Below are positions 1 to 64,000 of a DNA stretch of 64,000 nt, one piece after another. Position numbers and translations under genes: made by a program. Positions within the stretch are counted from its first letter, which is position 1; every line of letters begins with the position of its first letter. The stretch covers positions 1 through 64,000 of the forward strand of contig JAHDYR010000021.1 in NCBI GenBank assembly GCA_019828565.1. The letters are read 5' to 3'. This DNA is from Carpediemonas membranifera BICM (lineage: Eukaryota; Protista; Fornicata). A model generated the notes under the pieces. It did not search any database and was not told the origin of the DNA. It was given only the letters and a program-made list of their open reading frames with translations.

Positions 1-3000
1 CCAGCGCAACGAGTTGGAACGCTATCGCCGGGAGATTGGCTTAATCGCGAGCGCTAGCTAGGCACTAGCGATCTAGGGGATGTGCCGACTGTAGCTCCCC
101 AGGCGGGTGAGTGGCAGAAATCAAAAATGTCATTTTCATAAGTCAATCAGTTGATGCATTTGGGGGACTCCGCGCCTCTGCGTATAGTATACTAGGAGCC
201 CTGGCGATTAAGCCAGACATTAGTCCGGGGCATCCCAGCTCGTGATTTCAGGGGCGACCACTTTCGAAAAATGGGCACGACCCAGCGCAACGAGTTGGAA
301 CGCTATCGCCGGGAGATTGGCTTAATCGCGAGCGCTAGCTAGGCACTAGCGATCTAGGGGATGTGCCGACTGTAGCTCCCCAGGCGGGTGAGTGGCAGAA
401 ATCAAAAATGTCATTTTCATAAGTCAATCAGTTGATGCATTTGGGGGGACTCCGCGCCTCTGCGTATAGTATACTAGGAGCCCTGGCGATTAAGCCAGAC
501 ATTAGTCCGGGGCATCCCAGCTCGTGATTTCAGGGGCGACCACTTTCGAAAATGGGCACGACCCAGCGCAACGAGTTGGAACGCTATCGCCGGGAGATTG
601 GCTTAATCGCGAGCGCTAGCTAGGCACTAGCGATCTAGGGGATGTGCCGACTGTAGCTCCCCAGGCGGGTGAGTGGCAGAAATCAAAAATGTCATTTTTC
701 ATAAGTCAATCAGTTGATGCATTTGGGGGACTCCGCGCCTCTGCGTATAGTATACTAGGAGCCCTGGCGATTAAGCCAGACATTAGTCCGGGGCATCCCA
801 GCTCGTGATTTCAGGGGCGACCACTTTCGAAAAAAATGGGCACGACCCAGCGCAACGAGTTGGAACGCTATCGCCGGGAGATTGGCTTAATCGCGAGCGC
901 TAGCTAGGCACTAGCGATCTAGGGGATGTGCCGACTGTAGCTCCCCAGGCGGGTGAGTGGCAGAAATCAAAAAAATGTCATTTTTCATAAGTCAATCAGT
1001 TGATGCATTTTGGGGGACTCCGCGCCTCTGCGTATAGTATACTAGGAGCCCCTGGCGATTAAGCCAGACATTAGTCCGGGGCATCCCAGCTCGTGATTTC
1101 AGGGGCGACCACTTTCGAAAAATGGGCACGACCCAGCGCAACGAGTTGGAACGCTATCGCCGGGAGATTGGCTTAATCGCGAGCGCTAGCTAGGCACTAG
1201 CGATCTAGGGGATGTGCCGACTGTAGCTCCCCAGGCGGGTGAGTGGCAGAAATCAAAATGTCATTTTTCATAAGTCAATCAGTTGATGCATTTGGGGGAC
1301 TCCGCGCCTCTGCGTATAGTATACTAGGAGCCCTGGCGATTAAGCCAGACATTAGTCCGGGGCATCCCAGCTCGTGATTTCAGGGGCGACCACTTTCGAA
1401 AAAAATGGGCACGACCCAGCGCAACGAGTTGGAACGCTATCGCCGGGAGATTGGCTTAATCGCGAGCGCTAGCTAGGCACTAGCGATCTAGGGGATGTGC
1501 CGACTGTAGCTCCCCAGGCGGGTGAGTGGCAGAAATCAAAAATGTCATTTTCATAAGTCAATCAGTTGATGCATTTGGGGGGACTCCGCGCCTCTGCGTA
1601 TAGTATACTAGGAGCCCTGGCGATTAAGCCAGACATTAGTCCGGGGCATCCCAGCTCGTGATTTCAGGGGCGACCACTTTCGAAAAAAATGGGCACGACC
1701 CAGCGCAACGAGTTGGAACGCTATCGCCGGGAGATTGGCTTAATCGCGAGCGCTAGCTAGGCACTAGCGATCTAGGGGATGTGCCGACTGTAGCTCCCCA
1801 GGCGGGTGAGTGGCAGAAATCAAAAAAATGTCATTTTTCATAAGTCAATCAGTTGATGCATTTGGGGGACTCCGCGCCTCTGCGTATAGTATACTAGGAG
1901 CCCTGGCGATTAAGCCAGACATTAGTCCGGGGCATCCCAGCTCGTGATTTCAGGGGCGACCACTTTCGAAAAAAATGGGCACGACCCAGCGCAACGAGTT
2001 GGAACGCTATCGCCGGGAGATTGGCTTAATCGCGAGCGCTAGCTAGGCACTAGCGATCTAGGGGATGTGCCGACTGTAGCTCCCCAGGCGGGTGAGTGGC
2101 AGAAATCAAAAAAATGTCATTTTTCATAAGTCAATCAGTTGATGCATTTGGGGGACTCCGCGCCTCTGCGTATAGTATACTAGGAGCCCTGGCGATTAAG
2201 CCAGACATTAGTCCGGGGCATCCCAGCTCGTGATTTCAGGGGCGACCACTTTCGAAAAAAATGGGCACGACCCAGCGCAACGAGTTGGAACGCTATCGCC
2301 GGGAGATTGGCTTAATCGCGAGCGCTAGCTAGGCACTAGCGATCTAGGGGATGTGCCGACTGTAGCTCCCCAGGCGGGTGAGTGGCAGAAATCAAAAAAA
2401 TGTCATTTTTCATAAGTCAATCAGTTGATGCATTTGGGGGACTCCGCGCCTCTGCGTATAGTATACTAGGAGCCCTGGCGATTAAGCCAGACATTAGTCC
2501 GGGGCATCCCAGCTCGTGATTTCAGGGGCGACCACTTTCGAAAAAAATGGGCACGACCCAGCGCAACGAGTTGGAACGCTATCGCCGGGAGATTGGCTTA
2601 ATCGCGAGCGCTAGCTAGGCACTAGCGATCTAGGGGATGTGCCGACTGTAGCTCCCCAGGCGGGTGAGTGGCAGAAATCAAAAATGTCATTTTTCATAAG
2701 TCAATCAGTTGATGCATTTTGGGGGACTCCGCGCCTCTGCGTATAGTATACTAGGAGCCCTGGCGATTAAGCCAGACATTAGTCCGGGGCATCCCAGCTC
2801 GTGATTTCAGGGGCGACCACTTTCGAAAAAAATGGGCACGACCCAGCGCAACGAGTTGGAACGCTATCGCCGGGAGATTGGCTTAATCGCGAGCGCTAGC
2901 TAGGCACTAGCGATCTAGGGGATGTGCCGACTGTAGCTCCCCAGGCGGGTGAGTGGCAGAAATCAAAAATGTCATTTTCATAAGTCAATCAGTTGATGCA

Positions 3001-6000
3001 TTTGGGGGGACTCCGCGCCTCTGCGTATAGTATACTAGGAGCCCTGGCGATTAAGCCAGACATTAGTCCGGGGCATCCCAGCTCGTGATTTCAGGGGCGA
3101 CCACTTTCGAAAAAAATGGGCACGACCCAGCGCAACGAGTTGGAACGCTATCGCCGGGAGATTGGCTTAATCGCGAGCGCTAGCTAGGCACTAGCGATCT
3201 AGGGGATGTGCCGACTGTAGCTCCCCAGGCGGGTGAGTGGCAGAAATCAAAAATGTCATTTTCATAAGTCAATCAGTTGATGCATTTGGGGGGACTCCGC
3301 GCCTCTGCGTATAGTATACTAGGAGCCCTGGCGATTAAGCCAGACATTAGTCCGGGGCATCCCAGCTCGTGATTTCAGGGGCGACCACTTTCGAAAAAAA
3401 TGGGCACGACCCAGCGCAACGAGTTGGAACGCTATCGCCGGGAGATTGGCTTAATCGCGAGCGCTAGCTGAGGCACTAGCGATCTAGGGGATGTGCCGAC
3501 TGTAGCTCCCCAGGCGGGTGAGTGGCAGAAATCAAAAATGTCATTTTCATAAGTCAATCAGTTGATGCATTTGGGGGACTCCGCGCCTCTGCGTATAGTA
3601 TACTAGGAGCCCTGGCGATTAAGCCAGACATTAGTCCGGGGCATCCCAGCTCGTGATTTCAGGGGCGACCACTTTCGAAAAAAATGGGCACGACCCAGCG
3701 CAACGAGTTGGAACGCTATCGCCGGGAGATTGGCTTAATCGCGAGCGCTAGCTAGGCACTAGCGATCTAGGGGATGTGCCGACTGTAGCTCCCCAGGCGG
3801 GTGAGTGGCAGAAATCAAAAAAATGTCATTTTTCATAAGTCAATCAGTTGATGCATTTGGGGGACTCCGCGCCTCTGCGTATAGTATACTAGGAGCCCTG
3901 GCGATTAAGCCAGACATTAGTCCGGGGCATCCCAGCTCGTGATTTCAGGGGCGACCACTTTCGAAAAAAATGGGCACGACCCAGCGCAACGAGTTGGAAC
4001 GCTATCGCCGGGAGATTGGCTTAATCGCGAGCGCTAGCTAGGCACTAGCGATCTAGGGGATGTGCCGACTGTAGCTCCCCAGGCGGGTGAGTGGCAGAAA
4101 TCAAAAAAATGTCATTTTTCATAAGTCAATCAGTTGATGCATTTGGGGGACTCCGCGCCTCTGCGTATAGTATACTAGGAGCCCTGGCGATTAAGCCAGA
4201 CATTAGTCCGGGGCATCCCAGCTCGTGATTTCAGGGGCGACCACTTTCGAAAAATGGGCACGACCCAGCGCAACGAGTTGGAACGCTATCGCCGGGAGAT
4301 TGGCTTAATCGCGAGCGCTAGCTAGGCACTAGCGATCTAGGGGATGTGCCGACTGTAGCTCCCCAGGCGGGTGAGTGGCAGAAATCAAAAAAATGTCATT
4401 TTCATAAGTCAATCAGTTGATGCATTTGGGGGGACTCCGCGCCTCTGCGTATAGTATACTAGGAGCCCTGGCGATTAAGCCAGACATTAGTCCGGGGCAT
4501 CCCAGCTCGTGATTTCAGGGGCGACCACTTTCGAAAAATGGGCACGACCCAGCGCAACGAGTTGGAACGCTATCGCCGGGAGATTGGCTTAATCGCGAGC
4601 GCTAGCTAGGCACTAGCGATCTAGGGGATGTGCCGACTGTAGCTCCCCAGGCGGGTGAGTGGCAGAAATCAAAAAAATGTCATTTTCATAAGTCAATCAG
4701 TTGATGCATTTGGGGGACTCCGCGCCTCTGCGTATAGTATACTAGGAGCCCTGGCGATTAAGCCAGACATTAGTCCGGGGCATCCCAGCTCGTGATTTCA
4801 GGGGCGACCACTTTCGAAAAATGGGCACGACCCAGCGCAACGAGTTGGAACGCTATCGCCGGGAGATTGGCTTAATCGCGAGCGCTAGCTAGGCACTAGC
4901 GATCTAGGGGATGTGCCGACTGTAGCTCCCCAGGCGGGTGAGTGGCAGAAATCAAAAAAATGTCATTTTTCATAAGTCAATCAGTTGATGCATTTGGGGG
5001 GACTCCGCGCCTCTGCGTATAGTATACTAGGAGCCCTGGCGATTAAGCCAGACATTAGTCCGGGGCATCCCAGCTCGTGATTTCAGGGGCGACCACTTTC
5101 GAAAAAAATGGGCACGACCCAGCGCAACGAGTTGGAACGCTATCGCCGGGAGATTGGCTTAATCGCGAGCGCTAGCTAGGCACTAGCGATCTAGGGGATG
5201 TGCCGACTGTAGCTCCCCAGGCGGGTGAGTGGCAGAAATCAAAAAAATGTCATTTTCATAAGTCAATCAGTTGATGCATTTGGGGGACTCCGCGCCTCTG
5301 CGTATAGTATACTAGGAGCCCCTGGCGATTAAGCCAGACATTAGTCCGGGGCATCCCAGCTCGTGATTTCAGGGGCGACCACTTTCGAAAAAAATGGGCA
5401 CGACCCAGCGCAACGAGTTGGAACGCTATCGCCGGGAGATTGGCTTAATCGCGAGCGCTAGCTAGGCACTAGCGATCTAGGGGATGTGCCGACTGTAGCT
5501 CCCCAGGCGGGTGAGTGGCAGAAATCAAAAAAATGTCATTTTTCATAAGTCAATCAGTTGATGCATTTGGGGGGGACTCCGCGCCTCTGCGTATAGTATA
5601 CTAGGAGCCCCTGGCGATTAAGCCAGACATTAGTCCGGGGCATCCCAGCTCGTGATTTCAGGGGCGACCACTTTCGAAAAATGGGCACGACCCAGCGCAA
5701 CGAGTTGGAACGCTATCGCCGGGAGATTGGCTTAATCGCGAGCGCTAGCTAGGCACTAGCGATCTAGGGGATGTGCCGACTGTAGCTCCCCAGGCGGGTG
5801 AGTGGCAGAAATCAAAAAAATGTCATTTTCATAAGTCAATCAGTTGATGCATTTGGGGGACTCCGCGCCTCTGCGTATAGTATACTAGGAGCCCTGGCGA
5901 TTAAGCCAGACATTAGTCCGGGGCATCCCAGCTCGTGATTTCAGGGGCGACCACTTTCGAAAAAAATGGGCACGACCCAGCGCAACGAGTTGGAACGCTA

Positions 6001-6749
6001 TCGCCGGGAGATTGGCTTAATCGCGAGCGCTAGCTAGGCACTAGCGATCTAGGGGATGTGCCGACTGTAGCTCCCCAGGCGGGTGAGTGGCAGAAATCAA
6101 AAAAATGTCATTTTTCATAAGTCAATCAGTTGATGCATTTGGGGGACTCCGCGCCTCTGCGTATAGTATACTAGGAGCCCTGGCGATTAAGCCAGACATT
6201 AGTCCGGGGCATCCCAGCTCGTGATTTCAGGGGCGACCACTTTCGAAAAATGGGCACGACCCAGCGCAACGAGTTGGAACGCTATCGCCGGGAGATTGGC
6301 TTAATCGCGAGCGCTAGCTAGGCACTAGCGATCTAGGGGATGTGCCGACTGTAGCTCCCCAGGCGGGTGAGTGGCAGAAATCAAAAATGTCATTTTCATA
6401 AGTCAATCAGTTGATGCATTTGGGGGGACTCCGCGCCTCTGCGTATAGTATACTAGGATCCCTGGCGATTAAGCCAGACATTAGTCCGGGGCATCCCAGC
6501 TCGTGATTTCAGGGGCGACCACTTTCGAAAAATGGGCACGACCCAGCGCAACGAGTTGGAACGCTATCGCCGGGAGATTGGCTTAATCGCGAGCGCTAGC
6601 TAGGCACTAGCGATCTAGGGGATGTGCCGACTGTAGCTCCCCAGGCGGGTGAGTGGCAGAAATCAAAAATGTCATTTTCATAAGACAATCAGTTGATGCA
6701 TTTGGGGGGACTCCGCGCCTCTGCGTATAGTATACTAGGAGCCCTGGCG
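1..6749. repeat. Tandem array of ~281-286 bp unit, ~23.7 copies visible (probably continues past the left edge)
   Basis: Unit CCAGCGCAACGAGTTGG... recurs at 1, 282, 563, 847 ... 6543. Copies differ almost only in homopolymer length. The array stops abruptly at ...GAGCCCTGGCG 6749. Confidence 0.98.
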
Positions 6750-6953
6750 GTGATGGATGAGGTGGCTGAGTTGGTCGAGGATGCAGGCACCCTGAGACCC
6801 CAGTCATGCCAGGAGTTCACACCAGCCGACGTCGACCCGCGGACCCATGAAGCGTAACAAGTTTAAGAGAGGTGGTAATGGACAGGGCGCTGTTTGGACT
6901 CTCAACAACGTGGCATCAAGCACTTTAGGCGCTAATCAGTTGATTGTCAAACA

Positions 6954-9866
6954 ATGAAGGAAGGTTTCAGCGGCCCAGTGGCTATCCGAGTCCTCGAGGA
7001 TATTACAGACGACTTTGTATCCGAGAACAAGCTTGTTGTCAAGGAGCATGGTGGCAAAACCTATCATATTCCTCTTCAGATGAAGATGAACTCTCTCGTC
7101 TTCCTCAGCGACGAAAAGACTGTTGTCCTTGCTAGTGATGCCGAGCTTCACGTTTATGAGCTCGGTGGAAGCACTGAGACTGCCGAATACCTCGGTTCTT
7201 TCCCCCACGAGCACAAGGACAATGCTGTGATCGCTCATGGCGTTTACAACGGCGAGTCCTTCGTCGTCATCGGCAGTGGCCGCACCATCGATGTCTACAA
7301 GATCGGTACCAAGCTTCCCGATGCTCCCTACAAGACCTTCCAGCTCCCCGAGGGCCACGAGCTTTCTTCCCTCGCCTGGAACGAGAAGGCCGGCTTCATC
7401 ATTGGCGCAGGCCTCACCAACGGCAAGATCTTCGTGCTCGACCTGCGCGCCGCAGACAGTACCGCCAAGGTCTCCTTTTCCGCGGCCAGTGCCCCGATTA
7501 CTGCCATGCGCTGGAACCCCGCCGTCGCCACAATAATCGCCGCAACGACCGGCGACAACACCATCCGCTTCCATGATCTCCGTACGAAGACTGCGGACAA
7601 GACGATCGCTCAGCAGCAGACCCCCGAGCCGATCACGTCGCTCGACTGGAGCAGGGTCGACCCTCGCTTCCTCGCCGTGCTCGCGGGTACGGAGATCCAC
7701 CTCATGTTCAACAGCGACCTGACTGAGGTCAGAGCGGCCACAGCGATCGCCACGTGCGACTTGGTGACGATACTCGAAGGCCACCACTTTGTGGCCTTCT
7801 CCTCCTCGACCGGCCTCCTCGCCACATCCTCAAAGGACGAAATGGACATCCCGATCAGGTCAATCTACGACCCCGCCTCCAAGCCGATCATGCCCAACTA
7901 TACCCGCTCCGCCGCTGGCATCGTCGAGGGCGCCTCTCTGCCCGCAATCGCACCCGAGTCCGTCCCCGCCACCCCCGCCTGGCACCAGCCCCGGAAGGCA
8001 GGCATCGTCTTCGGCCCGTCTGGTGAGGTTGCCGCCGTCTTTGGCCGCACCCTCCGGATCGGGACCATGGAGGCGATCGAGGGCGTCCCGGCGATGGCCG
8101 CCGGTCTAATCGACTGCATCGAGCTCCCCGATGGGCAGCGCGCCGAGGTTGTCCGCCAGCGCGCGTCTGATGCGGAGGATGCGCTCTCCCGCCGCTTTTA
8201 CTCCGTCCTCACGGCCCTCGGGTCCGACAACGCCCGGGCCGAGATGATCAGCCTGCTCGGAGTCAACCCTGCTCCTATCCCTGCCGCAGGAACACCTGAA
8301 GCACCCGCTGTCGTCGTTCCCGAGCCGGAGGCTGAGCCCGTCGATGAGATGGACTTCTTTAACAGCGGCGACGCTGAGCTCACCAACGAGGAGGAGGCCA
8401 GCACGCCCGAATCCGCCATCACTCCAGTGGAGGTGGAGCCGGTGAAGGCCCCCTCCGAGCACAACATCGAGTGGGAGACGATCAGTGCGCTGCTCCACGC
8501 AGGCCGGATCCCCGAAGCCATCGACCTCTGCATCGCCGAGAATCGCCTGGCTGACGCGTTCTTCGTCGCCCGGTACGGCGGCAACGACCTCCTCGCCAAG
8601 GTCGAGGCCGCCTTCCTCGGGGCTCGGGGCCACCCCTGCCTGACCATGCTCCGCGCCGTCTCCGAGAACGACCTCCGCACCTATGTCTCCGAGAGCGCTC
8701 CTGCGTGCTGGACCGAGACCCTCGCCGCCATCCTCACGTACACCAAGGGTGTGGAGGAGGTACGCGGCCTTGCCGCCGCTCTCTTTGACAGAGTCCGTGA
8801 CGACTCGACCCTGGCCGAGGAAGACCGCATGCTCGCCATGCTCACCACCGCCATGTGCTCGGGCAGCGCTGACCTCGTCGCCGTGGCCCTCAAGCCGACC
8901 ATCCCTGGCTTCGACCCGAGCCTGATGTACGGTCTCGTCGAGCAGATCATCTTCTTCGCTAAGGCCCGCAGCGTCACTCTCACTGGCTCTGGCATCGCCG
9001 CTCGTACGCTTGAGAGGTTCGCTCGCGTACTCAAGGCAACGAACGCCGGTGAGGCTGCCGAGAAGGTCCTCGCCATCGCGGGAATCAGCAGCGCCGCCGC
9101 CACCGAGCCTCCTGCTAAGCCCGTCCAGCAGCCCCCGAAGCAGCCGGCCCGCACCGTGCCCGCGGCATCGACCTCGACCTTCCAGCCCGCGCCCGTGGCA
9201 TCTTTCCAGCCTGCTCCGGCCCCTGTTGGCAACCACTTCCAGCCAACCCCAGTCCCGTCGTACCAGCCGACCCCCACTACATTTACCCCGCCCGGAAACT
9301 TCACGCCGTCACCCAACGAGAACACGGGCCCCGCCGCCCCGCCGCCGCCTGCTCCCGTGCCAACGAAGCCCCGCGTCTCCCGTATCCAGGGCTTCGTACC
9401 CACGCCCGGCACGACCCCCGCTGCCCCAGTCGAAGAGTCGTTTGTGCCGGCGCCCGTCGCTGCCGCCGAGCCCGCGCCCATGGCTATGCCGATGCCTGTT
9501 GCCCCTGCCGCTCCCGTGCCCCAGCGCGAGCCGACACCAGCACCTACCCCCGCTCCAGTGACTCAGCCTGCGCCTGCTAAGGCACCCGTCGACCCTGCCC
9601 GCCAGGCGCTGCTCGGGCGGGTTGAGGCGGCCATGGCACAGTTCAAGAGCCACCCCGCCAGCACGAACGGCAATAACGTGGTCTGCCCTCTGACTGAGAC
9701 GCCCATCGCTGGTCTGACGGACGCAGACCTGGAGCGCGTTGAGCAGCTCATCCAGGCTGTCATGGGCGGTGACATCGAGAATGCAAAGAGCATCGCCTCG
9801 TCGCCGACGTTCAAGCTGCCCAAGAAGATCACTGTCGTTGCCTGGCTGCGGAATGCGAATCAGTAA
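6954..9866 (+). CDS. SEC31: COPII outer coat protein Sec31-like
   Basis: N-terminal WD40 repeats (LAWN, MRWNP, LDWS), WHQPRKAGIVFGPSG insertion-blade motif, helical solenoid (RLADAFFVARYGG), Pro-rich linker and short C-terminal helical domain. Confidence 0.8.
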   Translation: MKEGFSGPVAIRVLEDITDDFVSENKLVVKEHGGKTYHIPLQMKMNSLVFLSDEKTVVLASDAELHVYELGGSTETAEYLGSFPHEHKDNAVIAHGVYNGESFVVIGSGRTIDVYKIGTKLPDAPYKTFQLPEGHELSSLAWNEKAGFIIGAGLTNGKIFVLDLRAADSTAKVSFSAASAPITAMRWNPAVATIIAATTGDNTIRFHDLRTKTADKTIAQQQTPEPITSLDWSRVDPRFLAVLAGTEIHLMFNSDLTEVRAATAIATCDLVTILEGHHFVAFSSSTGLLATSSKDEMDIPIRSIYDPASKPIMPNYTRSAAGIVEGASLPAIAPESVPATPAWHQPRKAGIVFGPSGEVAAVFGRTLRIGTMEAIEGVPAMAAGLIDCIELPDGQRAEVVRQRASDAEDALSRRFYSVLTALGSDNARAEMISLLGVNPAPIPAAGTPEAPAVVVPEPEAEPVDEMDFFNSGDAELTNEEEASTPESAITPVEVEPVKAPSEHNIEWETISALLHAGRIPEAIDLCIAENRLADAFFVARYGGNDLLAKVEAAFLGARGHPCLTMLRAVSENDLRTYVSESAPACWTETLAAILTYTKGVEEVRGLAAALFDRVRDDSTLAEEDRMLAMLTTAMCSGSADLVAVALKPTIPGFDPSLMYGLVEQIIFFAKARSVTLTGSGIAARTLERFARVLKATNAGEAAEKVLAIAGISSAAATEPPAKPVQQPPKQPARTVPAASTSTFQPAPVASFQPAPAPVGNHFQPTPVPSYQPTPTTFTPPGNFTPSPNENTGPAAPPPPAPVPTKPRVSRIQGFVPTPGTTPAAPVEESFVPAPVAAAEPAPMAMPMPVAPAAPVPQREPTPAPTPAPVTQPAPAKAPVDPARQALLGRVEAAMAQFKSHPASTNGNNVVCPLTETPIAGLTDADLERVEQLIQAVMGGDIENAKSIASSPTFKLPKKITVVAWLRNANQ

Positions 9867-10082
9867 ATGAATGATAAATGAATGACCACAGTCTTGTATA
9901 CCATGGCGCTGAGCAGGCTGGGCTCCGTCGCAGCTTTGAGTTCAAAGACCCCCTCAGCAGGTTGGGAGACAGATGCGGCTGGCTCTATACTGTGGTCATG
10001 ACATGGCGTGGTGTTTCGTCCGTAGCTGGGGTCGGCGGTCGGTGAGTCCCAGGTCAGAATTTGGCGTCCAGCGAATTAAGCG

Positions 10083-10250
10083 CTGGGAGCGATGTGCAGC
10101 GCTAGTTCTTCTCCATCGACCATAAGAGATTCGTTTATCTCCGTATTCAGCGCCTCGCTCACCGCAACGGCCTCCATCGCCAGGGACATTCCCTCGTTGC
10201 CCAGCACGCCTACTTTAGGCACTTCAAGCAGAACATGCCTGCGTCCAGCG
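10083..10250 (+). pseudogene. 5' remnant of the RCC1-like family gene
   Basis: DNA-level similarity to 11337-11500 (TIRDSFISVFSASLTATASIARDIP vs VIRDALISAFRVSITATATIPGDVP); frameshifted and truncated. Confidence 0.7.
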
Positions 10251-10652
10251 CACAGAGTTGACGTTGGCAAGAATCGGGCCGACCTGAAACGACAGGCAAA
10301 CGACCCCCAAGCATGCAGGCGGGCCATCAGAACATGAGCATATACGCAGTGAACCATAATTATGGCGTCATTGCGGCAGACTCGGCCGACAAATGTGGCG
10401 TGCAGTTTATGTCAAGATCCAAACGACAATATGTCGTTTTCAGTCTCTCTCGGTCCTACAGTCTCATGAGTCATCCACAGAATACAGAATTGGTGTATTA
10501 TGGCCAAACTCCTGTCAAACAGCATTTTCCGGTCCACAACTACTGGAACGCGCGTTGCACTCTTCTTCCTCGCCCTCATTCCGCTTATCGGCATGGCTCT
10601 CAGCTACTCCGATAGAAGTGCACTTCCTCTTGCCAATCACCAGCCTGAGGTT

Positions 10653-11146
10653 ATGCCCGATCACGTTCCGGAGGACCTCGAGCTCCTACCTTGAGCCCAT
10701 CGTGACCATCGTCGACGCCCTCGATGACTTGCTTGAACCGCTCGACGTCGACGCGCTCACCGAGCTCCTCGAGCCGCTTGACTTCGATATTTTTTGAGCA
10801 GCTCGAGTCGATTGTCGACGACGCCATCGATGACTTGATCGATCAACTTGACGACCTGATGCTGCGCAAGTTGATCAAGCCAATTGGCTTCCATGCTTTC
10901 CTTGACCAGCTGAACTCGATCAATGACGCGTTTGCTGAGTTGAACGAGTCGATCGAACAGCTTGACTTCAGTACCTATTTTGAGCAGGCCGAGTCGATAT
11001 TTGATGCGATTTGTGACTTGGTCGAGCAGCTTAACCTTGACGTGCTCAGCGAGTTGCTCGAGCCGATTGACTTCGATACTTTTTTTGAGCAGGTCGAGTC
11101 AATCGTCGACGATGGCGGCTTTTTTGAAGCCACGGAAACCCATTAA
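10653..11146 (+). CDS. Acidic internally repetitive protein, frameshifted (unknown function)
   Basis: Repeated ELLEP(L/I)DFD(I/T)FFEQ(L/V)ESIVDD motif; frame break in the T-run at ~10790. Confidence 0.45.
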
Positions 11147-11345
11147 GCCCGTAAAGATCTGAAGACTGAGCATTGACTGCTGCCCGGCCTGGCCGAGTGA
11201 GCTGGCTCCACAATTTCCAACCTGTGGTTTGTGGCCCCTCCTGTTGATTTCTATACTGCTGGCGGACGAGCCATCGCGTCTGCTTCGTCGCGTCGGCGGT
11301 TGGTAAGTCAGAATTCGGCGGCCACAAAACCAAGCGTTGGGAGTG

Positions 11346-12931
11346 ATGTTCAGCGCTAATTCTTCGCCATCGGTCATTCGAGATGCGCTTATTTCCGCAT
11401 TCCGTGTGTCAATTACCGCAACGGCCACCATCCCCGGGGACGTCCCCACATTGCTCAAAGACGCCTTCTCCAGGCACTTCAATGAGCAGATGCCCGCGAT
11501 TCACGACACAGAGACCACAACTACACTGGCCAACGCCGCATCGCTCGATTCCCTCCTCTCCGCGCTCTCAGAGATCCCACCTCTCGAGCCATCCGCGCAA
11601 GCCCTCCTCGACAGCGCCCGTTCGATCCTCACATGCGGCCCCCCGCTGTCTGTGAATGTCGAGCTCGCGGCGGGGCAGGACCTCCCGGTCGCCATGCACA
11701 CGCTGAACCAGATCGCGGTGTGGGCGTGTCTGCTGGGTGGCGGGGCCAACCCAGACCTCGCGGACAGAGTGCTGGAGGAGGCTCGAAATGAACTGCCAGG
11801 CGTACCAAAGCTGCGTGACAAGATCCGCAACGCTCTCACCCCTGAGGCCAAGTGTCCTCTGGTTCCTCTGCCGCAAGTTTTTTCTTCACGCTGAACGTCG
11901 CTGACAAGGACGGCGATTGCTATCAGTACACGAGAGTCAGAAGCTGCTACCACCACCGCATGTACATGGGTCGACTCTTCATGCTCGACACTGAGGTCTT
12001 CAGCAAATACGACATCCATATTGCAAGAACACCCAAGGGCCTGTGGGGCTGGGGCACAAGCGTAGATGGTCAGCTGGGGTTCGAGTCATTTCAAATCGTT
12101 GACCCGACCCGCCTCACCTTCCCCGCCTGCCCCACGGTCGCCGAGCTCGAGGCCAGCTTGCCCCCCTGGGAGAAGCACATGATGGTGATTGATGTGTCGA
12201 TAGCTAGATATAACACGTTCATACTCACGCCAGCTGGGACAGTCATGGCCGGTGCGGATTCAAAATGGTATGTCGGCCCAGACAAGCCGGACTACGAATA
12301 CTTCAGGCCAGTCGCTGTGCCCGTTGGCTTTATCCCAGATCACATCACGCATGCCCAGTACGGTACTGTCATCCTAACCAAGGGCGATCGGCAGGCCATC
12401 AGCGGGGACAACTACGATGGCGAGCTGGGACGCGGGTACAGTAATGGTATGACCGGATTCGTCTACCTGCCCTTCAGGGTCGACCGGATCATTCAAGCTT
12501 ATTCCTACAACGTCTTCCTTAGTGGCCGTCAACTTCTTTTTGCCGGAGAAGTTCCCCGTCATATCGCCCAGTCGCGCCTGCTGCCAGGATACAGTGAGGG
12601 TGACCAATGCCTTACAGCCACCCCTCTCCGGTTCCCAGAGAAGGTGAGGTGGTTCTTTTGTGACATTGCCACTCTCGTCTGGATTAATGAGAGTCACACT
12701 CAGTTATACGACAATGAAGGCCAGTACTACGTGCCTTTTGAGGCGAAGTCGCTTGGCAGATTCAGGTTGAATAGTGACAAATGTGCACTCTCATTCCGTG
12801 ACTCTGCCGGTCAGTGGTTCAGGGCCAGAGTGTCAGATGGCGAGGTTCAGATGGTCGAGTGCGAAGCTCCTCGGATTACCGTTGAGCTTGCCCCAGTCAA
12901 CGTCGACCCGTGGACCCAGGGTTCCGATTAA
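11346..12931 (+). CDS. RCC1-like repeat family protein (helical N-terminus + RCC1-type propeller), frameshifted at ~11850-11885
   Basis: Two ORFs join via the family motif WFLCRKF. RCC1-like GLWGWGTSVDGQLG and SGDNYDGELGRG motifs. Paralog of 36822-38384. Confidence 0.7.
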
Positions 12932-13142
12932 TAAATTCCACAAGGATCTTGACCGGCTTGGGGCACGGTGAAATGAAATCAATGTGGTAGTTTGGTCCCA
13001 GATTGAATGAGAGGGTGGCAAGACAAGAGAGTGCGCGGCACCCAGAACTGCATGTGAGAGATCGGTTTGCACGTGCTGCTATGAGCTGGAGCAGTCTCTG
13101 CAGAGTTTTTTGCCACAAACCACATGCCCGATACAACCATAT

Positions 13143-14438
13143 TTACTCGACGAGCTTACTATCCAGACTCTCTCTGAAAGGGCCGAGCAGACCCTTGATC
13201 GGCTGGCACGCCGCCCCTGCCAAGGCACAAATGGTCAGCCCGTGGATCTTGGTCAGCCTCTTCAGTCTGTCCGCATCCTTCTGGGTAGCCGTGCCGGCCT
13301 TGATCTTGGCCATTGTCGTCGCCATCTGGTGAGTGCCCAGCTTGCACGGCTGGCACTGCCCGCAGCTCTCGACAGCGTAGAACCGGGCCATGCGGGCGGT
13401 AACGTCAACGAAGTCGACGTCCTTGGGGATGACGATGATGCCACCCGTGCCCATCTCGGTCCCGAGCTCGCGAAGGGAGTCAAAGTCCATCTTGGCGGTG
13501 CGAGCCTCCTCTGGAGTCAGCGCTAGAGTCGAGGAGCCGCCAGGAATGATCGCCTGCACGTTTTCCCAGCCGCCAGTTGGGCCGCCCGCGTGCTCGTCGA
13601 TGAGCTCACCGATAGTCACGCCCATGGCGTCCTCGACAGTGCAAGGCTTGTTCACGGCCCCGCTGATGGTGTAGAGCTTCGTGCCATGGTTGGCGGGGGT
13701 GCCGAGCGACGTCCACCACTCCAAGCCGCGTGTGAGGATCGCCGGAACCTGGGCGATGGTCTCGACGTTGTTGATGATAGTCGGCTTCATGAAGAGGCCC
13801 TGGGTGGCAGGGTACGGGGGCTTGTGTCTAGGCTTGCCGGGCTTGCCCTCGATTGAGTTGAGGAGGGCGGTCTCCTCGCCGCACACGTAGGCGCCCGCCC
13901 CGCTGTGGATGTGGACGTCAAGAGGGTACTGCGCGCGAGGGCCAAGGAGGCCAGCCTTGTAGGCCTCGTCTATGGCCTTCTGCATGGCGCGCTGCTCCTC
14001 CTTGAACTCGCCTCGGATATAAATGTAGGCTTGGGTCGCCTTGATCGTGAAAGCAGAGTAAATCATGCCCTCAATCAACTTGTAAGGCTCGTTGCGGAGG
14101 ATATAGCGGTCCTTGGAGGTACCTGGCTCGCCCTCATCGGCGTTGACGACGAGGTAGTGCTGCTTCCCGTCGTCCCGGGGCAGGAAGGACCATTTCGCAC
14201 CAGTGTCGAAGCCAGCGCCACCGCGGCCTCTCTGCCCGGCCTTTTGCATGGTATTCAAGATCTCATCTCTCATATTGTCACCTCCAGCAAGGATGGCGCC
14301 CAGAGACTTGAAATCGCCAGCCTTTTTGGCGTTCTCAATGGTCGGCGTCTTCTGGCCGTAGAGGTTGGTGAATATGTGGTCTGCAGCAGCGAGGTAGCCA
14401 CGCTGACCGAATGATTTGGCTGCAAACGTTGACAGCAT
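13143..14438 (-). CDS. nuoF: NADH dehydrogenase 51-kDa flavoprotein subunit (NuoF/NDUFV1); probable start MLSTFAAKSF at 14438
   Basis: RGRGGAGF, NADEGEPGT-KDR, GAGAYVCGEETALLNSIEGK, and ESCGQCQPC...TICALA 4Fe-4S motif. Confidence 0.95.
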   Translation of the reverse strand: MLSTFAAKSFGQRGYLAAADHIFTNLYGQKTPTIENAKKAGDFKSLGAILAGGDNMRDEILNTMQKAGQRGRGGAGFDTGAKWSFLPRDDGKQHYLVVNADEGEPGTSKDRYILRNEPYKLIEGMIYSAFTIKATQAYIYIRGEFKEEQRAMQKAIDEAYKAGLLGPRAQYPLDVHIHSGAGAYVCGEETALLNSIEGKPGKPRHKPPYPATQGLFMKPTIINNVETIAQVPAILTRGLEWWTSLGTPANHGTKLYTISGAVNKPCTVEDAMGVTIGELIDEHAGGPTGGWENVQAIIPGGSSTLALTPEEARTAKMDFDSLRELGTEMGTGGIIVIPKDVDFVDVTARMARFYAVESCGQCQPCKLGTHQMATTMAKIKAGTATQKDADRLKRLTKIHGLTICALAGAACQPIKGLLGPFRESLDSKLVE

Positions 14439-14787
14439 TCTTTGCCGAGCACCAGTCGTATCTGGTCCGGGTCCTCGGGATTCTTTCCCCCCAGCAGCGT
14501 GGGACGAGACGTGTACTGGGTAGGTAGCGGATGATAGAAGGCATAGAGGGCTGCTCCGCTTGTATTTTCTGTTTGTTCTTGGCTGCCCGGAGCAGGTCAG
14601 GTTGATGCCAGCGGCGACGTAGGGGTTTTGGGTGTAGCATAAGCCATGCTGTTGTCCCGCTAGCTTCACGATGCTCTCTGTGTGAATTCTCGCTTGGCTG
14701 TCGCACTGTAGCGCAGGGCTTGTCAAATGCAGTGATGACATCTGCACCCAGCGAAGGCAGCGTCCCATCACATCTACACCACTCTAG

Positions 14788-17592
14788 ATGTCAGAAGAGC
14801 CTCCAATCACGCCGGTAGCATCGTATGCTCTCAAAATCGACACCACCACATACCAGAGCGGAATTGTCGCCGCCTCATGCGAGTACACCTTCGCAGAGAA
14901 CACATCTCATCCTATCATCCTTGACTGCTCAGTCAAGACTGTCCTCAATGTGTTCCACGGCATCACCGATCTCCCCTTCACCGTGACGCCCGATCGACTC
15001 ATCATCGACCCCGAAAGGACCCACCAGAGCCTGCACAGGCTCACTGTGGCATTCAAGGTCGCCGTCAACACTGATATGACTGCGGCCTACTCCACCGAGT
15101 GGCTGGAAGAGCCTGCATTCGTCCTGCAAGCTGCCCCGACCTTCGCCCCGGCCATCTTTCCCTGTAGCACCGGGGCCCGCGCCCCTATTAGCCTCAAGGT
15201 GACCATACCCCACCTCTACCACACCGTGTCCAACATGCCGACCCGTTCCATCCACCACAAGACCGAGACCACTGTCGTCTTCGCGGAAAGCCCGCCCATG
15301 CGCCCCGGCTCGCTCGCGCTCGTCGTAGTCAACAGAGTGCATACACGGTCCTTGCGGCAGACGAAGGTCCCAGTGGCCGTGATGTCGCCCCGTGCTTCCC
15401 AGACGACCGACCTGCTTGCTGACTGGGCGATTGTTGTCATCCAGTACCTCGAGGATCTTTTCGGGGTCGAGTTCCCCATCCCAAAGCTCGACATCGTCTT
15501 CCTCCCCGAGTTCCCCGTGTCCGCCTTTGAGAACTTCGGCTGCATCCTGTTCAGAAAGACAACCGCCCGACTCCCGACTCTTTTTTCGACTGTGGCGCAC
15601 GAGATCATCCACCAGTACTTTGGGCAGGGTGTAGGCCACGCCAGGGCCCATGAGACGTTCCTTGCTGAGGGCCCCGCCCGTTTCTTCCAGTACAAGGTCA
15701 TGGCCGACTGCTTCGAGGAGTTCAACAGAGCCCATAGCCTCGAAAGACAGCTGCCGGACTTGGCAGCGAAGTTCTACATTGATGTCATCGATGCAGGCCT
15801 GGCTAAGGAGACTGCGTGTCCGCCCTTTACACTGGGGCTCACTCCAGACGTCAGGGTCGAGCGGCGCGAGGGGGCATATGTCACTGTAGTCGGGGCAGAG
15901 ATTTGTCAGAATGACGCATTCTATGACGATTTGGTCTATACAAAGGGCGCGGCGCTGTTTCATATGATCGCAGGTCTGTTTCCCGCGACAGCTGGGCACA
16001 ATCCGTTCATTCGTGCGCTGTCAGCATACTTATCTGACAACATGTTCTCCGATGTCACTAGCGAGACGTTAATTTCGTATTTAACGAAGCTGAGACACCC
16101 AGAGATTCCCGCTCAGATCATTACGAAGCTGATCCACGACCACATCAACCTACCCCTGTTCCCGACTGTAGCAGCGTCGGTTGTACCCATCGCAGACTGC
16201 GACGAGAACACTGTAGCGGGCGTTGAGGACGTGATTGACTCATTTCTACTCGAGGCGGGGAAAGATCCGGCCCAATATTCGCTGATATCCATTATGTACG
16301 TCCATGTACGCGAGTCCTTCGGCAACCGACTCGTCCCGCTGCTCGTAGAGACGGTAGGAGACCCGAGCGCATATCCTATCTTCATTGATGAGGCCCTTAG
16401 ATTCTCCACGGCCTCGGGAGAGGGTTTCCTCGCGAGCTGCGACGCCGAGCGCATCGCCATCATCGCACACACAGGGAAGCACGCGATACCAGTTCTGGAC
16501 GACCGTGCGGCTGCCTATTGCCGCGTAGAGTACCCCCTTCTCACGATGGAGCGTATCGTCGAGGAGTGGGTCGACCTGGACGTCGGCCAGAGACTCTCCG
16601 CGCTCACGTCCCTGACCCATGCGCTCCGTTGTGGTTTGATCAAGGTTGACCCATTTTCCGGAATGCTGGAGAGAATCGGCGTGACTGAGTCGAATGAGAT
16701 GATCGGATACGAGATCGTCCACCGACTATCGGATGTCGCGTTCACTTTCAATGCCGGGAACTCCTTTCACGTCGAGTCGGTGAGGCGCTGCGCCCGCTCC
16801 ATGCTCGCCAGAGCAGTCACGGACCCAGAGAGCTTCTTCGACCTTTGTGATACCAAGCCAGAGTTCCGGACGACTTTCTGTCTCCTTATTAGACTCCTAG
16901 CGGTCGCGTGTCACGATGAGGAGATCATCTCGACTCTCGTTCGTGTCGGCCACGAGGTCGAGCTGACCGTAGACCCCGCAGCTGGCATAGAGGAGCCTGA
17001 GGATATCCCCCTGCCGTCTATGAGGTCACTGGAGGTTCTTATCAGTGGCCTTGAAGCCTTCCTCCGCCAGGACATCATGTGGTCGATCACGCACTTTAAG
17101 AACATCCCCGCCCGCACCGCCATCCCCCCCGAGAGCCACAAGATCATCCTTGCCCTCTACTCGAAGTCGACCCATGTCGCTCATCTTCAGAACAGAGACT
17201 ACTCGCCCGAGGTTTGGTCGGATCTCGGCCAGCTGGCCTGGTCCTCGGACCCTGAAGATGTTTACAACGTGCTTGCCGGAGTGATGCTTTCGCCGGCGTT
17301 CCGGGTGTCTGATTGCATTCATTTGTTCCGTCTCGCGTGCTTCAACCCGTCGTGCCCCCAGATCCCGCTGTGTTTCATTGAGAAGCAGCAGACAGACCTC
17401 ATCCGCCGCTTTGGACAACAGCCGTTCACGATGTTGATGCTTGTGGACATGGCAAGCAGGTTTATTGCCGACAAGGACGGCTTCGGGGTCCTCCATAGGA
17501 TCAGCGAGCTGCCCAGCCTTCCTGACCCCGTGAGCAGGGCCGTGGAGCAGGGCTTGCGGCGGATTGGGATGAATATGGAGCTGTGTAAATAG
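14788..17592 (+). CDS. M1 family zinc aminopeptidase
   Basis: SAFEN (GAMEN-like), HEIIH-x18-E (LAEG), VYTKGA and a C-terminal helical domain. Confidence 0.9.
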   Translation: MSEEPPITPVASYALKIDTTTYQSGIVAASCEYTFAENTSHPIILDCSVKTVLNVFHGITDLPFTVTPDRLIIDPERTHQSLHRLTVAFKVAVNTDMTAAYSTEWLEEPAFVLQAAPTFAPAIFPCSTGARAPISLKVTIPHLYHTVSNMPTRSIHHKTETTVVFAESPPMRPGSLALVVVNRVHTRSLRQTKVPVAVMSPRASQTTDLLADWAIVVIQYLEDLFGVEFPIPKLDIVFLPEFPVSAFENFGCILFRKTTARLPTLFSTVAHEIIHQYFGQGVGHARAHETFLAEGPARFFQYKVMADCFEEFNRAHSLERQLPDLAAKFYIDVIDAGLAKETACPPFTLGLTPDVRVERREGAYVTVVGAEICQNDAFYDDLVYTKGAALFHMIAGLFPATAGHNPFIRALSAYLSDNMFSDVTSETLISYLTKLRHPEIPAQIITKLIHDHINLPLFPTVAASVVPIADCDENTVAGVEDVIDSFLLEAGKDPAQYSLISIMYVHVRESFGNRLVPLLVETVGDPSAYPIFIDEALRFSTASGEGFLASCDAERIAIIAHTGKHAIPVLDDRAAAYCRVEYPLLTMERIVEEWVDLDVGQRLSALTSLTHALRCGLIKVDPFSGMLERIGVTESNEMIGYEIVHRLSDVAFTFNAGNSFHVESVRRCARSMLARAVTDPESFFDLCDTKPEFRTTFCLLIRLLAVACHDEEIISTLVRVGHEVELTVDPAAGIEEPEDIPLPSMRSLEVLISGLEAFLRQDIMWSITHFKNIPARTAIPPESHKIILALYSKSTHVAHLQNRDYSPEVWSDLGQLAWSSDPEDVYNVLAGVMLSPAFRVSDCIHLFRLACFNPSCPQIPLCFIEKQQTDLIRRFGQQPFTMLMLVDMASRFIADKDGFGVLHRISELPSLPDPVSRAVEQGLRRIGMNMELCK

Positions 17593-17733
17593 TGTTATGG
17601 CGTTATATGTGAAGAGTACTTCGGTGACACGGTTGTCATAAGAAGAAACGCAACCGACGAAAGAGCGCCGTGCCGCCGGTTTTCAAGCCCACGACACACC
17701 AACCACAATCATGATGGCAGCTTTATATCCACA

Positions 17734-19455
17734 TTAATGAACGTCGAACGACCCGCCCCCGAGGAACTCCCGCAGCAGGCTGTCTTTGGGGACATACCTC
17801 GCGTCGATCTGGTGGAAGTTTCTCAGGAACTTCAGCAGCTTGCGGGCGAGAGGGAAGCCCTCTTCACCCGGCTTGATGCCTCTAAGCAGCCCGATGGCGT
17901 GCACAGAGAGGGCAGACAACTCGTAGTCAAGCGTGGAGTTGAAGACGAAGTCGGCCTTGTTCTGGTAGGGGAAGATGTGTGTCTCCTCGCCTCTACGGAC
18001 GCTGGGCCACATCGCGAGGGTCGTGGCGGCCTTGCACCCTCTGAACTGGTAGTCGCGCACCATGCGCCGGATGAGTCTGTTCTCCGTCGTGCTGATACGA
18101 GTGTGGTCGTCGATGTTAAGCATAGTCAGGGGCGATATGAACACCTTGTACTTGTCCTCGGCGGGTACACGGGACGTGAGGCGGTCGTTGAGCCCGTGGA
18201 TGCCCTCCATGATGATGATGCCGCTCGGGGGGAGCTTGAGGAGGTTGCCCGGGGTCCGCTTGCCATGGACAAAGTCGAACCGCGGCAGGCGGATCTCCTC
18301 GCCGGCCATGAGATCGGTGAGCTGGCTGTTGAGATAATCAATGTCGATCGCCTCGACTGCCTCGAAGTCGAAGTTTCCATCCTCGTCCTTTGGCGTCATC
18401 TCACGGTCGACGTAGTAGTTATCGAGCCCAATTGTCACAGGTCGCCTGCCGAGCGCGCGGAGCTGGATGGCGAGTCTGAGGGCGAAAGTGCTCTTTCCTG
18501 ACGACGAAGGGCCTGCGATGAGGAGGAGCTTGGCCGTGTCGGGGACGGACATGGCGAGGCGGGCGAGGTTGGCCTGCTGGATGGCCTCAGATGTGCAGAT
18601 GAACTCGCGGATGTTGGAAGTCGAGATGGCGCGGTTGAGGTCACCGACGCATTGGATGCCGAGGGTCTTGCCCCACTTGGTGTGCTCCTTGTAGACCTGG
18701 TAGAGGTTCTGGTTGTCCACGAAGGCGGGGAGGTTGAGGGGGTCCTTTCTCGAGGGGAATCTGAGGATGAAACCGTGGCCGTACTTCATGAGGGAGAATG
18801 TCTTGAGCACAGCGGTGTTGTGGACGAGCGCATGGTGCCAGAGGTCGAGGAAGTCGGAACACACGAGGAGGGAGATGCGGGGGTCGTTGCGGGCCTCGAT
18901 GAGTGAGGCTGACTGGTCTTGGTTGGTCTGCCGGAAATAGTCTAGCGCCTGGTCGTACGCGAACTGGCGGCGCGAGATATTCAACGCGTCGGCAACAAGC
19001 TCGTGCATCTTGGCCTCGAGTTCACGCAGGTTCTCGTCGCTCATCTCCTTGTTCTCATCCTTGTAGTGGTAAAAGTAGCCGTGCCCGAGCGAGTGTGAGA
19101 TGACGATGGCGTTGTCCATGTGCCAGAGCTTGTGGGCGGCCATGGAGAGGAGGAAGGCCACGGACTCGCGGTACATGGAGGACCCGAGGTCGGAATCACC
19201 GAAGAGGGGCTCGACGCTGCAGTTGATCGTCATGTGCTCGTTCAGGGAGACGAGCTCCTTGTCTGCAAGGGCTCCAAGGAGAGGATATCCGTTCTCGTGC
19301 TTGAATTCTTCGTTGTCTTCGCAGACGTCAATGAGCTTCGTCCCTCTTGGGAAGAACGCTTGCCGACCGGAAGGGAAAGTCACTGTGATCTCGTCCCGAA
19401 GCATATCAGCGTGTCTGATGTCCAACTCTTCTGGGGAGATGATGTTTTGGTTCAT
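17734..19455 (-). CDS. Bacterial-type nucleoside/uridine kinase with ThrRS-like N-terminal region
   Basis: Walker A GPSSSGKST, LDNYY, IIMEGIHGLN, RLIRRMVRDYQFRG, MWPSVRRGEE-IFPYQ, LLREFLGG. Confidence 0.88.
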   Translation of the reverse strand: MNQNIISPEELDIRHADMLRDEITVTFPSGRQAFFPRGTKLIDVCEDNEEFKHENGYPLLGALADKELVSLNEHMTINCSVEPLFGDSDLGSSMYRESVAFLLSMAAHKLWHMDNAIVISHSLGHGYFYHYKDENKEMSDENLRELEAKMHELVADALNISRRQFAYDQALDYFRQTNQDQSASLIEARNDPRISLLVCSDFLDLWHHALVHNTAVLKTFSLMKYGHGFILRFPSRKDPLNLPAFVDNQNLYQVYKEHTKWGKTLGIQCVGDLNRAISTSNIREFICTSEAIQQANLARLAMSVPDTAKLLLIAGPSSSGKSTFALRLAIQLRALGRRPVTIGLDNYYVDREMTPKDEDGNFDFEAVEAIDIDYLNSQLTDLMAGEEIRLPRFDFVHGKRTPGNLLKLPPSGIIIMEGIHGLNDRLTSRVPAEDKYKVFISPLTMLNIDDHTRISTTENRLIRRMVRDYQFRGCKAATTLAMWPSVRRGEETHIFPYQNKADFVFNSTLDYELSALSVHAIGLLRGIKPGEEGFPLARKLLKFLRNFHQIDARYVPKDSLLREFLGGGSFDVH

Positions 19456-19692
19456 CGGAGTCGAGAGGAGGTTGAAAGGTCAAGTTTGTTATTGTAGAAA
19501 ACCGACTCAAACGAGTCAAGTCTCGGTATTTCTGGCCCGGGAAGAAAGAAGCGCGGCAGAGCTAGGGTTGATTGTCATGGCACCGGCACTGTATCTCTAC
19601 AGTGTCAAGGGTTTTTTGCGAATTTTTGAGGTGGGTTTGATTGCCGTTTTGATGAGTTCTCATCGCTAAGTGCTGCGTTTTCGTCGTGTACA

Positions 19693-20052
19693 ATGGCTCA
19701 GCCGTTTAAGATCGCGGAACCAAAGAAGAAAGGCAAGAAGAAAGGAGGGCATAAGAAGAGATCGGACGTGAATCGCATGGTTGCGGCAGAAAAGCTCAAC
19801 AAGGTCTCGCCGCGGATTGCCACATGTATGTGATTCATTTCGCTCATTCACACAGACATATCCATCGCAGCCCCCAAGTCGCGTCTTCCTAAGAAGCATT
19901 ACTGCGACATCACCGGCTACCCCGCGCCATACAAGGATAAGGCCACAGGGCTCTGGTTCGCCAACTCCAGAGCCTACACAGCGTTGCGGAACCTTTCACA
20001 CGCTCAGAGCGATGCCCTTCTTTCGTTTAGGAATGGTACATTGGCCAAGTAG
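19693..20052 (+). CDS. IES6: INO80 subunit Ies6/INO80C (YL1_C domain), 109 aa, one 30-nt intron (19826-19855); absent from the ORF track
   Basis: Splicing GTATGT...CACACAG gives ...ATYISIAAPKSRLPKKHYCDITGYPAPYKDKATGLWF. Confidence 0.85.
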
Positions 20053-20360
20053 ATGCTGCCTGGCTGACATGCTTGTTGTGGTGACGCTGGTCCGACGTGG
20101 GCCAGCTACCTAGAAGGGCCGGAGAGTTTATAAATGAGGGAGATGAGTAAGCTGGCACGTTGTTTGCACCAACCTCTTTCCGCTTCAACGTTGATTCCGG
20201 ACCAAGAGTGTCGCCGCCGAGCTTGACTTTTATTATAAAGGATCGCATGGTATCCTCCTCGTCGTCCTTTGCATGTAACCCCATGCCAGACTGTTTGGCG
20301 ACTGCTTGGGGCATTTCCCTAAACTGCACGCGCACACAGCGACCTGACAACAGTGAACGA

Positions 20361-21884
20361 ATGAGCTTCCAGTCTTTGCAGGTGGATCACCACATAGTGA
20401 AGGCATTGAGAGAAAATGACCTTGTAGATCCGACGTTTTTTCAGTTGTATGCCATACCTAAGGCGCTTGACGTGACTTCGAAGCGTATTCTCTTGTCAGG
20501 CCCTCCGAACCACGGAAAGATGATTACATACCTTATTGCTATGCTTTCGAACCTTGCTGCTCGTTCAGATGCGTCTCAGACCCTCCAGAGCATCATTGTC
20601 GTGCCGAACGAGGATAAGCTCCACACCGCCAGATGGACCTTGGCCATGCTCTCCAAGTACTCCCCGAACACCCAGAACATCCTCGAAATCCACGACAGCG
20701 CCTCTCTCGAGAAGGCACAGGTTGAACTTGGCCACGCCACGACGCTGATCGTAACCGTCGACCGTCTCAGCGATCTTGCGTCTATCCCTATTGACTACGC
20801 ATCAATCATGTTCGTAGCATACCAAGACCTCGGCGACCTCCTCGCCTCGTCCCCCAGTGCCGAGGAACGCCTCCGGAGCCTCGCGCTGAATGTTACCGGA
20901 GCCCGTCTGTTCCTGATATGTCGCCCCACGGATTCCCCGAGCGTCCACTCATTCGCCCGGACGTTTGGCGAGTACGAGGACCTCTCTGTTCCTGCTAATT
21001 ACGCTCCCCTGTTCGAGATGCAGCACTACCTCGTGCCCGTCGCCACAAAAGCCGTGGAACCCGCCGGTGAGCAGCGCGATGAGACACCTGACGAAGATAT
21101 CGCCGCACAATGCCACATTATCCAGAAGATCGTCGAGGACAAACACTGTCAGAAGGCGCTCGTCGTTTGCCGCGAGATGAGAAACGCTCAGATCGTCAAG
21201 GGCCGCATCGAGCAGTCACCTCTCTTCTCAGGCGAGAATGCGCGGGCCTGCATCTGTCTCAACCCCTTCCTCGAGGACTCCGACGGAAACCGCCGCCCCG
21301 ATGCCCTGAACGAGGTGACCCGCCAGTTCAGCCAGCCCGGCATCAAGGTGGCTACCACTAGCGAGGCCGCGATCAAGCTCCTCGGCAACTTCCCCGTGTC
21401 ACACGTCATTCTGCTCCAGTTCCCATCGACACGGGCAGCCTACGTCTCGATGGCCAAGCGGGCATGCTCGCAGTACGGTTTCGCCGATATGATTTCCTTC
21501 ATCGATGTCCGCGGTCGTGAGTGTATCCAGGACCTCCAGCGGTGTGGCCTGACCTTCCAGAAGCTTCCCGTGCCAGCCCTGCCTGATGACTTGAAGGAAG
21601 TCATCATCTCGCACAAAAAGTCGGACGGCCATCGTGTTGGCGGCCGTAGGTTCCAGAAGGGGAAGTGGAACGACCGCAGAGACGCCTCTAAGGACCGCAC
21701 TGGCTCCTCGGCTGACCGCGGCGAGACTAGGCCCAAGACGGACCGTCATCCAGACGCCAGGCACGAGAGGCGTCCGTCGGCCGGGTCTGTCAGCGGGAAG
21801 CAGCAAAGGCCGAGGACCGCGGATGCAGGTAGGAAGGGCAAGAGCCGGGGAAGCCGCGGCAGGGGCCGCGGAGAGGGCAAGTAA
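20361..21884 (+). CDS. Degenerate DEAD-box helicase-like protein with basic/RG-rich tail
   Basis: Q motif (SFQSL...PTFFQLYAIP) and motif Ia IIVVP are recognisable; motifs I, II and VI are degenerate. Confidence 0.7.
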   Translation: MSFQSLQVDHHIVKALRENDLVDPTFFQLYAIPKALDVTSKRILLSGPPNHGKMITYLIAMLSNLAARSDASQTLQSIIVVPNEDKLHTARWTLAMLSKYSPNTQNILEIHDSASLEKAQVELGHATTLIVTVDRLSDLASIPIDYASIMFVAYQDLGDLLASSPSAEERLRSLALNVTGARLFLICRPTDSPSVHSFARTFGEYEDLSVPANYAPLFEMQHYLVPVATKAVEPAGEQRDETPDEDIAAQCHIIQKIVEDKHCQKALVVCREMRNAQIVKGRIEQSPLFSGENARACICLNPFLEDSDGNRRPDALNEVTRQFSQPGIKVATTSEAAIKLLGNFPVSHVILLQFPSTRAAYVSMAKRACSQYGFADMISFIDVRGRECIQDLQRCGLTFQKLPVPALPDDLKEVIISHKKSDGHRVGGRRFQKGKWNDRRDASKDRTGSSADRGETRPKTDRHPDARHERRPSAGSVSGKQQRPRTADAGRKGKSRGSRGRGRGEGK

Positions 21885-22199
21885 TAAAATTTAAAACACA
21901 AAGGGGCGTCTGGGGGAACTGGCTTGTATTGTCCTCCATCAATCAATCCATCAGACAATAAGGGTCTACATCAATTTGTTGTCGAAGAACGTGGTAGGCA
22001 TGCTGCCCGTCATCTCGGTGGACTGGGCCGCTGGCATGTCGGGCATGGACATCCATCCTTGGTCATGCCCGCGTCTATGGACTAAACTATGGAAACTATG
22101 GACAAACGATGAGACAGTCGAACAGTTAATACTGGCCAAGCCGCGCCTACGACCTGCTAACCGACGGCCTCACTCGGAGCTTCCTCTGACGACCACAGG

Positions 22200-22310
22200 C
22201 TTGTGTAACGGGGTTAACCTCGACGACGGCGACGCCGCTGTTGCTGCAGTTGTTCACGATCAACCAGAAGAGGATCCTCTGCGAGCTGGACGATCTGGTC
22301 CACGTCGACA
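22200..22310 (+). pseudogene. Internal remnant of an RCC1-like family gene
   Basis: QKRILCELDDLVHVD matches QKMIFCDLDDLVHVD at ~54890-54940(-) at DNA level. Confidence 0.5.
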
Positions 22311-22381
22311 TACCGATCCCAAGGGCCTCAGAGACAGGTCTCGATCAGCCGTCGGCCGGGCTAGCGACTTTACTGGTCAGC

Positions 22382-24526
22382 CTACCGCTTGGGCTTGAAA
22401 TACACGGCGAGGTGACTCCTCGCGAGGCTCTTGGGCAGCACAACTTGCCCACTCTCGACAGCAGCAGACCGCAGCATCTTGTCGAAGTCAGACTGCACGA
22501 AGACCCACTCGAAGTCGCCGATGTCCGCGGTAAACCCGACCTGGTCGGAGATGCTGGACACAAGGGCCGTCGAGTCCTCTGGAGACTCGGGAATGAGGTC
22601 ATCATGCGTCAGCTTGCCCGCGCTCAGGGAGAACCGCTCGCGGTGGACAGAGCCCATGCTGTAGCGCAGGAAGCCGACCACGGAGAGTGGGGCGACGACG
22701 AGCGTGTCCGGGAGCTCGAGCGCGGCCGGGTATCTCACACGCCCCTTCATCTTCTGAGCGGTCTTTGGTTGGTCTGTGTCGCGTGTGATGAGCTCGACGG
22801 TCCAGTCCCGCGTGGCGGTCAGCTGGCGGCTGCGGCGGCATCTGTTGCGGTCAAACAGGTCGACGGCCTCGGGCTCCTCGGCGGGCTCAGCTGGCGCCTC
22901 ACTCCCATCGCTGTCCTCCTCCTCCTCTTCGCCCTCGGACCCGTCATGCTCTGCCTCTGCCTCTGGCTCCTTCTCCTCGAGCTCCTCACCGCCCTCGTCT
23001 TCATCCTGGTCAACCTCATCGTCGTCAACCTCACTGACAATCTCCATCTCCTCCTCCCCAGGCCAGCCATCCATGCCATGCAGCGCCTCCAGCAGCACCC
23101 TGGCAAGCATGGGGTAGCCCTCGAGCGTGTTATGGTACGGTATGACCACCCCAAGCGTCTCCCCCGCCAGCCCGTCGTGGCCCCGCACCATGAAGTCGAA
23201 CGCGGCCTCAGTCCAACCCATAGCCTCCACCTCCTCGCGGTAGAAGCGCCACACAGCCCTCATGCTGCAAACTGGGCAGTATTTCTCGAACTCGAAGCGG
23301 CGGCCCTTGACTGATGATGGCACCGGCTGTCCGATGCAGCCTAGGCGATCGGCACAGCAGGGGTGGAACTGGGCCTTGCAGCCCGGGTCTGAGCATGAGA
23401 TGGTTGCGCCCACGCGCCTGCCGCAGACCATGCAAGGGTGACGGGCCTGCTTGGCAGCCTTACGGAGGGGCTTGGTCACGATGAGCTCCTTACGCTCGTT
23501 GATGTAGTCGTCCTTCCTGTTTGCATCGCGTGCACACGTGTAGTGGGCGTACTTCCCGTCCTGGTCCGCCCGACTCATCGCCCCGCCAGTACAGTGGCAC
23601 AGGGCGCATGCTGGCAGCTTCTTGGGTGTCTTTGCCGTGTTTCCAGTGTCCGCGCAGACGTTACAGTACCACTGGTCGACGTCCTTCACAACGCGCTTGT
23701 TTGTTCTGTAGCATGAGCAATGGACGGCGACGTCGCACCCTGGACCGTCACACATGACCATGGGGTCGTCGGGGGTGTCCTCATCGAGCATGCAGACGTC
23801 GCATACCTCGCCTTCCGTGACCATGATGTCGTCTCGCTCGATGCCATCGACACCGGCGGCGTCATCGACCTTGGCCCGCTTAGAGGGCTTCTTGGCCGCT
23901 GCCTTTCGCTTGGCTGGCTGCTCGGGCTCGTATTCGTCCTCATCAGCGGCTTCCTCGAGATCTTCGGGGGGTGCGTCGGGGTTGATGCACTCATCCTTGT
24001 GCTCGGCCGCGTGCGAGGGACAATAGACGATTGCATGCTCCTTGAAGCCAGACGCGTGTTCGTTGAACGCGCAGAGAACGTGGACGTGCTTCTTGCACCG
24101 CCTTGCCTTGTGGTCAAGCATATGGCTGCATCGCATTGTCTGACCACCCTTCTTGCCGCAATACTGGCAGTGGTGGCGGCTCGGCGTCAAGTTGGTGATA
24201 CCAGCTGGCCAGGCCATCGTAGCGTCGTCAGCGAAGGTAATGTCATTGATGACGAGCGAGCAGAAGCCATGGATGAACACACCCTCGTAGTTCGTTGGAA
24301 TGAAGCCTTTGCGGGAAGATGGGCCGTTGAGACAGATAGCGCATTCAGGTTTCTTCTTTCCCTTGCGGCATGTGGCGCATAAGTACTTTCCAACGGAAAT
24401 GCCCGAAAAATCTCGCATGCCATAGCATTTGAGGTGCGCTATTGATCCACACTCGACGCATTTGATTGAATCGATGCCGAGATTGGCTTTTGAATTACAT
24501 ATGGAACACCTGTCCACGCCCGACAT
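22382..24526 (-). CDS. Chromatin reader with two PHD-Zn knuckle-ePHD (PZP) modules (BRPF/JADE/AF10-like)
   Basis: Two C4HC3 PHD fingers (e.g. CDVC...MVMCDGPGCDVAVHCSCY...WYCNVC), each followed by an extended PHD; acidic tract. Confidence 0.85.
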   Translation of the reverse strand: MSGVDRCSICNSKANLGIDSIKCVECGSIAHLKCYGMRDFSGISVGKYLCATCRKGKKKPECAICLNGPSSRKGFIPTNYEGVFIHGFCSLVINDITFADDATMAWPAGITNLTPSRHHCQYCGKKGGQTMRCSHMLDHKARRCKKHVHVLCAFNEHASGFKEHAIVYCPSHAAEHKDECINPDAPPEDLEEAADEDEYEPEQPAKRKAAAKKPSKRAKVDDAAGVDGIERDDIMVTEGEVCDVCMLDEDTPDDPMVMCDGPGCDVAVHCSCYRTNKRVVKDVDQWYCNVCADTGNTAKTPKKLPACALCHCTGGAMSRADQDGKYAHYTCARDANRKDDYINERKELIVTKPLRKAAKQARHPCMVCGRRVGATISCSDPGCKAQFHPCCADRLGCIGQPVPSSVKGRRFEFEKYCPVCSMRAVWRFYREEVEAMGWTEAAFDFMVRGHDGLAGETLGVVIPYHNTLEGYPMLARVLLEALHGMDGWPGEEEMEIVSEVDDDEVDQDEDEGGEELEEKEPEAEAEHDGSEGEEEEEDSDGSEAPAEPAEEPEAVDLFDRNRCRRSRQLTATRDWTVELITRDTDQPKTAQKMKGRVRYPAALELPDTLVVAPLSVVGFLRYSMGSVHRERFSLSAGKLTHDDLIPESPEDSTALVSSISDQVGFTADIGDFEWVFVQSDFDKMLRSAAVESGQVVLPKSLARSHLAVYFKPKR

Positions 24527-24582
24527 CGAAATGGAGAGCTCTTCGCTCCAAACGTATTGACCAGCAAAAACTGCACATTGAC

Positions 24583-24674
24583 TGTGCTATTGAAGGGTCA
24601 AACAATGTGTTTACTGAGGAGGTTTAGACCCGTGGTGGTGTAAATGGTCCAAACTAGGGGATTTGAATGCATCA
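24583..24674 (-). repeat. 3' LTR (92 bp)
   Basis: Identical to 29138-29229; preceded on the minus strand by PPT GAAGGAGGGGGGGTAG. Confidence 0.95.
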
Positions 24675-24700
24675 CTACCCCCCCTCCTTCAATGCGATGT

Positions 24701-27700
24701 CTAATCCTGCCGAGTGCCATTTGATTGGCGGGCCGACATTCTGAGCTTCAAATCATCAAACCGCTTCATGGCTTCCTCTAGGGGTGTATTCACCTGCAGG
24801 TACTGCTGAAGTATCGCATTGCCTCTCATATCCTCGTCTGTTGGGTTTCTCCACGTGTCGTCTGCTGGTTCGTATCCTAACCAGCGCACCTTCACCTCTG
24901 GCGTCTTCATCACGTCCTTCTTGATCCTGTGCGTGACGATCTCTTTGATATACGTGTGCATACGGTCCTTGGCGCATTCTGCCTTCGCCTTCTCCTCATC
25001 CCAGTCGCCTTCTGCGAGCTTCAGATGCTTCACGTGCTTCTTATACGTCTTGTTCGTCTCGGGGTCCCTTATCACGAACGAGCTGGCGTTTCCAGGTGCC
25101 TTCTTGACCACCTGAAGTGGGCCTCTCCATCGTAGCTGGTACTTCCCTCTCTGTTCTGCATCCCTGTCGACCATGACCCACGCCTTGGCTGTGATACGGG
25201 TCGGTGTCCTCTTGTTGTGCTTGTCCTGTCTGGCCTTGGCCGCGTCGTACGTCTTCTTCGCCGCGTCCCTGCGCTGTTGAGCTCTCATCTTCTCGTTCCG
25301 GACCATCTTGTCAATGACGTCCGTAACGTCGGCTCTCTCCTGGTTCGACAGTGTCATCTTCCCTTCCCGCTCTGTGGACACCACTAGCTTCCAGGGTGAC
25401 GTGCCTGTCGTGGCAGATCTAGCCTGGTTGATGATGTTCTGAACCGCTGGCAGTAGGCCCATCCATTGCTTCGTGCCGCGCTGATGCATCTCGTCCCTGA
25501 GGTGGCGGTTCACTTCGCGATTCCTGCGCTCAACGATCCCATTCTCCTCGTGATGGTACGGGGTGGTCGTCTTCGCGCCCCCGCCTAGCTCTGCCGCGAA
25601 CGACTTGAACTCCTTCGAGTCGAACTGCCGTCCGCTATCGGTCACCCACTCGACCGGGGGCGGGAAGTGTGTGAGGTATCTTTCCCTGATTGCTCTGATG
25701 GTGGCGGCGGAGGTCACCGTCTTCAGTGGGCACAGGGTGACCCACCTCGTCGACTCCTCCACCAGCACCAGGATGTACCGGTAACCCTGGTCTGCCTCTG
25801 CCATGTTGATGGTGTCGGCGAACACGCGACTGAACGGCGACGCTGGCATGCGCAGCTGCTCCTGATATTGCTCGCGTGACCGGTGTTCGGCGTTCTTCTG
25901 GCACACGGGGCACTCCTTAACCATCCTCTGGACGTCCGTGTCCGCAGTGTCCCAGCGCAATCCCTTATCCTCGAGCTTCCACAGCGTCTGGTCAACCCCG
26001 TGGTGACCGGTGCCAGGTCCGTGAACGGACTTGAAGCGTGGCAGCTTCTGGGACTCGGGTATGGCCGGGAACGTGCCCTCCTCTTCGGGCTCGGCGTCAA
26101 GGGTGTCGCCCTCGTCTGTCCCGGCTGCTTCCTCGGTGTCGCTTTCGTCTGCCTCGTCGCGCTCGCGGTCAGGCTGTCCTGCCGCCTCTTCGCGGAACCG
26201 AACTCTCGGCTCGTCGGCGGCGACTTCTTCCGACTCTTCCTCCGCTGCGTCGACTGCACACATCACGGACACGATCGCACCCCTGCTGCTCTGGTGTCAG
26301 GCTCTCGGCTTCTGCGCGGGGCATTCTGGACAGGCCGTCCGCGACCGTATTAGACTTACCAGGCACGTGGGTGATGCTGAACTTGAGGTTGCCCAGCTCA
26401 AGTGCCCAGCGCTGCACCATGGGGTCGACGTTGCCCCCACGTGTACACGAGGTTACGGTGGTCCGTGAACATCTCAAACTCCCCTTGTGGCTAGGAACCG
26501 TCTCATCTTCCTCGTGGCCGCTATGATGGCGAATGCCTCCTTGCGGTAGGTGCTCCACTTGCGCTGGCTTGCTGTCAGGGCCTTGGAGAAGAACATCACA
26601 GGTCGCTTCGACCCGTCGTCCTCGACTCTGACCAGCACTGCGCCGACACCGGTGTCGGACGCGTCGGTGAACAGCTGTAGGCGGTCGTCAGGGCCCGGTG
26701 TGACCAACAGTGTGGGGGAGGTGACGATCTTCTTCAGTCTCTTGAACGCCTCTCTCTGGGGGTCGCCCCACACGAACGTCTGGCCCTTGATCTCCAGCTT
26801 GCGGATCGGCTCGGTGATGTCCGCGTAGCCGGGGATGAACTGGGAGAAGAAGTTGAAGATGCCCAATGTGGACCTGACGTCACTCACGTTTGTCGGGTCG
26901 GGCAGCTCCTGGACACCCTGGACGCGCCATGGGGGATGCGCTTTCCCTCCGCCGACACTATCCATCCGAGGTACTCCACCTCCGTCAACCCGAAAAAGCA
27001 CTTGTTCTTGTTGAGCTTCAGCTTCTTCTCTCGCACCCGGTCCATCACCCGCATCAGGTTCGCCTGGTACTCTTCCCAGGTCGACCCATAGACGATGATG
27101 TCGTCCACGTACACAAGACACGCCGTGCCCAGCATGTCCGCGAAAGCCTCCTCTAAGGCCTCTTGCATATGGCCAGCCGCGGTGGCAAGGCCGAACGGCA
27201 TCGTAGTGTAGGTATAGTGCCCCTTGGAGTACGTGAACGCCAGGTACTCCTGTGTGTCGGGGTGCACCGGGACCTGATGGAAGGCCTTGCTGAGGTCAAG
27301 TGCTGCGAAGTACTTGTTGCCCCTCAGCCTCTCGATCAGCTCTTCCGTCGACGGCAAGTCGTGCTGAGTCATGGACGCCAGGAGCTCGTTCAGTGGCGAG
27401 TAGTCCATGCACGGCCGCCACGTCCCGGCCTTCTTCCGCACCATGACCACTGAGCTGCTCCAGGGAGACTTGGTTGGGATGATGATCCCGCTTTCCTCCA
27501 GCTTCTGCATCTCTGACCGGAGTTCATCCTCCACCTGTCTTGGGAACCTTCGGGGCAGACGGAAGTAGGGTCGGGCGTCCTTCTTCAGCGTGACCTTGAA
27601 CGGCTTAAGGTCTGCTGGTTCGCCTGCATCGCCGAAGCAGTCGCTGTATCTCTCGGCCCAGTCCTCTGTGAGCTTGGAGATGACCTGGATGGGGTCTGCT

Positions 27701-29124
27701 TCGGTGTCAAGGTTGCGGTTGATTAGGCCGAGGGAGTCAATCACCTCCATGTTGATGAGGAACGACTCGGCCTTGTCCATCGCATACCAGGTCGGCGTCG
27801 CGGTGACCTCTCTGTCGAGGTGGAGGGTGATCGGCACATCTGACAACACTCGGTAGACCCTCCTCATCGACTCGTCAGCCAAGCGGACTGTCTCGCCCCG
27901 CGTGGCGATCTTCAGTCCCTTCTCGACGGCCCAGTCCCTCGGCACGACGCTGAACGAGGAGCAGGTGTCCATGCGGACGATCAACTCTTCGCCCAGCAGA
28001 CTGGCCTTCTCCTGCCAGATAGTCTTGGACGCTAACATAAAACAGAAAGGATACTCAGATGGCTTTACAACTGTGCACTGGTGCGACTTGTGGCCGAACT
28101 CGCCGCACCTGAAGCACTTCGGCTCCTCGTGTGGGCAGTCGGCCGAGTCGTGACCCTTTTCGCCGCAGTTGAAGCAGCCGCGGCCCCCTTGCCGCCGCTC
28201 AGGCTTGGCCCCCTCGGCCGCGCCGTCATTGCGTCTGCGCTCTCCCGTCCTCGCTGGCATCTTCCGCTCCTCTCTCGGCTTGCTCTGCAGTGACTCGAGC
28301 TGCTTCTGTAGGGCCGCGAGCCGGCTGCTCGGCACCAGGTCAAACTCTCGCATGGCATCTGTTCGGGCCCGTAGGTACTTTGCTATGACCTTCAACGACT
28401 TCGCGACTGTTGACTTGGAAAGAACAACAGAGCGAAGAGACGATGCGATCGTCTCGTCATCGAGGCTCGCCAGAACGATCTCCTGGAGCTCTCTAGCATC
28501 CAGGGATCCGACCTTCTCGAACAGATCTACCATATCCGTGAACACATGGCGGTAACGGGTGAAAGAGGTCTCACGGAGCTTGCGAAGCTCGCGGTACGCG
28601 CGCTGAAGACTGATATTGGTTAGTGTGGCCTCAGCCATCACCACCCAGCGCTCATCGCGCTTCCTCCTCGTTGTCTTCGCCTCCTTCTTCTCTTGGTCTT
28701 GAGCCATGATGTACCGGAGCAAAGCGTCGTCCCGGGCGGTCGTCTTGCCGCTTGTCTTCTTCTTCCGGGCCGGGTTAGCGATGAGTGTGCTCCGGGCGTC
28801 ATCCTCGGAGTCGCTCTGGGCGTGCGCGTCTTCGCCGCCCCTGCTGCTGTCGCTACCCTCGTTGGCGCTGAACATCTCCTCGTCGTCTTCACTCGAGCTG
28901 TCAGAGCTGTCATCGGAGCTTTCGTCGTCCTCCAGAGCTTGGTATGCGTCCTTGATACTTGTTCTCACTTTCGCGTCGATGCACTCGAAGAGGGTCTTCG
29001 GCTTGACCTCATCTTCAGCATAGAGTGCGTAGCTCATGCGGAACCTCACCCAGTCGGCTGCAGTGTGCCGGAGATACTTCGGGTAAGTCCCTTTTGGGTC
29101 GTCGTCATCGTCATCCTTCTTCAT
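24701..29124 (-). CDS. Gag-Pol polyprotein, interrupted by ~4 homopolymer frameshifts
   Basis: Two CCHC knuckles, protease MDTCS, RT LDLSKAFHQ/MPFGL/YVDD, RNase H TDAS/TDHRNL/ADGLSR, integrase GHHG..CPVC, TDSG, ENGIVER, chromodomain VKVRWLGYEPADDTW. Confidence 0.92.
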
Positions 29125-29137
29125 GCGTAGTAATTAC

Positions 29138-29229
29138 TGTGCTATTGAAGGGTCAAACAATGTGTTTACTGAGGAGGTTTAGACCCGTGGTGGTGTAAAT
29201 GGTCCAAACTAGGGGATTTGAATGCATCA
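29138..29229 (-). repeat. 5' LTR (92 bp)
   Basis: Identical to 24583-24674. Confidence 0.95.
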
Positions 29230-29379
29230 TTGACTCCAGAAAACTGCCCTCCAACAACCATAAACCTGGTCACTCAGACCCTGGGCGCGCGAGCTGGTGC
29301 CAGTCAAGCTACACGAGGTCCGCGGCGAGCGGAGGGAGCACGTCGAGGTGGACGTGGCCGGGGACGAATAAACTTGACA

Positions 29380-31286
29380 AACTTTACACAGCTCTCGCGT
29401 CAATGGTCCGGCTGCACCCGCGGCACGTGACCTGCCTCCGGTTCGCGCTGACTGTGGCCGACCGATGGCAGTGGGGGCACGTGACGGTGCGCTGCCTCGC
29501 GACGCCCTCGGGCAGGTCGACTGTCTGGCGCGGCGCCATCTCGCACTGGCCGCCGTTGTGGGCCATGTGCTCTTCCTGGTTGGCCACGCGGAGCAGGCAC
29601 TTGTGGCAGAAGTCCTGGCCGCACGGGCACTTCGACATCTTGCAGCTGTCCAGGTCGCCTTCGCGCGAGGTCAGCTCGCCGCACGTGGGGCAGCGGCGGA
29701 TGACGGGGACGTCCACAGCGGCGCCTCTGCCGAGCGTGACCAGGCGGCACGTCTGCAGGATGTCGTTCTGCTCGACGAGCGTCCTGATCTCGGCGCGCGA
29801 GTATGCCTGCTGGCGCCGCGGGATGACGTAGAAGTCGGCTGCCGCGCCTGCTGCGGCAGGGGCCGAGTCGAGCACCGCCTGGCGCATCTGGCCGGCGTCC
29901 TCCAGACGAGGGAGGCGGGCGGCGCCCGTGCAGTCGGCGTACACGCGGTGGTGGTCGTGGAGGGTCACGCCGACGGAGCCGGGCTGGGGGAACTGGCCGC
30001 CGAACACGTGGAAGGCGAAGCGGCGGCGCGTCTCGTCGTCCTCGAGCACGGCACGGAGGGCGTCCTGCACGCCCTGGCTGTCCGCGGGGAAGCGCAGCGG
30101 GGCGAGCACGGCGGCGACCGTGAGCGGGTTGGGGCGCACAAGCAGGGCCCGCAGCTGGGCGGCCGTCAGCGCGAGGACCTTCTCGCTGAAGCGCGTCTTC
30201 GCGGCCATGCCGTTGCGGACGATCTGCATGCGCTCGGCGAAGCGGCGTCTCACCTCGTCGCCGTACGCCTTGAGGTCGCCCTCGAAGCCCTCGAGCGGAC
30301 ACGCGGCCGCAGCCTCCGCAACAGACCGCTGCAGCGCCCGGGCGACGATGGGCATCAGCGCTCCCAGGTCGACGCGGCCGCCCGTGAGCGCGACGAGCCA
30401 GGCGTCGCTGACCATGTCCGCGGGCAGGGTGATGCCGTCGAGCAGCATGAGCTGCAGCACGCGGCCGAGCCCCAGCAGGACCGGGCGCAGGTCGTCGAGC
30501 GGCATGTCGAGGGCGTCGGGCGTGAAGACCAGCGTGCCCTCGCGGAAGATGGGCACAGGTAACTCCATGCCCCCGACGGCCTGGCGGACGGCCACATGCG
30601 GCAGCTCGACGACCAGGTCGGGCAGGGCCTTCGCGGAGTCGTCGCCCGAGAGCGTCGCGGGGATGGCGAACAGGTCCTCCTCGCACGCGGCGATGCTGGC
30701 CAGGCTCGCCGAAACGTCGTCAGCGAGGGCGATGTCGACCGGGTCCTCGCGGAACATCTGCAGGCGCACGCGGTCGATGTCGTCGACGAAGGCGTGGGCG
30801 TTCGCGAACCTGCTGCTCGCCGCGTTGAGGTCGACCTCAGGGTCCAGCTCGTTGGCAGCGGCAGCGAAGAGGCCGTCGGCCAGGGCGCGGCGGACGGACC
30901 AGCGGGCCTCGGGGTGGGTGGCGAGCATGCCGGAGAGCACGTCGCGCAGGGCGTCGGGGACGGCGACGGTGGCGAGCAGGGCTGTGCAGAGAGTGTCGTT
31001 GTTGACGGCCGAGGCGGATGCGAGGTCGCCCATGAGAAGAGCGAGCAGCCTCTGGCAGAAGGCGGGGTAGTCCGGCGCCATGGCCCCGAGCATCGTCAGG
31101 CCCGCGTGGTAAACGTCGGCGGTCTGCTGCTCGCGGTGGCTCAGCTTCTTCCCTGCATTGCGCGCGGCGATCTCCTCGGGCGCGCTGAAGGCGAGCGTGC
31201 CGATGTTGACTCCGGTCGCGGTCGCGTTCACGGCGTCCATGTTCGAGGCCGTCTCGAAGTCGACGAGCACGGGGTGGCCCTCGCGC

Positions 31287-31319
<33 letters not shown>

Positions 31320-34300
31320 CAGACGCCCGCGCTGTGCAGGTCGTGGATCGCGGTGAGCAGGCCGTGGAGCAGTCTGCGCAGGCTGTCGGGCGAGTCGGCT
31401 GGGGCGTCGCGCAGATGGCGCTCGAGGCGCTCCATGACGATCGTGCAGGTCTGCTCGGCGCTGTCGACGAGGACGAAGTGCAGCCTGGGCACGGCGGGGC
31501 TGTGCGTCATGCGCGACAGGATGCCCGCCTCGCGGTCGCAGAGCTTGCGATGGTGCTCGGTGTCGAGCTTGAAGGTCTTGGCGATGAAGGTCTGGCCGTC
31601 GCGGGTCACGATCTGGCACAGCGCTCTGTTCTCGCTGACGGTCGACTCCACGGTGAAGTCGGACAGCGACAGGTCGGCGCGCATCTCGGGGAGGTCCATG
31701 AGGTGGGCCAGCCCCATCTCGCGCAGCTCGGCAAAGAGGCTGGCCGACGGCGCGGTGAGGGCCTCCAGCTCGGGGCAGAGCCGGACGAGCTGCGGCGTGC
31801 GGCGGGAAAGAACATCCTTCATGTGTGCCAGCTTGACTATGACGGAGTCTAGTTCCTTCTGCGCTTCGTCAAGCTTGCCGACGCCGTGTTTGCGTTTCCT
31901 GCTGAAGAAGTCGACATCTTCTTCGAGATCTTCGGCCTTGCTCTTCAGGTGCTGGTAGTCGCCCAGCGACCGGAGCTGCGCAGTGATGGCGTCGGCCTCG
32001 GCGAACCCAGCCAGGTGGTCCTCAGCCTCGGCGGCCAGGCCAGTCAACTGGCGAATGGTGCGCTCCTCAGCGCTCGTGTCCTCGCCAAGCTCCTTCCGAC
32101 TGAGGGCACACTGCCACGTCACGCGGACGGCCGGCTGGAGGAAGGCGCGGAGCGTGGCGTACCTGGCCTGCAGCTCGGGCGCGAGGGTGGGGAAGTCGAC
32201 GACCTCGTTGTCAGCGGCCTCGAGCATGCGGGCCATCTCGTCGAGCGAGGGGAGAGACTCGAAGGCGGCGGCGCCGTCGACGATGGCCGAGGCCGCCTGG
32301 TAGGCAGCGCTGACAGCGGCGATCCTGGCCTCGAGCGCCTCGACCCCGGCCCTGGCCTGGGCGATGACCGCCTCGTACTCGGCGATGCGGGTCTCTGGGT
32401 GGCGTCTGGCCGGGCCGAGTCGGCTGATGAGACCAGCGGGCGACGGAGTGTCGTCAGTGTCAAGTGTTGGCATGGCGACCGAGAGCAGGGGGTGGCCCTC
32501 GAGCGTGGCGCTCAGCACAGCAGCCTTGTCAGCAGCGGCGAAGGTCATGATGGCCTGGAAGGACGAAATGGTGGTCCTCGCCTTAGATAGTTCTGCCCGG
32601 AGACTGGCGTTCTCATCGTGACTCACATCCAATCTCTCACTCCAAAGCTTGCAGTTCGCCTGTGATGTGATTGCGTCAACGGCATCATTATGCGGACCTT
32701 CGGCCACAAACAGTCCACCCGCCATTCTGATCATGGACGAAATCGGGGCGGCCATGGCGATGCGGAGATCGCGTGGGGCGACCTGCGATGAGGCCACGCG
32801 AGAGACGACCTGCCTCAGCTGGCCGATAGTCGCGTCAACCAGGACAACGTCCGAGACGGCGCCCGAGCAGAAGTCGGCAACAATCTGGTCGCACCTGCAT
32901 TCGTTGAAGAGCTTGATGAGCTTGGCCAGCTCGGCGTCCTTGGAGTCTATCTTGGCGAACTTGTCCTCCAGCCAGACTCTGGCGGCGGGGCGGGTCAGCG
33001 TCATCGTGAAGGAGCGGGGCAGACCAGTGGCGAGGAAGTGGAGGAGGATGCGAGCGGTGTCGCTGATGAGTACTTCTGAGCCGTCAGGGTCGATGGCGAT
33101 GTCGGCGTCGGGGGCGACTGGGCTGGAGCAGAGCTGGTTGACGGTGGCCAGGAACTGGGGGGTGCGGGTGAGTGCGCTCCAGACCTTGGCTGTCGTGTCG
33201 CTGGATCCAGACACGATCGTGGTGCCGTCTCTGGAGAACGCGACACCATTCACCCCGCCATTGTGCCCCGAAAACGTCCTGATCAGCGCCCCGGTCGCGA
33301 CGTCCCACTGCATGATGGTGTTGTCGCCAGACCCAGACACCAGAGTCCTGCCGTCGGGGGAGAAGGCGAGGCTCCACACAATATCGGTGTGCCCATCAAG
33401 GGTCCGAGTCAGCTGGTCGGTTGCGGAGTCCCAGAACTTGATGAAGCCAACATTGTCTCCGGATGCGATGATGGTGCCGCTTGGTGATAACGCAACGTTA
33501 CAGACTGGGTTGCCATGGTTCATGGTCCTGATGCATTCGCCAGTAGTGGTGCTCCATTGGTTGATCGTGCCGTCAACACTTCCAGTGTAAATGGTCGAGC
33601 CATCAGGGGAGATGGCCACGCCATGCACGGAATTATTATGCCCTGTTAGTGTCAGCCTGCACTGCCCTGTCTCGACGTCCCAGACCTTGGCGGTTTTGTC
33701 ATACGATCCGGAGACCAGGGTGCGGCCATCGGACGAGAATGCAACACAGTGCACAACATCAGTGTGCCCGCTTTGGGTCTTAGTCACCCGACCTGTGGCT
33801 ACGTTCCAGAGTTTGATGAGACCGTCATCGCCACCATATGCGATGGTCGACCCGTCCGGCGACACGGCATCATAAAAAGCTTCATTTCTAAGTTTCATGG
33901 TCCTGATACAACGACCAGTGGCCGAGTCCCACTGCTTGATTGTGCCATCATCTGATGAAGTGATGATGGTGCCGTCGGGGGCAGTGGCGACACCGAACAG
34001 TGCGTATATGTGCCCAGTCAGTGTCCTGATACACGTATCCTTTCCAATTTCACTTGCGGGCCGCGTGTTCCATGCCTCGAGTGCGAACTCAACCTGGACA
34101 TCGTCATGGTCGGCCTCGAGTCTGCCATCGACCATCGTGACGGTAACAGCGGGCTCAATGAGCTCTATCGTCAGAGTCTCGGGTTCTATACTCTCGCTGA
34201 GTAGGTACTGGATGACCTGCTCGAGGTCCTGGACGGTGATTGGTGTCTCGCCTCGCTTGCGGATCTGGATGCCCTCGGGGCCGGGGTGCTTGGAGCTTGC

Positions 34301-34629
34301 GGTGTGGATATGAGTATCTACTGCTCTGCAGTCCTTGCTGCGTGAGAATGCGGCCTCAATACGTACCACTGGCTGTGTAATCACGGAATTGGCTGATCAA
34401 ACGCGTCAGGCGTGCTGTGTAAAGGAATCGCGATGCAGTAGTGTTGCTGCTGTTGCTACACACCATCTGTGTGAGAATCGCTGGAAACCGCGAACCTTGG
34501 GCATCGTCGCTCCATCGCTTGCCTCGATAACTCGACAAAGACATCGAAGTGAATGCGCTGGTCAGGGGTGAGTCGACGCCGTGCCAGCCCAGGAACTGCA
34601 CAGTGACGCAGGACAGTGGCTCTAGACAG
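29380..34629. repeat. Arm A of a ~5.25 kb inverted segmental duplication (partner 49554-54805)
   Basis: Near-identical reverse complement, including ~245 bp upstream of the ORF. Confidence 0.95.
29384..34384 (-). CDS. WD40 - coiled coil - protein kinase - HECT-like - IBR/RING2-like - Zn ribbon protein (copy 1; start codon uncertain)
   Basis: ~7 WD40 repeats; kinase IAK, HRDLKPEN, DFE, APE; HECT-like LGRVL, RRRFAFHVFG, YADCTGAARLP; CPTC...DSCKMSKCPCGQDFCHKC. Confidence 0.85.
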
Positions 34630-34738
34630 CGTTCATTCTTCACATCGCACCAGCCAAAACTCCATCGGTAGTCGGCGTCAGCACGTCGTGGTTGGCACCG
34701 GACAAGGAGCTTGGTCTGGACACGAGTCAAGTCACCGT

Positions 34739-36643
34739 TTACCTACCGATACCACCCTGCTCGCTCGCCGAGCCGACCCCGAACCGCCACAGCGGCAGCC
34801 TCTTCATGGGCTGCGCCGACTTCTCCACGGGCAACGGCGTATGCACGTTCACAGCGTCCGCCTCAACCCCAAGCCGGCCATAGCGGTTGTCACCGCTCGA
34901 GAAGACGCCGCACTTGGTGTGGAACCGGAAGGACCCGGGACAGCCGCAGATACGACGGATCGAACCCAGTGCGAGGGGCGTCCAGTGCCGGATAACGGCC
35001 TCGTCGGTCTCCTCGGCCTCGTTGGAGTGGATCCCCAGGGCCCCGAACCTATTATCGCCCAGGCCAAACCACTTTCCGGCAGAGTTCTCGGCAAAGTGAC
35101 TCGTTCCGTTCGAAGAGAAAGACTTCACGCGCCAGGGGAAGGAAATCTCGGTAGGATTGAGGTACTCGGTGAGTTGCATCGGCATGAACGGTCCGAACAC
35201 GCCCGACCGGCCGGTAAGGAGCACGCTGTCGTTCGAACAGAACAGGGTCGAGTCGCGCGCCCAAATCAGCTCAGTGACCGCGGCCTTAACCTCAGTAAAC
35301 ACGCTAACGCTCTTCTTGTTTCCCAGCCCGAGCTGGCCGGTCGAGTTGTCTCCGGCAACAAGGCAGTGTGCTCCAAAGTGAAGGCCGACTGAGGCCTGGC
35401 CCACAGTCACGCCAGAGAGCCGCTGGATGGGGTATGATAGCCTAAGTCGTGTGAACTCTGACACCGCAGTGCTGGTCGCGCCTACGCCGAGCTGACCGTG
35501 GCTGTTATCGCCAGCGACCGCGAGGTAGTTCTCGCACTGGACGAAGGAGTGGCCCCACGCTGTGAGAATAAAACGGAAGCGCCGGCCACGACGGAACCTG
35601 CTGGTCCGTGCGAGCGTGCGTTGGATCTTGGGGCACGCCTTGAATGAGACCGCGGTTGGGGCCGACACGACGGCGTTCGCAGAGCCTGGTATGCCCGTCT
35701 GACCCCACAACGAGTTACCCCAGGCGAAGAGCCCCTGCTGCGTCGCTGCAAGAACGGTCCTGCCGTCCGACTGGAGGTCGTCAACTCTGGGAAGCCGTAC
35801 TCTGGTCCACGCGACAATGAACCGCGGGCCGAGGGTTCCGACCTGGCACTCATCGTTGTTTCCACGCGCGAACAGTTTGCCGAAGTACGACGTGAACTCA
35901 GTGTCCCTGAAATGTGTGGTGATACCGTCCCGCCGGGCACCAGTCATCACCTGATAGAACTTACGGCATATGAACGCTGCTGCACGCTGGCTGGGGCTGG
36001 CAGCATCACAGGTCAAGCCAGCAGTGGTCATGATGGCCCAGATCGTGCCAGGGTGGAGGGTGTAGATGGTCTCGGGAAGCACGGGATGCTGGATGTCAAG
36101 CGTAACATCGGCGTCGCCACTAAGTGCGGAGCATGCCCGCTGAAGATCCCGGGCGAGGGCCTCAACGTGGATGCCGAGGCGCTTGTCGACCTTAAAGGCC
36201 AAATCTAGAGAATCCAGGAGCCCAGCCCGGATCTCACTAAATCTCCGGATCGCCTCTTCTGGTATGAACGGCGACTTGGGCGATACTGTGCTCTCAGGGA
36301 CCGGGAGCTTCAAGTCGGCGAACCGGCGGTGGACACGATGGACCGACCGCACCAGGGCCGAGGCCACGTTCCCCGGTACGTCCTGGTCGTCTGTGCTGCT
36401 GAGCAGGGGTTCGATGGAGCCTGTGAAGGCCATAAGCCGGCTCGTGTCTTCGCGTGCTTTCTCGGCGACGGCCTTTCGGGATTGCTCGAGAGATGATAGG
36501 GTCTTATTCAACAATTTCTGCGCTTCCAGGATCGGAACGACGAGCTCGGGGCTCGTGGTGGTGTTTACGGCGCGTACCATATGAACGGAGGCGCGCTGGA
36601 GGCAACGGGACGTGGTTTCGATTGAACTGGTAAGCTTCTGCAT
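34739..36643 (-). CDS. RCC1 repeat protein with helical N-terminus
   Basis: GLFAWGNSLWGQTG, AGDNSHGQLGVG, AGDNSTGQLGLG, SGDNRYGRLG; family motif FICRKF. Confidence 0.85.
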   Translation of the reverse strand: MQKLTSSIETTSRCLQRASVHMVRAVNTTTSPELVVPILEAQKLLNKTLSSLEQSRKAVAEKAREDTSRLMAFTGSIEPLLSSTDDQDVPGNVASALVRSVHRVHRRFADLKLPVPESTVSPKSPFIPEEAIRRFSEIRAGLLDSLDLAFKVDKRLGIHVEALARDLQRACSALSGDADVTLDIQHPVLPETIYTLHPGTIWAIMTTAGLTCDAASPSQRAAAFICRKFYQVMTGARRDGITTHFRDTEFTSYFGKLFARGNNDECQVGTLGPRFIVAWTRVRLPRVDDLQSDGRTVLAATQQGLFAWGNSLWGQTGIPGSANAVVSAPTAVSFKACPKIQRTLARTSRFRRGRRFRFILTAWGHSFVQCENYLAVAGDNSHGQLGVGATSTAVSEFTRLRLSYPIQRLSGVTVGQASVGLHFGAHCLVAGDNSTGQLGLGNKKSVSVFTEVKAAVTELIWARDSTLFCSNDSVLLTGRSGVFGPFMPMQLTEYLNPTEISFPWRVKSFSSNGTSHFAENSAGKWFGLGDNRFGALGIHSNEAEETDEAVIRHWTPLALGSIRRICGCPGSFRFHTKCGVFSSGDNRYGRLGVEADAVNVHTPLPVEKSAQPMKRLPLWRFGVGSASEQGGIGR

Positions 36644-36821
36644 TGTTGGTCAAGACGGCGACAACTGTACTGCTTTCTACACTGTATTACCCATTAGCTC
36701 AGCAGATAGTGCTCGAATCACCACTGGTGACACGTTATGTGTGACACACAATAAATCGCCCTAGAAACGTAAATACCACACCACACCGCCTTCCTCAAGC
36801 CATACACCCACACGCACCCCT

Positions 36822-38384
36822 TCACACCAGCTCCACAAGCGGGCCGACCCCGCCCTCCGGCTCCTGACCCCGGCCGAGCCCACTCGCTCCCACCTCCCAC
36901 CACTGGCCGTCAGACGCTCGATACAGACTCCCGAGGTAGTGGCAGGCATCTGCCACGAACGGGAGAGTGACTCGACCGCCGAGTCGGGTCCAGGAGTGGG
37001 TGCGGCGGGAGTCGGTCCAGACGACTATGTCCCATTCGCACCAGAAGGAGCAGATCGGCGCTGGAATGTCCAGCTGAACGGGGCTGTAGTAGTCGGCGGG
37101 AGAGCAGGGGAGGATTTTGGCGTTGATGATCGATTCTGGGCATTTTCCGGCAAGCATGAGTTTTCCGGCACTCTGGAATATTGAGTAGTGATATCTGGAG
37201 ATAATCAACTTGTCAAGTCTGTATGGAAGCTCTACACATGCAGACAGTGGCTCAGCGTGGCCGAGTCCCAGCCGGCCGTAGGAGTTCTCACCCCCTACCA
37301 TCGTCCGATCGCCCATGGAAAGAAACACAGCCCACTCTGTGCTCATAATGCACTCCGGTACAAACCCCGTGGGCAGAATTACTGGCTGGAAAGAACAGTC
37401 TGCCGAGCCTGCGGGCACCAGGCCATCAGCGTCCTTCCCTGTCGCCATCAGACCCACCGGGGTCTGGATGACCGTACGAATGGCCATATAGTCTATAACT
37501 ATGCGGACAGCCACCCTATCCTTGTGCCAGGCTGGGAGGCTGAGCTCGTACGCCGCCACTGCTGGGCACGAGGCGAATTCGAGGCGGGTTGGGTCGACTG
37601 CTTCACCCGTGGACACGCCACTGAGGCCCAGCCCGCCAATGTACGCTGCACTCCAGCACCACAGCCCCTTGGGGGTCTGGGCGATAAATGCTTCGTCGCA
37701 AGAGTAGTGTAGGGCGATGATCCGCGGCATGCGGGCCATTGTGAGCCGAAGAGATGTGATGTCGCGCTTGAATAGATGGCCGGTGTATAGCACGTGCGCG
37801 TAATGGGTGGTGCTGGCTTTTTGCTGGAAGGTCTGGCCGTCCTTCGCGGCGACGTGGTGGACGAAGGCGAACTTTTTGCAGAGGAACCAGGGGAGCTTGT
37901 CCTCCTGGCTGTAGCCGACGCGCTGCCTCTCGGCCTTTTCGACAGTCCGCTCCAGGTCGGGATCGGCGCCGCCGTGGACGAGGACCGCGAAGAGCGTTCC
38001 CTGGAGCAACGTGTGTAGGGCGACCGGGAGCGCCTCGCCATCCGCGAGCTCGACGTTCATGGACAGTCTGGGGCCGCTGGTGAGGATCGAGCGCGCGCAG
38101 TCGAGGAGGACTTGCGCAGTTGGTTCGAGAGAAGGGATGCTGATGAGCATAGCGAGAAGCTCGGCAACATCTGTGACACTGCTCGGTGGCGTTTCAGCCT
38201 CTTTACGCTGGACCGCGGGCATGTTCTGCTTGAAGTGCCGCGAGAAGGCGTGGCGAAGCAATGAAGGGATGTCCCCGGGAATGAAACGAGCTGCAGACAG
38301 AGAAACACGATATGCCGCAATAATGGCATCATTCACGCTCATCTGTGCAGTTTCAAATCCGTCAGATGCTTCTCCACCTGACAT
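36822..38384 (-). CDS. RCC1-like family protein (paralog of 11346-12931)
   Basis: Shared N-terminus IPGDIPSLLRHAFSRHF, WFLCKKF, TPKGLWCW and GGENSYGRLGLG. Confidence 0.8.
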   Translation of the reverse strand: MSGGEASDGFETAQMSVNDAIIAAYRVSLSAARFIPGDIPSLLRHAFSRHFKQNMPAVQRKEAETPPSSVTDVAELLAMLISIPSLEPTAQVLLDCARSILTSGPRLSMNVELADGEALPVALHTLLQGTLFAVLVHGGADPDLERTVEKAERQRVGYSQEDKLPWFLCKKFAFVHHVAAKDGQTFQQKASTTHYAHVLYTGHLFKRDITSLRLTMARMPRIIALHYSCDEAFIAQTPKGLWCWSAAYIGGLGLSGVSTGEAVDPTRLEFASCPAVAAYELSLPAWHKDRVAVRIVIDYMAIRTVIQTPVGLMATGKDADGLVPAGSADCSFQPVILPTGFVPECIMSTEWAVFLSMGDRTMVGGENSYGRLGLGHAEPLSACVELPYRLDKLIISRYHYSIFQSAGKLMLAGKCPESIINAKILPCSPADYYSPVQLDIPAPICSFWCEWDIVVWTDSRRTHSWTRLGGRVTLPFVADACHYLGSLYRASDGQWWEVGASGLGRGQEPEGGVGPLVELV

Positions 38385-38581
38385 CTATCTTCGGAGAGTG
38401 CAGTCCTTGACTGGGACCCCCGCCCAGGAGGTCAGCTGGACCCGCAGCCTGCAATGAACGCCCCCTGGTCACACTTTGGGCAGCATTCGTCCGTCTCATC
38501 AGGGCCTGGGCAGTCGGCCGCTTGAACTCTTCATTTCTCACAACAATTTGCCCCCATTCCCGGCTTCTAGCTCCTTTTAGT

Positions 38582-39706
38582 ATGAATCGAAGAGCAAAAC
38601 TGTCCGCAACAGCAGCTACAATTACCAATGCTGCAGCTCTCCAACAGCATTTCGCGATGAATCTCAATTTGAAGAGCAGTAGGCCAAGAAAATCGCGTCC
38701 AGCGACGGTAACGTCAAGCAAGAAACCAAAACCGCCAGTTCACGAAGAGGAGGATGAAATTGCGAGAGAAAAAGCTGCCATTAGCGGAAAAGCGCCGCAG
38801 CCGAAGCCCGAGCCCGAAACCCTGCCGCTCACTGCCGTCTCAGACGACCACGACGCCTCCGACCGGCATCTACGGGACTACAAACACAGCCTCTCTCTCG
38901 CACAGACCCTAGGCCTCGTCCCCCGCCCGCCCTCGCCTTTGAATTCGTCAGAATGGACCGGGGTCAAGCAGACTTGGCGGGCCAGGGGCGATATGACGTG
39001 CAGCATATGCTACGAGCCGCTGGGCAAGAGCGAGCAGGTGTTGCTGTCGTGCTCGCATTCGTTCCATATGCGGTGTCTCAAACAGGTCGAGATCTTCTCC
39101 AAGAAACGCACCTGCCCTCTGTGCAGGGCTCCGTATCAGGCCCGTCGCGTCTATGATGCCGAGTTCTCCTACATCCACGACTGTGCAGCGAAGGTCCAAG
39201 CCGTGTTCCGCGGCTACGTTGTGAGGAAGCAATACAAAGCTCTGAGAAGGATCACTCGGCCCTCTGACCCTGGCCGAGCAAGGATTTGGGTCGGCGAGAG
39301 GGTGGAGGAGTTTGGTGACAATGTGCTAAGTTTAGTGGAGGATCAGCGAAAGATCGTGGACGCAATGCTCGGAACGGTCGAGAGCGCGGTTCGGGAGCAA
39401 GAAAGCTTATTCACACGCCTCGAGACGCTGCAGAAGATCAAGAGAATGAGCGAAGACGATTGGGCCGGGCTGCTCACCTCCGCCCTGGGCCGACACCAGG
39501 CCTGCCCCATCTGCCTGCGACACGTCTGCGGGCCTGGTGTCCAAGCCAGTGTGGGCATTGGGTCGAGCAGTGATGTTTGTATGACGTCGTGTGGGCATTT
39601 ATATCACACAAAGTGTCTCGAGAGCCTCGAGGCGTTTGAGGACGGGGCCTCGAGCTGCCCGGTCTGTCGCCAGTATTATGTCAGGACCGCGGTGTTAGTC
39701 TCTTAA
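38582..39706 (+). CDS. RING-IQ-RING protein, RNF32-like
   Basis: LSLAQTLGL..PPSPL motif, RING-H2 CSIC..CSHSFH..C..CPLC, IQ motif AAKVQAVFRGY, second RING CPIC..CGHLYH..CPVC. Confidence 0.85.
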   Translation: MNRRAKLSATAATITNAAALQQHFAMNLNLKSSRPRKSRPATVTSSKKPKPPVHEEEDEIAREKAAISGKAPQPKPEPETLPLTAVSDDHDASDRHLRDYKHSLSLAQTLGLVPRPPSPLNSSEWTGVKQTWRARGDMTCSICYEPLGKSEQVLLSCSHSFHMRCLKQVEIFSKKRTCPLCRAPYQARRVYDAEFSYIHDCAAKVQAVFRGYVVRKQYKALRRITRPSDPGRARIWVGERVEEFGDNVLSLVEDQRKIVDAMLGTVESAVREQESLFTRLETLQKIKRMSEDDWAGLLTSALGRHQACPICLRHVCGPGVQASVGIGSSSDVCMTSCGHLYHTKCLESLEAFEDGASSCPVCRQYYVRTAVLVS

Positions 39707-39713
39707 ATAAACT

Positions 39714-42700
39714 TTATCCGGATTCTTGGTTTGTCGGCGGCTGGGACAGGGTGCCGGCATAGATGGTGTTGATCCTGGATGAGGGCGAGGTCCGTGACCA
39801 TCCATTGACCGCGGCAACAGTGGTATGGAAGATTCGGCGCGAGTATCCGATCTGCATCCCATAATTAAACGCATGATAAAACTCGTGCCCCTCCTTAACT
39901 GACATACTCATGCCCGAAGAACTGTTGCTCTCCGAGCTTCTGAGATCCGCCCATCGCTCTTGAAGGCTCCTGCTGAATGATTCGCCCATTCCACCGACGC
40001 TCATCACCAAACGGGGCGAGCCGTCGGTCACCGGGAACCGGATCCGGAACTTCGACGGCCAGGCCTCGCGCTCAAGGGTGATATTGCTAATCAGCGCGTT
40101 AATGAGCGCGCAGCCCTCCTCGTGGGTCATTGGGCAGCAGTCGGGGGGGACAATGACGATCTTGGCCCCGCTCATGTCTTCTTTGAGCACGCCCTTCCCG
40201 AGCTTTTTCTGTATCCTGATGATCTCTCGATTCTCCTCATAGAGCAGCTTTCGGACGCTGGCATTCCGGGCTGTCTGGTAGTAGAAGCCAGTCTTGGTGT
40301 CGCGGAAGATTGTCACAGCGGGCTTAGTCATACGGATGACAAGCGACTTGGACGATTGGGCCGTCGCGGGGTTCGTCAGGACCGACTCGGCCTGCTGGAG
40401 AGTGACAGCGACCTTGGATGCAGGGTTGGCGACCACCGCGATATCGGTCATCCCGGCGGTAAAAGAATGCTCCGGATCTGGATGCTCAACAAGCTTCTTA
40501 TTGAAGTCCTTCAACCTGGCACGGATCTTCTTACAGCGTGACTTCGTGGCGAAAGAATGCGTGGTGACCTCCACCGTCTTCTTGATCGGCACGTAATCGG
40601 GTGACTTGGTCGACTCGTCCACCCATGACGTGAGGGTGAGTGTCTTCCTCTCAGTCTTGAGCTCGACCGTGGCACTCACCTTCATATCATTGTCCTTGAT
40701 CTTCATGGAGAACGTGGCCGGCCGGTAGGAGGGTGACATGTCAATGATGCAGCGAAGAATTTTTCTACCGTCATCCGACGAGAAATCCCGCCTGATGCTG
40801 ATATTGCCCTCGAGACGGGACGGGAACCCAATGTAGCAGCTGGCCTTGATGAACTGAGTCACGACCCTCCCCATGCGGTTCCGCAACGCCTTGTCCTCCT
40901 TGCCCCGAAGCGATGTGACAACTGTCCCCGCCTTCACCTGCTGCTTAAGGGACTCTTCAAGCTCCTTCATCGGCATCACAGTCCCTGGCCTCCCATGCCA
41001 CTTGAGACCCGCGGTGCTGAGGGCGATCGTGCAGGGCAGAGGGTCGGCGATCTGCACCACGAGCACTCGATCGGTCGCTGGGGCAATTCCAAACTTTTAG
41101 TAATGAGTATCGCAGGCCTCGTAAAAGGCACGGACGGCCTCGGAGGCGATCGACCAGTCGAGTGCGGGGGAGTACAGGGCGACCGTGTCAGGAGAGTCGT
41201 CCTTGAAGAGCTTGGAGATAGCAGAGTGGGCTTTCCCGTTGGGGTCGAAGACGTCGTTGTTGCGGTCCTGGTTGAACTGAAGGACAGCCTGCTTGCACTT
41301 CGCCCACTCGCCGGCTGACGGGGTTGCTATGAAATCCCTCTGAATGGAGTCGAGCTCCTGCCTCTCGTAGTGCTCAGGGTCGAACCAGAGGTAGGACACG
41401 CCGGTAGGTGTCTGTGGGGGGTCGAACGTCTCAAAGGGCTTGTTGCGAACCCTGACTGGATTGAATATGGACGTCAGTGTCACATCAAACTCGGCGTCGT
41501 CCGCCTCGAAGTCGAAGTGACTCAGGAGCATATCAAGCTCGGCTTCGCCAAGACGCTCCTTGCTGACAAATCGGGCTGGAATGACGATTCTGCTGGATTT
41601 CCCGCCTTTTTTGATTGCGTCGAGATGGGTCCGCAGCGCGTTTCCGTTGGCACACCTCAAGGCACTCACAAGCTCATTAAACTCAGCAAAGCCAAAGAGA
41701 CGACGGAGCCTCTCCATGAATGTGGACTTCACTGTTGAGTCGAGGTCGAGGTCAAAGAACCCGTTCGAGCCTCTGACAGTAACCTTCTCGGTATCATTCT
41801 TATCGGTACACTGCACAGCGAACTCAGTGGCGTTGGTCCAGTCACTGCGGTGTGAGATCAGATCCGCGAGTCTACCCATCGAGAGGCCAGCACCGAGACC
41901 AGCATGGCCAGTGATTCGGACGCTCGTGGTCGTTGGATCGCCAGCTTTAGCTAGCCTGAGCACCACGAGGGCTTTGTCAAACGGCTCGATCAACTCTTCC
42001 CTCAAGACCTTGCCATGCTTGGCCGAGGCGGCGTCTTGCCCTTTGAGCTTCAGCCACTCTGGCCCACCGTCTTGGCCTTCCAGCCTGACCTCGAGGCCCC
42101 CAATGCGGGTGTGGAATGGCACGAGATGGTCGAGCGAGTGATCTGTGGTGCCAAATGCGGCAGCGGCGAGGTCTACCACGTCCTGCGGATCGACTGGCGT
42201 GTGGGGGGTCGGAAGGAGGCTGATGCCAGGCCCATTCCTATTCCCAGGGACCGTTTGGGCGCTGATGCACGTCTTCTTCTCGGCGCAATATATAATGCGG
42301 TTAGCCTCACCAAGAACGTCGTCAAGGGCTTTGTCTGCCGGTATAGCCTCAAAGTAGGGCACCTGGCCTTCGGGGCTGTCCAGTGTAATTGACACCCCAT
42401 GCGCCCCGGTCAAAGTGACTTGGGGCTGGGTCTGCGGTTTATACCGCGAGGCGAGGGCCAGGAGCAGTATGCGGAGCTCAGTCGGCTCGAGAGTGGTGGT
42501 GTCGATGGCGATATTACCATGGACGTCGGGCGGACGAGCGAGCTCACCCCTGAGCTTGTTGAATCGATCGACCAGGCAGCGCACACTCTTTGGGATAGCA
42601 GCGCCGCGCACAATAAGACTACCCTTGCGTTTCTCGATACCGTACGGCCAGCGACCGCTGAAACGGATGACGACAGTGCCGGGTCCGAGCCCTGGGTCGC

Positions 42701-44320
42701 GTGGGATTGGAGCCGGACGATGGGCAAGGCCCGGCTCGTCGGTGGTGAGGCGGGCGTCGACATCGGGGCCCTTCTCGGTGATGTTCTTGACGATCGTGTC
42801 GGCGAGCGACTGGTTGAGCTCGCCGGCCGCTGTCTCGAGGTCGGTGTGGCCCGCATCGAGAACGAAGCTTCCCCAGCGGGTGGCGACCATCACGTGGTCG
42901 ACCTGGGCGCTGAAGAACTCAAAGGATGTGAGGTCCTTCATCGCCTTCTTCAGACAGTGTTCAGCGTCGGGAACCGAGCGCGGCGCGTGTGCGTTGCTAT
43001 GAAAATTAGCCTGGCGCACGACTGCGCGGACCTCGCAAGGGGCATTGGCTGAGGCGCTCAGCACGTTGTTGCCTGGATCGCGGTCGACCTCACAGGTCAC
43101 AGCCCCGCACGATACAATGAGTGGGAACTCGGACTGGACCATGGGCCGGTCAAGGTCTGTAACAAGCTGAGCCACAGTCCTTGTGTCCTCGCGGTGGTCG
43201 ACATTCCATGCCTCCAGTGCGGTGATGACGGGGGCGGCGCCGGGCAGGGTGACGTCGTTCGGGAGGCAGTGAAGGGCACTCGATCCGGCTCGCCGACAGA
43301 CATGGAAGCCGTCAAAATGCAGGGAAAAATTTGTCTCACGCGTGGCGACAGCTTGAAGGAGAGCTCTAATCTCTTGATTATCCGCTGCTTCCGGAACAAT
43401 CACCTTAGTCTCCTCGGGGCGTCGAATGGCACGCACAGTGGCGAGAAGAGCGGTGTAACCGGCAATCATCGCCTGTTCGATCGTCGGCTGGGCAGTGAAA
43501 ACATTCGCATAGCACGTTACCCTGGAACCCAGGACCTGGAGAGACAGAGACAGCTGTGCGGCGTTAACGGGAAGGGAGGCGTAGTACTCGATGAAGGCGG
43601 CGAGCACGGCGCTGAGGTCCGCTTGTCTGACGGTGAACAACGGCGCCCCTGTAATCTCGAGTGGTTGAAACGAGGACGTACAGGGAGAGAGGAGAGTGGC
43701 CGCCTCGTGATCGCCCAGTGAAGGGTCGAAAACGCGGCAATGAGCTCTTCCACCTTAGTGTTGTAGCTGCTTGCGGCCAGACCATTAGGGCCGAGGGTGA
43801 CTTCAAAATCGTCACCCAGAAGGAGGGTGAAGTAAGATTCATCTGGAACCCCAGAGGCGATCGCATCGGCAAGGAGTCTGGCCAGGCTGGGTAGGTACGT
43901 GACGTCGCTCGACATGGGGGGTGGGCTGAACTGTCGCGGGGCGGGGCGGGAACAGGAAATGGAGGAGTCCAGGCAGGCCTTATTGCCTTCCGTGATGGCG
44001 GCAACAGCCCATGCATCTTCATCTCGAAGGGTCGCGGTGTAGTAGCGCTGGGGGTCATCCTCCGACGCGGGGTCTGATGTGACGTCGAAAGAAGCGCCCA
44101 CAGTGATCGTAAGATCAGTGAAATGCTTAAGGTGCGGGGCGCAGGCAACGAGAAGTGTTTGAAGGAACTTGCTGCTGTCGGGGATGGTGACGGAGAGATT
44201 CCAGTTCGAGAGTTTGGCATGGGGAATCATGTTCGCGTTGATCAATTGTTCGTGTTTTTGATCATTGCGGTGAGAATCGAGCGAAGTGCTGAGCTCGTTG
44301 AGGAATGCTTCGTCGTTCAT
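39714..44320 (-). CDS. Large uncharacterised modular-repeat protein, broken by a frameshift (~43690) and an in-frame TAA (41097-41099); possible pseudogene
   Basis: Three consecutive ORFs (286, 847 and 450 aa). The last two are in frame across one stop. They share a repeat module with the WD40-kinase N-terminus. Confidence 0.55.
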
Positions 44321-44571
44321 GGGGATATCGGCCTGATGAGGTAGCTCTTGGCTAGTTAAGAGCATGAAGGTAAACAAACGCGTCAGTGATATCTAACCCA
44401 CCTGCATCGTTGTTGATCGCCTCCTCTTCGGCCATGCCTCGGTTTACGGTTTGGTCATCCGCGGTCAATGCCAGTCAGAGTCGCGAGTCATTCCAACGTG
44501 ACACCGCCCCAATATCGCTCCTACGATCTGGACCAGAGCCTACTAACCCGCCCACACCGCATTTGTCGCCA

Positions 44572-45855
44572 TCACGCGTCTTTATCTCCTTGGCTGATAG
44601 CATCGACAGCATCGCACACGACGACCCAGCCATCACCCCCAAGGGCGACATACGGGTCGACCGGACTAGTCCCAGTCACGCTGACGTGCTCCGCTTCCTG
44701 AGGGACCGAGCATTCCTGTATTTTCCCGCCCTCAGCCGTGCTGAGACAGAGCTTGGCCTCACTAGACCCGGCCTGGCCCCAGAGGACGAGATCGTCCGCT
44801 GTAAAGGTGGCGGGAATCATGCTGAGGTCCTCGCCTTGTCTGATTACCGTTTTGATCGGATCCGAACGAAGCAGACGCGTGTCCCACGTGGCGATGCTTC
44901 CAACCCCAGCCCCCGCGGCGTTCTCCGCATATGTAGTCATTACCAGCGAGCTCCCAGACTGGCTAAAGGCCAGACCTGTGATGGCGCTGTCCTCCTTGAC
45001 CTCTGCGACAGTCGTCATGTCAACCGAGTCAACAATGGTCAAACCACCCGCCCGATCGCCCAGCGCGATGTAGTCCTTATGCGCTGCTACTACCGCGATG
45101 GGGTTCTCGATCGTCGACGCCCTCAGTGTAGTGCTCGTGCCGGCGACCACATCGATCACTCTCACCGCGGTGCTATCCTCGACAGTTGCCAGGATGTGGT
45201 CTCCTCTAAAGTGCCAGGCGATGCTGTTGACTCTACTCTCCATCTGGAACGTGGAGCCGACCTGCTTCTGGGCGGCGACGTCAATCATTTGAATGGCCCC
45301 ACTGCCACGGCCAACGACGAGGACAGCGACGAAGGGGTGGAAAGCAAGAGAGGTCACTGGGTCTGTCGATTCTATGGAGAAAACAACCGGGTCGGCCCCG
45401 TTGGCGGCGCTGCCGACGCTCCAGAGGCTCAGCGTCTTGGTCGTCCCGACGGCAAGCCAGCCTCCGTCGTCGTCGAACTTCAGAACAGTAACAGCGCCCT
45501 CCACCTGGCATTTGTAGGTAGGCTTGAAGTGTATGCTGCCTTTTGAGAGCTCTAGCGTGTGTGCTGGGGCAAGCGTTGGCGGGATATTTGGGATTGTCGC
45601 CGAAGGGGCAGAGAAAGGAAGCAGGGTGTTTGTGCCTTCTATAGAGGCTCCCTTGAGTGCTAGCTCGCTCAATTGTGGGCCTATTCCCGAGTACATTGCT
45701 GTGTGATTGAGAATGAAGGAACAAACGTGTCTTGGTGGCCTCTGCGAGGTGGACTGCGGCTGATAGAAAGCCATCAGCTTCCAACTGGCTGTATAACTGG
45801 TAAAGAATGCAACAAACCCAGCAATAAGCTGATACAACTGTCGTTTGCTCGCCAT
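44572..45855 (-). CDS. CSTF1: Cleavage stimulation factor 50 kDa subunit-like WD40 protein; introns 45789-45817 and 45699-45726
   Basis: Spliced N-terminus MASKRQLYQLIAGQLEADGFLSAAVHL resembles the CstF-50 dimerisation motif; followed by WD40 repeats. Confidence 0.7.
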   Translation of the reverse strand: MASKRQLYQLIAGFVAFFTSYTASWKLMAFYQPQSTSQRPPRHVCSFILNHTAMYSGIGPQLSELALKGASIEGTNTLLPFSAPSATIPNIPPTLAPAHTLELSKGSIHFKPTYKCQVEGAVTVLKFDDDGGWLAVGTTKTLSLWSVGSAANGADPVVFSIESTDPVTSLAFHPFVAVLVVGRGSGAIQMIDVAAQKQVGSTFQMESRVNSIAWHFRGDHILATVEDSTAVRVIDVVAGTSTTLRASTIENPIAVVAAHKDYIALGDRAGGLTIVDSVDMTTVAEVKEDSAITGLAFSQSGSSLVMTTYAENAAGAGVGSIATWDTRLLRSDPIKTVIRQGEDLSMIPATFTADDLVLWGQAGSSEAKLCLSTAEGGKIQECSVPQEAEHVSVTGTSPVDPYVALGGDGWVVVCDAVDAISQGDKDA

Positions 45856-46005
45856 GATTGTTGTCGGACTGATCACTTCAAAAGAAAGAGGATGAAAGAG
45901 AGCCCCAGGACAAGCTGGGGTCACCTCTGGGGCACTCCTGGAGCTCCCTGTCTCGGGGCATTCTTGAGGAAACCCAGTCGACTGTGGTGAAGAGTGCGAG
46001 AGAAC

Positions 46006-48363
46006 ATGAGAATAGCAGTCATTGGTGATGTTCACGGAGAATACTCCAAGGCGTATGATCATGTGGCTAAGCTAGAGAAGGAAGACGGAAAGCCCATCGA
46101 TCTGGTGATCATGTGCGGCGATTTGAAGACGATGCGCGATGAAGGCGACCTGGACACCCTCCAGGCCCCTGAGAAGTACCGCAAGACGAACGACTTCGTA
46201 GACTACTACTGGGGCAAGAAGACAGCGCCCTATTTCACGATCTGCATCTCCGGGAACCACGACAGCATGAACCACATCACCGCCCTCCCCTACGGCGGCT
46301 GGCTTGCCCCCAAGATGTACTACCTCGGCCGCTCCGCCTGTGTGACGTACAAGGGCCTCCGCATCGCCGGACTCAGCGGCATTTTCAAGCCGTACAGCAT
46401 TGATTTGCCCCTCCCTGGCCATGCCCCCTTCGACGAGTCCGACCTCATCTCCTCCTACCACCAGCGCACTGTGGACATGGAGAAGCTCGCCGGCCTTGAC
46501 CCTGTCGACATCTCGCTCAGTCATGATTGGCCCGCCCGCATCCTCATGACGCCAGGCGCCGATACTCGCAAAATAAGGTCTAATCTCGTCAAGGAGGACC
46601 GCATAGGCCACTTCGGCTCGCAATTCGCGGCTCAGATGATCAAGGATCTCTCTCCCGCGTACCACTTCTCCGGCCATCTTCACCACGAGTGGTCTGTGAA
46701 GACGGGCTCCACTCAGTTCATGGCGCTCGCCCAGGCGGACAAGAAGAACGACGCTGAGTTCGTCAAGGTCATCGACATCGAGCCCCGCGGTGGTGCCAAG
46801 GATACCGGCCTCGAGCTGGACGGTAAGTTCGTAGCGAACCTCACCAACGGCCACCACAGCGAAGCATACGTCGTGCCCACGAACACGTTCACACGCAAGC
46901 CTAAGGCAGACACCCGCGCCGTCGAGTACTTCGAGGAGCCCCACACCAAGCGCGTGGCCACCGCTCTCGGTCTGCCCCTGCCGACGCATAAGTCAAAGGT
47001 CGACGCCGCCTCGGACAAGAGAGCTAAGGTCCAGGAGAGCACGACCAAGCAGACCACGGAGCCCTTAGAGGGACTTGACAGGTGTGGTATGCTCATCCAG
47101 CTGGGCAGAGGTCTTTCGGCACGTGTCGTCGCCGCTATGGCCGAGCAGTTTAAGGCAAAGGGACTGGCGGTTGCATCGTTCTCATACGACGAGTTCTGCT
47201 TCAACCCAGCCAACCAGAACATCCCGAGCGACAGACGCGACGACACCTTCACCCGCGGTATCATTGAGGCCGCCTGGTCTGCCGATGTCGTCCTCATCGA
47301 CCACCCTGTGCCCGACGCCGACCGGGTCAACGCCTACCGCGAGATATTCCGGTCCCTCGGCACCCGGCTCATCGTCCTCCGCGCCACCCATCCGGTTTCC
47401 CTGCTCCCCGCCGCCGTCTTTTCGTGCACACGGACGGAGTACCGGTCCAAGGTCCTCGACGGGCTGAGTGAGCCCAATGTAGCCAGACACGTGGCGTCCG
47501 AGGTCGCTGTCATGGATGCGATCACTGCGCTCGAGCTCCCCATTGACGGTCACGACTCGGCTGAGAGACGGGCGGAGCTCGGCAAGGTCATGGAGGCCCT
47601 CTCCACAGGCGAGGAGGGCATCGGCGATGGACCCCGCCTGGCTAAACTTCTCGAGGCCAACGCAGACACTCCCGCCGAGCCCGCGGACCTGGCCTCTCTG
47701 ATCATCGCCAGAGCCCTGCCTGACCCCGTTGTCGCCCGGCTCGTGAAGCTCAGGCCGTTTGCCCCTGAGGCATGGCGTGAGCACCACCTATGGCCAATCA
47801 CTGCGAACATTCTGTTGCGGACGAAGATCGTGAAAATGACGATATGCCCCGCTGCTCTGCGGCATGTTGTCGGCTTCAACGGCACCACTACGCGCCGTAT
47901 CAACCGCCGGACCGGGTGCACTGTCACATTCCGTCAACTCGGCCGCACTGACAGCAAGGTGGTCCTCCGCATCGACGGCACCGACGCCGACAAGATCGAG
48001 GACGCCGTGACTATGATCGAGCGCGCCATCCACGGTTCAAAGCCGACCGACGACTTTACTCACGACGTGATGATCGTCCACGGGTTGACCAGCACGCGTC
48101 TCGGCTCCCTCCGGCTGTATACGGATCATCAAGAGTCTTTGGCCATGGATGCTCTCAAGGGCGTCAAGGCCATCCTCGGCGGGGCGACCGAACTCAAGGC
48201 GGGCGACCTCAGGATGCGGGTGAACAACTTGCTCTTTAAGAAGTCGATCGGCTTTGTAGCATCGAGCGGCGACTTTGACTCTGAGGAGAGGGTCAAGCCC
48301 GCGGCTGTCGTGCTCCGCGGGTCGAGGGACTACCACATGACGGTGCGGTTCGACCTGCAGTAA
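46006..48363 (+). CDS. DBR1: RNA lariat debranching enzyme Dbr1 with a long C-terminal extension including a KH domain
   Basis: MRIAVIGDVHG, CGD, PEKYRK..DFVDYYWGKK, GNHD, LPYGGWLAP, SHDWP, GHLH; KH GxxG motif VVGFNGTTTRRI. Confidence 0.85.
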   Translation: MRIAVIGDVHGEYSKAYDHVAKLEKEDGKPIDLVIMCGDLKTMRDEGDLDTLQAPEKYRKTNDFVDYYWGKKTAPYFTICISGNHDSMNHITALPYGGWLAPKMYYLGRSACVTYKGLRIAGLSGIFKPYSIDLPLPGHAPFDESDLISSYHQRTVDMEKLAGLDPVDISLSHDWPARILMTPGADTRKIRSNLVKEDRIGHFGSQFAAQMIKDLSPAYHFSGHLHHEWSVKTGSTQFMALAQADKKNDAEFVKVIDIEPRGGAKDTGLELDGKFVANLTNGHHSEAYVVPTNTFTRKPKADTRAVEYFEEPHTKRVATALGLPLPTHKSKVDAASDKRAKVQESTTKQTTEPLEGLDRCGMLIQLGRGLSARVVAAMAEQFKAKGLAVASFSYDEFCFNPANQNIPSDRRDDTFTRGIIEAAWSADVVLIDHPVPDADRVNAYREIFRSLGTRLIVLRATHPVSLLPAAVFSCTRTEYRSKVLDGLSEPNVARHVASEVAVMDAITALELPIDGHDSAERRAELGKVMEALSTGEEGIGDGPRLAKLLEANADTPAEPADLASLIIARALPDPVVARLVKLRPFAPEAWREHHLWPITANILLRTKIVKMTICPAALRHVVGFNGTTTRRINRRTGCTVTFRQLGRTDSKVVLRIDGTDADKIEDAVTMIERAIHGSKPTDDFTHDVMIVHGLTSTRLGSLRLYTDHQESLAMDALKGVKAILGGATELKAGDLRMRVNNLLFKKSIGFVASSGDFDSEERVKPAAVVLRGSRDYHMTVRFDLQ

Positions 48364-48398
48364 ACATTTCCGGATGGTGGAGTTGGATGTGGTGTCGT

Positions 48399-48696
48399 TT
48401 ATGCCTTTTCACGCTCGACGGCGAGCTTGACGCCAACTGTATCGGTCTCCTTCTCCTTTGTCATCTTGTCCTTCAGTTCCTTTGCCTGCGTTGGAAGTTG
48501 AAGAGTGAACATACCTTGTCTGAAACAGTCTCCTTGGCGTCTTTCGTCTGAATGAGTTGGAATGTGGTCACAAACGCGGTCAACGATCTCATCCTTGGCG
48601 TCCTTGGCCTGTGTGAGTGAGATTTTCTGGTCATACGGCGTCCTTAACATCATCCTTGATGTCCTTGAGGTGATCAGTAACGGAATCCTTGCCCAT
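48399..48696 (-). CDS. 70-aa LEA group 3-like hydrophilin; 4 exons, introns 48609-48636, 48548-48575 and 48486-48514
   Basis: Three GT..AG introns of 28-29 nt give MGKDSVTDHLKDIKDDVKDA-AKDAKDEIVDR-TKDAKETVSDK-AKELKDKMTKEKETDTVGVKLAVEREKA. Confidence 0.75.
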
Positions 48697-48820
48697 TTGC
48701 TTTGTTGTGTGGTTTGTACCTGGCCATGACATGCATTACAGCTGTCAGCTGCCATGACATGTGAATGAATGATGATCGTAATACGCAGGAGTAGCGGAGC
48801 AGGACAGCGATGACAGCGAC

Positions 48821-49436
48821 GAGGAGGAGGACAGCGATGGGAGTGAGGCGCCAGCTGAGCCCGCCGAGGAGCCCGAGGCCGTCGACCTGTTTGACCGCAA
48901 CAGATGCCGCCGCAGCCGCCAGCTGACCGCCACGCGGGACTGGACCGTCGAGCTCATCACACGCGACACAGACCAACCAAAGACCGCTCAGAAGATGAAG
49001 GGGCGTGTGAGATACCCGGCCGCGCTCGAGCTCCCGGACACGCTCGTCGTCGCCCCACTCTCCGTGGTCGGCTTCCTGCGCTACAGCATGGGCTCTGTCC
49101 ACCGCGAGCGGTTCTCCCTGAGCGCGGGCAAGCTGACGCATGATGACCTCATTCCCGAGTCTCCAGAGGACTCGACGGCCCTTGTGTCCAGCATCTCCGA
49201 CCAGGTCGGGTTTACCGCGGACATCGGCGACTTCGAGTGGGTCTTCGTGCAGTCTGACTTCGACAAGATGCTGCGGTCTGCTGCTGTCGAGAGTGGGCAA
49301 GTTGTGCTGCCCAAGAGCCTCGCGAGGAGTCACCTCGCCGTGTATTTCAAGCCCAAGCGGTAGGCTGACCAGTAAAGTCGCTAGCCCGGCCGACGGCTGA
49401 TCGAGACCTGTCTCTGAGGCCCTTGGGATCGGTATG
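48821..49436 (+). pseudogene. Duplicated 3' fragment of the PHD gene (inverted copy of 22309-22922)
   Basis: Essentially identical reverse complement; lacks the 5' part of the gene. Confidence 0.9.
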
Positions 49437-49553
49437 GAGCGGTAGACCCTGGATGTCTCGGATAACGCGAGTTCTCGAAATTGTTGCTGCTCCCACTGGC
49501 AGTCGGATCCTGCTGGCGCTCGACCATGGGCTCATGCGTTGTAAACAAAACTA

Positions 49554-52500
49554 CTGTCTAGAGCCACTGTCCTGCGTCACTGTGCAGTTCCTGGGCTGGC
49601 ACGGCGTCGACTCACCCCTGACCAGCGCATTCACTTCGATGTCTTTGTCGAGTTATCGAGGCAAGCGATGGAGCGACGATGCCCAAGGTTCGCGGTTTCC
49701 AGCGATTCTCACACAGATGGTGTGTAGCAACAGCAGCAACACTACTGCATCGCGATTCCTTTACACAGCACGCCTGACGCGTTTGATCAGCCAATTCCGT
49801 GATTACACAGCCAGTGGTACGTATTGAGGCCGCATTCTCACGCAGCAAGGACTGCAGAGCAGTAGATGTACAGATCCGCACCGCAAGAGCTGAGCGCCCC
49901 GGCCCCGAGGGCATCCAGATCCGCAAGCGAGGCGTCACACCAATCACCGTCCAGGACCTCGAGCAGGTCATCCAGTACCTACTCAGCGAGAGTATAGAAC
50001 CCGAGACTCTGACGATAGAGCTCATTGAGCCCGCTGTTACCGTCACGATGGTCGATGGCAGACTCGAGGCCGACCATGACGATGTCCAGGTTGAGTTCGC
50101 ACTCGAGGCATGGAACACGCGGCCCGCAAGTGAAATTGGAAAGGATACGTGTATTAGGACACTGACTGGGCACATATACGCACTGTTCGGTGTCGCCACT
50201 GCCCCCGACGGCACCATCATCACTTCATCAGATGATGGCACAATCAAGCAGTGGGACTCGGCCACTGGTCGTTGTATCAGGACCATGAAACTTAGAAATG
50301 AAGCTTTTATGATGCCGTGTCGCCGGACGGGTCGACCATCGCATATGGTGGCGATGACGGTCTCATCAAACTCTGGAACGTAGCCACAGGTCGGGTGACT
50401 AAGACCCAAAGCGGGCACACTGATGTTGTGCACTGTGTTGCATTCTCGTCCGATGGCCGCACCCTGGTCTCCGGATCGTATGACAAAACCGCCAAGGTCT
50501 GGGACGTCGAGACAGGGCAGTGCAGGCTGACACTAACAGGGCATAATAATTCCGTGCATGGCGTGGCCATCTCCCCTGATGGCTCGACCATTTGCACTGG
50601 AAGTGTTGACGGCACGATCAACCAATGGAGCACCACTACTGGCGAATGCATCAGGACCATGAACCATGGCAACCCAGTCTGTAACGTTGCGTTATCACCA
50701 AGCGGCACCATCATCGCATCCGGAGACAATGTTGGCTTCATCAAGTTCTGGGACTCCGCAACCGACCAGCTGACTCGGACCCTTGATGGGCACACCGATA
50801 TTGTGTGGAGCCTCGCCTTCTCCCCCGACGGCAGGACTCTGGTGTCTGGGTCTGGCGACAACACCATCATGCAGTGGGACGTCGCGACCGGGGCGCTGAT
50901 CAGGACGTTTTCGGGGCACGATGGCGGGGTGAATGGTGTCGCGTTCTCCAGAGACGGCACCACGATCGTGTCTGGATCCAGCGACACGACAGCCAAGGTC
51001 TGGAGCGCACTCACCCGCACCCCCCAGTTCCTGGCCACCGTCAACCAGCTCTGCTCCAGCCCAGTCGCCCCCGACGCCGACATCGCCATCGACCCTGACG
51101 GCTCAGAAGTACTCATCAGCGACACCGCTCGCATCCTCCTCCACTTCCTCGCCACTGGTCTGCCCCGCTCCTTCACGATGACGCTGACCCGCCCCGCCGC
51201 CAGAGTCTGGCTGGAGGACAAGTTCGCCAAGATAGACTCCAAGGACGCCGAGCTGGCCAAGCTCATCAAGCTCTTCAACGAATGCAGGTGCGACCAGATT
51301 GTTGCCGACTTCTGCTCGGGCGCCGTCTCGGACGTTGTCCTGGTTGACGCGACTATCGGCCAGCTGAGGCAGGTCGTCTCTCGCGTGGCCTCATCGCAGG
51401 TCGCCCCACGAGATCTCCGCATCGCCATGGCCGCCCCGATTTCGTCCATGATCAGAATGGCGGGTGGACTGTTTGTGGCCGAAGGTCCGCATAATGATGC
51501 CGTTGACGCAATCACATCACAGGCGAACTGCAAGCTTTGGAGTGAGAGGTTGGATGTGAGTCACGATGAGAACGCCAGTCTCCGGGCAGAACTATCTAAG
51601 GCGAGGACCACCATTTCGTCTCTCCAGGCCATCATGACCTTCGCCGCTGCCGACAAGGCTGCTGGGCTGAGCGCCACGCTCGAGGGCCACCCCCTGCTCT
51701 CGGTCGCCATGCCAACACCTGACACTGACGACACTCCGTCGCCCGCTGGTCTCATCAGCCGACTCGGCCCGGCCAGACGCCACCCAGAGACCCGCATCGC
51801 CGAGTACGAGGCGGTCATCGCCCAGGCCAGGGCCGGGGTCGAGGCGCTCGAGGCCAGGATCGCCGCTGTCAGCGCTGCCTACCAGGCGGCCTCGGCCATC
51901 GTCGACGGCGCCGCCGCCTTCGAGTCTCTCCCCTCGCTCGACGAGATGGCCCGCATGCTCGAGGCCGCTGACAACGAGGTCGTCGACTTCCCCACCCTCG
52001 CGCCCGAGCTGCAGGCCAGGTACGCCACGCTCCGCGCCTTCCTCCAGCCGGCCGTCCGCGTGACGTGGCAGTGTGCCCTCAGTCGGAAGGAGCTTGGCGA
52101 GGACACGAGCGCTGAGGAGCGCACCATTCGCCAGTTGACTGGCCTGGCCGCCGAGGCTGAGGTCCACCTGGCTGGGTTCGCCGAGGCCGACGCCATCACT
52201 GCGCAGCTCCGGTCGCTGGGCGACTACCAGCACCTGAAGAGCAAGGCCGAAGATCTCGAAGAGGATGTCGACTTCTTCAGCAGGAAACGCAAACACGGCG
52301 TCGGCAAGCTTGACGAAGCGCAGAAGGAACTAGACTCCGTCAAAGTCAAGCTGGCACACATGAAGGATGTTCTTTCCCGCCGCACGCCGCAGCTCGTCCG
52401 GCTCTGCCCCGAGCTGGAGGCCCTCACCGCGCCGTCGGCCAGCCTCTTTGCCGAGCTGCGCGAGATGGGGCTGGCCCACCTCATGGACCTCCCCGAGATG

Positions 52501-52862
52501 CGCGCCGACCTGTCGCTGTCCGACTTCGCCGTCGAGTCGACCGTCAGCGAGAACAGAGCGCTGTGCCAGATCGTGACCCGCGACGGCCAGACCTTCTTCG
52601 CCAAGACCTTCAAGCTCGACACCGAGCACCATCGCAAGCTCTGCGACCGCGAGGCGGGCATCCTGTCGCGCATGACGCACAGCCCCGCTGCGCCCAAGCT
52701 GCACTTCGTCCTCGTCGACAGCGCCGAGCAGACCTGCACGATCGTCATGGAGCGCCTCGAGCGCCATCTGCGCGACGCCCCAGCCGACTCGCCCGACAGC
52801 CTGCGCAGACTGCTCCACGGCCTGCTCACCGCGATCCACGACCTGCACAGCGCGGGCGTCTG

Positions 52863-52895
<33 letters not shown>

Positions 52896-54805
52896 GCGCG
52901 AGGGCCACCCCGTGCTCGTCGACTTCGAGACGGCCTCGAACATGGACGCCGTGAACGCGACCGCGACCGGAGTCAACATCGGCACGCTCGCCTTCAGCGC
53001 GCCCGAGGAGATCGCCGCGCGCAATGCAGGGAAGAAGCTGAAGCATCGCGAGCAGCAGGCAGCCGATGTCTACCACGCGGGCCTGACGATGCTGGCGCTG
53101 ATGACGAAGGACTATACGGATTTCTGCAGGGACATCCTCTCTCTCAGCAACAACAGGGACTTGCTCGAGAGTTCGACCGCCAACGACGACACTCTCTGCG
53201 CCGCCCTGCTCGCCACTGTTGCCGTCCCCGACGCCCTGCGCGACGTGCTCTCCGGCATGCTCGCCACCCACCCCGAGGCCCGCTGGTCCGTCCGCCGCGC
53301 CCTGGCCGACGGCCTCTTCGCTGCCGCTGCCAACGAGCTGGACCCTGAGGTCGACCTCAACGCGGCGAGCAGCAGGTTCGCGAACGCCCACGCCTTCGTC
53401 GACGACATCGACCGCGTGCGCCTGCAGATGTTCCGCGAGGACCCGGTCGACATCGCCCTCGCTGACGACGTTTCGGCGAGCCTGGCCAGCATCGCCGCGT
53501 GCGAGGAGGACCTGTTCGCCATCCCCGCGACGCTCTCGGGCGACGACGCCGCGAAGGCCCTGCCCGACCTGGTCGTCGAGCTGCCGCGCGTGGCCGTCCG
53601 CCAGGCCGTCGGGGGCATGGAGTTACCTGTGCCCATCTTCCGCGAGGGCACGCTGGTCTTCACGCCCGACGCCCTCGACATGCCGCTCGACGACCTGCGC
53701 CCGGTCCTGCTGGGGCTCGGCCGCGTGCTGCAGCTCATGCTGCTCGACGGCATCACCCTGCCCGCGGACATGGTCAGCGACGCCTGGCTCGTCGCGCTCA
53801 CGGGCGGCCGCGTCGACCTGGGAGCGCTGATGCCCATCGTCGCCCGGGCGCTGCAGCGGTCTGTTGCGGAGGCTGCGGCCGCGTGTCCGCTCGAGGGCTT
53901 CGAGGGCGACCTCAAGGCGTACGGCGACGAGGTGAGACGCCGCTTCGCCGAGCGCATGCAGATCGTCCGCAACGGCATGGCCGCGAAGACGCGCTTCAGC
54001 GAGAAGGTCCTCGCGCTGACGGCCGCCCAGCTGCGGGCCCTGCTTGTGCGCCCCAACCCGCTCACGGTCGACGCCGTGCTCGCCCCGCTGCGCTTCCCCG
54101 CGGACAGCCAGGGCGTGCAGGACGCCCTCCGCGCCGTGCTCGAGGACGACGAGACGCGCCGCCGCTTCGCCTTCCACGTGTTCGGCGGCCAGTTCCCCCA
54201 GCCCGGCTCCGTCGGCGTGACCCTCCACGACCACCACCGCGTGTACGCCGACTGCACGGGCGCCGCCCGCCTCCCTCGTCTGGAGGACGCCGACCAGATG
54301 CGCCAGGCGGTGCTCGACTCGGCCCCTGCCGCAGCAGGCGCGGCAGTCGACTTCTACGTCATCCCGCGGCGCCAGCAGGCATACTCGCGCGCCGAGATCA
54401 GGACGCTCGTCGAGCAGAACGACATCCTGCAGACGTGCCGCCTGGTCACGCTCGGCAGAGGCGCCGCTGTGGACGTCCCCGTCATCCGCCGCTGCCCCAC
54501 GTGCGGCGAGCTGACCTCGCGCGAAGGCGACCTGGACAGCTGCAAGATGTCGAAGTGCCCGTGCGGCCAGGACTTCTGCCACAAGTGCCTGCTCCGCGTG
54601 GCCAACCATCGAGAGCACAATGCCCACTACGGCGGCCAGTGCGAGATGGCGCCGTGCCAGACAGTCGACCTGCCCGAGGGCGTCGCGAGGCAGCGCACCG
54701 TCACGCGCCCCCACTGCCATCGGTCGGCCACAGTCAGCGCGAACCGGAGGCAGGTCACGTGCCGCGGGTGCAGCCGGACCATTGACGCGAGAGCTGTGTA
54801 AAGTT
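49554..54805. repeat. Arm B of the inverted duplication
   Basis: Reverse complement of 29380-34629 with a few divergent patches. Confidence 0.95.
49799..54801 (+). CDS. WD40-kinase-HECT-like-IBR/RING2-like protein (copy 2); 1-nt frameshift in the T-run at ~50308
   Basis: Same domains as copy 1; T4 here versus T5 in copy 1. Confidence 0.82.
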
Positions 54806-55085
54806 GTTTGTTCCCCCTCCGGCCACGTCCTGCAGGTAGATGCGCGTGGGCATGATGTCAGGGTGGACTGTGGTCCAGAACGTCGGGCCCTCGTCGACGT
54901 GGACCAGATCGTCCAGATCGCAGAATATCATCTTCTGGTCGGTAGCGAACTGTTCTTGCTCGTCGTTGACGAAGAGCGAGAACTCGTTGTCCGTCTGGAT
55001 AATGCAATCGGCCCGGAATGGCAGGTCCGCGAAGAACGACGCACGCCCTTCCAGCAGAACTGCAGACTTGTCGTATCCACGCCGT
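54806..55085 (-). pseudogene. C-terminal remnant of an RCC1-like family gene
   Basis: FADLPFRADCIIQTDNEFSLF...IFCDLDDLVHVDEG resembles FVYLPFRVDRIIQ...FFCDIATLVWINE of the 11346-12931 gene. Confidence 0.55.
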
Positions 55086-55196
55086 TTACTGCGGTTTGCC
55101 TGACTTCCCTTCTACCATCAGCGTGCAAGGCCACCCAAACACAGGCCTTCCTCGATCTAAACAGTGTTCATTTTGTACTTTATCTGTCAGCACGGC

Positions 55197-55351
55197 TTAC
55201 TCGGTGGTTTCGCCACTCTCAGAGGACTTCTTCCTAGTGACCTGTGTCAGTATGGTGGTGGTGTACTTGCCTTGTTCTTCAGCTTACGCGCCTTATCCTT
55301 GGTCTTGTCCTTGGCGCTCTTGACGCGCTCACTCATCGATTTCTTAGGCAT
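55197..55351 (-). CDS. 41-aa basic hydrophilin/LEA-like peptide with a putative GC-AG intron (55242-55270)
   Basis: MPKKSMSERVKSAKDKTKDKARKLKNK|VTRKKSSESGETTE parallels DKAKELKDKMTKEK of 48399-48696. Confidence 0.5.
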
Positions 55352-55704
55352 TGCTTGTTCTTGTCTGTTGTGTCGAAGTGCATTCGCAGAAAGCACTAGT
55401 AGAATCCGGAAATAGTGGGTTTGTTTGCGAACTGTGCTGACTACAGCATACTTTGAAGGAATGGATACTTTGCAAAATTCGTAGAGCGATGTGACAAGGA
55501 AATGAGCGAATAGTGGCAGTTGGAGGGTGGCATGAGCCACACCAGCAGCCGCGTGTCGACACTTGGCCTTGCAGCCCCCACAATAAGTATCAGTGGGCGC
55601 ATGCCTGCCATTACATGCCAGTTGTGAAGGTCCAGCCGGCCAGACATCCCAACCAAGAAACAAGGCCAAGCCAACTTCCAATCTATTTTACAACAGTCAT
55701 GCCC

Positions 55705-56874
55705 CTAGAAGCACTTCCGCGTGATGATGTTCTGGATGGGCCCGAGCAGCCTGTAGAACGAGGACCTGTCGAGCGACACGCACTTCACCGCAGTCACAGC
55801 AGTTACGGTCGCATTCCTCGGCTGCTGCGAGATCAGCGCAGCCTCACCGAAGAAGTTGTTCTCCTCAAGCTGTGCGAGGACCTGGGCCTCACCATCCATG
55901 GTCCGGGTCACCTCGACTGTGCCGCGCTCGATAAAGTAGAAAGCGTCGCCGACCTCGCCCTCCCTGATGATCACGTCGCCCTCGCCGTACTCCACGGAGA
56001 CCAGGGCGTCTGATATGGTCGACCGCTCGGACGGGGTGAGGTTGGAGAGCACGGGGACCTGACCAAGGAAGCCCTCGTACTTCGACCGGCGCTCCTTGAC
56101 AGTGTCCTGGACCATCGCCTGGTACATGTGGCCCTCGATCGCCCAGAGTCGGCACGGCGTCTTTGCTACAATCGTGGCAGCTCTAGGGGCGGCATACATC
56201 AATGCGAGCTCGCCGAAAGAGTCGCCAGGCACGGGGCGGTAGACCATCGTACCGAAGTCGGTCGTATTGTTAGCTGGAGCGGGCTCCTGGGCGTCGGGGT
56301 CGAGCTCAGACTCGGAGTCCTCGGCGGTCGTCTCTTCAGTCCTCTTGGCGACGAAGATCTCGCACTCGCCTGACTCCAGAATGTAGAACATGTCGCCGAA
56401 CTCTCCCTGGCGGATGATGACCTCGTCCTCGGCGGCCTCGACCATGTGCATGTACTCGGCAATCTCCTGGCGCTGCTCGGCATCGAGGAAGGAGGAGAGG
56501 CAGTTCCGCATGAGGGCCTTGTCGATCATCTGCATCTGCTCGTCGGACTTGGGCACCTTCTCGCGGGCCTTGGTCTCTTCATCGTCGTCCTTCGTGCGTG
56601 TGGGGCCCGAGACGGCGCCACGGCGCTGACGGGGGCGAGGCTTGTGTGTATCGGCTATAATGACATCTACACCCTCATCATCGTCGGACTTGTTGCCGTC
56701 CTCGATCAATTCGGACATGAATAGCTCATTGAGCTGCTCGATCAGGAAACTGACAACATTGCGGGGCCGGTTCTCAATCACCTTGCCCATTAACATCTGG
56801 AAAATGCGTTCCACTTCCATTTGCTCCAAGTAGTGCTCGACATCCGCTCTAGAAAAGCTTTCTGCTTCGTTCAT
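55705..56874 (-). CDS. cAMP-dependent protein kinase regulatory subunit
   Basis: N-terminal D/D domain, RRGAVS pseudosubstrate, two cNMP domains (FGELALMYAAPRAAT and FGEAALISQQPRNAT). Confidence 0.95.
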   Translation of the reverse strand: MNEAESFSRADVEHYLEQMEVERIFQMLMGKVIENRPRNVVSFLIEQLNELFMSELIEDGNKSDDDEGVDVIIADTHKPRPRQRRGAVSGPTRTKDDDEETKAREKVPKSDEQMQMIDKALMRNCLSSFLDAEQRQEIAEYMHMVEAAEDEVIIRQGEFGDMFYILESGECEIFVAKRTEETTAEDSESELDPDAQEPAPANNTTDFGTMVYRPVPGDSFGELALMYAAPRAATIVAKTPCRLWAIEGHMYQAMVQDTVKERRSKYEGFLGQVPVLSNLTPSERSTISDALVSVEYGEGDVIIREGEVGDAFYFIERGTVEVTRTMDGEAQVLAQLEENNFFGEAALISQQPRNATVTAVTAVKCVSLDRSSFYRLLGPIQNIITRKCF

Positions 56875-57428
56875 CGCGGCAAGACGTGTTTAGAAACAGC
56901 GACTGCCGCAAGAGTCAAATCGGGTTCGGCAGCACTGGTGGTCGGGGATGCCCTCCTGCTGACCTAGGTCCGTCCCAATTAAGTAAATCCTGTGAATTTC
57001 TACAGCTGTGTTCATGACAGCGTCAAGACCCGTGCCCGATGCCGCTACCCCAGGCGTGCGGCCATACATTGGCCGTGAACCCGTTAACCCGTGCTATGAA
57101 GTTTTCATGACGCTAGTGACATTGTTCACTGCGACCTTAGCTACTAACGAGGATGCGGGCCCACAATCAATAATCCGGCATGGTGCTTTATGATATTGGA
57201 ACAACGCTTGAGTCTATATGGGTCCTCGGCTGCCTGTTGCTGATGGGTGGGGCCACCACAGTCGCCGTGCATATGCTTGTCTGGTGAAGACGGCGGGTGG
57301 GCCGAATGCGAGGCGTGAAAGTTGTACATGATGGATACACGGGATAAATATGAATAGTCCAGGGTTTATATGTCGGGTGACGGGCCTGTTGAGGCAGGTC
57401 AGACTTGGAGAAACAGGGATTGTGGAAC

Positions 57429-57662
57429 TCACAGAAGAGCAAAGTCTGCGGTCCAATCCCGGAACTGGATCTCCTTATCTGCGAAGGAAACAATATACTC
57501 CACGGATGGGAGCTTATCTCTGCGCAGGAGGGACTTAACGGCCTCAAAGCGAGAACTCGACGTGTCGAAGGCCTCGAACGCTCTATCCACGGTACGAAGC
57601 GCATTGCGTCGAATAGCAAGATCTTCCCTTGTCCAAACCATCTCAGTGCTCTTCTTCGCCAT
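57429..57662 (-). CDS. Small hypothetical protein downstream of the Fanzor (MAKKSTEM...), possibly spliced further
   Basis: ORF preceded by a 16-bp motif also found in the Fanzor 5' region; possible GTGAGT donor at its end. Confidence 0.35.
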   Translation of the reverse strand: MAKKSTEMVWTREDLAIRRNALRTVDRAFEAFDTSSSRFEAVKSLLRRDKLPSVEYIVSFADKEIQFRDWTADFALL

Positions 57663-57699
57663 GTTTTGAAGACTGTGTCCGCGCAGGATTAGAATACTT

Positions 57700-57830
57700 G
57701 AGTCCAAAACACACAGTGATCCAAGCAGCATCAGGATCGCAGTGTGGTTCATCATACTCTATCAATCGTGCGCTGCATATCACGCGCGCTGCAGCGCGTG
57801 TTTGCTCAACTTAGCAAGTTAATGATAGCG
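57700..57830 (-). ncRNA. Candidate Fanzor omegaRNA scaffold
   Basis: Three stem-loops directly 3' of the Fanzor stop codon. Confidence 0.35.
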
Positions 57831-59630
57831 AGGAAGAGCACCTCTCTGGGAGTCGTAGTGGAAAGGAGATTGCTCTATCTGATCTGAAGTTGCATCGAAT
57901 GTGCACCAAAGGATGTTCTCGCTGGCGCTCTTATCTCGGTGAGAGAGATTGAGAAGTATGTCTCTGCTCGGGATGCCGACGTAGCCGTTCAACGCGCCAT
58001 GGAGCTCCCTCGCACGCTGGATTCTGGCAGAACATGGTGCGGCGTGTGTGCACCACACGTCTGAAGTGTGCTTTGCAGTGTGGGCACACGATGGAAGTGC
58101 GGAATTCCGAGACCATCGTGACACTCATGACGACGTTGTGCCGGAACATGATGCCAGTGAGAGCTCGAGCAAAGTGGCGGTACGGAGCACAGGAGGGAGT
58201 GCCGGCGGAACCGAACAGTGCAGCCCCATACGCGACTTCGAGATGAATGGGCTCCGGGGGCGCCCGCCGAGATCATCCAGGAGTTGACGTCCAGCCCGGG
58301 CGAAGTGCTTCAGGCGCAGACAGTGATTGGCAAAAGTCGCACGGCGGAAACACTTTCTCGTCCCCTCGTTGATGATCTGAACGATGTTCTCATGGACAAA
58401 CCTAATCGACTGTTTGAGAGCCTCTAGACTTGTCGTTTTGAACGATGCTGCGCTCATATTCACGCGGAAAGAGGGGGTGGCAGTGTAGCCACACTTAGCG
58501 AGTACGCCAGATACACTCTGCCCGTCTGGGCGGCGGATCGTGTAGCCGCCCAGCGACCGAGCACCAGGGTCGAAGCCCATGCGAGCTTGAATGTCCGGGG
58601 CAGGAGTAGCCTCGGCGTCATCCTGACCGAGCCGAGCCCGCTTGTTATTGCTACCCTTTTTGTACGTGGGCCGGTCAGCCACCCGACCGCCACGGTATTT
58701 CTCGCGACCCACCCAAACGGTCACAGCAGCAGAGACCCCGTCAGTCTTCGCAGAGAGCACTCTGCGAAGCTTGGTGATGTCACCGTGATCACGCTCGTAT
58801 CTATCAACCTGCTCGTCGGTCAAGTTACTCTTCGCTGACCAATCCCGATAGACACGGAGGCGCCTCTTCATCGCTGGGGTGAGCGCTGTTACTCCGCGCT
58901 CGATGGTCATGAACCCAGGCCTGACCGGTGCCATCGGCACGAACGGAACGAGCTTCGGCTCTGGCAGGGCCTGACTGAGCTCGAGGTTCACGGCACGAGT
59001 GAGTGTGACCAGCTTGGTCACTGCAGCACTCATGCGCGTGACGCACGACAGCACGCCGACGAGAGCCTCGGCCACGGTACCAGTGCGACCCACCCGCTGC
59101 TCCTCGGGCAATGCATGCATTTGACGATGATGCATGCCATGATCGGCGGCTATGGTGGCAACCTCAGTGTCGAGCTCGCCTAGGGTGTCGAGAAAATCCT
59201 GTCAAACACCCGGCCGATCATGGAGGAGCGGACGCACCCGTTCTAATCCAGCACGAAGACGGGTCAGGTACCCGGGTGACGCGCGCGAGAGCCAGACCCG
59301 GGTGGCTGTGGAGTACTCGCCCAACCAGCTCTGAAATGGCGCTGCAATTCCAACGTAGGCTTCCCTGAAGTCCCGGACGAGTGGGGTTATGTCAGGGTCC
59401 CTCCACATCGCCAGGTCGCCAATCCACCTGCACCGATCCGCTGCCTTTGCCTTGGACTCTCTTCCCTTGGCAATGCTGACGATCTTTTGAAGACTGTGTC
59501 TTAAAGTGCACAGGGTGCATGAACTATGTCGAAAAGAGGTCCTGGGTTGTTGAGTGCTCTGCGCGGTATACCTAGCTTTACCTGGCTTTCTGGCGGAATT
59601 CTCGCCAGAGTCGTTTTGGAGTTGTGACAT
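57819..59630 (-). CDS. Fanzor (TnpB-derived RuvC RNA-guided nuclease); interrupted by TGA at 59202-59204 and frameshifts at ~58258 and ~58008
   Basis: RuvC-I MGFDPGARSL; RKCFRRATF; VAYGAALF; RuvC-II VSEFRTS; Zn finger CPHC...CQNPAC; RuvC-III HRDKSASENIL. Confidence 0.8.
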
Positions 59631-59698
59631 GAAGCTGTTCGCAGTCTGAGATCCCCGCTTGCTTTTACAGCAATTAGCTACTGCAGAGAGCTTGACTT

Positions 59699-60334
59699 AT
59701 GGGGGGATTACCTCCATTCATTATCATATCGTTATTCATTGTCGTGTTGACGCAGGCTCGTCTGTTTCCGCCATTAGCAGTAGAAATGGATCCTAACCTG
59801 AAGCAAACTCCCGATCCACGAACACTACCAAGAAATGTACTCTCTTCTACCATCAACATTACCGGCGAGCTGGAACAAATACGAGACAACGCCTCCCACC
59901 TCACAGACCCGGACGTCCTTGCCAAAATCCGCAGTGAATTCCTCCGCGATGCCGCCTGGGTCCTTGGAAGCATCGTCTTCTTCACGCTATCGGCGTCTAT
60001 TCTAGTCAGCATCGTCTTTTGCGGGTCCCTCCCAGCGTTCCGCCGCATGCCTCATGTAGGATGTGCCTCGCCGGCCCACAGTCGAGAAAACAGTTTACAA
60101 GCTCAGTTCGACTTTGACAGTATTCTGAACGAGCTCGATAACGACGGGGCGCCCCTCAAGGGAGTCGCCCTCTTCGCAGATGGCCAGTGGGTCGAGGAGG
60201 GTGACGCTGAGCAGTCGGGCACCGACGTGGGTGGCTCGGCCATGTCTTTCTCCAAGCTCAGCGAGCTAAAGGTGCCCGAGGCGGGGGAGACGCCCGCCAT
60301 GGGGTTCGATGGGTGCACCCGTGGCCCAATATGA
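59699..60334 (+). CDS. Hypothetical single-pass membrane protein
   Basis: Signal-peptide-like N-terminus and one hydrophobic segment, WVLGSIVFFTLSASILVSIVFC. Confidence 0.6.
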   Translation: MGGLPPFIIISLFIVVLTQARLFPPLAVEMDPNLKQTPDPRTLPRNVLSSTINITGELEQIRDNASHLTDPDVLAKIRSEFLRDAAWVLGSIVFFTLSASILVSIVFCGSLPAFRRMPHVGCASPAHSRENSLQAQFDFDSILNELDNDGAPLKGVALFADGQWVEEGDAEQSGTDVGGSAMSFSKLSELKVPEAGETPAMGFDGCTRGPI

Positions 60335-60603
60335 GCTGTGTTGCATGAGGGTAGCGTGCTATGGAAACGACCAGGTCGTGTCAAAGCTGCTGATATGCTG
60401 AGCTTCGTATGGTGCCTGCTGGATCAGTCTGGCGGGCTTACCGGTGTCGATGGTTTCAACAAACATGACGAGCTCGGGCTCTGGACGCTTCTATATAAAC
60501 AGCATGAGCTGCAACATCGTCGCAACATGGTCATGGGCAGTGGTCCTCCCATTTATGTTGCCTCATGTATTTCTTCCAGCAGTGGTTCGAACGCTCCCTA
60601 ACG

Positions 60604-62181
60604 ATGGCTAACGCGAAGACCACGCAGAAAGTTATCAAGATCCTTAAGGATCTCGAGGACAGCACAAACACAGACACTCAAGCTTTCCTCCTTGACCAAC
60701 TCCCAGAGTTCTTTGAGACGATTCATGCTAAGGACATGCAAGAGAAGGCCGCCAAGCTAGTCTGTGACTATTTCGCTGACCATGAGGAGAAGCCCTCCGT
60801 TTCTGCTGGTGCCGTTCTCTACGCCTGGGCGAAATACCTCGTTACCGAGGAGGCCCTGGTCGACGAGACCTTCCTGCCCGAGTTGTACCGCTTGGCCTTC
60901 CGCGCCTACTCCAGATTCACCCGGAGCCACCACCCCAACGCCCTCGCCGCCCTTCGTCGGTGCAGAGACATCCTTTCCGTCGTTTACGGCGTCGACCCCA
61001 AGACTGCCTACGCCCTCGGCTTCACCTCGATCAAGCAGGTCGCCCTCCACACTAAGCGCGCCCTCACTTCCCGCAAGCAGGGCCAGGGCATCAGCACGCT
61101 CATCTCGTGGCGTATCGTCGGTTCCCTCCGTCTTTGGACCGAGGTGTCCTGTGCCCATGCCAGCGACGCCCACATGGGCCAACTCGTCTTCCCCATCACC
61201 GAGCTGATTCTCGGCATCCTCAGGGCCATCCCCTCTACCCTCCTGAACGCCCCCGCCGTCCTCCACCTCGTTGCCCTCGCAAACATGCTCGCCAAGGCTT
61301 CCGAGTACTACGTACCGGTTTTCGCCCCTATCCTCATGCTTCTCGATCTCCCAGATCTCCGGAAGAAGCCCAAGACTATGTCTGGCGACCGTGCGGCCCT
61401 TGCCGACCTGTCCCATCTCATTGCCCTTGGTAAGAAGGACACGCAGTCCTCCATGGTCATGGACACCGTCGTCAAGGACTCCCTGTTCCTCATCACCGAG
61501 GCCTTCGCCGCCCAGGCCCACCTGGCCGCTTTCCCCGAGCTCACGTACGGTGTGGTGCCCCGCCTCCGTCGCCTGGCAAAGAGCATGGACGAGAAGTCAT
61601 TTACCAAGAAGTACGGCATGCAGATCATGTCCACCGTCTCCACCATCGACGCCCACACGACTTGGGTGCTCAAGCAGAGGGACGAGGCGAACATTTCCCC
61701 GAGAGACGCCGCCGTCGCCGACTTTGAGGCCAAGCTCAAGGGGCAGGCGCACCCCCTCGCCAAGGCCATGGCCAGAGCAATGAAGGCGCGGCAGAGCGAG
61801 CACCGTGTGCGGATTGAGAGCGACGTCGTCCTCGGCAGTGACGGCGAGGAGGCCAGTGATGACGATGATGAGTTCGCCGCACACACCAAGGGCAAGCGGG
61901 CTAAGGTCGACCAGGATAAGGCCGAGGAGGAGGAGGACATGAAGGTGAAGTCGCAGAAGGTCTCGTTTAGCGATGACGACGACGAGGATGCTGTGGAGGA
62001 GCCCGTCAAGAAGGGCAAGCACGCCAACGCCGGGTCGACCGGCAGTCTGCTCCTCAAGCCCAAGCCCAAGGCCAACGCCGAGAAGGAGCCCAAGGTGAGG
62101 GGCAAGGCGACGAAGCGGAAGAAGGCGAACGCTAAGGTGGACATCGTCGAAGAGATGCGACTCAGCGACATGTCGGATTAA
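60604..62181 (+). CDS. NOC2: Nucleolar complex protein Noc2
   Basis: LISWRIVGSLRLW, LVFPITELILG, YYVPV, AFPEL motifs; acidic/Lys-rich tail. Confidence 0.8.
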   Translation: MANAKTTQKVIKILKDLEDSTNTDTQAFLLDQLPEFFETIHAKDMQEKAAKLVCDYFADHEEKPSVSAGAVLYAWAKYLVTEEALVDETFLPELYRLAFRAYSRFTRSHHPNALAALRRCRDILSVVYGVDPKTAYALGFTSIKQVALHTKRALTSRKQGQGISTLISWRIVGSLRLWTEVSCAHASDAHMGQLVFPITELILGILRAIPSTLLNAPAVLHLVALANMLAKASEYYVPVFAPILMLLDLPDLRKKPKTMSGDRAALADLSHLIALGKKDTQSSMVMDTVVKDSLFLITEAFAAQAHLAAFPELTYGVVPRLRRLAKSMDEKSFTKKYGMQIMSTVSTIDAHTTWVLKQRDEANISPRDAAVADFEAKLKGQAHPLAKAMARAMKARQSEHRVRIESDVVLGSDGEEASDDDDEFAAHTKGKRAKVDQDKAEEEEDMKVKSQKVSFSDDDDEDAVEEPVKKGKHANAGSTGSLLLKPKPKANAEKEPKVRGKATKRKKANAKVDIVEEMRLSDMSD

Positions 62182-62216
62182 ACACGGATTATAACCATAG
62201 TTTTTATAAGCATACT

Positions 62217-63536
62217 TTACATCTTCAGCACTTGTAGTCTATCTCCAAACGTCTCGACGTCGCCTTCGTTCACGGGCCCCGCCCTCGCCATGCCCTGGCC
62301 CTGGTCAAACGACCTGAACTGGGCGATCGTCGTCAGCAGCACGTGGAGCACCGCCTTTCCTGTCCTCTGGTCGGGCGGGAGCCGTCTATTGATGCCCACA
62401 ACCTCTCCCATACCGACCACGGTCGACTCCAAGTCCCCGGCGCTCGAGACCAGTCGGGCCAGACGGACATCCTCCGTCGCCATGTCCGCGTCAACATCGA
62501 ACAGTGGCAAGCGGGGCTCGTAAGGCTCCATGAGTGCAGGCGGGTGGACTGCGGGTTCCAGGTCAGAGAGGGGGGCCTCGAATTGAGGGGGGATGAGACG
62601 AATGCCGCGGGGAACCTGGAGAGTCTCGTAGAGCTGGGAAACCTCGGGAATGAGGTTGTTCTTACCGCCGTAGAGCTTCAGGTTGTTGTGGATCAGGCTG
62701 ACGTAGTTAGGGGGCAGGGGGTCGAGCGTGGCGGGGGCAATCTTGGGCAGAACGGCGAGCATGCCCGTGTTGGGCACCGTCTTGTGCTCCTTGATGTCCG
62801 CTGTCTTCGCATCCATGGCGTTGATGTTGCACTCCGGCAACCGGGTAAGATACGCGATCACCCAGTCGACAATCGCACCGTTGCTCTCCATAGTGATGTA
62901 TTGGTCAGTAAAGATGTCCTTGGACCCCACGAGGGCCAGTCGCCCGCCCTGGGGTGTCTCTGTGACAGCTACGACAGGCCGCTTGACAGGGTAGCAGTTG
63001 CTTCCCGTCGAAAGGACCGGGACCGCGGGTGAGGCCGTGATCAACGTCCGCCCGCGGGGGTACACGAACTTGTTGATCGTCTTGCGCAGGTCGCGGTTGA
63101 CCACGCCGTCGTCTATGAGACACTCTGCTGGATGGAGGAGGGGTTTGCCCCGGACGCGGCGGCCGACGTACGCCTGGCTCACAACCTTGTCGTCGTTCAC
63201 ACTCAGGCCGAACTGCTCGAACAGGTAGTTGACGTTCTTAATGTTGGCGCCCGGCGCTAGTGTGAAGAGGACACTGTGGCCGCGGCTTAGGAAGGAGTTG
63301 ATGCCTTCAAAGTCGGGCTTGGAGAAATTAGAGGTGGGGCCCATGAAAGCAAGGACTGATACATGCTCGCTGGCCATGGAGAAGCTGTCCATGTTGCTGT
63401 GTTAGGGAGAAATGAGAGGGACGAACGCTTTCACATCAAGGTTCTCCTTTTGACGCAATCTCGATTGCAATTCGTTATATTCTTCTAGTTTGGTACCTTT
63501 GGTCAGGTCGAAGCACACCGTTTGCCTCGACATCAT
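62217..63536 (-). CDS. IFT52: Intraflagellar transport protein 52; 30-nt intron 63397-63426
   Basis: GIFT-like N-terminus (TVCFDLTK; NVNYLFEQFGLSVNDDKVV; FVYPRG; VLSTGSNCYPVKRP) and C-terminal IPPQFEAPL..LEPAVHPP..LPLFDVD. Confidence 0.92.
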
Positions 63537-64000
63537 TGGTTTCTCGCCTTGCCAATTCTGTGAGCATTTTAAGGAAAGTCGCGAAATTCTCAAAAGGAAG
63601 GCTGCCTCGAGTCCGCATACACCCATGTACCCCATCCGCTGGCGATACCGACCCTGTTTCCCGATTTCCCGACCGTTGAACTCGTCATAGGCAGAAAGTG
63701 TTCAGCGAGGAACAGAAGCACAGAAGCGCTCCAAGTCATGTTTAGTTCAGGATTTCCACAAAAGTCCATCTTAACGTCACGGTCAACGACTTTGCCGCCC
63801 ATAGAACTCAACGCCATGCGCCCAATGCAGAAATCGCCTTCAGCAGGCCCCATGCGGGTCCAACACGGCAGTAGATCGCCTCCACCGCAACAAACCAGTG
63901 CGCAAACACCTCCCCGTCAGTCAATGCGCGCTCCACACCGTCCTCCGCAGGCAGACCGCCCGATCACTGCCCGCGGGGGGTTTGGCGGCCGCACGCTCCA

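Follow-up and report, generated by a model that had tools for sequence, protein, structure and literature searches.

What kind of protein is encoded by a long open frame of Carpediemonas membranifera in which WD40 repeats and a protein kinase are followed by a region that resembles ubiquitin ligases? An earlier note, made from the letters of this DNA, had read the frame as a sensor, a kinase and two thioester-forming ligase modules in one chain. We analyzed it in the window (the whole 64,000-nucleotide stretch of DNA under study) and searched the published eukaryotic genome assembly (24.24 Mb, 69 contigs; PMC8516963). On balance, we favor the view that the gene is a real member of a multigene family restricted to Carpediemonas, with a kinase, an internal HECT fold and an RBR-derived tail. 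The features on which this view is based are as follows:

29384..34384, minus strand: complete listed frame, unbroken for 1666 codons before the stop; first codon GTG
29384..34135, minus strand: deposited coding sequence (P0024), 1583 aa from Met84; exact-sequence look-up
33173..34030, minus strand: seven-bladed WD40 propeller, aa 119-404; Pfam, 7 repeats, E 4.7e-63
31685..33097, minus strand: aa 430-900, two unnamed modules of ~65 aa followed by an extended helical/coiled-coil stretch; repeated in P0007, P0009 and P0010
30875..31606, minus strand: Ser/Thr protein kinase domain, aa 927-1170; Pfam Pkinase 79.5 bits, cut-off 31.7
30134..30820, minus strand: HECT-like N-lobe, aa 1189-1417; AlphaFold model and structure comparison
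29846..30130, minus strand: HECT-like C-lobe, aa 1419-1513; AlphaFold model and structure comparison
29930..29932, minus strand: codon of Cys1485, equivalent of the HECT catalytic cysteine; structural alignments and hhalign
29543..29692, minus strand: zinc unit 1, an IBR/RING2-type finger, aa 1565-1614; Pfam IBR E 1e-4, 22.7-22.9 bits, cut-off 24.3
29414..29479, minus strand: zinc ribbon, aa 1636-1657, of the form CxxC-x14-CxxC; corresponds to the first half of an IBR and is ended by the stop codon; alignment of long-tailed paralogs
49554..54805, plus strand: full-length inverted copy of the gene, with 98.2% identity; deposited product 1380 aa (P0001)

Gene, propeller and kinase

The GTG of the listed frame lies five codons past a TGA, and the paralogs P0003 and P0005 carry ATG at this position. 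Because their ATG reads GTG here, the deposited product P0024 starts at Met84 (window position 34135), upstream of the propeller; the sole annotation of its C-terminal part is "protein kinase domain". A gypsy-type retrotransposon (chromovirus) lies 150 nt downstream of the gene, and PHD and RCC1 genes are also found within the 64-kb window. Together with the paralogs annotated in C. membranifera, these genes led us to reject a bacterial or viral origin for this DNA.

The WD40 repeats are 41-43 aa each, with pairwise identities of 34-60% (mean 44%). For the middle region (aa 430-900), neither a piecewise Pfam scan nor a protein-atlas search returned a family. The kinase domain keeps its catalytic residues, namely Lys (in IAK), Glu, HRD, Asn and the Asp of DFE. 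Frame translation and Pfam bore out three features that had been read from the letters: HRDLKPEN (aa 1023), DFE in place of DFG (aa 1042) and the missing Gly loop. The Gly-loop region is not covered by the Pkinase match, whose first aligned profile position is 21. Judged from its catalytic residues, the kinase is probably active, although the lack of a Gly loop and the change of DFG to DFE keep this short of certain.

A HECT-like fold and its cysteine

Residues 1189-1513 adopt a two-lobed HECT fold, as seen by AlphaFold modeling and exhaustive structure search. In a Foldseek-independent comparison with 48,161 PDB representatives, all 19 best matches were HECT domains (Z 6.1-12.7), and the next fold reached Z 4.7. 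Each lobe also matched separately. The N-lobe alone aligned with E6AP (1c4z) at Z 11.3 (rmsd 3.7 Å, 176 aligned) and with the N-lobes of UBR5, WWP1 and Rsp5 at rmsd 4.0-4.8 Å over 200-223 residues. The C-lobe alone aligned with the HUWE1 C-lobe (6fyh) at Z 8.1 (rmsd 2.9 Å, 95 of 115 aligned) and with the UBR5 C-lobe (3pt3) at Z 7.8. Foldseek gave 93 matches at E <= 0.001, of which the best 50 listed were all HECT, to E 2.6e-8; VIA-align placed 250-296 residues on HECT structures at Z 12-12.8. The modeling itself, which the earlier note had suggested as a check, took the C-terminal 500 aa as input with an underlying alignment of 12 sequences. Residues 30-340 of this segment were modeled confidently (pLDDT mostly 74-97) in the one of five models that folded; mean pLDDT of the other four was about 45. 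The HECT assignment thus rests on one confident AlphaFold model.

At the level of sequence the relationship is faint. The window protein had no match to Pfam HECT (PF00632) even at E <= 10, and no family member reached the gathering score; the best, homologue P0019, gave E 0.0049 (17 bits, cut-off 23.9) over the corresponding segment. A profile of the HECT-like region found 0 matches among PDB sequences, the family profile retrieved no canonical HECT from the PDB or from 1.84 billion proteins, and single-sequence phmmer against the PDB returned chance matches only (e.g., MS2 coat protein and the Rad8 zinc finger). Alignment by hhalign with the genome's four canonical HECT domains was collinear over 193 columns, with Cys on Cys, at a P value of 0.18, which is not significant. 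The ten best named clusters among protein-language-model neighbors all belonged to the HECT family or clan (score 0.78). Four landmarks on which a HECT reading of the post-kinase region had first been based, LLGLGRV (aa 1303), LTAAQLRAL (aa 1406), FHVFGG (aa 1458) and YADCTG (aa 1482), proved to be in register in the structure search and hhalign.

Cys1485 had been placed at the catalytic position of the canonical HTCFN motif, and structural alignments and hhalign agree: in four structural alignments, judged by where their ranges end, it falls on WWP1 C890, Smurf2 C716, NEDD4L C922 and ITCH C871. Its own flanks read YADCTG rather than HTCFN. Of 18 paralogs, 12 have a cysteine at this position. 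The members with this cysteine have an intact zinc unit 1 as well; P0010 has lost both. In P0019 and P0009 a cysteine of the same loop is offset in the alignment by one and three positions, respectively.

These observations bear on whether the domain is a pseudo-enzyme, that is, a real but catalytically dead HECT fold that would serve the kinase as a docking or regulatory domain, with the zinc tail as a leftover binding module. The exact placement of the cysteine in 12 paralogs, its presence in the corresponding loop of P0019 and P0009, and its co-retention with unit 1 all argue against such a reading. Several properties point the other way. Because another 153 residues follow the C-lobe, the domain is internal and has neither the C-terminal tail nor the -4 Phe; HECT activity is held to require a C-terminal position (PMC4327156). 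Around the cysteine, the catalytic motif is not conserved. At 205 residues, the N-lobe is about 37 aa shorter than the 242-residue one of E6AP, and the hhalign gaps fall at the canonical E2-binding beta-hairpin, where the single AlphaFold model shows helices only. The cysteine is lost in the other 6 of the 18 paralogs, including P0012 and P0013, in which the HECT-like domain ends the protein, and dN/dS of the HECT-like part between paralogs (about 0.4-0.6), while indicating constraint, is just moderately below 1. Human G2E3, with a non-functional HECT beside zinc fingers, offers a precedent (PMC3673628). We regard a dead domain as a serious possibility, albeit not the outcome we would expect.

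Prediction of a complex between the HECT-like domain and ubiquitin of C. membranifera scored 0.00, which speaks neither for nor against binding. Among E2 genes, an intron interrupts the genome's only UbcH5-like one, and a Ubc13-like one is the single intronless full-length E2 found. Ubc13-like E2s are not the usual partners of HECT ligases.

The zinc tail and the gene family

The zinc tail of the window protein is derived from RBR ligases and shortened to one IBR/RING2-like finger plus half an IBR. Unit 1 carries CPTC (aa 1565) and SCKMSKCPCG..FCHKC (aa 1580-1596); in a paralog model it resembles the RING2 of RNF216, the IBR of Parkin and the catalytic domain of HHARI (Z about 3). The ribbon reads CPHC...CRGC (aa 1636-1657), and its P0003 counterpart matches the IBRs of HOIL-1, HOIP and RNF216 (Z 4.1-5.8). 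With 31.8 bits and three stretches, the tail of P0003 clears the Pfam threshold for IBR, and RBR ligases make up 48 of its best 50 Foldseek matches and fill ranks 1 to 48. Pfam scans of the window tail gave no RING family and hence no RING1, and no complete IBR was found there, the second unit ending after its first zinc site. The order of finger and ribbon given in the earlier note stands, whereas its catalytic RING2 does not: unit 1 has an extra Cys1581 at RING2 catalytic spacing with no His two residues on, so that the Cys-x-His is missing. The window protein has no catalytic RING2/Rcat, since its frame ends before that point, and no remnant follows the stop codon. A RING2 with Cys-x-His occurs only in P0003, P0005 and, in another genome, P0019, in each case with the first zinc site only. 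The proposal of two thioester-forming modules is consequently unsupported for the window copy, in which the ribbon is half an IBR, and "dual E3" suits the family instead.

In a working model, the propeller would bind a partner or ligand, the kinase would phosphorylate a substrate or its own protein, and the HECT-like domain would load Cys1485 with ubiquitin supplied by an E2 and hand the ubiquitin on. The zinc tail of the window copy would only bind or position; in the long-tailed P0003, P0005 and P0019, the minimal RING2 Cys-x-His may serve as an additional thioester site or replace the first. In a bolder version of the model, the kinase would gate ligase activity in cis, much as PINK1 does for Parkin in trans. 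Here the family would be a single-chain two-ligase relay in which the HECT fold replaces the RING1 of RBR ligases and so docks E2~ubiquitin, ubiquitin passes between the HECT Cys and the minimal RING2 Cys, and the propeller is a protist-specific sensor, possibly immune; the window copy would be a derived member with the HECT Cys alone. We consider this relay quite unlikely.

The family is confined to Carpediemonas. It has 53 matches in this genome, many of them fragments, and 17 among 1.84 billion proteins; P0019 comes from assembly GCA_002919055.1, whose 56-60% G+C would fit C. frisia. A literature search (Carpediemonas with HECT, ubiquitin or kinase) gave no description of it. N-terminal parts vary among paralogs: propellers number one or two, and small modules range from 2 to at least 8. 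Gene conversion has been patchy, with 54 substitutions clustered within the 250 nt at 30880-31129 of otherwise near-identical copies. Such a lineage-specific expansion, its variable sensor parts, the conversion pattern and fast evolution would fit an innate-immune-type receptor, in which a variable propeller senses a foreign molecule and signals through kinase and ubiquitin. Against this, whole-protein and piecewise Pfam scans showed no NACHT/NB-ARC NTPase, known death-fold or TIR. The likeness to STAND/HET-type receptors that had been drawn from the WD40 repeats gained no clear support either: Pfam scans found no STAND NTPase, and the repeats are 44% alike, as opposed to the near-identical repeats of HET-E-type receptors. 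Expanded kinase families are common in protists with no link to immunity. We think an immune role unlikely.

The inverted copy bears on whether the window gene is itself inert, a young pseudogene of a functional family. This twin has a 1-nt deletion at 50304 that shifts the frame, and its zinc ligand Cys1636 is changed to Arg. Both window copies have GTG in place of the paralogs' ATG, the dN/dS between them is about 0.7 (on very few changes), and the chromovirus lies directly downstream of the window gene, all of which would fit decay. The frame of the window gene is nevertheless intact across 1666 codons with every domain complete, and Met84, upstream of the propeller, gives the deposited 1583-aa product; a decaying duplicate is improbable. 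That the HECT fold is a modeling artefact and the region unrelated to HECT, as the four unfolded models and non-significant sequence statistics could be taken to mean, is very doubtful given the separate match of both lobes, the clear gap to the next fold (Z 12.7 versus 4.7) and the agreement of motif register, language-model neighbors and the sub-threshold Pfam match of P0019.

Significance and comparison with known systems

A WD40 propeller, a kinase, a diverged HECT fold and an RBR stump in one protein form an undescribed combination, and we know of no earlier description of a HECT domain fused to RBR-type modules. In the reading we favor, that of a genuine family member, a HECT fold missed by sequence databases sits mid-chain in some twenty genes, in the order kinase, HECT, RBR-derived fingers. 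An active domain would break the positional rule for HECT ligases and provide a natural case of a single chain that unites two thioester-type ligase modules with a kinase. An inactive one would be a clear example of a HECT pseudo-enzyme. In both cases, about 20 proteins that are now just "protein kinase domain" gain an annotation in the ubiquitin system.

Among known systems, WD40-kinase proteins and HET-E/NWD-type WD40 proteins share with the family a regular seven-blade propeller joined to a signaling domain, and paralog P0013 is annotated HET-E; the family differs in having no NACHT/NB-ARC and in repeats that are 34-60% identical. RBR ligases (Parkin, HOIP, HOIL-1, RNF216 and HHARI) resemble the P0003 tail, whose IBR and RING2 GC-x-H match theirs in position. 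Unlike them, the family has no RING1, its first finger is IBR/RING2-like and not cross-braced, and its RING2 stops after the first zinc site, while the window protein stops mid-IBR and has no RING2. Grau-Bove et al. 2013 (PMC3673628) placed the kinase-containing divergent HECTs of Naegleria gruberi and Ectocarpus and the protein G2E3 in their Class IV, and the novelty first claimed for the window protein must be trimmed to this extent. These proteins likewise combine a kinase or zinc fingers with a highly divergent, possibly inactive HECT. However, Pfam sees them as HECT, the family profile does not retrieve them, and none has been described with an IBR/RING2 tail or an internal HECT. From canonical HECT ligases (E6AP, NEDD4/WWP/Smurf, HUWE1, UBR5 and UBE3C) the window protein is set apart by an identity of about 12-16%, the lack of a Pfam match, the internal position of the domain, an N-lobe about 37 aa shorter and a cysteine that is not kept in all paralogs. 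Yet it has both lobes in common with them (Z up to 12.8), along with the order of the core motifs and a cysteine at the catalytic position in the C-lobe loop.

The gene, its WD40 propeller and its kinase

We confirmed the frame and motifs that the earlier note had read from the sequence at 29384-34384 (minus strand), which comprises 1666 codons without a stop. The initial codon is GTG, with a TGA five codons before it, and the paralogs P0003 and P0005 have ATG at the equivalent position. The deposited product of the gene, P0024, has 1583 aa and starts at Met84 of the frame. Carpediemonas membranifera is a free-living metamonad, and all close protein matches of the window are annotated in this species.

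Seven WD40 repeats were found at aa about 119-404 (Pfam, E 4.7e-63); they are regular, at 41-43 aa each, with a mutual identity of only 34-60%. The proposal that they belong to a STAND-type receptor was not borne out, and the defence role proposed with it is at most hypothetical. Between propeller and kinase lie 470 aa with a long helical stretch and two copies of an unnamed module of ~65 aa, which occurs three times in the protein:

34061-34267, minus strand: unnamed ~65-aa module, aa about 40-108
32870-33079, minus strand: unnamed ~65-aa module, aa about 436-505
32585-32780, minus strand: unnamed ~65-aa module, aa about 535-600

Many further copies of the module are present in paralogs P0007, P0009, and P0010. 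No family was assigned to the module or the helical stretch, and the module had no language-model neighbor. The Pfam protein kinase match (aa 927-1170) scored 79.5 bits against a cut-off of 31.7 and begins at position 21 of the profile. Read directly, the sequence shows the catalytic Lys (IAK), helix-C Glu, HRDLKPEN, the Asp of DFE, and APE; it has no Gly loop, and DFE replaces DFG, the last two as noted earlier. Among kinases of solved structure, generic Ser/Thr kinases (CaMKK, Rad53, PDK1, and TTK; E about 1e-11) come nearest.

Family, inverted copy and surroundings

A profile of the HECT-like region matched 17 of 1.84 billion representative proteins. The fourteen compared by name or genome locus (fragments P0014, P0015, and P0017 left out) are C. 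membranifera paralogs; set apart from these are P0019, from assembly GCA_002919055.1, and P0022, a weak match. The genome searched (24,237,836 bases, 69 contigs) yielded 53 family matches, many of them fragments; the published assembly has 24.2 Mb, 69 scaffolds, and 57.1% G+C (PMC8516963). The sensor ends of the paralogs vary, with one or two propellers and from 2 to at least 8 small modules. P0009 (locus L019, G000:C7:333329-335167) has no zinc tail but a RhoGEF domain after its HECT-like domain, which indicates that the family is modular at its C-terminal effector end.

The window holds a second copy of the gene:

49554-54805, opposite orientation: inverted gene copy, 98.2% identical to the studied gene

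This copy carries a frameshift from a 1-nt deletion at 50304 and has lost a zinc ligand (Cys1636 to Arg). Aligned, the two copies show 104 differing positions, made up of 100 substitutions and 4 indel columns; a 3-nt indel lies at 31015. Of these positions, 54 are concentrated in a single stretch of 250 nt in the C-lobe of the kinase (30880-31129 versus 53050-53300), a patch that looks like gene conversion from a third paralog.

Eukaryotic genes surround the studied one: a gypsy-type chromovirus and the genes for a PHD protein, an RCC1-repeat protein, and a Dbr1-like phosphoesterase. The chromovirus-type retrotransposon (zinc knuckle, RT, integrase, and chromodomain; 24578-29234) lies downstream, about 150 nt from the gene's stop, and P0020, an annotated chromodomain protein elsewhere in the genome, carries a fragment of the HECT-like domain; together they suggest that retroelements may be breaking or moving family copies. 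The RCC1-repeat gene (34739-36643, minus strand) is directly upstream on the same strand. An RCC1-like domain joined to HECT is the HERC architecture; here the adjacency is probably coincidental, because the duplicated segment ends at 34629 and does not take in this gene. The phosphoesterase (45994-48363, plus strand) is calcineurin-like and fused to a KH domain. The contig starts with a 286-bp satellite (1-6749; 23.7 tandem copies, 98% matches). No Rfam families or tRNAs were found in the whole 64-kb window.

The region after the kinase

Sequence methods alone do not show HECT identity. Pfam gave no HECT match in the studied protein at E <= 10, and the family profile had zero matches among PDB sequences. 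An hhalign comparison with the genome's four canonical HECT domains was not significant (P 0.18) but was collinear over 193 columns and reproduced the HECT landmarks proposed earlier, Cys on Cys among them. The ten best named protein-language-model neighbor clusters all belong to the HECT family or clan, with a weak score of 0.78, and the most distant homologue, P0019, has a Pfam HECT match (E 0.0049) on the segment aligning with LLGLGRVLQL. These two lines agree with HECT, as does a third, structure prediction.

We ran AlphaFold2 on the C-terminal 500 aa, as the earlier note had proposed, with a 12-sequence alignment and without templates. One confident model (pLDDT mostly 74-97 across residues 30-340) has the HECT fold; four of the five models were unfolded. 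With Foldseek, the confident model gave 93 matches at E <= 0.001, and the top 50 listed were all HECT, down to E 2.6e-8. VIA-align to whole HECT domains gave Z 12-12.8 with 250-296 residues aligned. In a search of 48,161 representative chains independent of Foldseek, ranks 1-19 were HECT without exception (Z 6.1-12.7), with Z 4.7 for the fold that came next. Each lobe also aligned alone: the C-lobe to that of HUWE1 (Z 8.1, rmsd 2.9 A, 95 of 115 residues) and the N-lobe to E6AP (Z 11.3, rmsd 3.7 A). Judging from the model, the region very probably adopts a HECT fold.

The zinc tail is longer in P0003, P0005, and P0019, where it comprises unit 1 (CPxC...CK.S.CPCG..FCH.C), a complete IBR, and a RING2 with GC(Q/D)H. 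This RING2 terminates directly after its first zinc site, at a stop codon confirmed in the genome. The same end, ...C.C...(W/F)N(E/Y)-stop, occurs in two C. membranifera paralogs (L010 and L013, contig G000:C26) and in the other genome (L005, GCA_002919055.1), which argues for a conserved catalytic finger with one zinc site, not a truncation artefact. The P0003 tail exceeded the Pfam IBR cut-off (31.8 bits, three stretches), and RBR ligases (RNF216, HOIL-1, Parkin, HOIP, HHARI, and ARIH2) made up 48 of its top 50 Foldseek matches, including ranks 1-48. In its model, unit 2 aligns to IBR domains (Z 4.1-5.8), unit 3 to RING2 domains (Z about 4.2), and unit 1 to RING2/IBR-type fingers (Z about 3), not RING1. 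Since this model's quality is modest (pLDDT 65) and small domains score low Z, we tentatively assign unit 1 as a RING2/IBR-type finger.

The studied protein and eight other short-tailed paralog copies, the inverted twin included, end 9 residues past the CRGC pair, so that they retain unit 1 and, from the IBR, just the first zinc ribbon. Cys1581 of the studied protein is spaced like the catalytic cysteine of a RING2, yet no His follows two residues on, leaving a second thioester site unsupported in this copy. The RBR-like unit described earlier stands as RBR-derived fingers.

Cys1485 and known systems

Structural alignments that stop at model residues 343-344 do so opposite WWP1 914, Smurf2 741, NEDD4L 946, and ITCH 896. 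Counting back from these ends, and assuming that the last 24-25 residues are gap-free, places Cys1485 (model residue 319) as the predicted equivalent of WWP1 C890, Smurf2 C716, NEDD4L C922, and ITCH C871, each the catalytic cysteine of its enzyme. The hhalign comparison agrees, upholding the cysteine proposed for this position. Among 18 near-full-length genome copies, 12 keep this cysteine and six, divergent ones, have lost it; the latter include P0012 and P0013, in which the HECT-like domain is the C-terminal end of the protein. A cysteine in the same loop lies one alignment position off in P0019 and three off in P0009. Between paralogs, dN/dS of the HECT-like part is about 0.4-0.6, indicating constraint, though loose.

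We consider it most likely that the protein is a sensor-kinase with a HECT-like domain that may have kept the ability to carry ubiquitin on Cys1485. Nearly as likely is that the HECT-like domain serves as a non-catalytic scaffold. The earlier idea of two catalytic modules is not supported for this copy; its HECT fold, with the cysteine in place, holds.

The domain departs from canonical HECT in several respects. A C-terminal position is held necessary for HECT activity (PMC4327156), whereas the studied domain is internal, with 153 residues C-terminal of it. Cys1485 sits in YADCTG instead of HTCFN. The N-lobe has 205 residues, compared with 242 in E6AP, and hhalign places gaps at the canonical beta-hairpin of the E2-binding subdomain, which may affect E2 binding. 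A literature search returned no protein described as having a HECT fold with IBR/RING2 modules after it, and no account of the Carpediemonas family. Proteins that combine a kinase with a divergent HECT domain are known in Naegleria and Ectocarpus, and G2E3 joins zinc fingers to a dead HECT domain (PMC3673628).

Follow-up and report, generated by a model that had tools for sequence, protein, structure and literature searches.

A dead, 5'-truncated Fanzor1-type unit with LTR-type ends in Carpediemonas membranifera, probably placed by a Ty3/gypsy integrase

Near the right end of the 64,000-nucleotide stretch of Carpediemonas membranifera DNA that we analyzed (the window), four minus-strand open reading frames together resemble one RNA-guided nuclease of the Fanzor type. 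Does this locus conceal an intact gene broken up by sequencing errors, as an earlier note on the sequence proposed, and what brought it there? The minus strand does contain all of the Fanzor motifs named in that note, in the order given and across three frames: the Asp codon of FDPG at 58571-58569, the RKCF helix, YGA, the Glu codon of SEFR at 58107-58105, CPHC, CQNPAC and the Asp codon of HRDK at 57935-57933. The in-frame TGA (59204-59202) and two frame changes are there as well. The locus is laid out as follows.

59498..59511, minus strand: host target motif, a 13/14 match to the family consensus GTGCASTTTATGWC, 3 nt ahead of the duplicated site
59485..59500, minus strand: left copy of a 16-bp duplication; the usual 5-bp site is 59494-59490, and the remainder comes from the irregular left joint
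59205..59484, minus strand: first surviving Fanzor piece, beginning at about residue 86 of the 642-aa form
59202..59204, minus strand: in-frame TGA, common to 1/28 other copies
58262..59201, minus strand: main Fanzor piece with TDG (Asp 58742) and DPG (Asp 58571), 92% identity to the uninterrupted copy
57967..58261, minus strand: Fanzor piece after a 1-nt loss in a C run, with YGA, the catalytic Glu (58107) and the zinc finger
57819..57966, minus strand: Fanzor piece after a 2-nt loss in an AG repeat, with the RuvC-III Asp (57935) and the stop
57674..57818, minus strand: candidate omega-RNA scaffold, predicted only, with two hairpins and a long stem closed by the terminal repeat
57674..57715, minus strand: right terminal repeat, mini-LTR-like, ending ...CACA
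57664..57679, minus strand: right copy of the 16-bp duplication, its first 6 nt overlapping the element end; the predicted guide region starts here
57429..57662, minus strand: 77-codon host ORF without a Pfam match, starting 11 nt past the element end

The Fanzor sequence does not reach back to 59630 as had been assumed. Positions 59630-59486 are host flank and the first ~48 codons of the earlier reading are non-Fanzor; the window copy begins at 59485, ~610 bp into a 2.44-kb body, and ~85 true N-terminal codons are absent. The frame changes had been placed in C/G runs, which is correct for the first (58261, in a C run) but not for the second (~57966), a 2-nt loss in an AG repeat. Nor is their attribution to sequencing errors demonstrated: the C loss is common to 9/37 copies and the AG loss is private to the window copy. 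The suggested check against short reads gave a divided answer: public contigs contain only intact alleles at the lesions, but a single copy among ~100 is not resolvable in them. The same contigs match both junctions of the window copy without differences, and bridging extends over 41 letters at the right junction and only 29 at the left, just below the tool's 31. Because its left end and ~85 N-terminal codons are missing, the window copy is dead, whether the frameshifts are errors or not. Rather than a hidden intact gene, it is a 5'-truncated member of a Fanzor family with more than 100 copies in C. membranifera, most of them broken. The proposed search of the genome for an intact paralog did find one, copy L014, with an uninterrupted 642-codon gene.

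To characterize the protein, the pieces in the window were searched separately and L014 served as the full-length stand-in. Pfam, NCBIfam and PDB sequence searches yielded no significant match, the best Pfam match being a weak one to TNB (E 0.016), and homologue searches together with a metagenome scan found no sequence relatives outside Carpediemonas. The RuvC triad (D392, E547, D605) is invariant in both subfamilies of the family, and the catalytic residues are intact in 35/35, 38/38 and 34/37 copies. E547 occupies the rearranged position six residues ahead of the zinc finger (C554) in both subfamilies, an arrangement for which we took the published Fanzor1 definition (PMC13565253). Equally invariant is T334-D335-G336, i.e., the TDG motif of the WED domain that marks Fanzor1 (PMC10711439). 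Two AlphaFold models were of low confidence (pLDDT 36 and 33); in the Atlas, TnpB/Fanzor clusters of eukaryotes and giant viruses ranked first (features 0.97; TM 0.5-0.59). The DPG and TDG motifs, the rearranged Glu and these look-alikes bear out the earlier suggestion of a Fanzor1-like nuclease in an anaerobic flagellate, and on its sequence the protein is almost certainly a Fanzor1-type nuclease with predicted activity. Selection on the gene is mild: among copies, pN/pS was 0.5 for shared variants and 0.72 for rare variants. A literature search retrieved no paper on Fanzor in Carpediemonas, and the genome paper does not mention Fanzors. One copy (P0001) is publicly annotated as a cytosine deaminase and two others as transposase.

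The genome search covered 24.2 Mb in 69 contigs and returned at least 46 matches by DNA and 122-150 by protein. The family forms two subfamilies, one at 90-97% identity and one at ~50%. Our detailed sample consisted of the 38 copies closest to the window copy, a choice that is not random and favors its near-full-length relatives; for subfamily 2 and the copies with the longest insert A (see below), the comparison used coordinates and proteins. Of the 38 copies, 17 have internal deletions, with short microhomology or filler. The window copy and L016 share a usual right joint, a broken left end and a 10-16-nt duplication. Some of the ~50% copies (C1:1116113, C9:208628) have no mini-LTR pattern nearby, and a third end type is likely for these. 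At G000:C8 ~147900-158200, Fanzor fragments form a tandem array, each with a diverged A-like piece. Pieces of the family also occur at 95-99% identity and low depth in two runs labelled as other organisms (X3, X4).

The ends of the unit point to its carrier. The ~2.44-kb body has a 34-bp direct repeat at both ends which, with its outer bases, becomes a terminal repeat of ~41 bp that starts with TGTG and ends with CACA, the unit as a whole ending TGT...ACA. Both ends are preserved in 17 copies, and 13 of these show an exact 5-bp target duplication; other duplication lengths from 4 to 9 and cross-copy controls gave 0. The terminal inverted repeats and transposase of DDE cut-and-paste elements are absent, as only TGTG/CACA is inverted and the sole ORF of the unit is the nuclease. 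An alignment of the 41-bp repeat runs along a 43-bp mini-LTR (0/2000 shuffles), of which solo copies with 5-bp duplications also occur; over its first 31-32 nt, this mini-LTR is identical to the end of a 92-bp Ty3/gypsy LTR. A Ty3/gypsy element with such LTRs lies in the window itself.

24583..29229, minus strand: Ty3/gypsy element of chromovirus type with identical 92-bp LTRs and a 5-bp duplication; candidate helper class

Its gag-pol is spread over three frames and includes a chromodomain integrase; immediately downstream of the element come a motif-like site and a 714-codon host ORF that starts at 24526. The earlier statement that no transposase lies next to the Fanzor gene is true, but the carrier is recognizable from its ends, with a candidate helper class in the same window. 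A polypurine tract ending in GTAG adjoins the inner left repeat of the Fanzor unit on the strand opposite to Fanzor (by eye), and the purine tract beside the 3' LTR of the window's Ty3 element is placed likewise; the retro-transcript would therefore be antisense to Fanzor. In subfamily 2, Ty3-type LTR starts were found less than 3 kb upstream of 13 Fanzors (0.2 by chance), and mini-LTR ends flank at least seven on both sides, as read by eye from the pattern only.

Several observations fit the Ty3 relation less well. In subfamily 1 the left and right repeats differ constantly, both over the initial 11 nt and through insert A, and this counts against an LTR route because two-jump LTR replication would erase such differences. 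In favor of such a route, the outer allele of the two terminal repeats was concordant in 15/23 copies versus 9.0 when shuffled (p 0.003), but the inner allele was not (p 0.35), and shared ancestry could explain the outer concordance. Inspection by eye revealed a tRNA-type primer-binding site in neither the unit nor the window's Ty3 element. No autonomous element with the subfamily-1 left end was found, its 52 exact matches including no pair 4-6 kb apart. We regard the carrier as one that, from its sequence features, works like a non-autonomous LTR-type element; since its two repeats did not prove identical, we stop short of calling it a canonical TRIM. Solo 43-bp or 92-bp LTRs with 5-bp duplications are nested in or beside Fanzor units at L017, L057 and L060, which is repeated use of the same sites.

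The left repeat is uninterrupted in five copies. In most subfamily-1 copies it contains an inverted insert of 5-475 bp (insert A), which probably encodes the C-terminus of an RLE-type non-LTR protein, with CCHC and RLE motifs seen by eye and no Pfam match, and which matches the C-termini of 1391-1505-codon frames at 37-41%. Its outer end is fixed and its inner end variable, with sister copies differing in length, and in 26/38 copies the body starts exactly at the inner repeat. Such asymmetry is better explained by the 3' end of an RNA that was joined to a piece, variable in length, of another template than by DNA deletions. We found no RT-bearing or complete parent of insert A, three places having an upstream part with a longest frame of 392 codons. 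Twin priming on a single RNA, from a parent carrying A directly upstream of the body, was rejected as an exact-pattern search returned no such junction.

Insertion sites share a feature of the host DNA. A motif close to GTGCASTTTATGWC occupies positions -22 to -9 from the left end of Fanzor units, occurring at 13/20 left ends versus 0/33 right ends; it is one-sided and has no mirror. At 35 places a Ty3-type LTR start follows the motif core, in 33 cases after a 13-nt spacer (reversed-pattern control, 0); the core was found at the other end of the mini-LTR only twice. The spacer is 12 nt in most subfamily-1 units. All insertions are oriented relative to the motif and lie 12-13 nt from it. Only 3 of ~15 full Ty3 copies have the strict motif, which we counted against the Ty3 reading although by our own arithmetic <0.01 would be expected, and the window's Ty3 element has only a weak match with a 10-nt spacer. 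On the Fanzor strand, a host ATG opening an ORF of 250 or more codons lies within 35 nt downstream in 13/38 copies versus 7% at random (p 1e-6), compared with 1/22 on the other flank. The downstream host genes are ordinary ones, among them a DEAD-box helicase, a kinase and diphthamide synthase. We infer that a host factor probably binds the target, a promoter-type site; since the motif stands ahead of only a few of the window's genes, it is no general promoter. The first 45 nt of the subfamily-1 left end (L053 35-80) also hold the motif core beyond shuffles (1/300), possibly as a site for the same host factor.

Three stems are predicted in the 3' region of the unit, with the terminal repeat closing the last of them, a z of about -1.6 and no compensatory changes; Rfam contained no match to this region. 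With the last stem closed in this way, the guide, which in Fanzor1 is 14-15 nt of flank, would be the host leader. No TAM was seen directly 5' of the insertion, where positions -8 to -1 are unconserved and the conserved motif lies instead at -22 to -9. A fixed internal guide matching the target motif was rejected, the last 150 nt of the unit showing no excess over shuffles. The right flank of L011 (oriented 3317-3328) starts with the same 12 nt, of guide length, as that of L029, through either read-through RNA or gene conversion.

Our main reading, to which we give a probability of roughly 0.6, is that the window copy is a dead, 5'-truncated, non-autonomous LTR-type element, inserted by a Ty3 integrase, whose sole cargo is a Fanzor1 gene with a predicted omega-RNA at the right end. 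Fanzor units at large were quite likely inserted by a Ty3/gypsy integrase of this genome, kept close to the promoter-like host motif. On balance, we also favor a unit that travels as an RNA antisense to Fanzor and undergoes reverse transcription in trans, starting at its own polypurine tract, the left (U5-like) end variably coming from another template. Ty3 proteins would package and reverse transcribe this unit, and Ty3 integrase would insert it just inside host promoters. The window copy itself would be a one-ended event, its right end placed at the usual site and its broken left end joined by repair. In retroviral one-ended events, integrase joins a single end and repair takes care of the other. 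The joints of the window copy and L016 are as one-ended integration would give; a literature search on such events found nothing.

Three other vehicles were weighed. A cut-and-paste DNA element with an unrecognised integrase-like DDE transposase (Ginger/IS481 type) and LTR-derived ends, in which Fanzor would perform restorative homing after excision and the deletions would be abortive gap repair, is improbable in our estimation. TGT...ACA ends and 5-bp duplications suit such enzymes too, the two ends are non-identical and the deletions in 17/38 copies bear microhomology or filler. The inverted repeat is, however, merely 4 bp, the ends are direct repeats homologous to LTRs and accompanied by a purine tract, the inner repeat is the exact starting point of the body in 26/38 copies while insert A varies, and the target geometry is common to Ty3 LTRs. 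Target-primed reverse transcription by an RLE non-LTR retrotransposon, with a Fanzor RNA and an RLE RNA primed at one cut on opposite strands, would account for insert A as an inverted, variably 5'-truncated CCHC-RLE 3' end whose length differs between sisters, for truncated copies that retain the right joint and have 10-16-nt duplications, and for the 12 nt of another copy's right flank in one copy. Such twin priming was our first reading and was demoted once the Ty3 relation was tested; we now hold it to be highly improbable, as no RT-bearing parent of A and no same-strand A-to-body junction were found, the left repeat is empty in five copies, and subfamily 2 has the same targeting with Ty3-type ends. 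Just as improbable is Fanzor itself cutting new sites, into which repair would copy the unit with no integrase involved. The truncated Fanzor copies of Chlamydomonas CRe-1/2/3, with variable 7-19-bp duplications (PMC3627910), offer a precedent, and the AT-rich TTTA core recalls Fanzor1 TAMs (PMC13565253), yet complete copies have exact 5-bp duplications and CA ends, Ty3 elements and solo LTRs without Fanzor occupy the same site, and the right 150 nt match the motif no better than shuffles.

What the nuclease does within the Ty3-carried unit is a separate matter. Tentatively, an upstream host promoter may drive Fanzor and omega-RNA, the host 5' leader serving as guide, and the nuclease may cut the empty allele in the zygote so that repair copies the element in, i.e., allelic homing without excision. 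The host is predicted to be haploid, probably sexual and without NHEJ (PMC8516963), and zygote cutting of an empty allele could therefore spread the element without excision; the unconserved TAM beside the guide counts against this. That Fanzor is instead a passenger without present function, in a vehicle that amplifies anything between its ends, seems to us rather unlikely. It would suit a family in which most copies are broken, rare variants have a pN/pS of 0.72 and the guide has no adjacent TAM, but two subfamilies 50% apart retain all catalytic and zinc residues, and for shared variants pN/pS is 0.5. This passenger view bears only on what the cargo does and would suit a Ty3 carrier as well. 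The least probable proposal is nuclease-directed retro-integration, in which the Fanzor ribonucleoprotein would help to choose the Ty3 integrase site with the TTTA core as TAM; Fanzor could then act in trans on Ty3 elements and solo LTRs. A simpler account of the motif is a host promoter factor, and a fixed guide that matches the motif was not found.

The unit resembles known Fanzor1 nucleases and elements (SpuFz1/SPu-1, SfAV Fanzor1; Bao and Jurka 2013, PMC3627910; Yoon et al. 2023, PMC10711439) in its ~640-aa protein with DPG, TDG and a Glu six residues before the zinc finger, in its non-autonomous ~2-2.5-kb format with the nuclease only, and in a three-stem 3' RNA, here predicted, that includes the terminal repeat (PMC10711439). 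It differs from them in having direct, mini-LTR-like ends instead of inverted repeats, a variable 5-bp duplication with no adjacent TAM, and no relatives found outside Carpediemonas. With TRIM and other non-autonomous LTR elements it shares short direct repeats (TG...CA), the 5-bp duplication, a purine tract, the absence of gag/pol and solo repeats; unlike these, it carries a conserved RNA-guided-type nuclease in antisense, its repeats are only 41-43 bp, the subfamily-1 ends are non-identical and no primer site was found by eye. Like S. pombe Tf1 with Sap1 and yeast Ty3 with TFIIIB (PMC7175516), it inserts upstream of genes, next to a promoter or a site that host protein binds, but with a strong orientation bias and at a motif, for a putative host factor, that precedes only few window genes. 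Chlamydomonas CRe-1/2/3 (PMC3627910) similarly have 5'-truncated copies, longer variable duplications and a fixed place after a T-rich motif, although their ends are those of Helitrons and their full-length copies lack duplications, in contrast to the LTR-like ends and exact 5 bp seen here. A 2026 review reported no evidence for retrotransposon-like carriers of Fanzor nucleases. The present family, with its LTR-type ends, its more than 100 copies in two diverged subfamilies and its preserved catalytic residues, puts this matter to a direct test: Fanzors would either pay by allelic homing or serve another role. It also provides a very divergent metamonad Fanzor1, on which we found no paper and for which many loci offer natural guides, and it adds a new instance of Ty3 targeting that is oriented and promoter-proximal.

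Elsewhere in the window, positions 1-6749 at the contig end are a tandem array of 23.7 copies of a 286-bp unit, 98% identical, and near-identical long WD40-kinase genes at 29387-34396 (minus strand) and 50302-54798 (plus strand) form an inverted pair.
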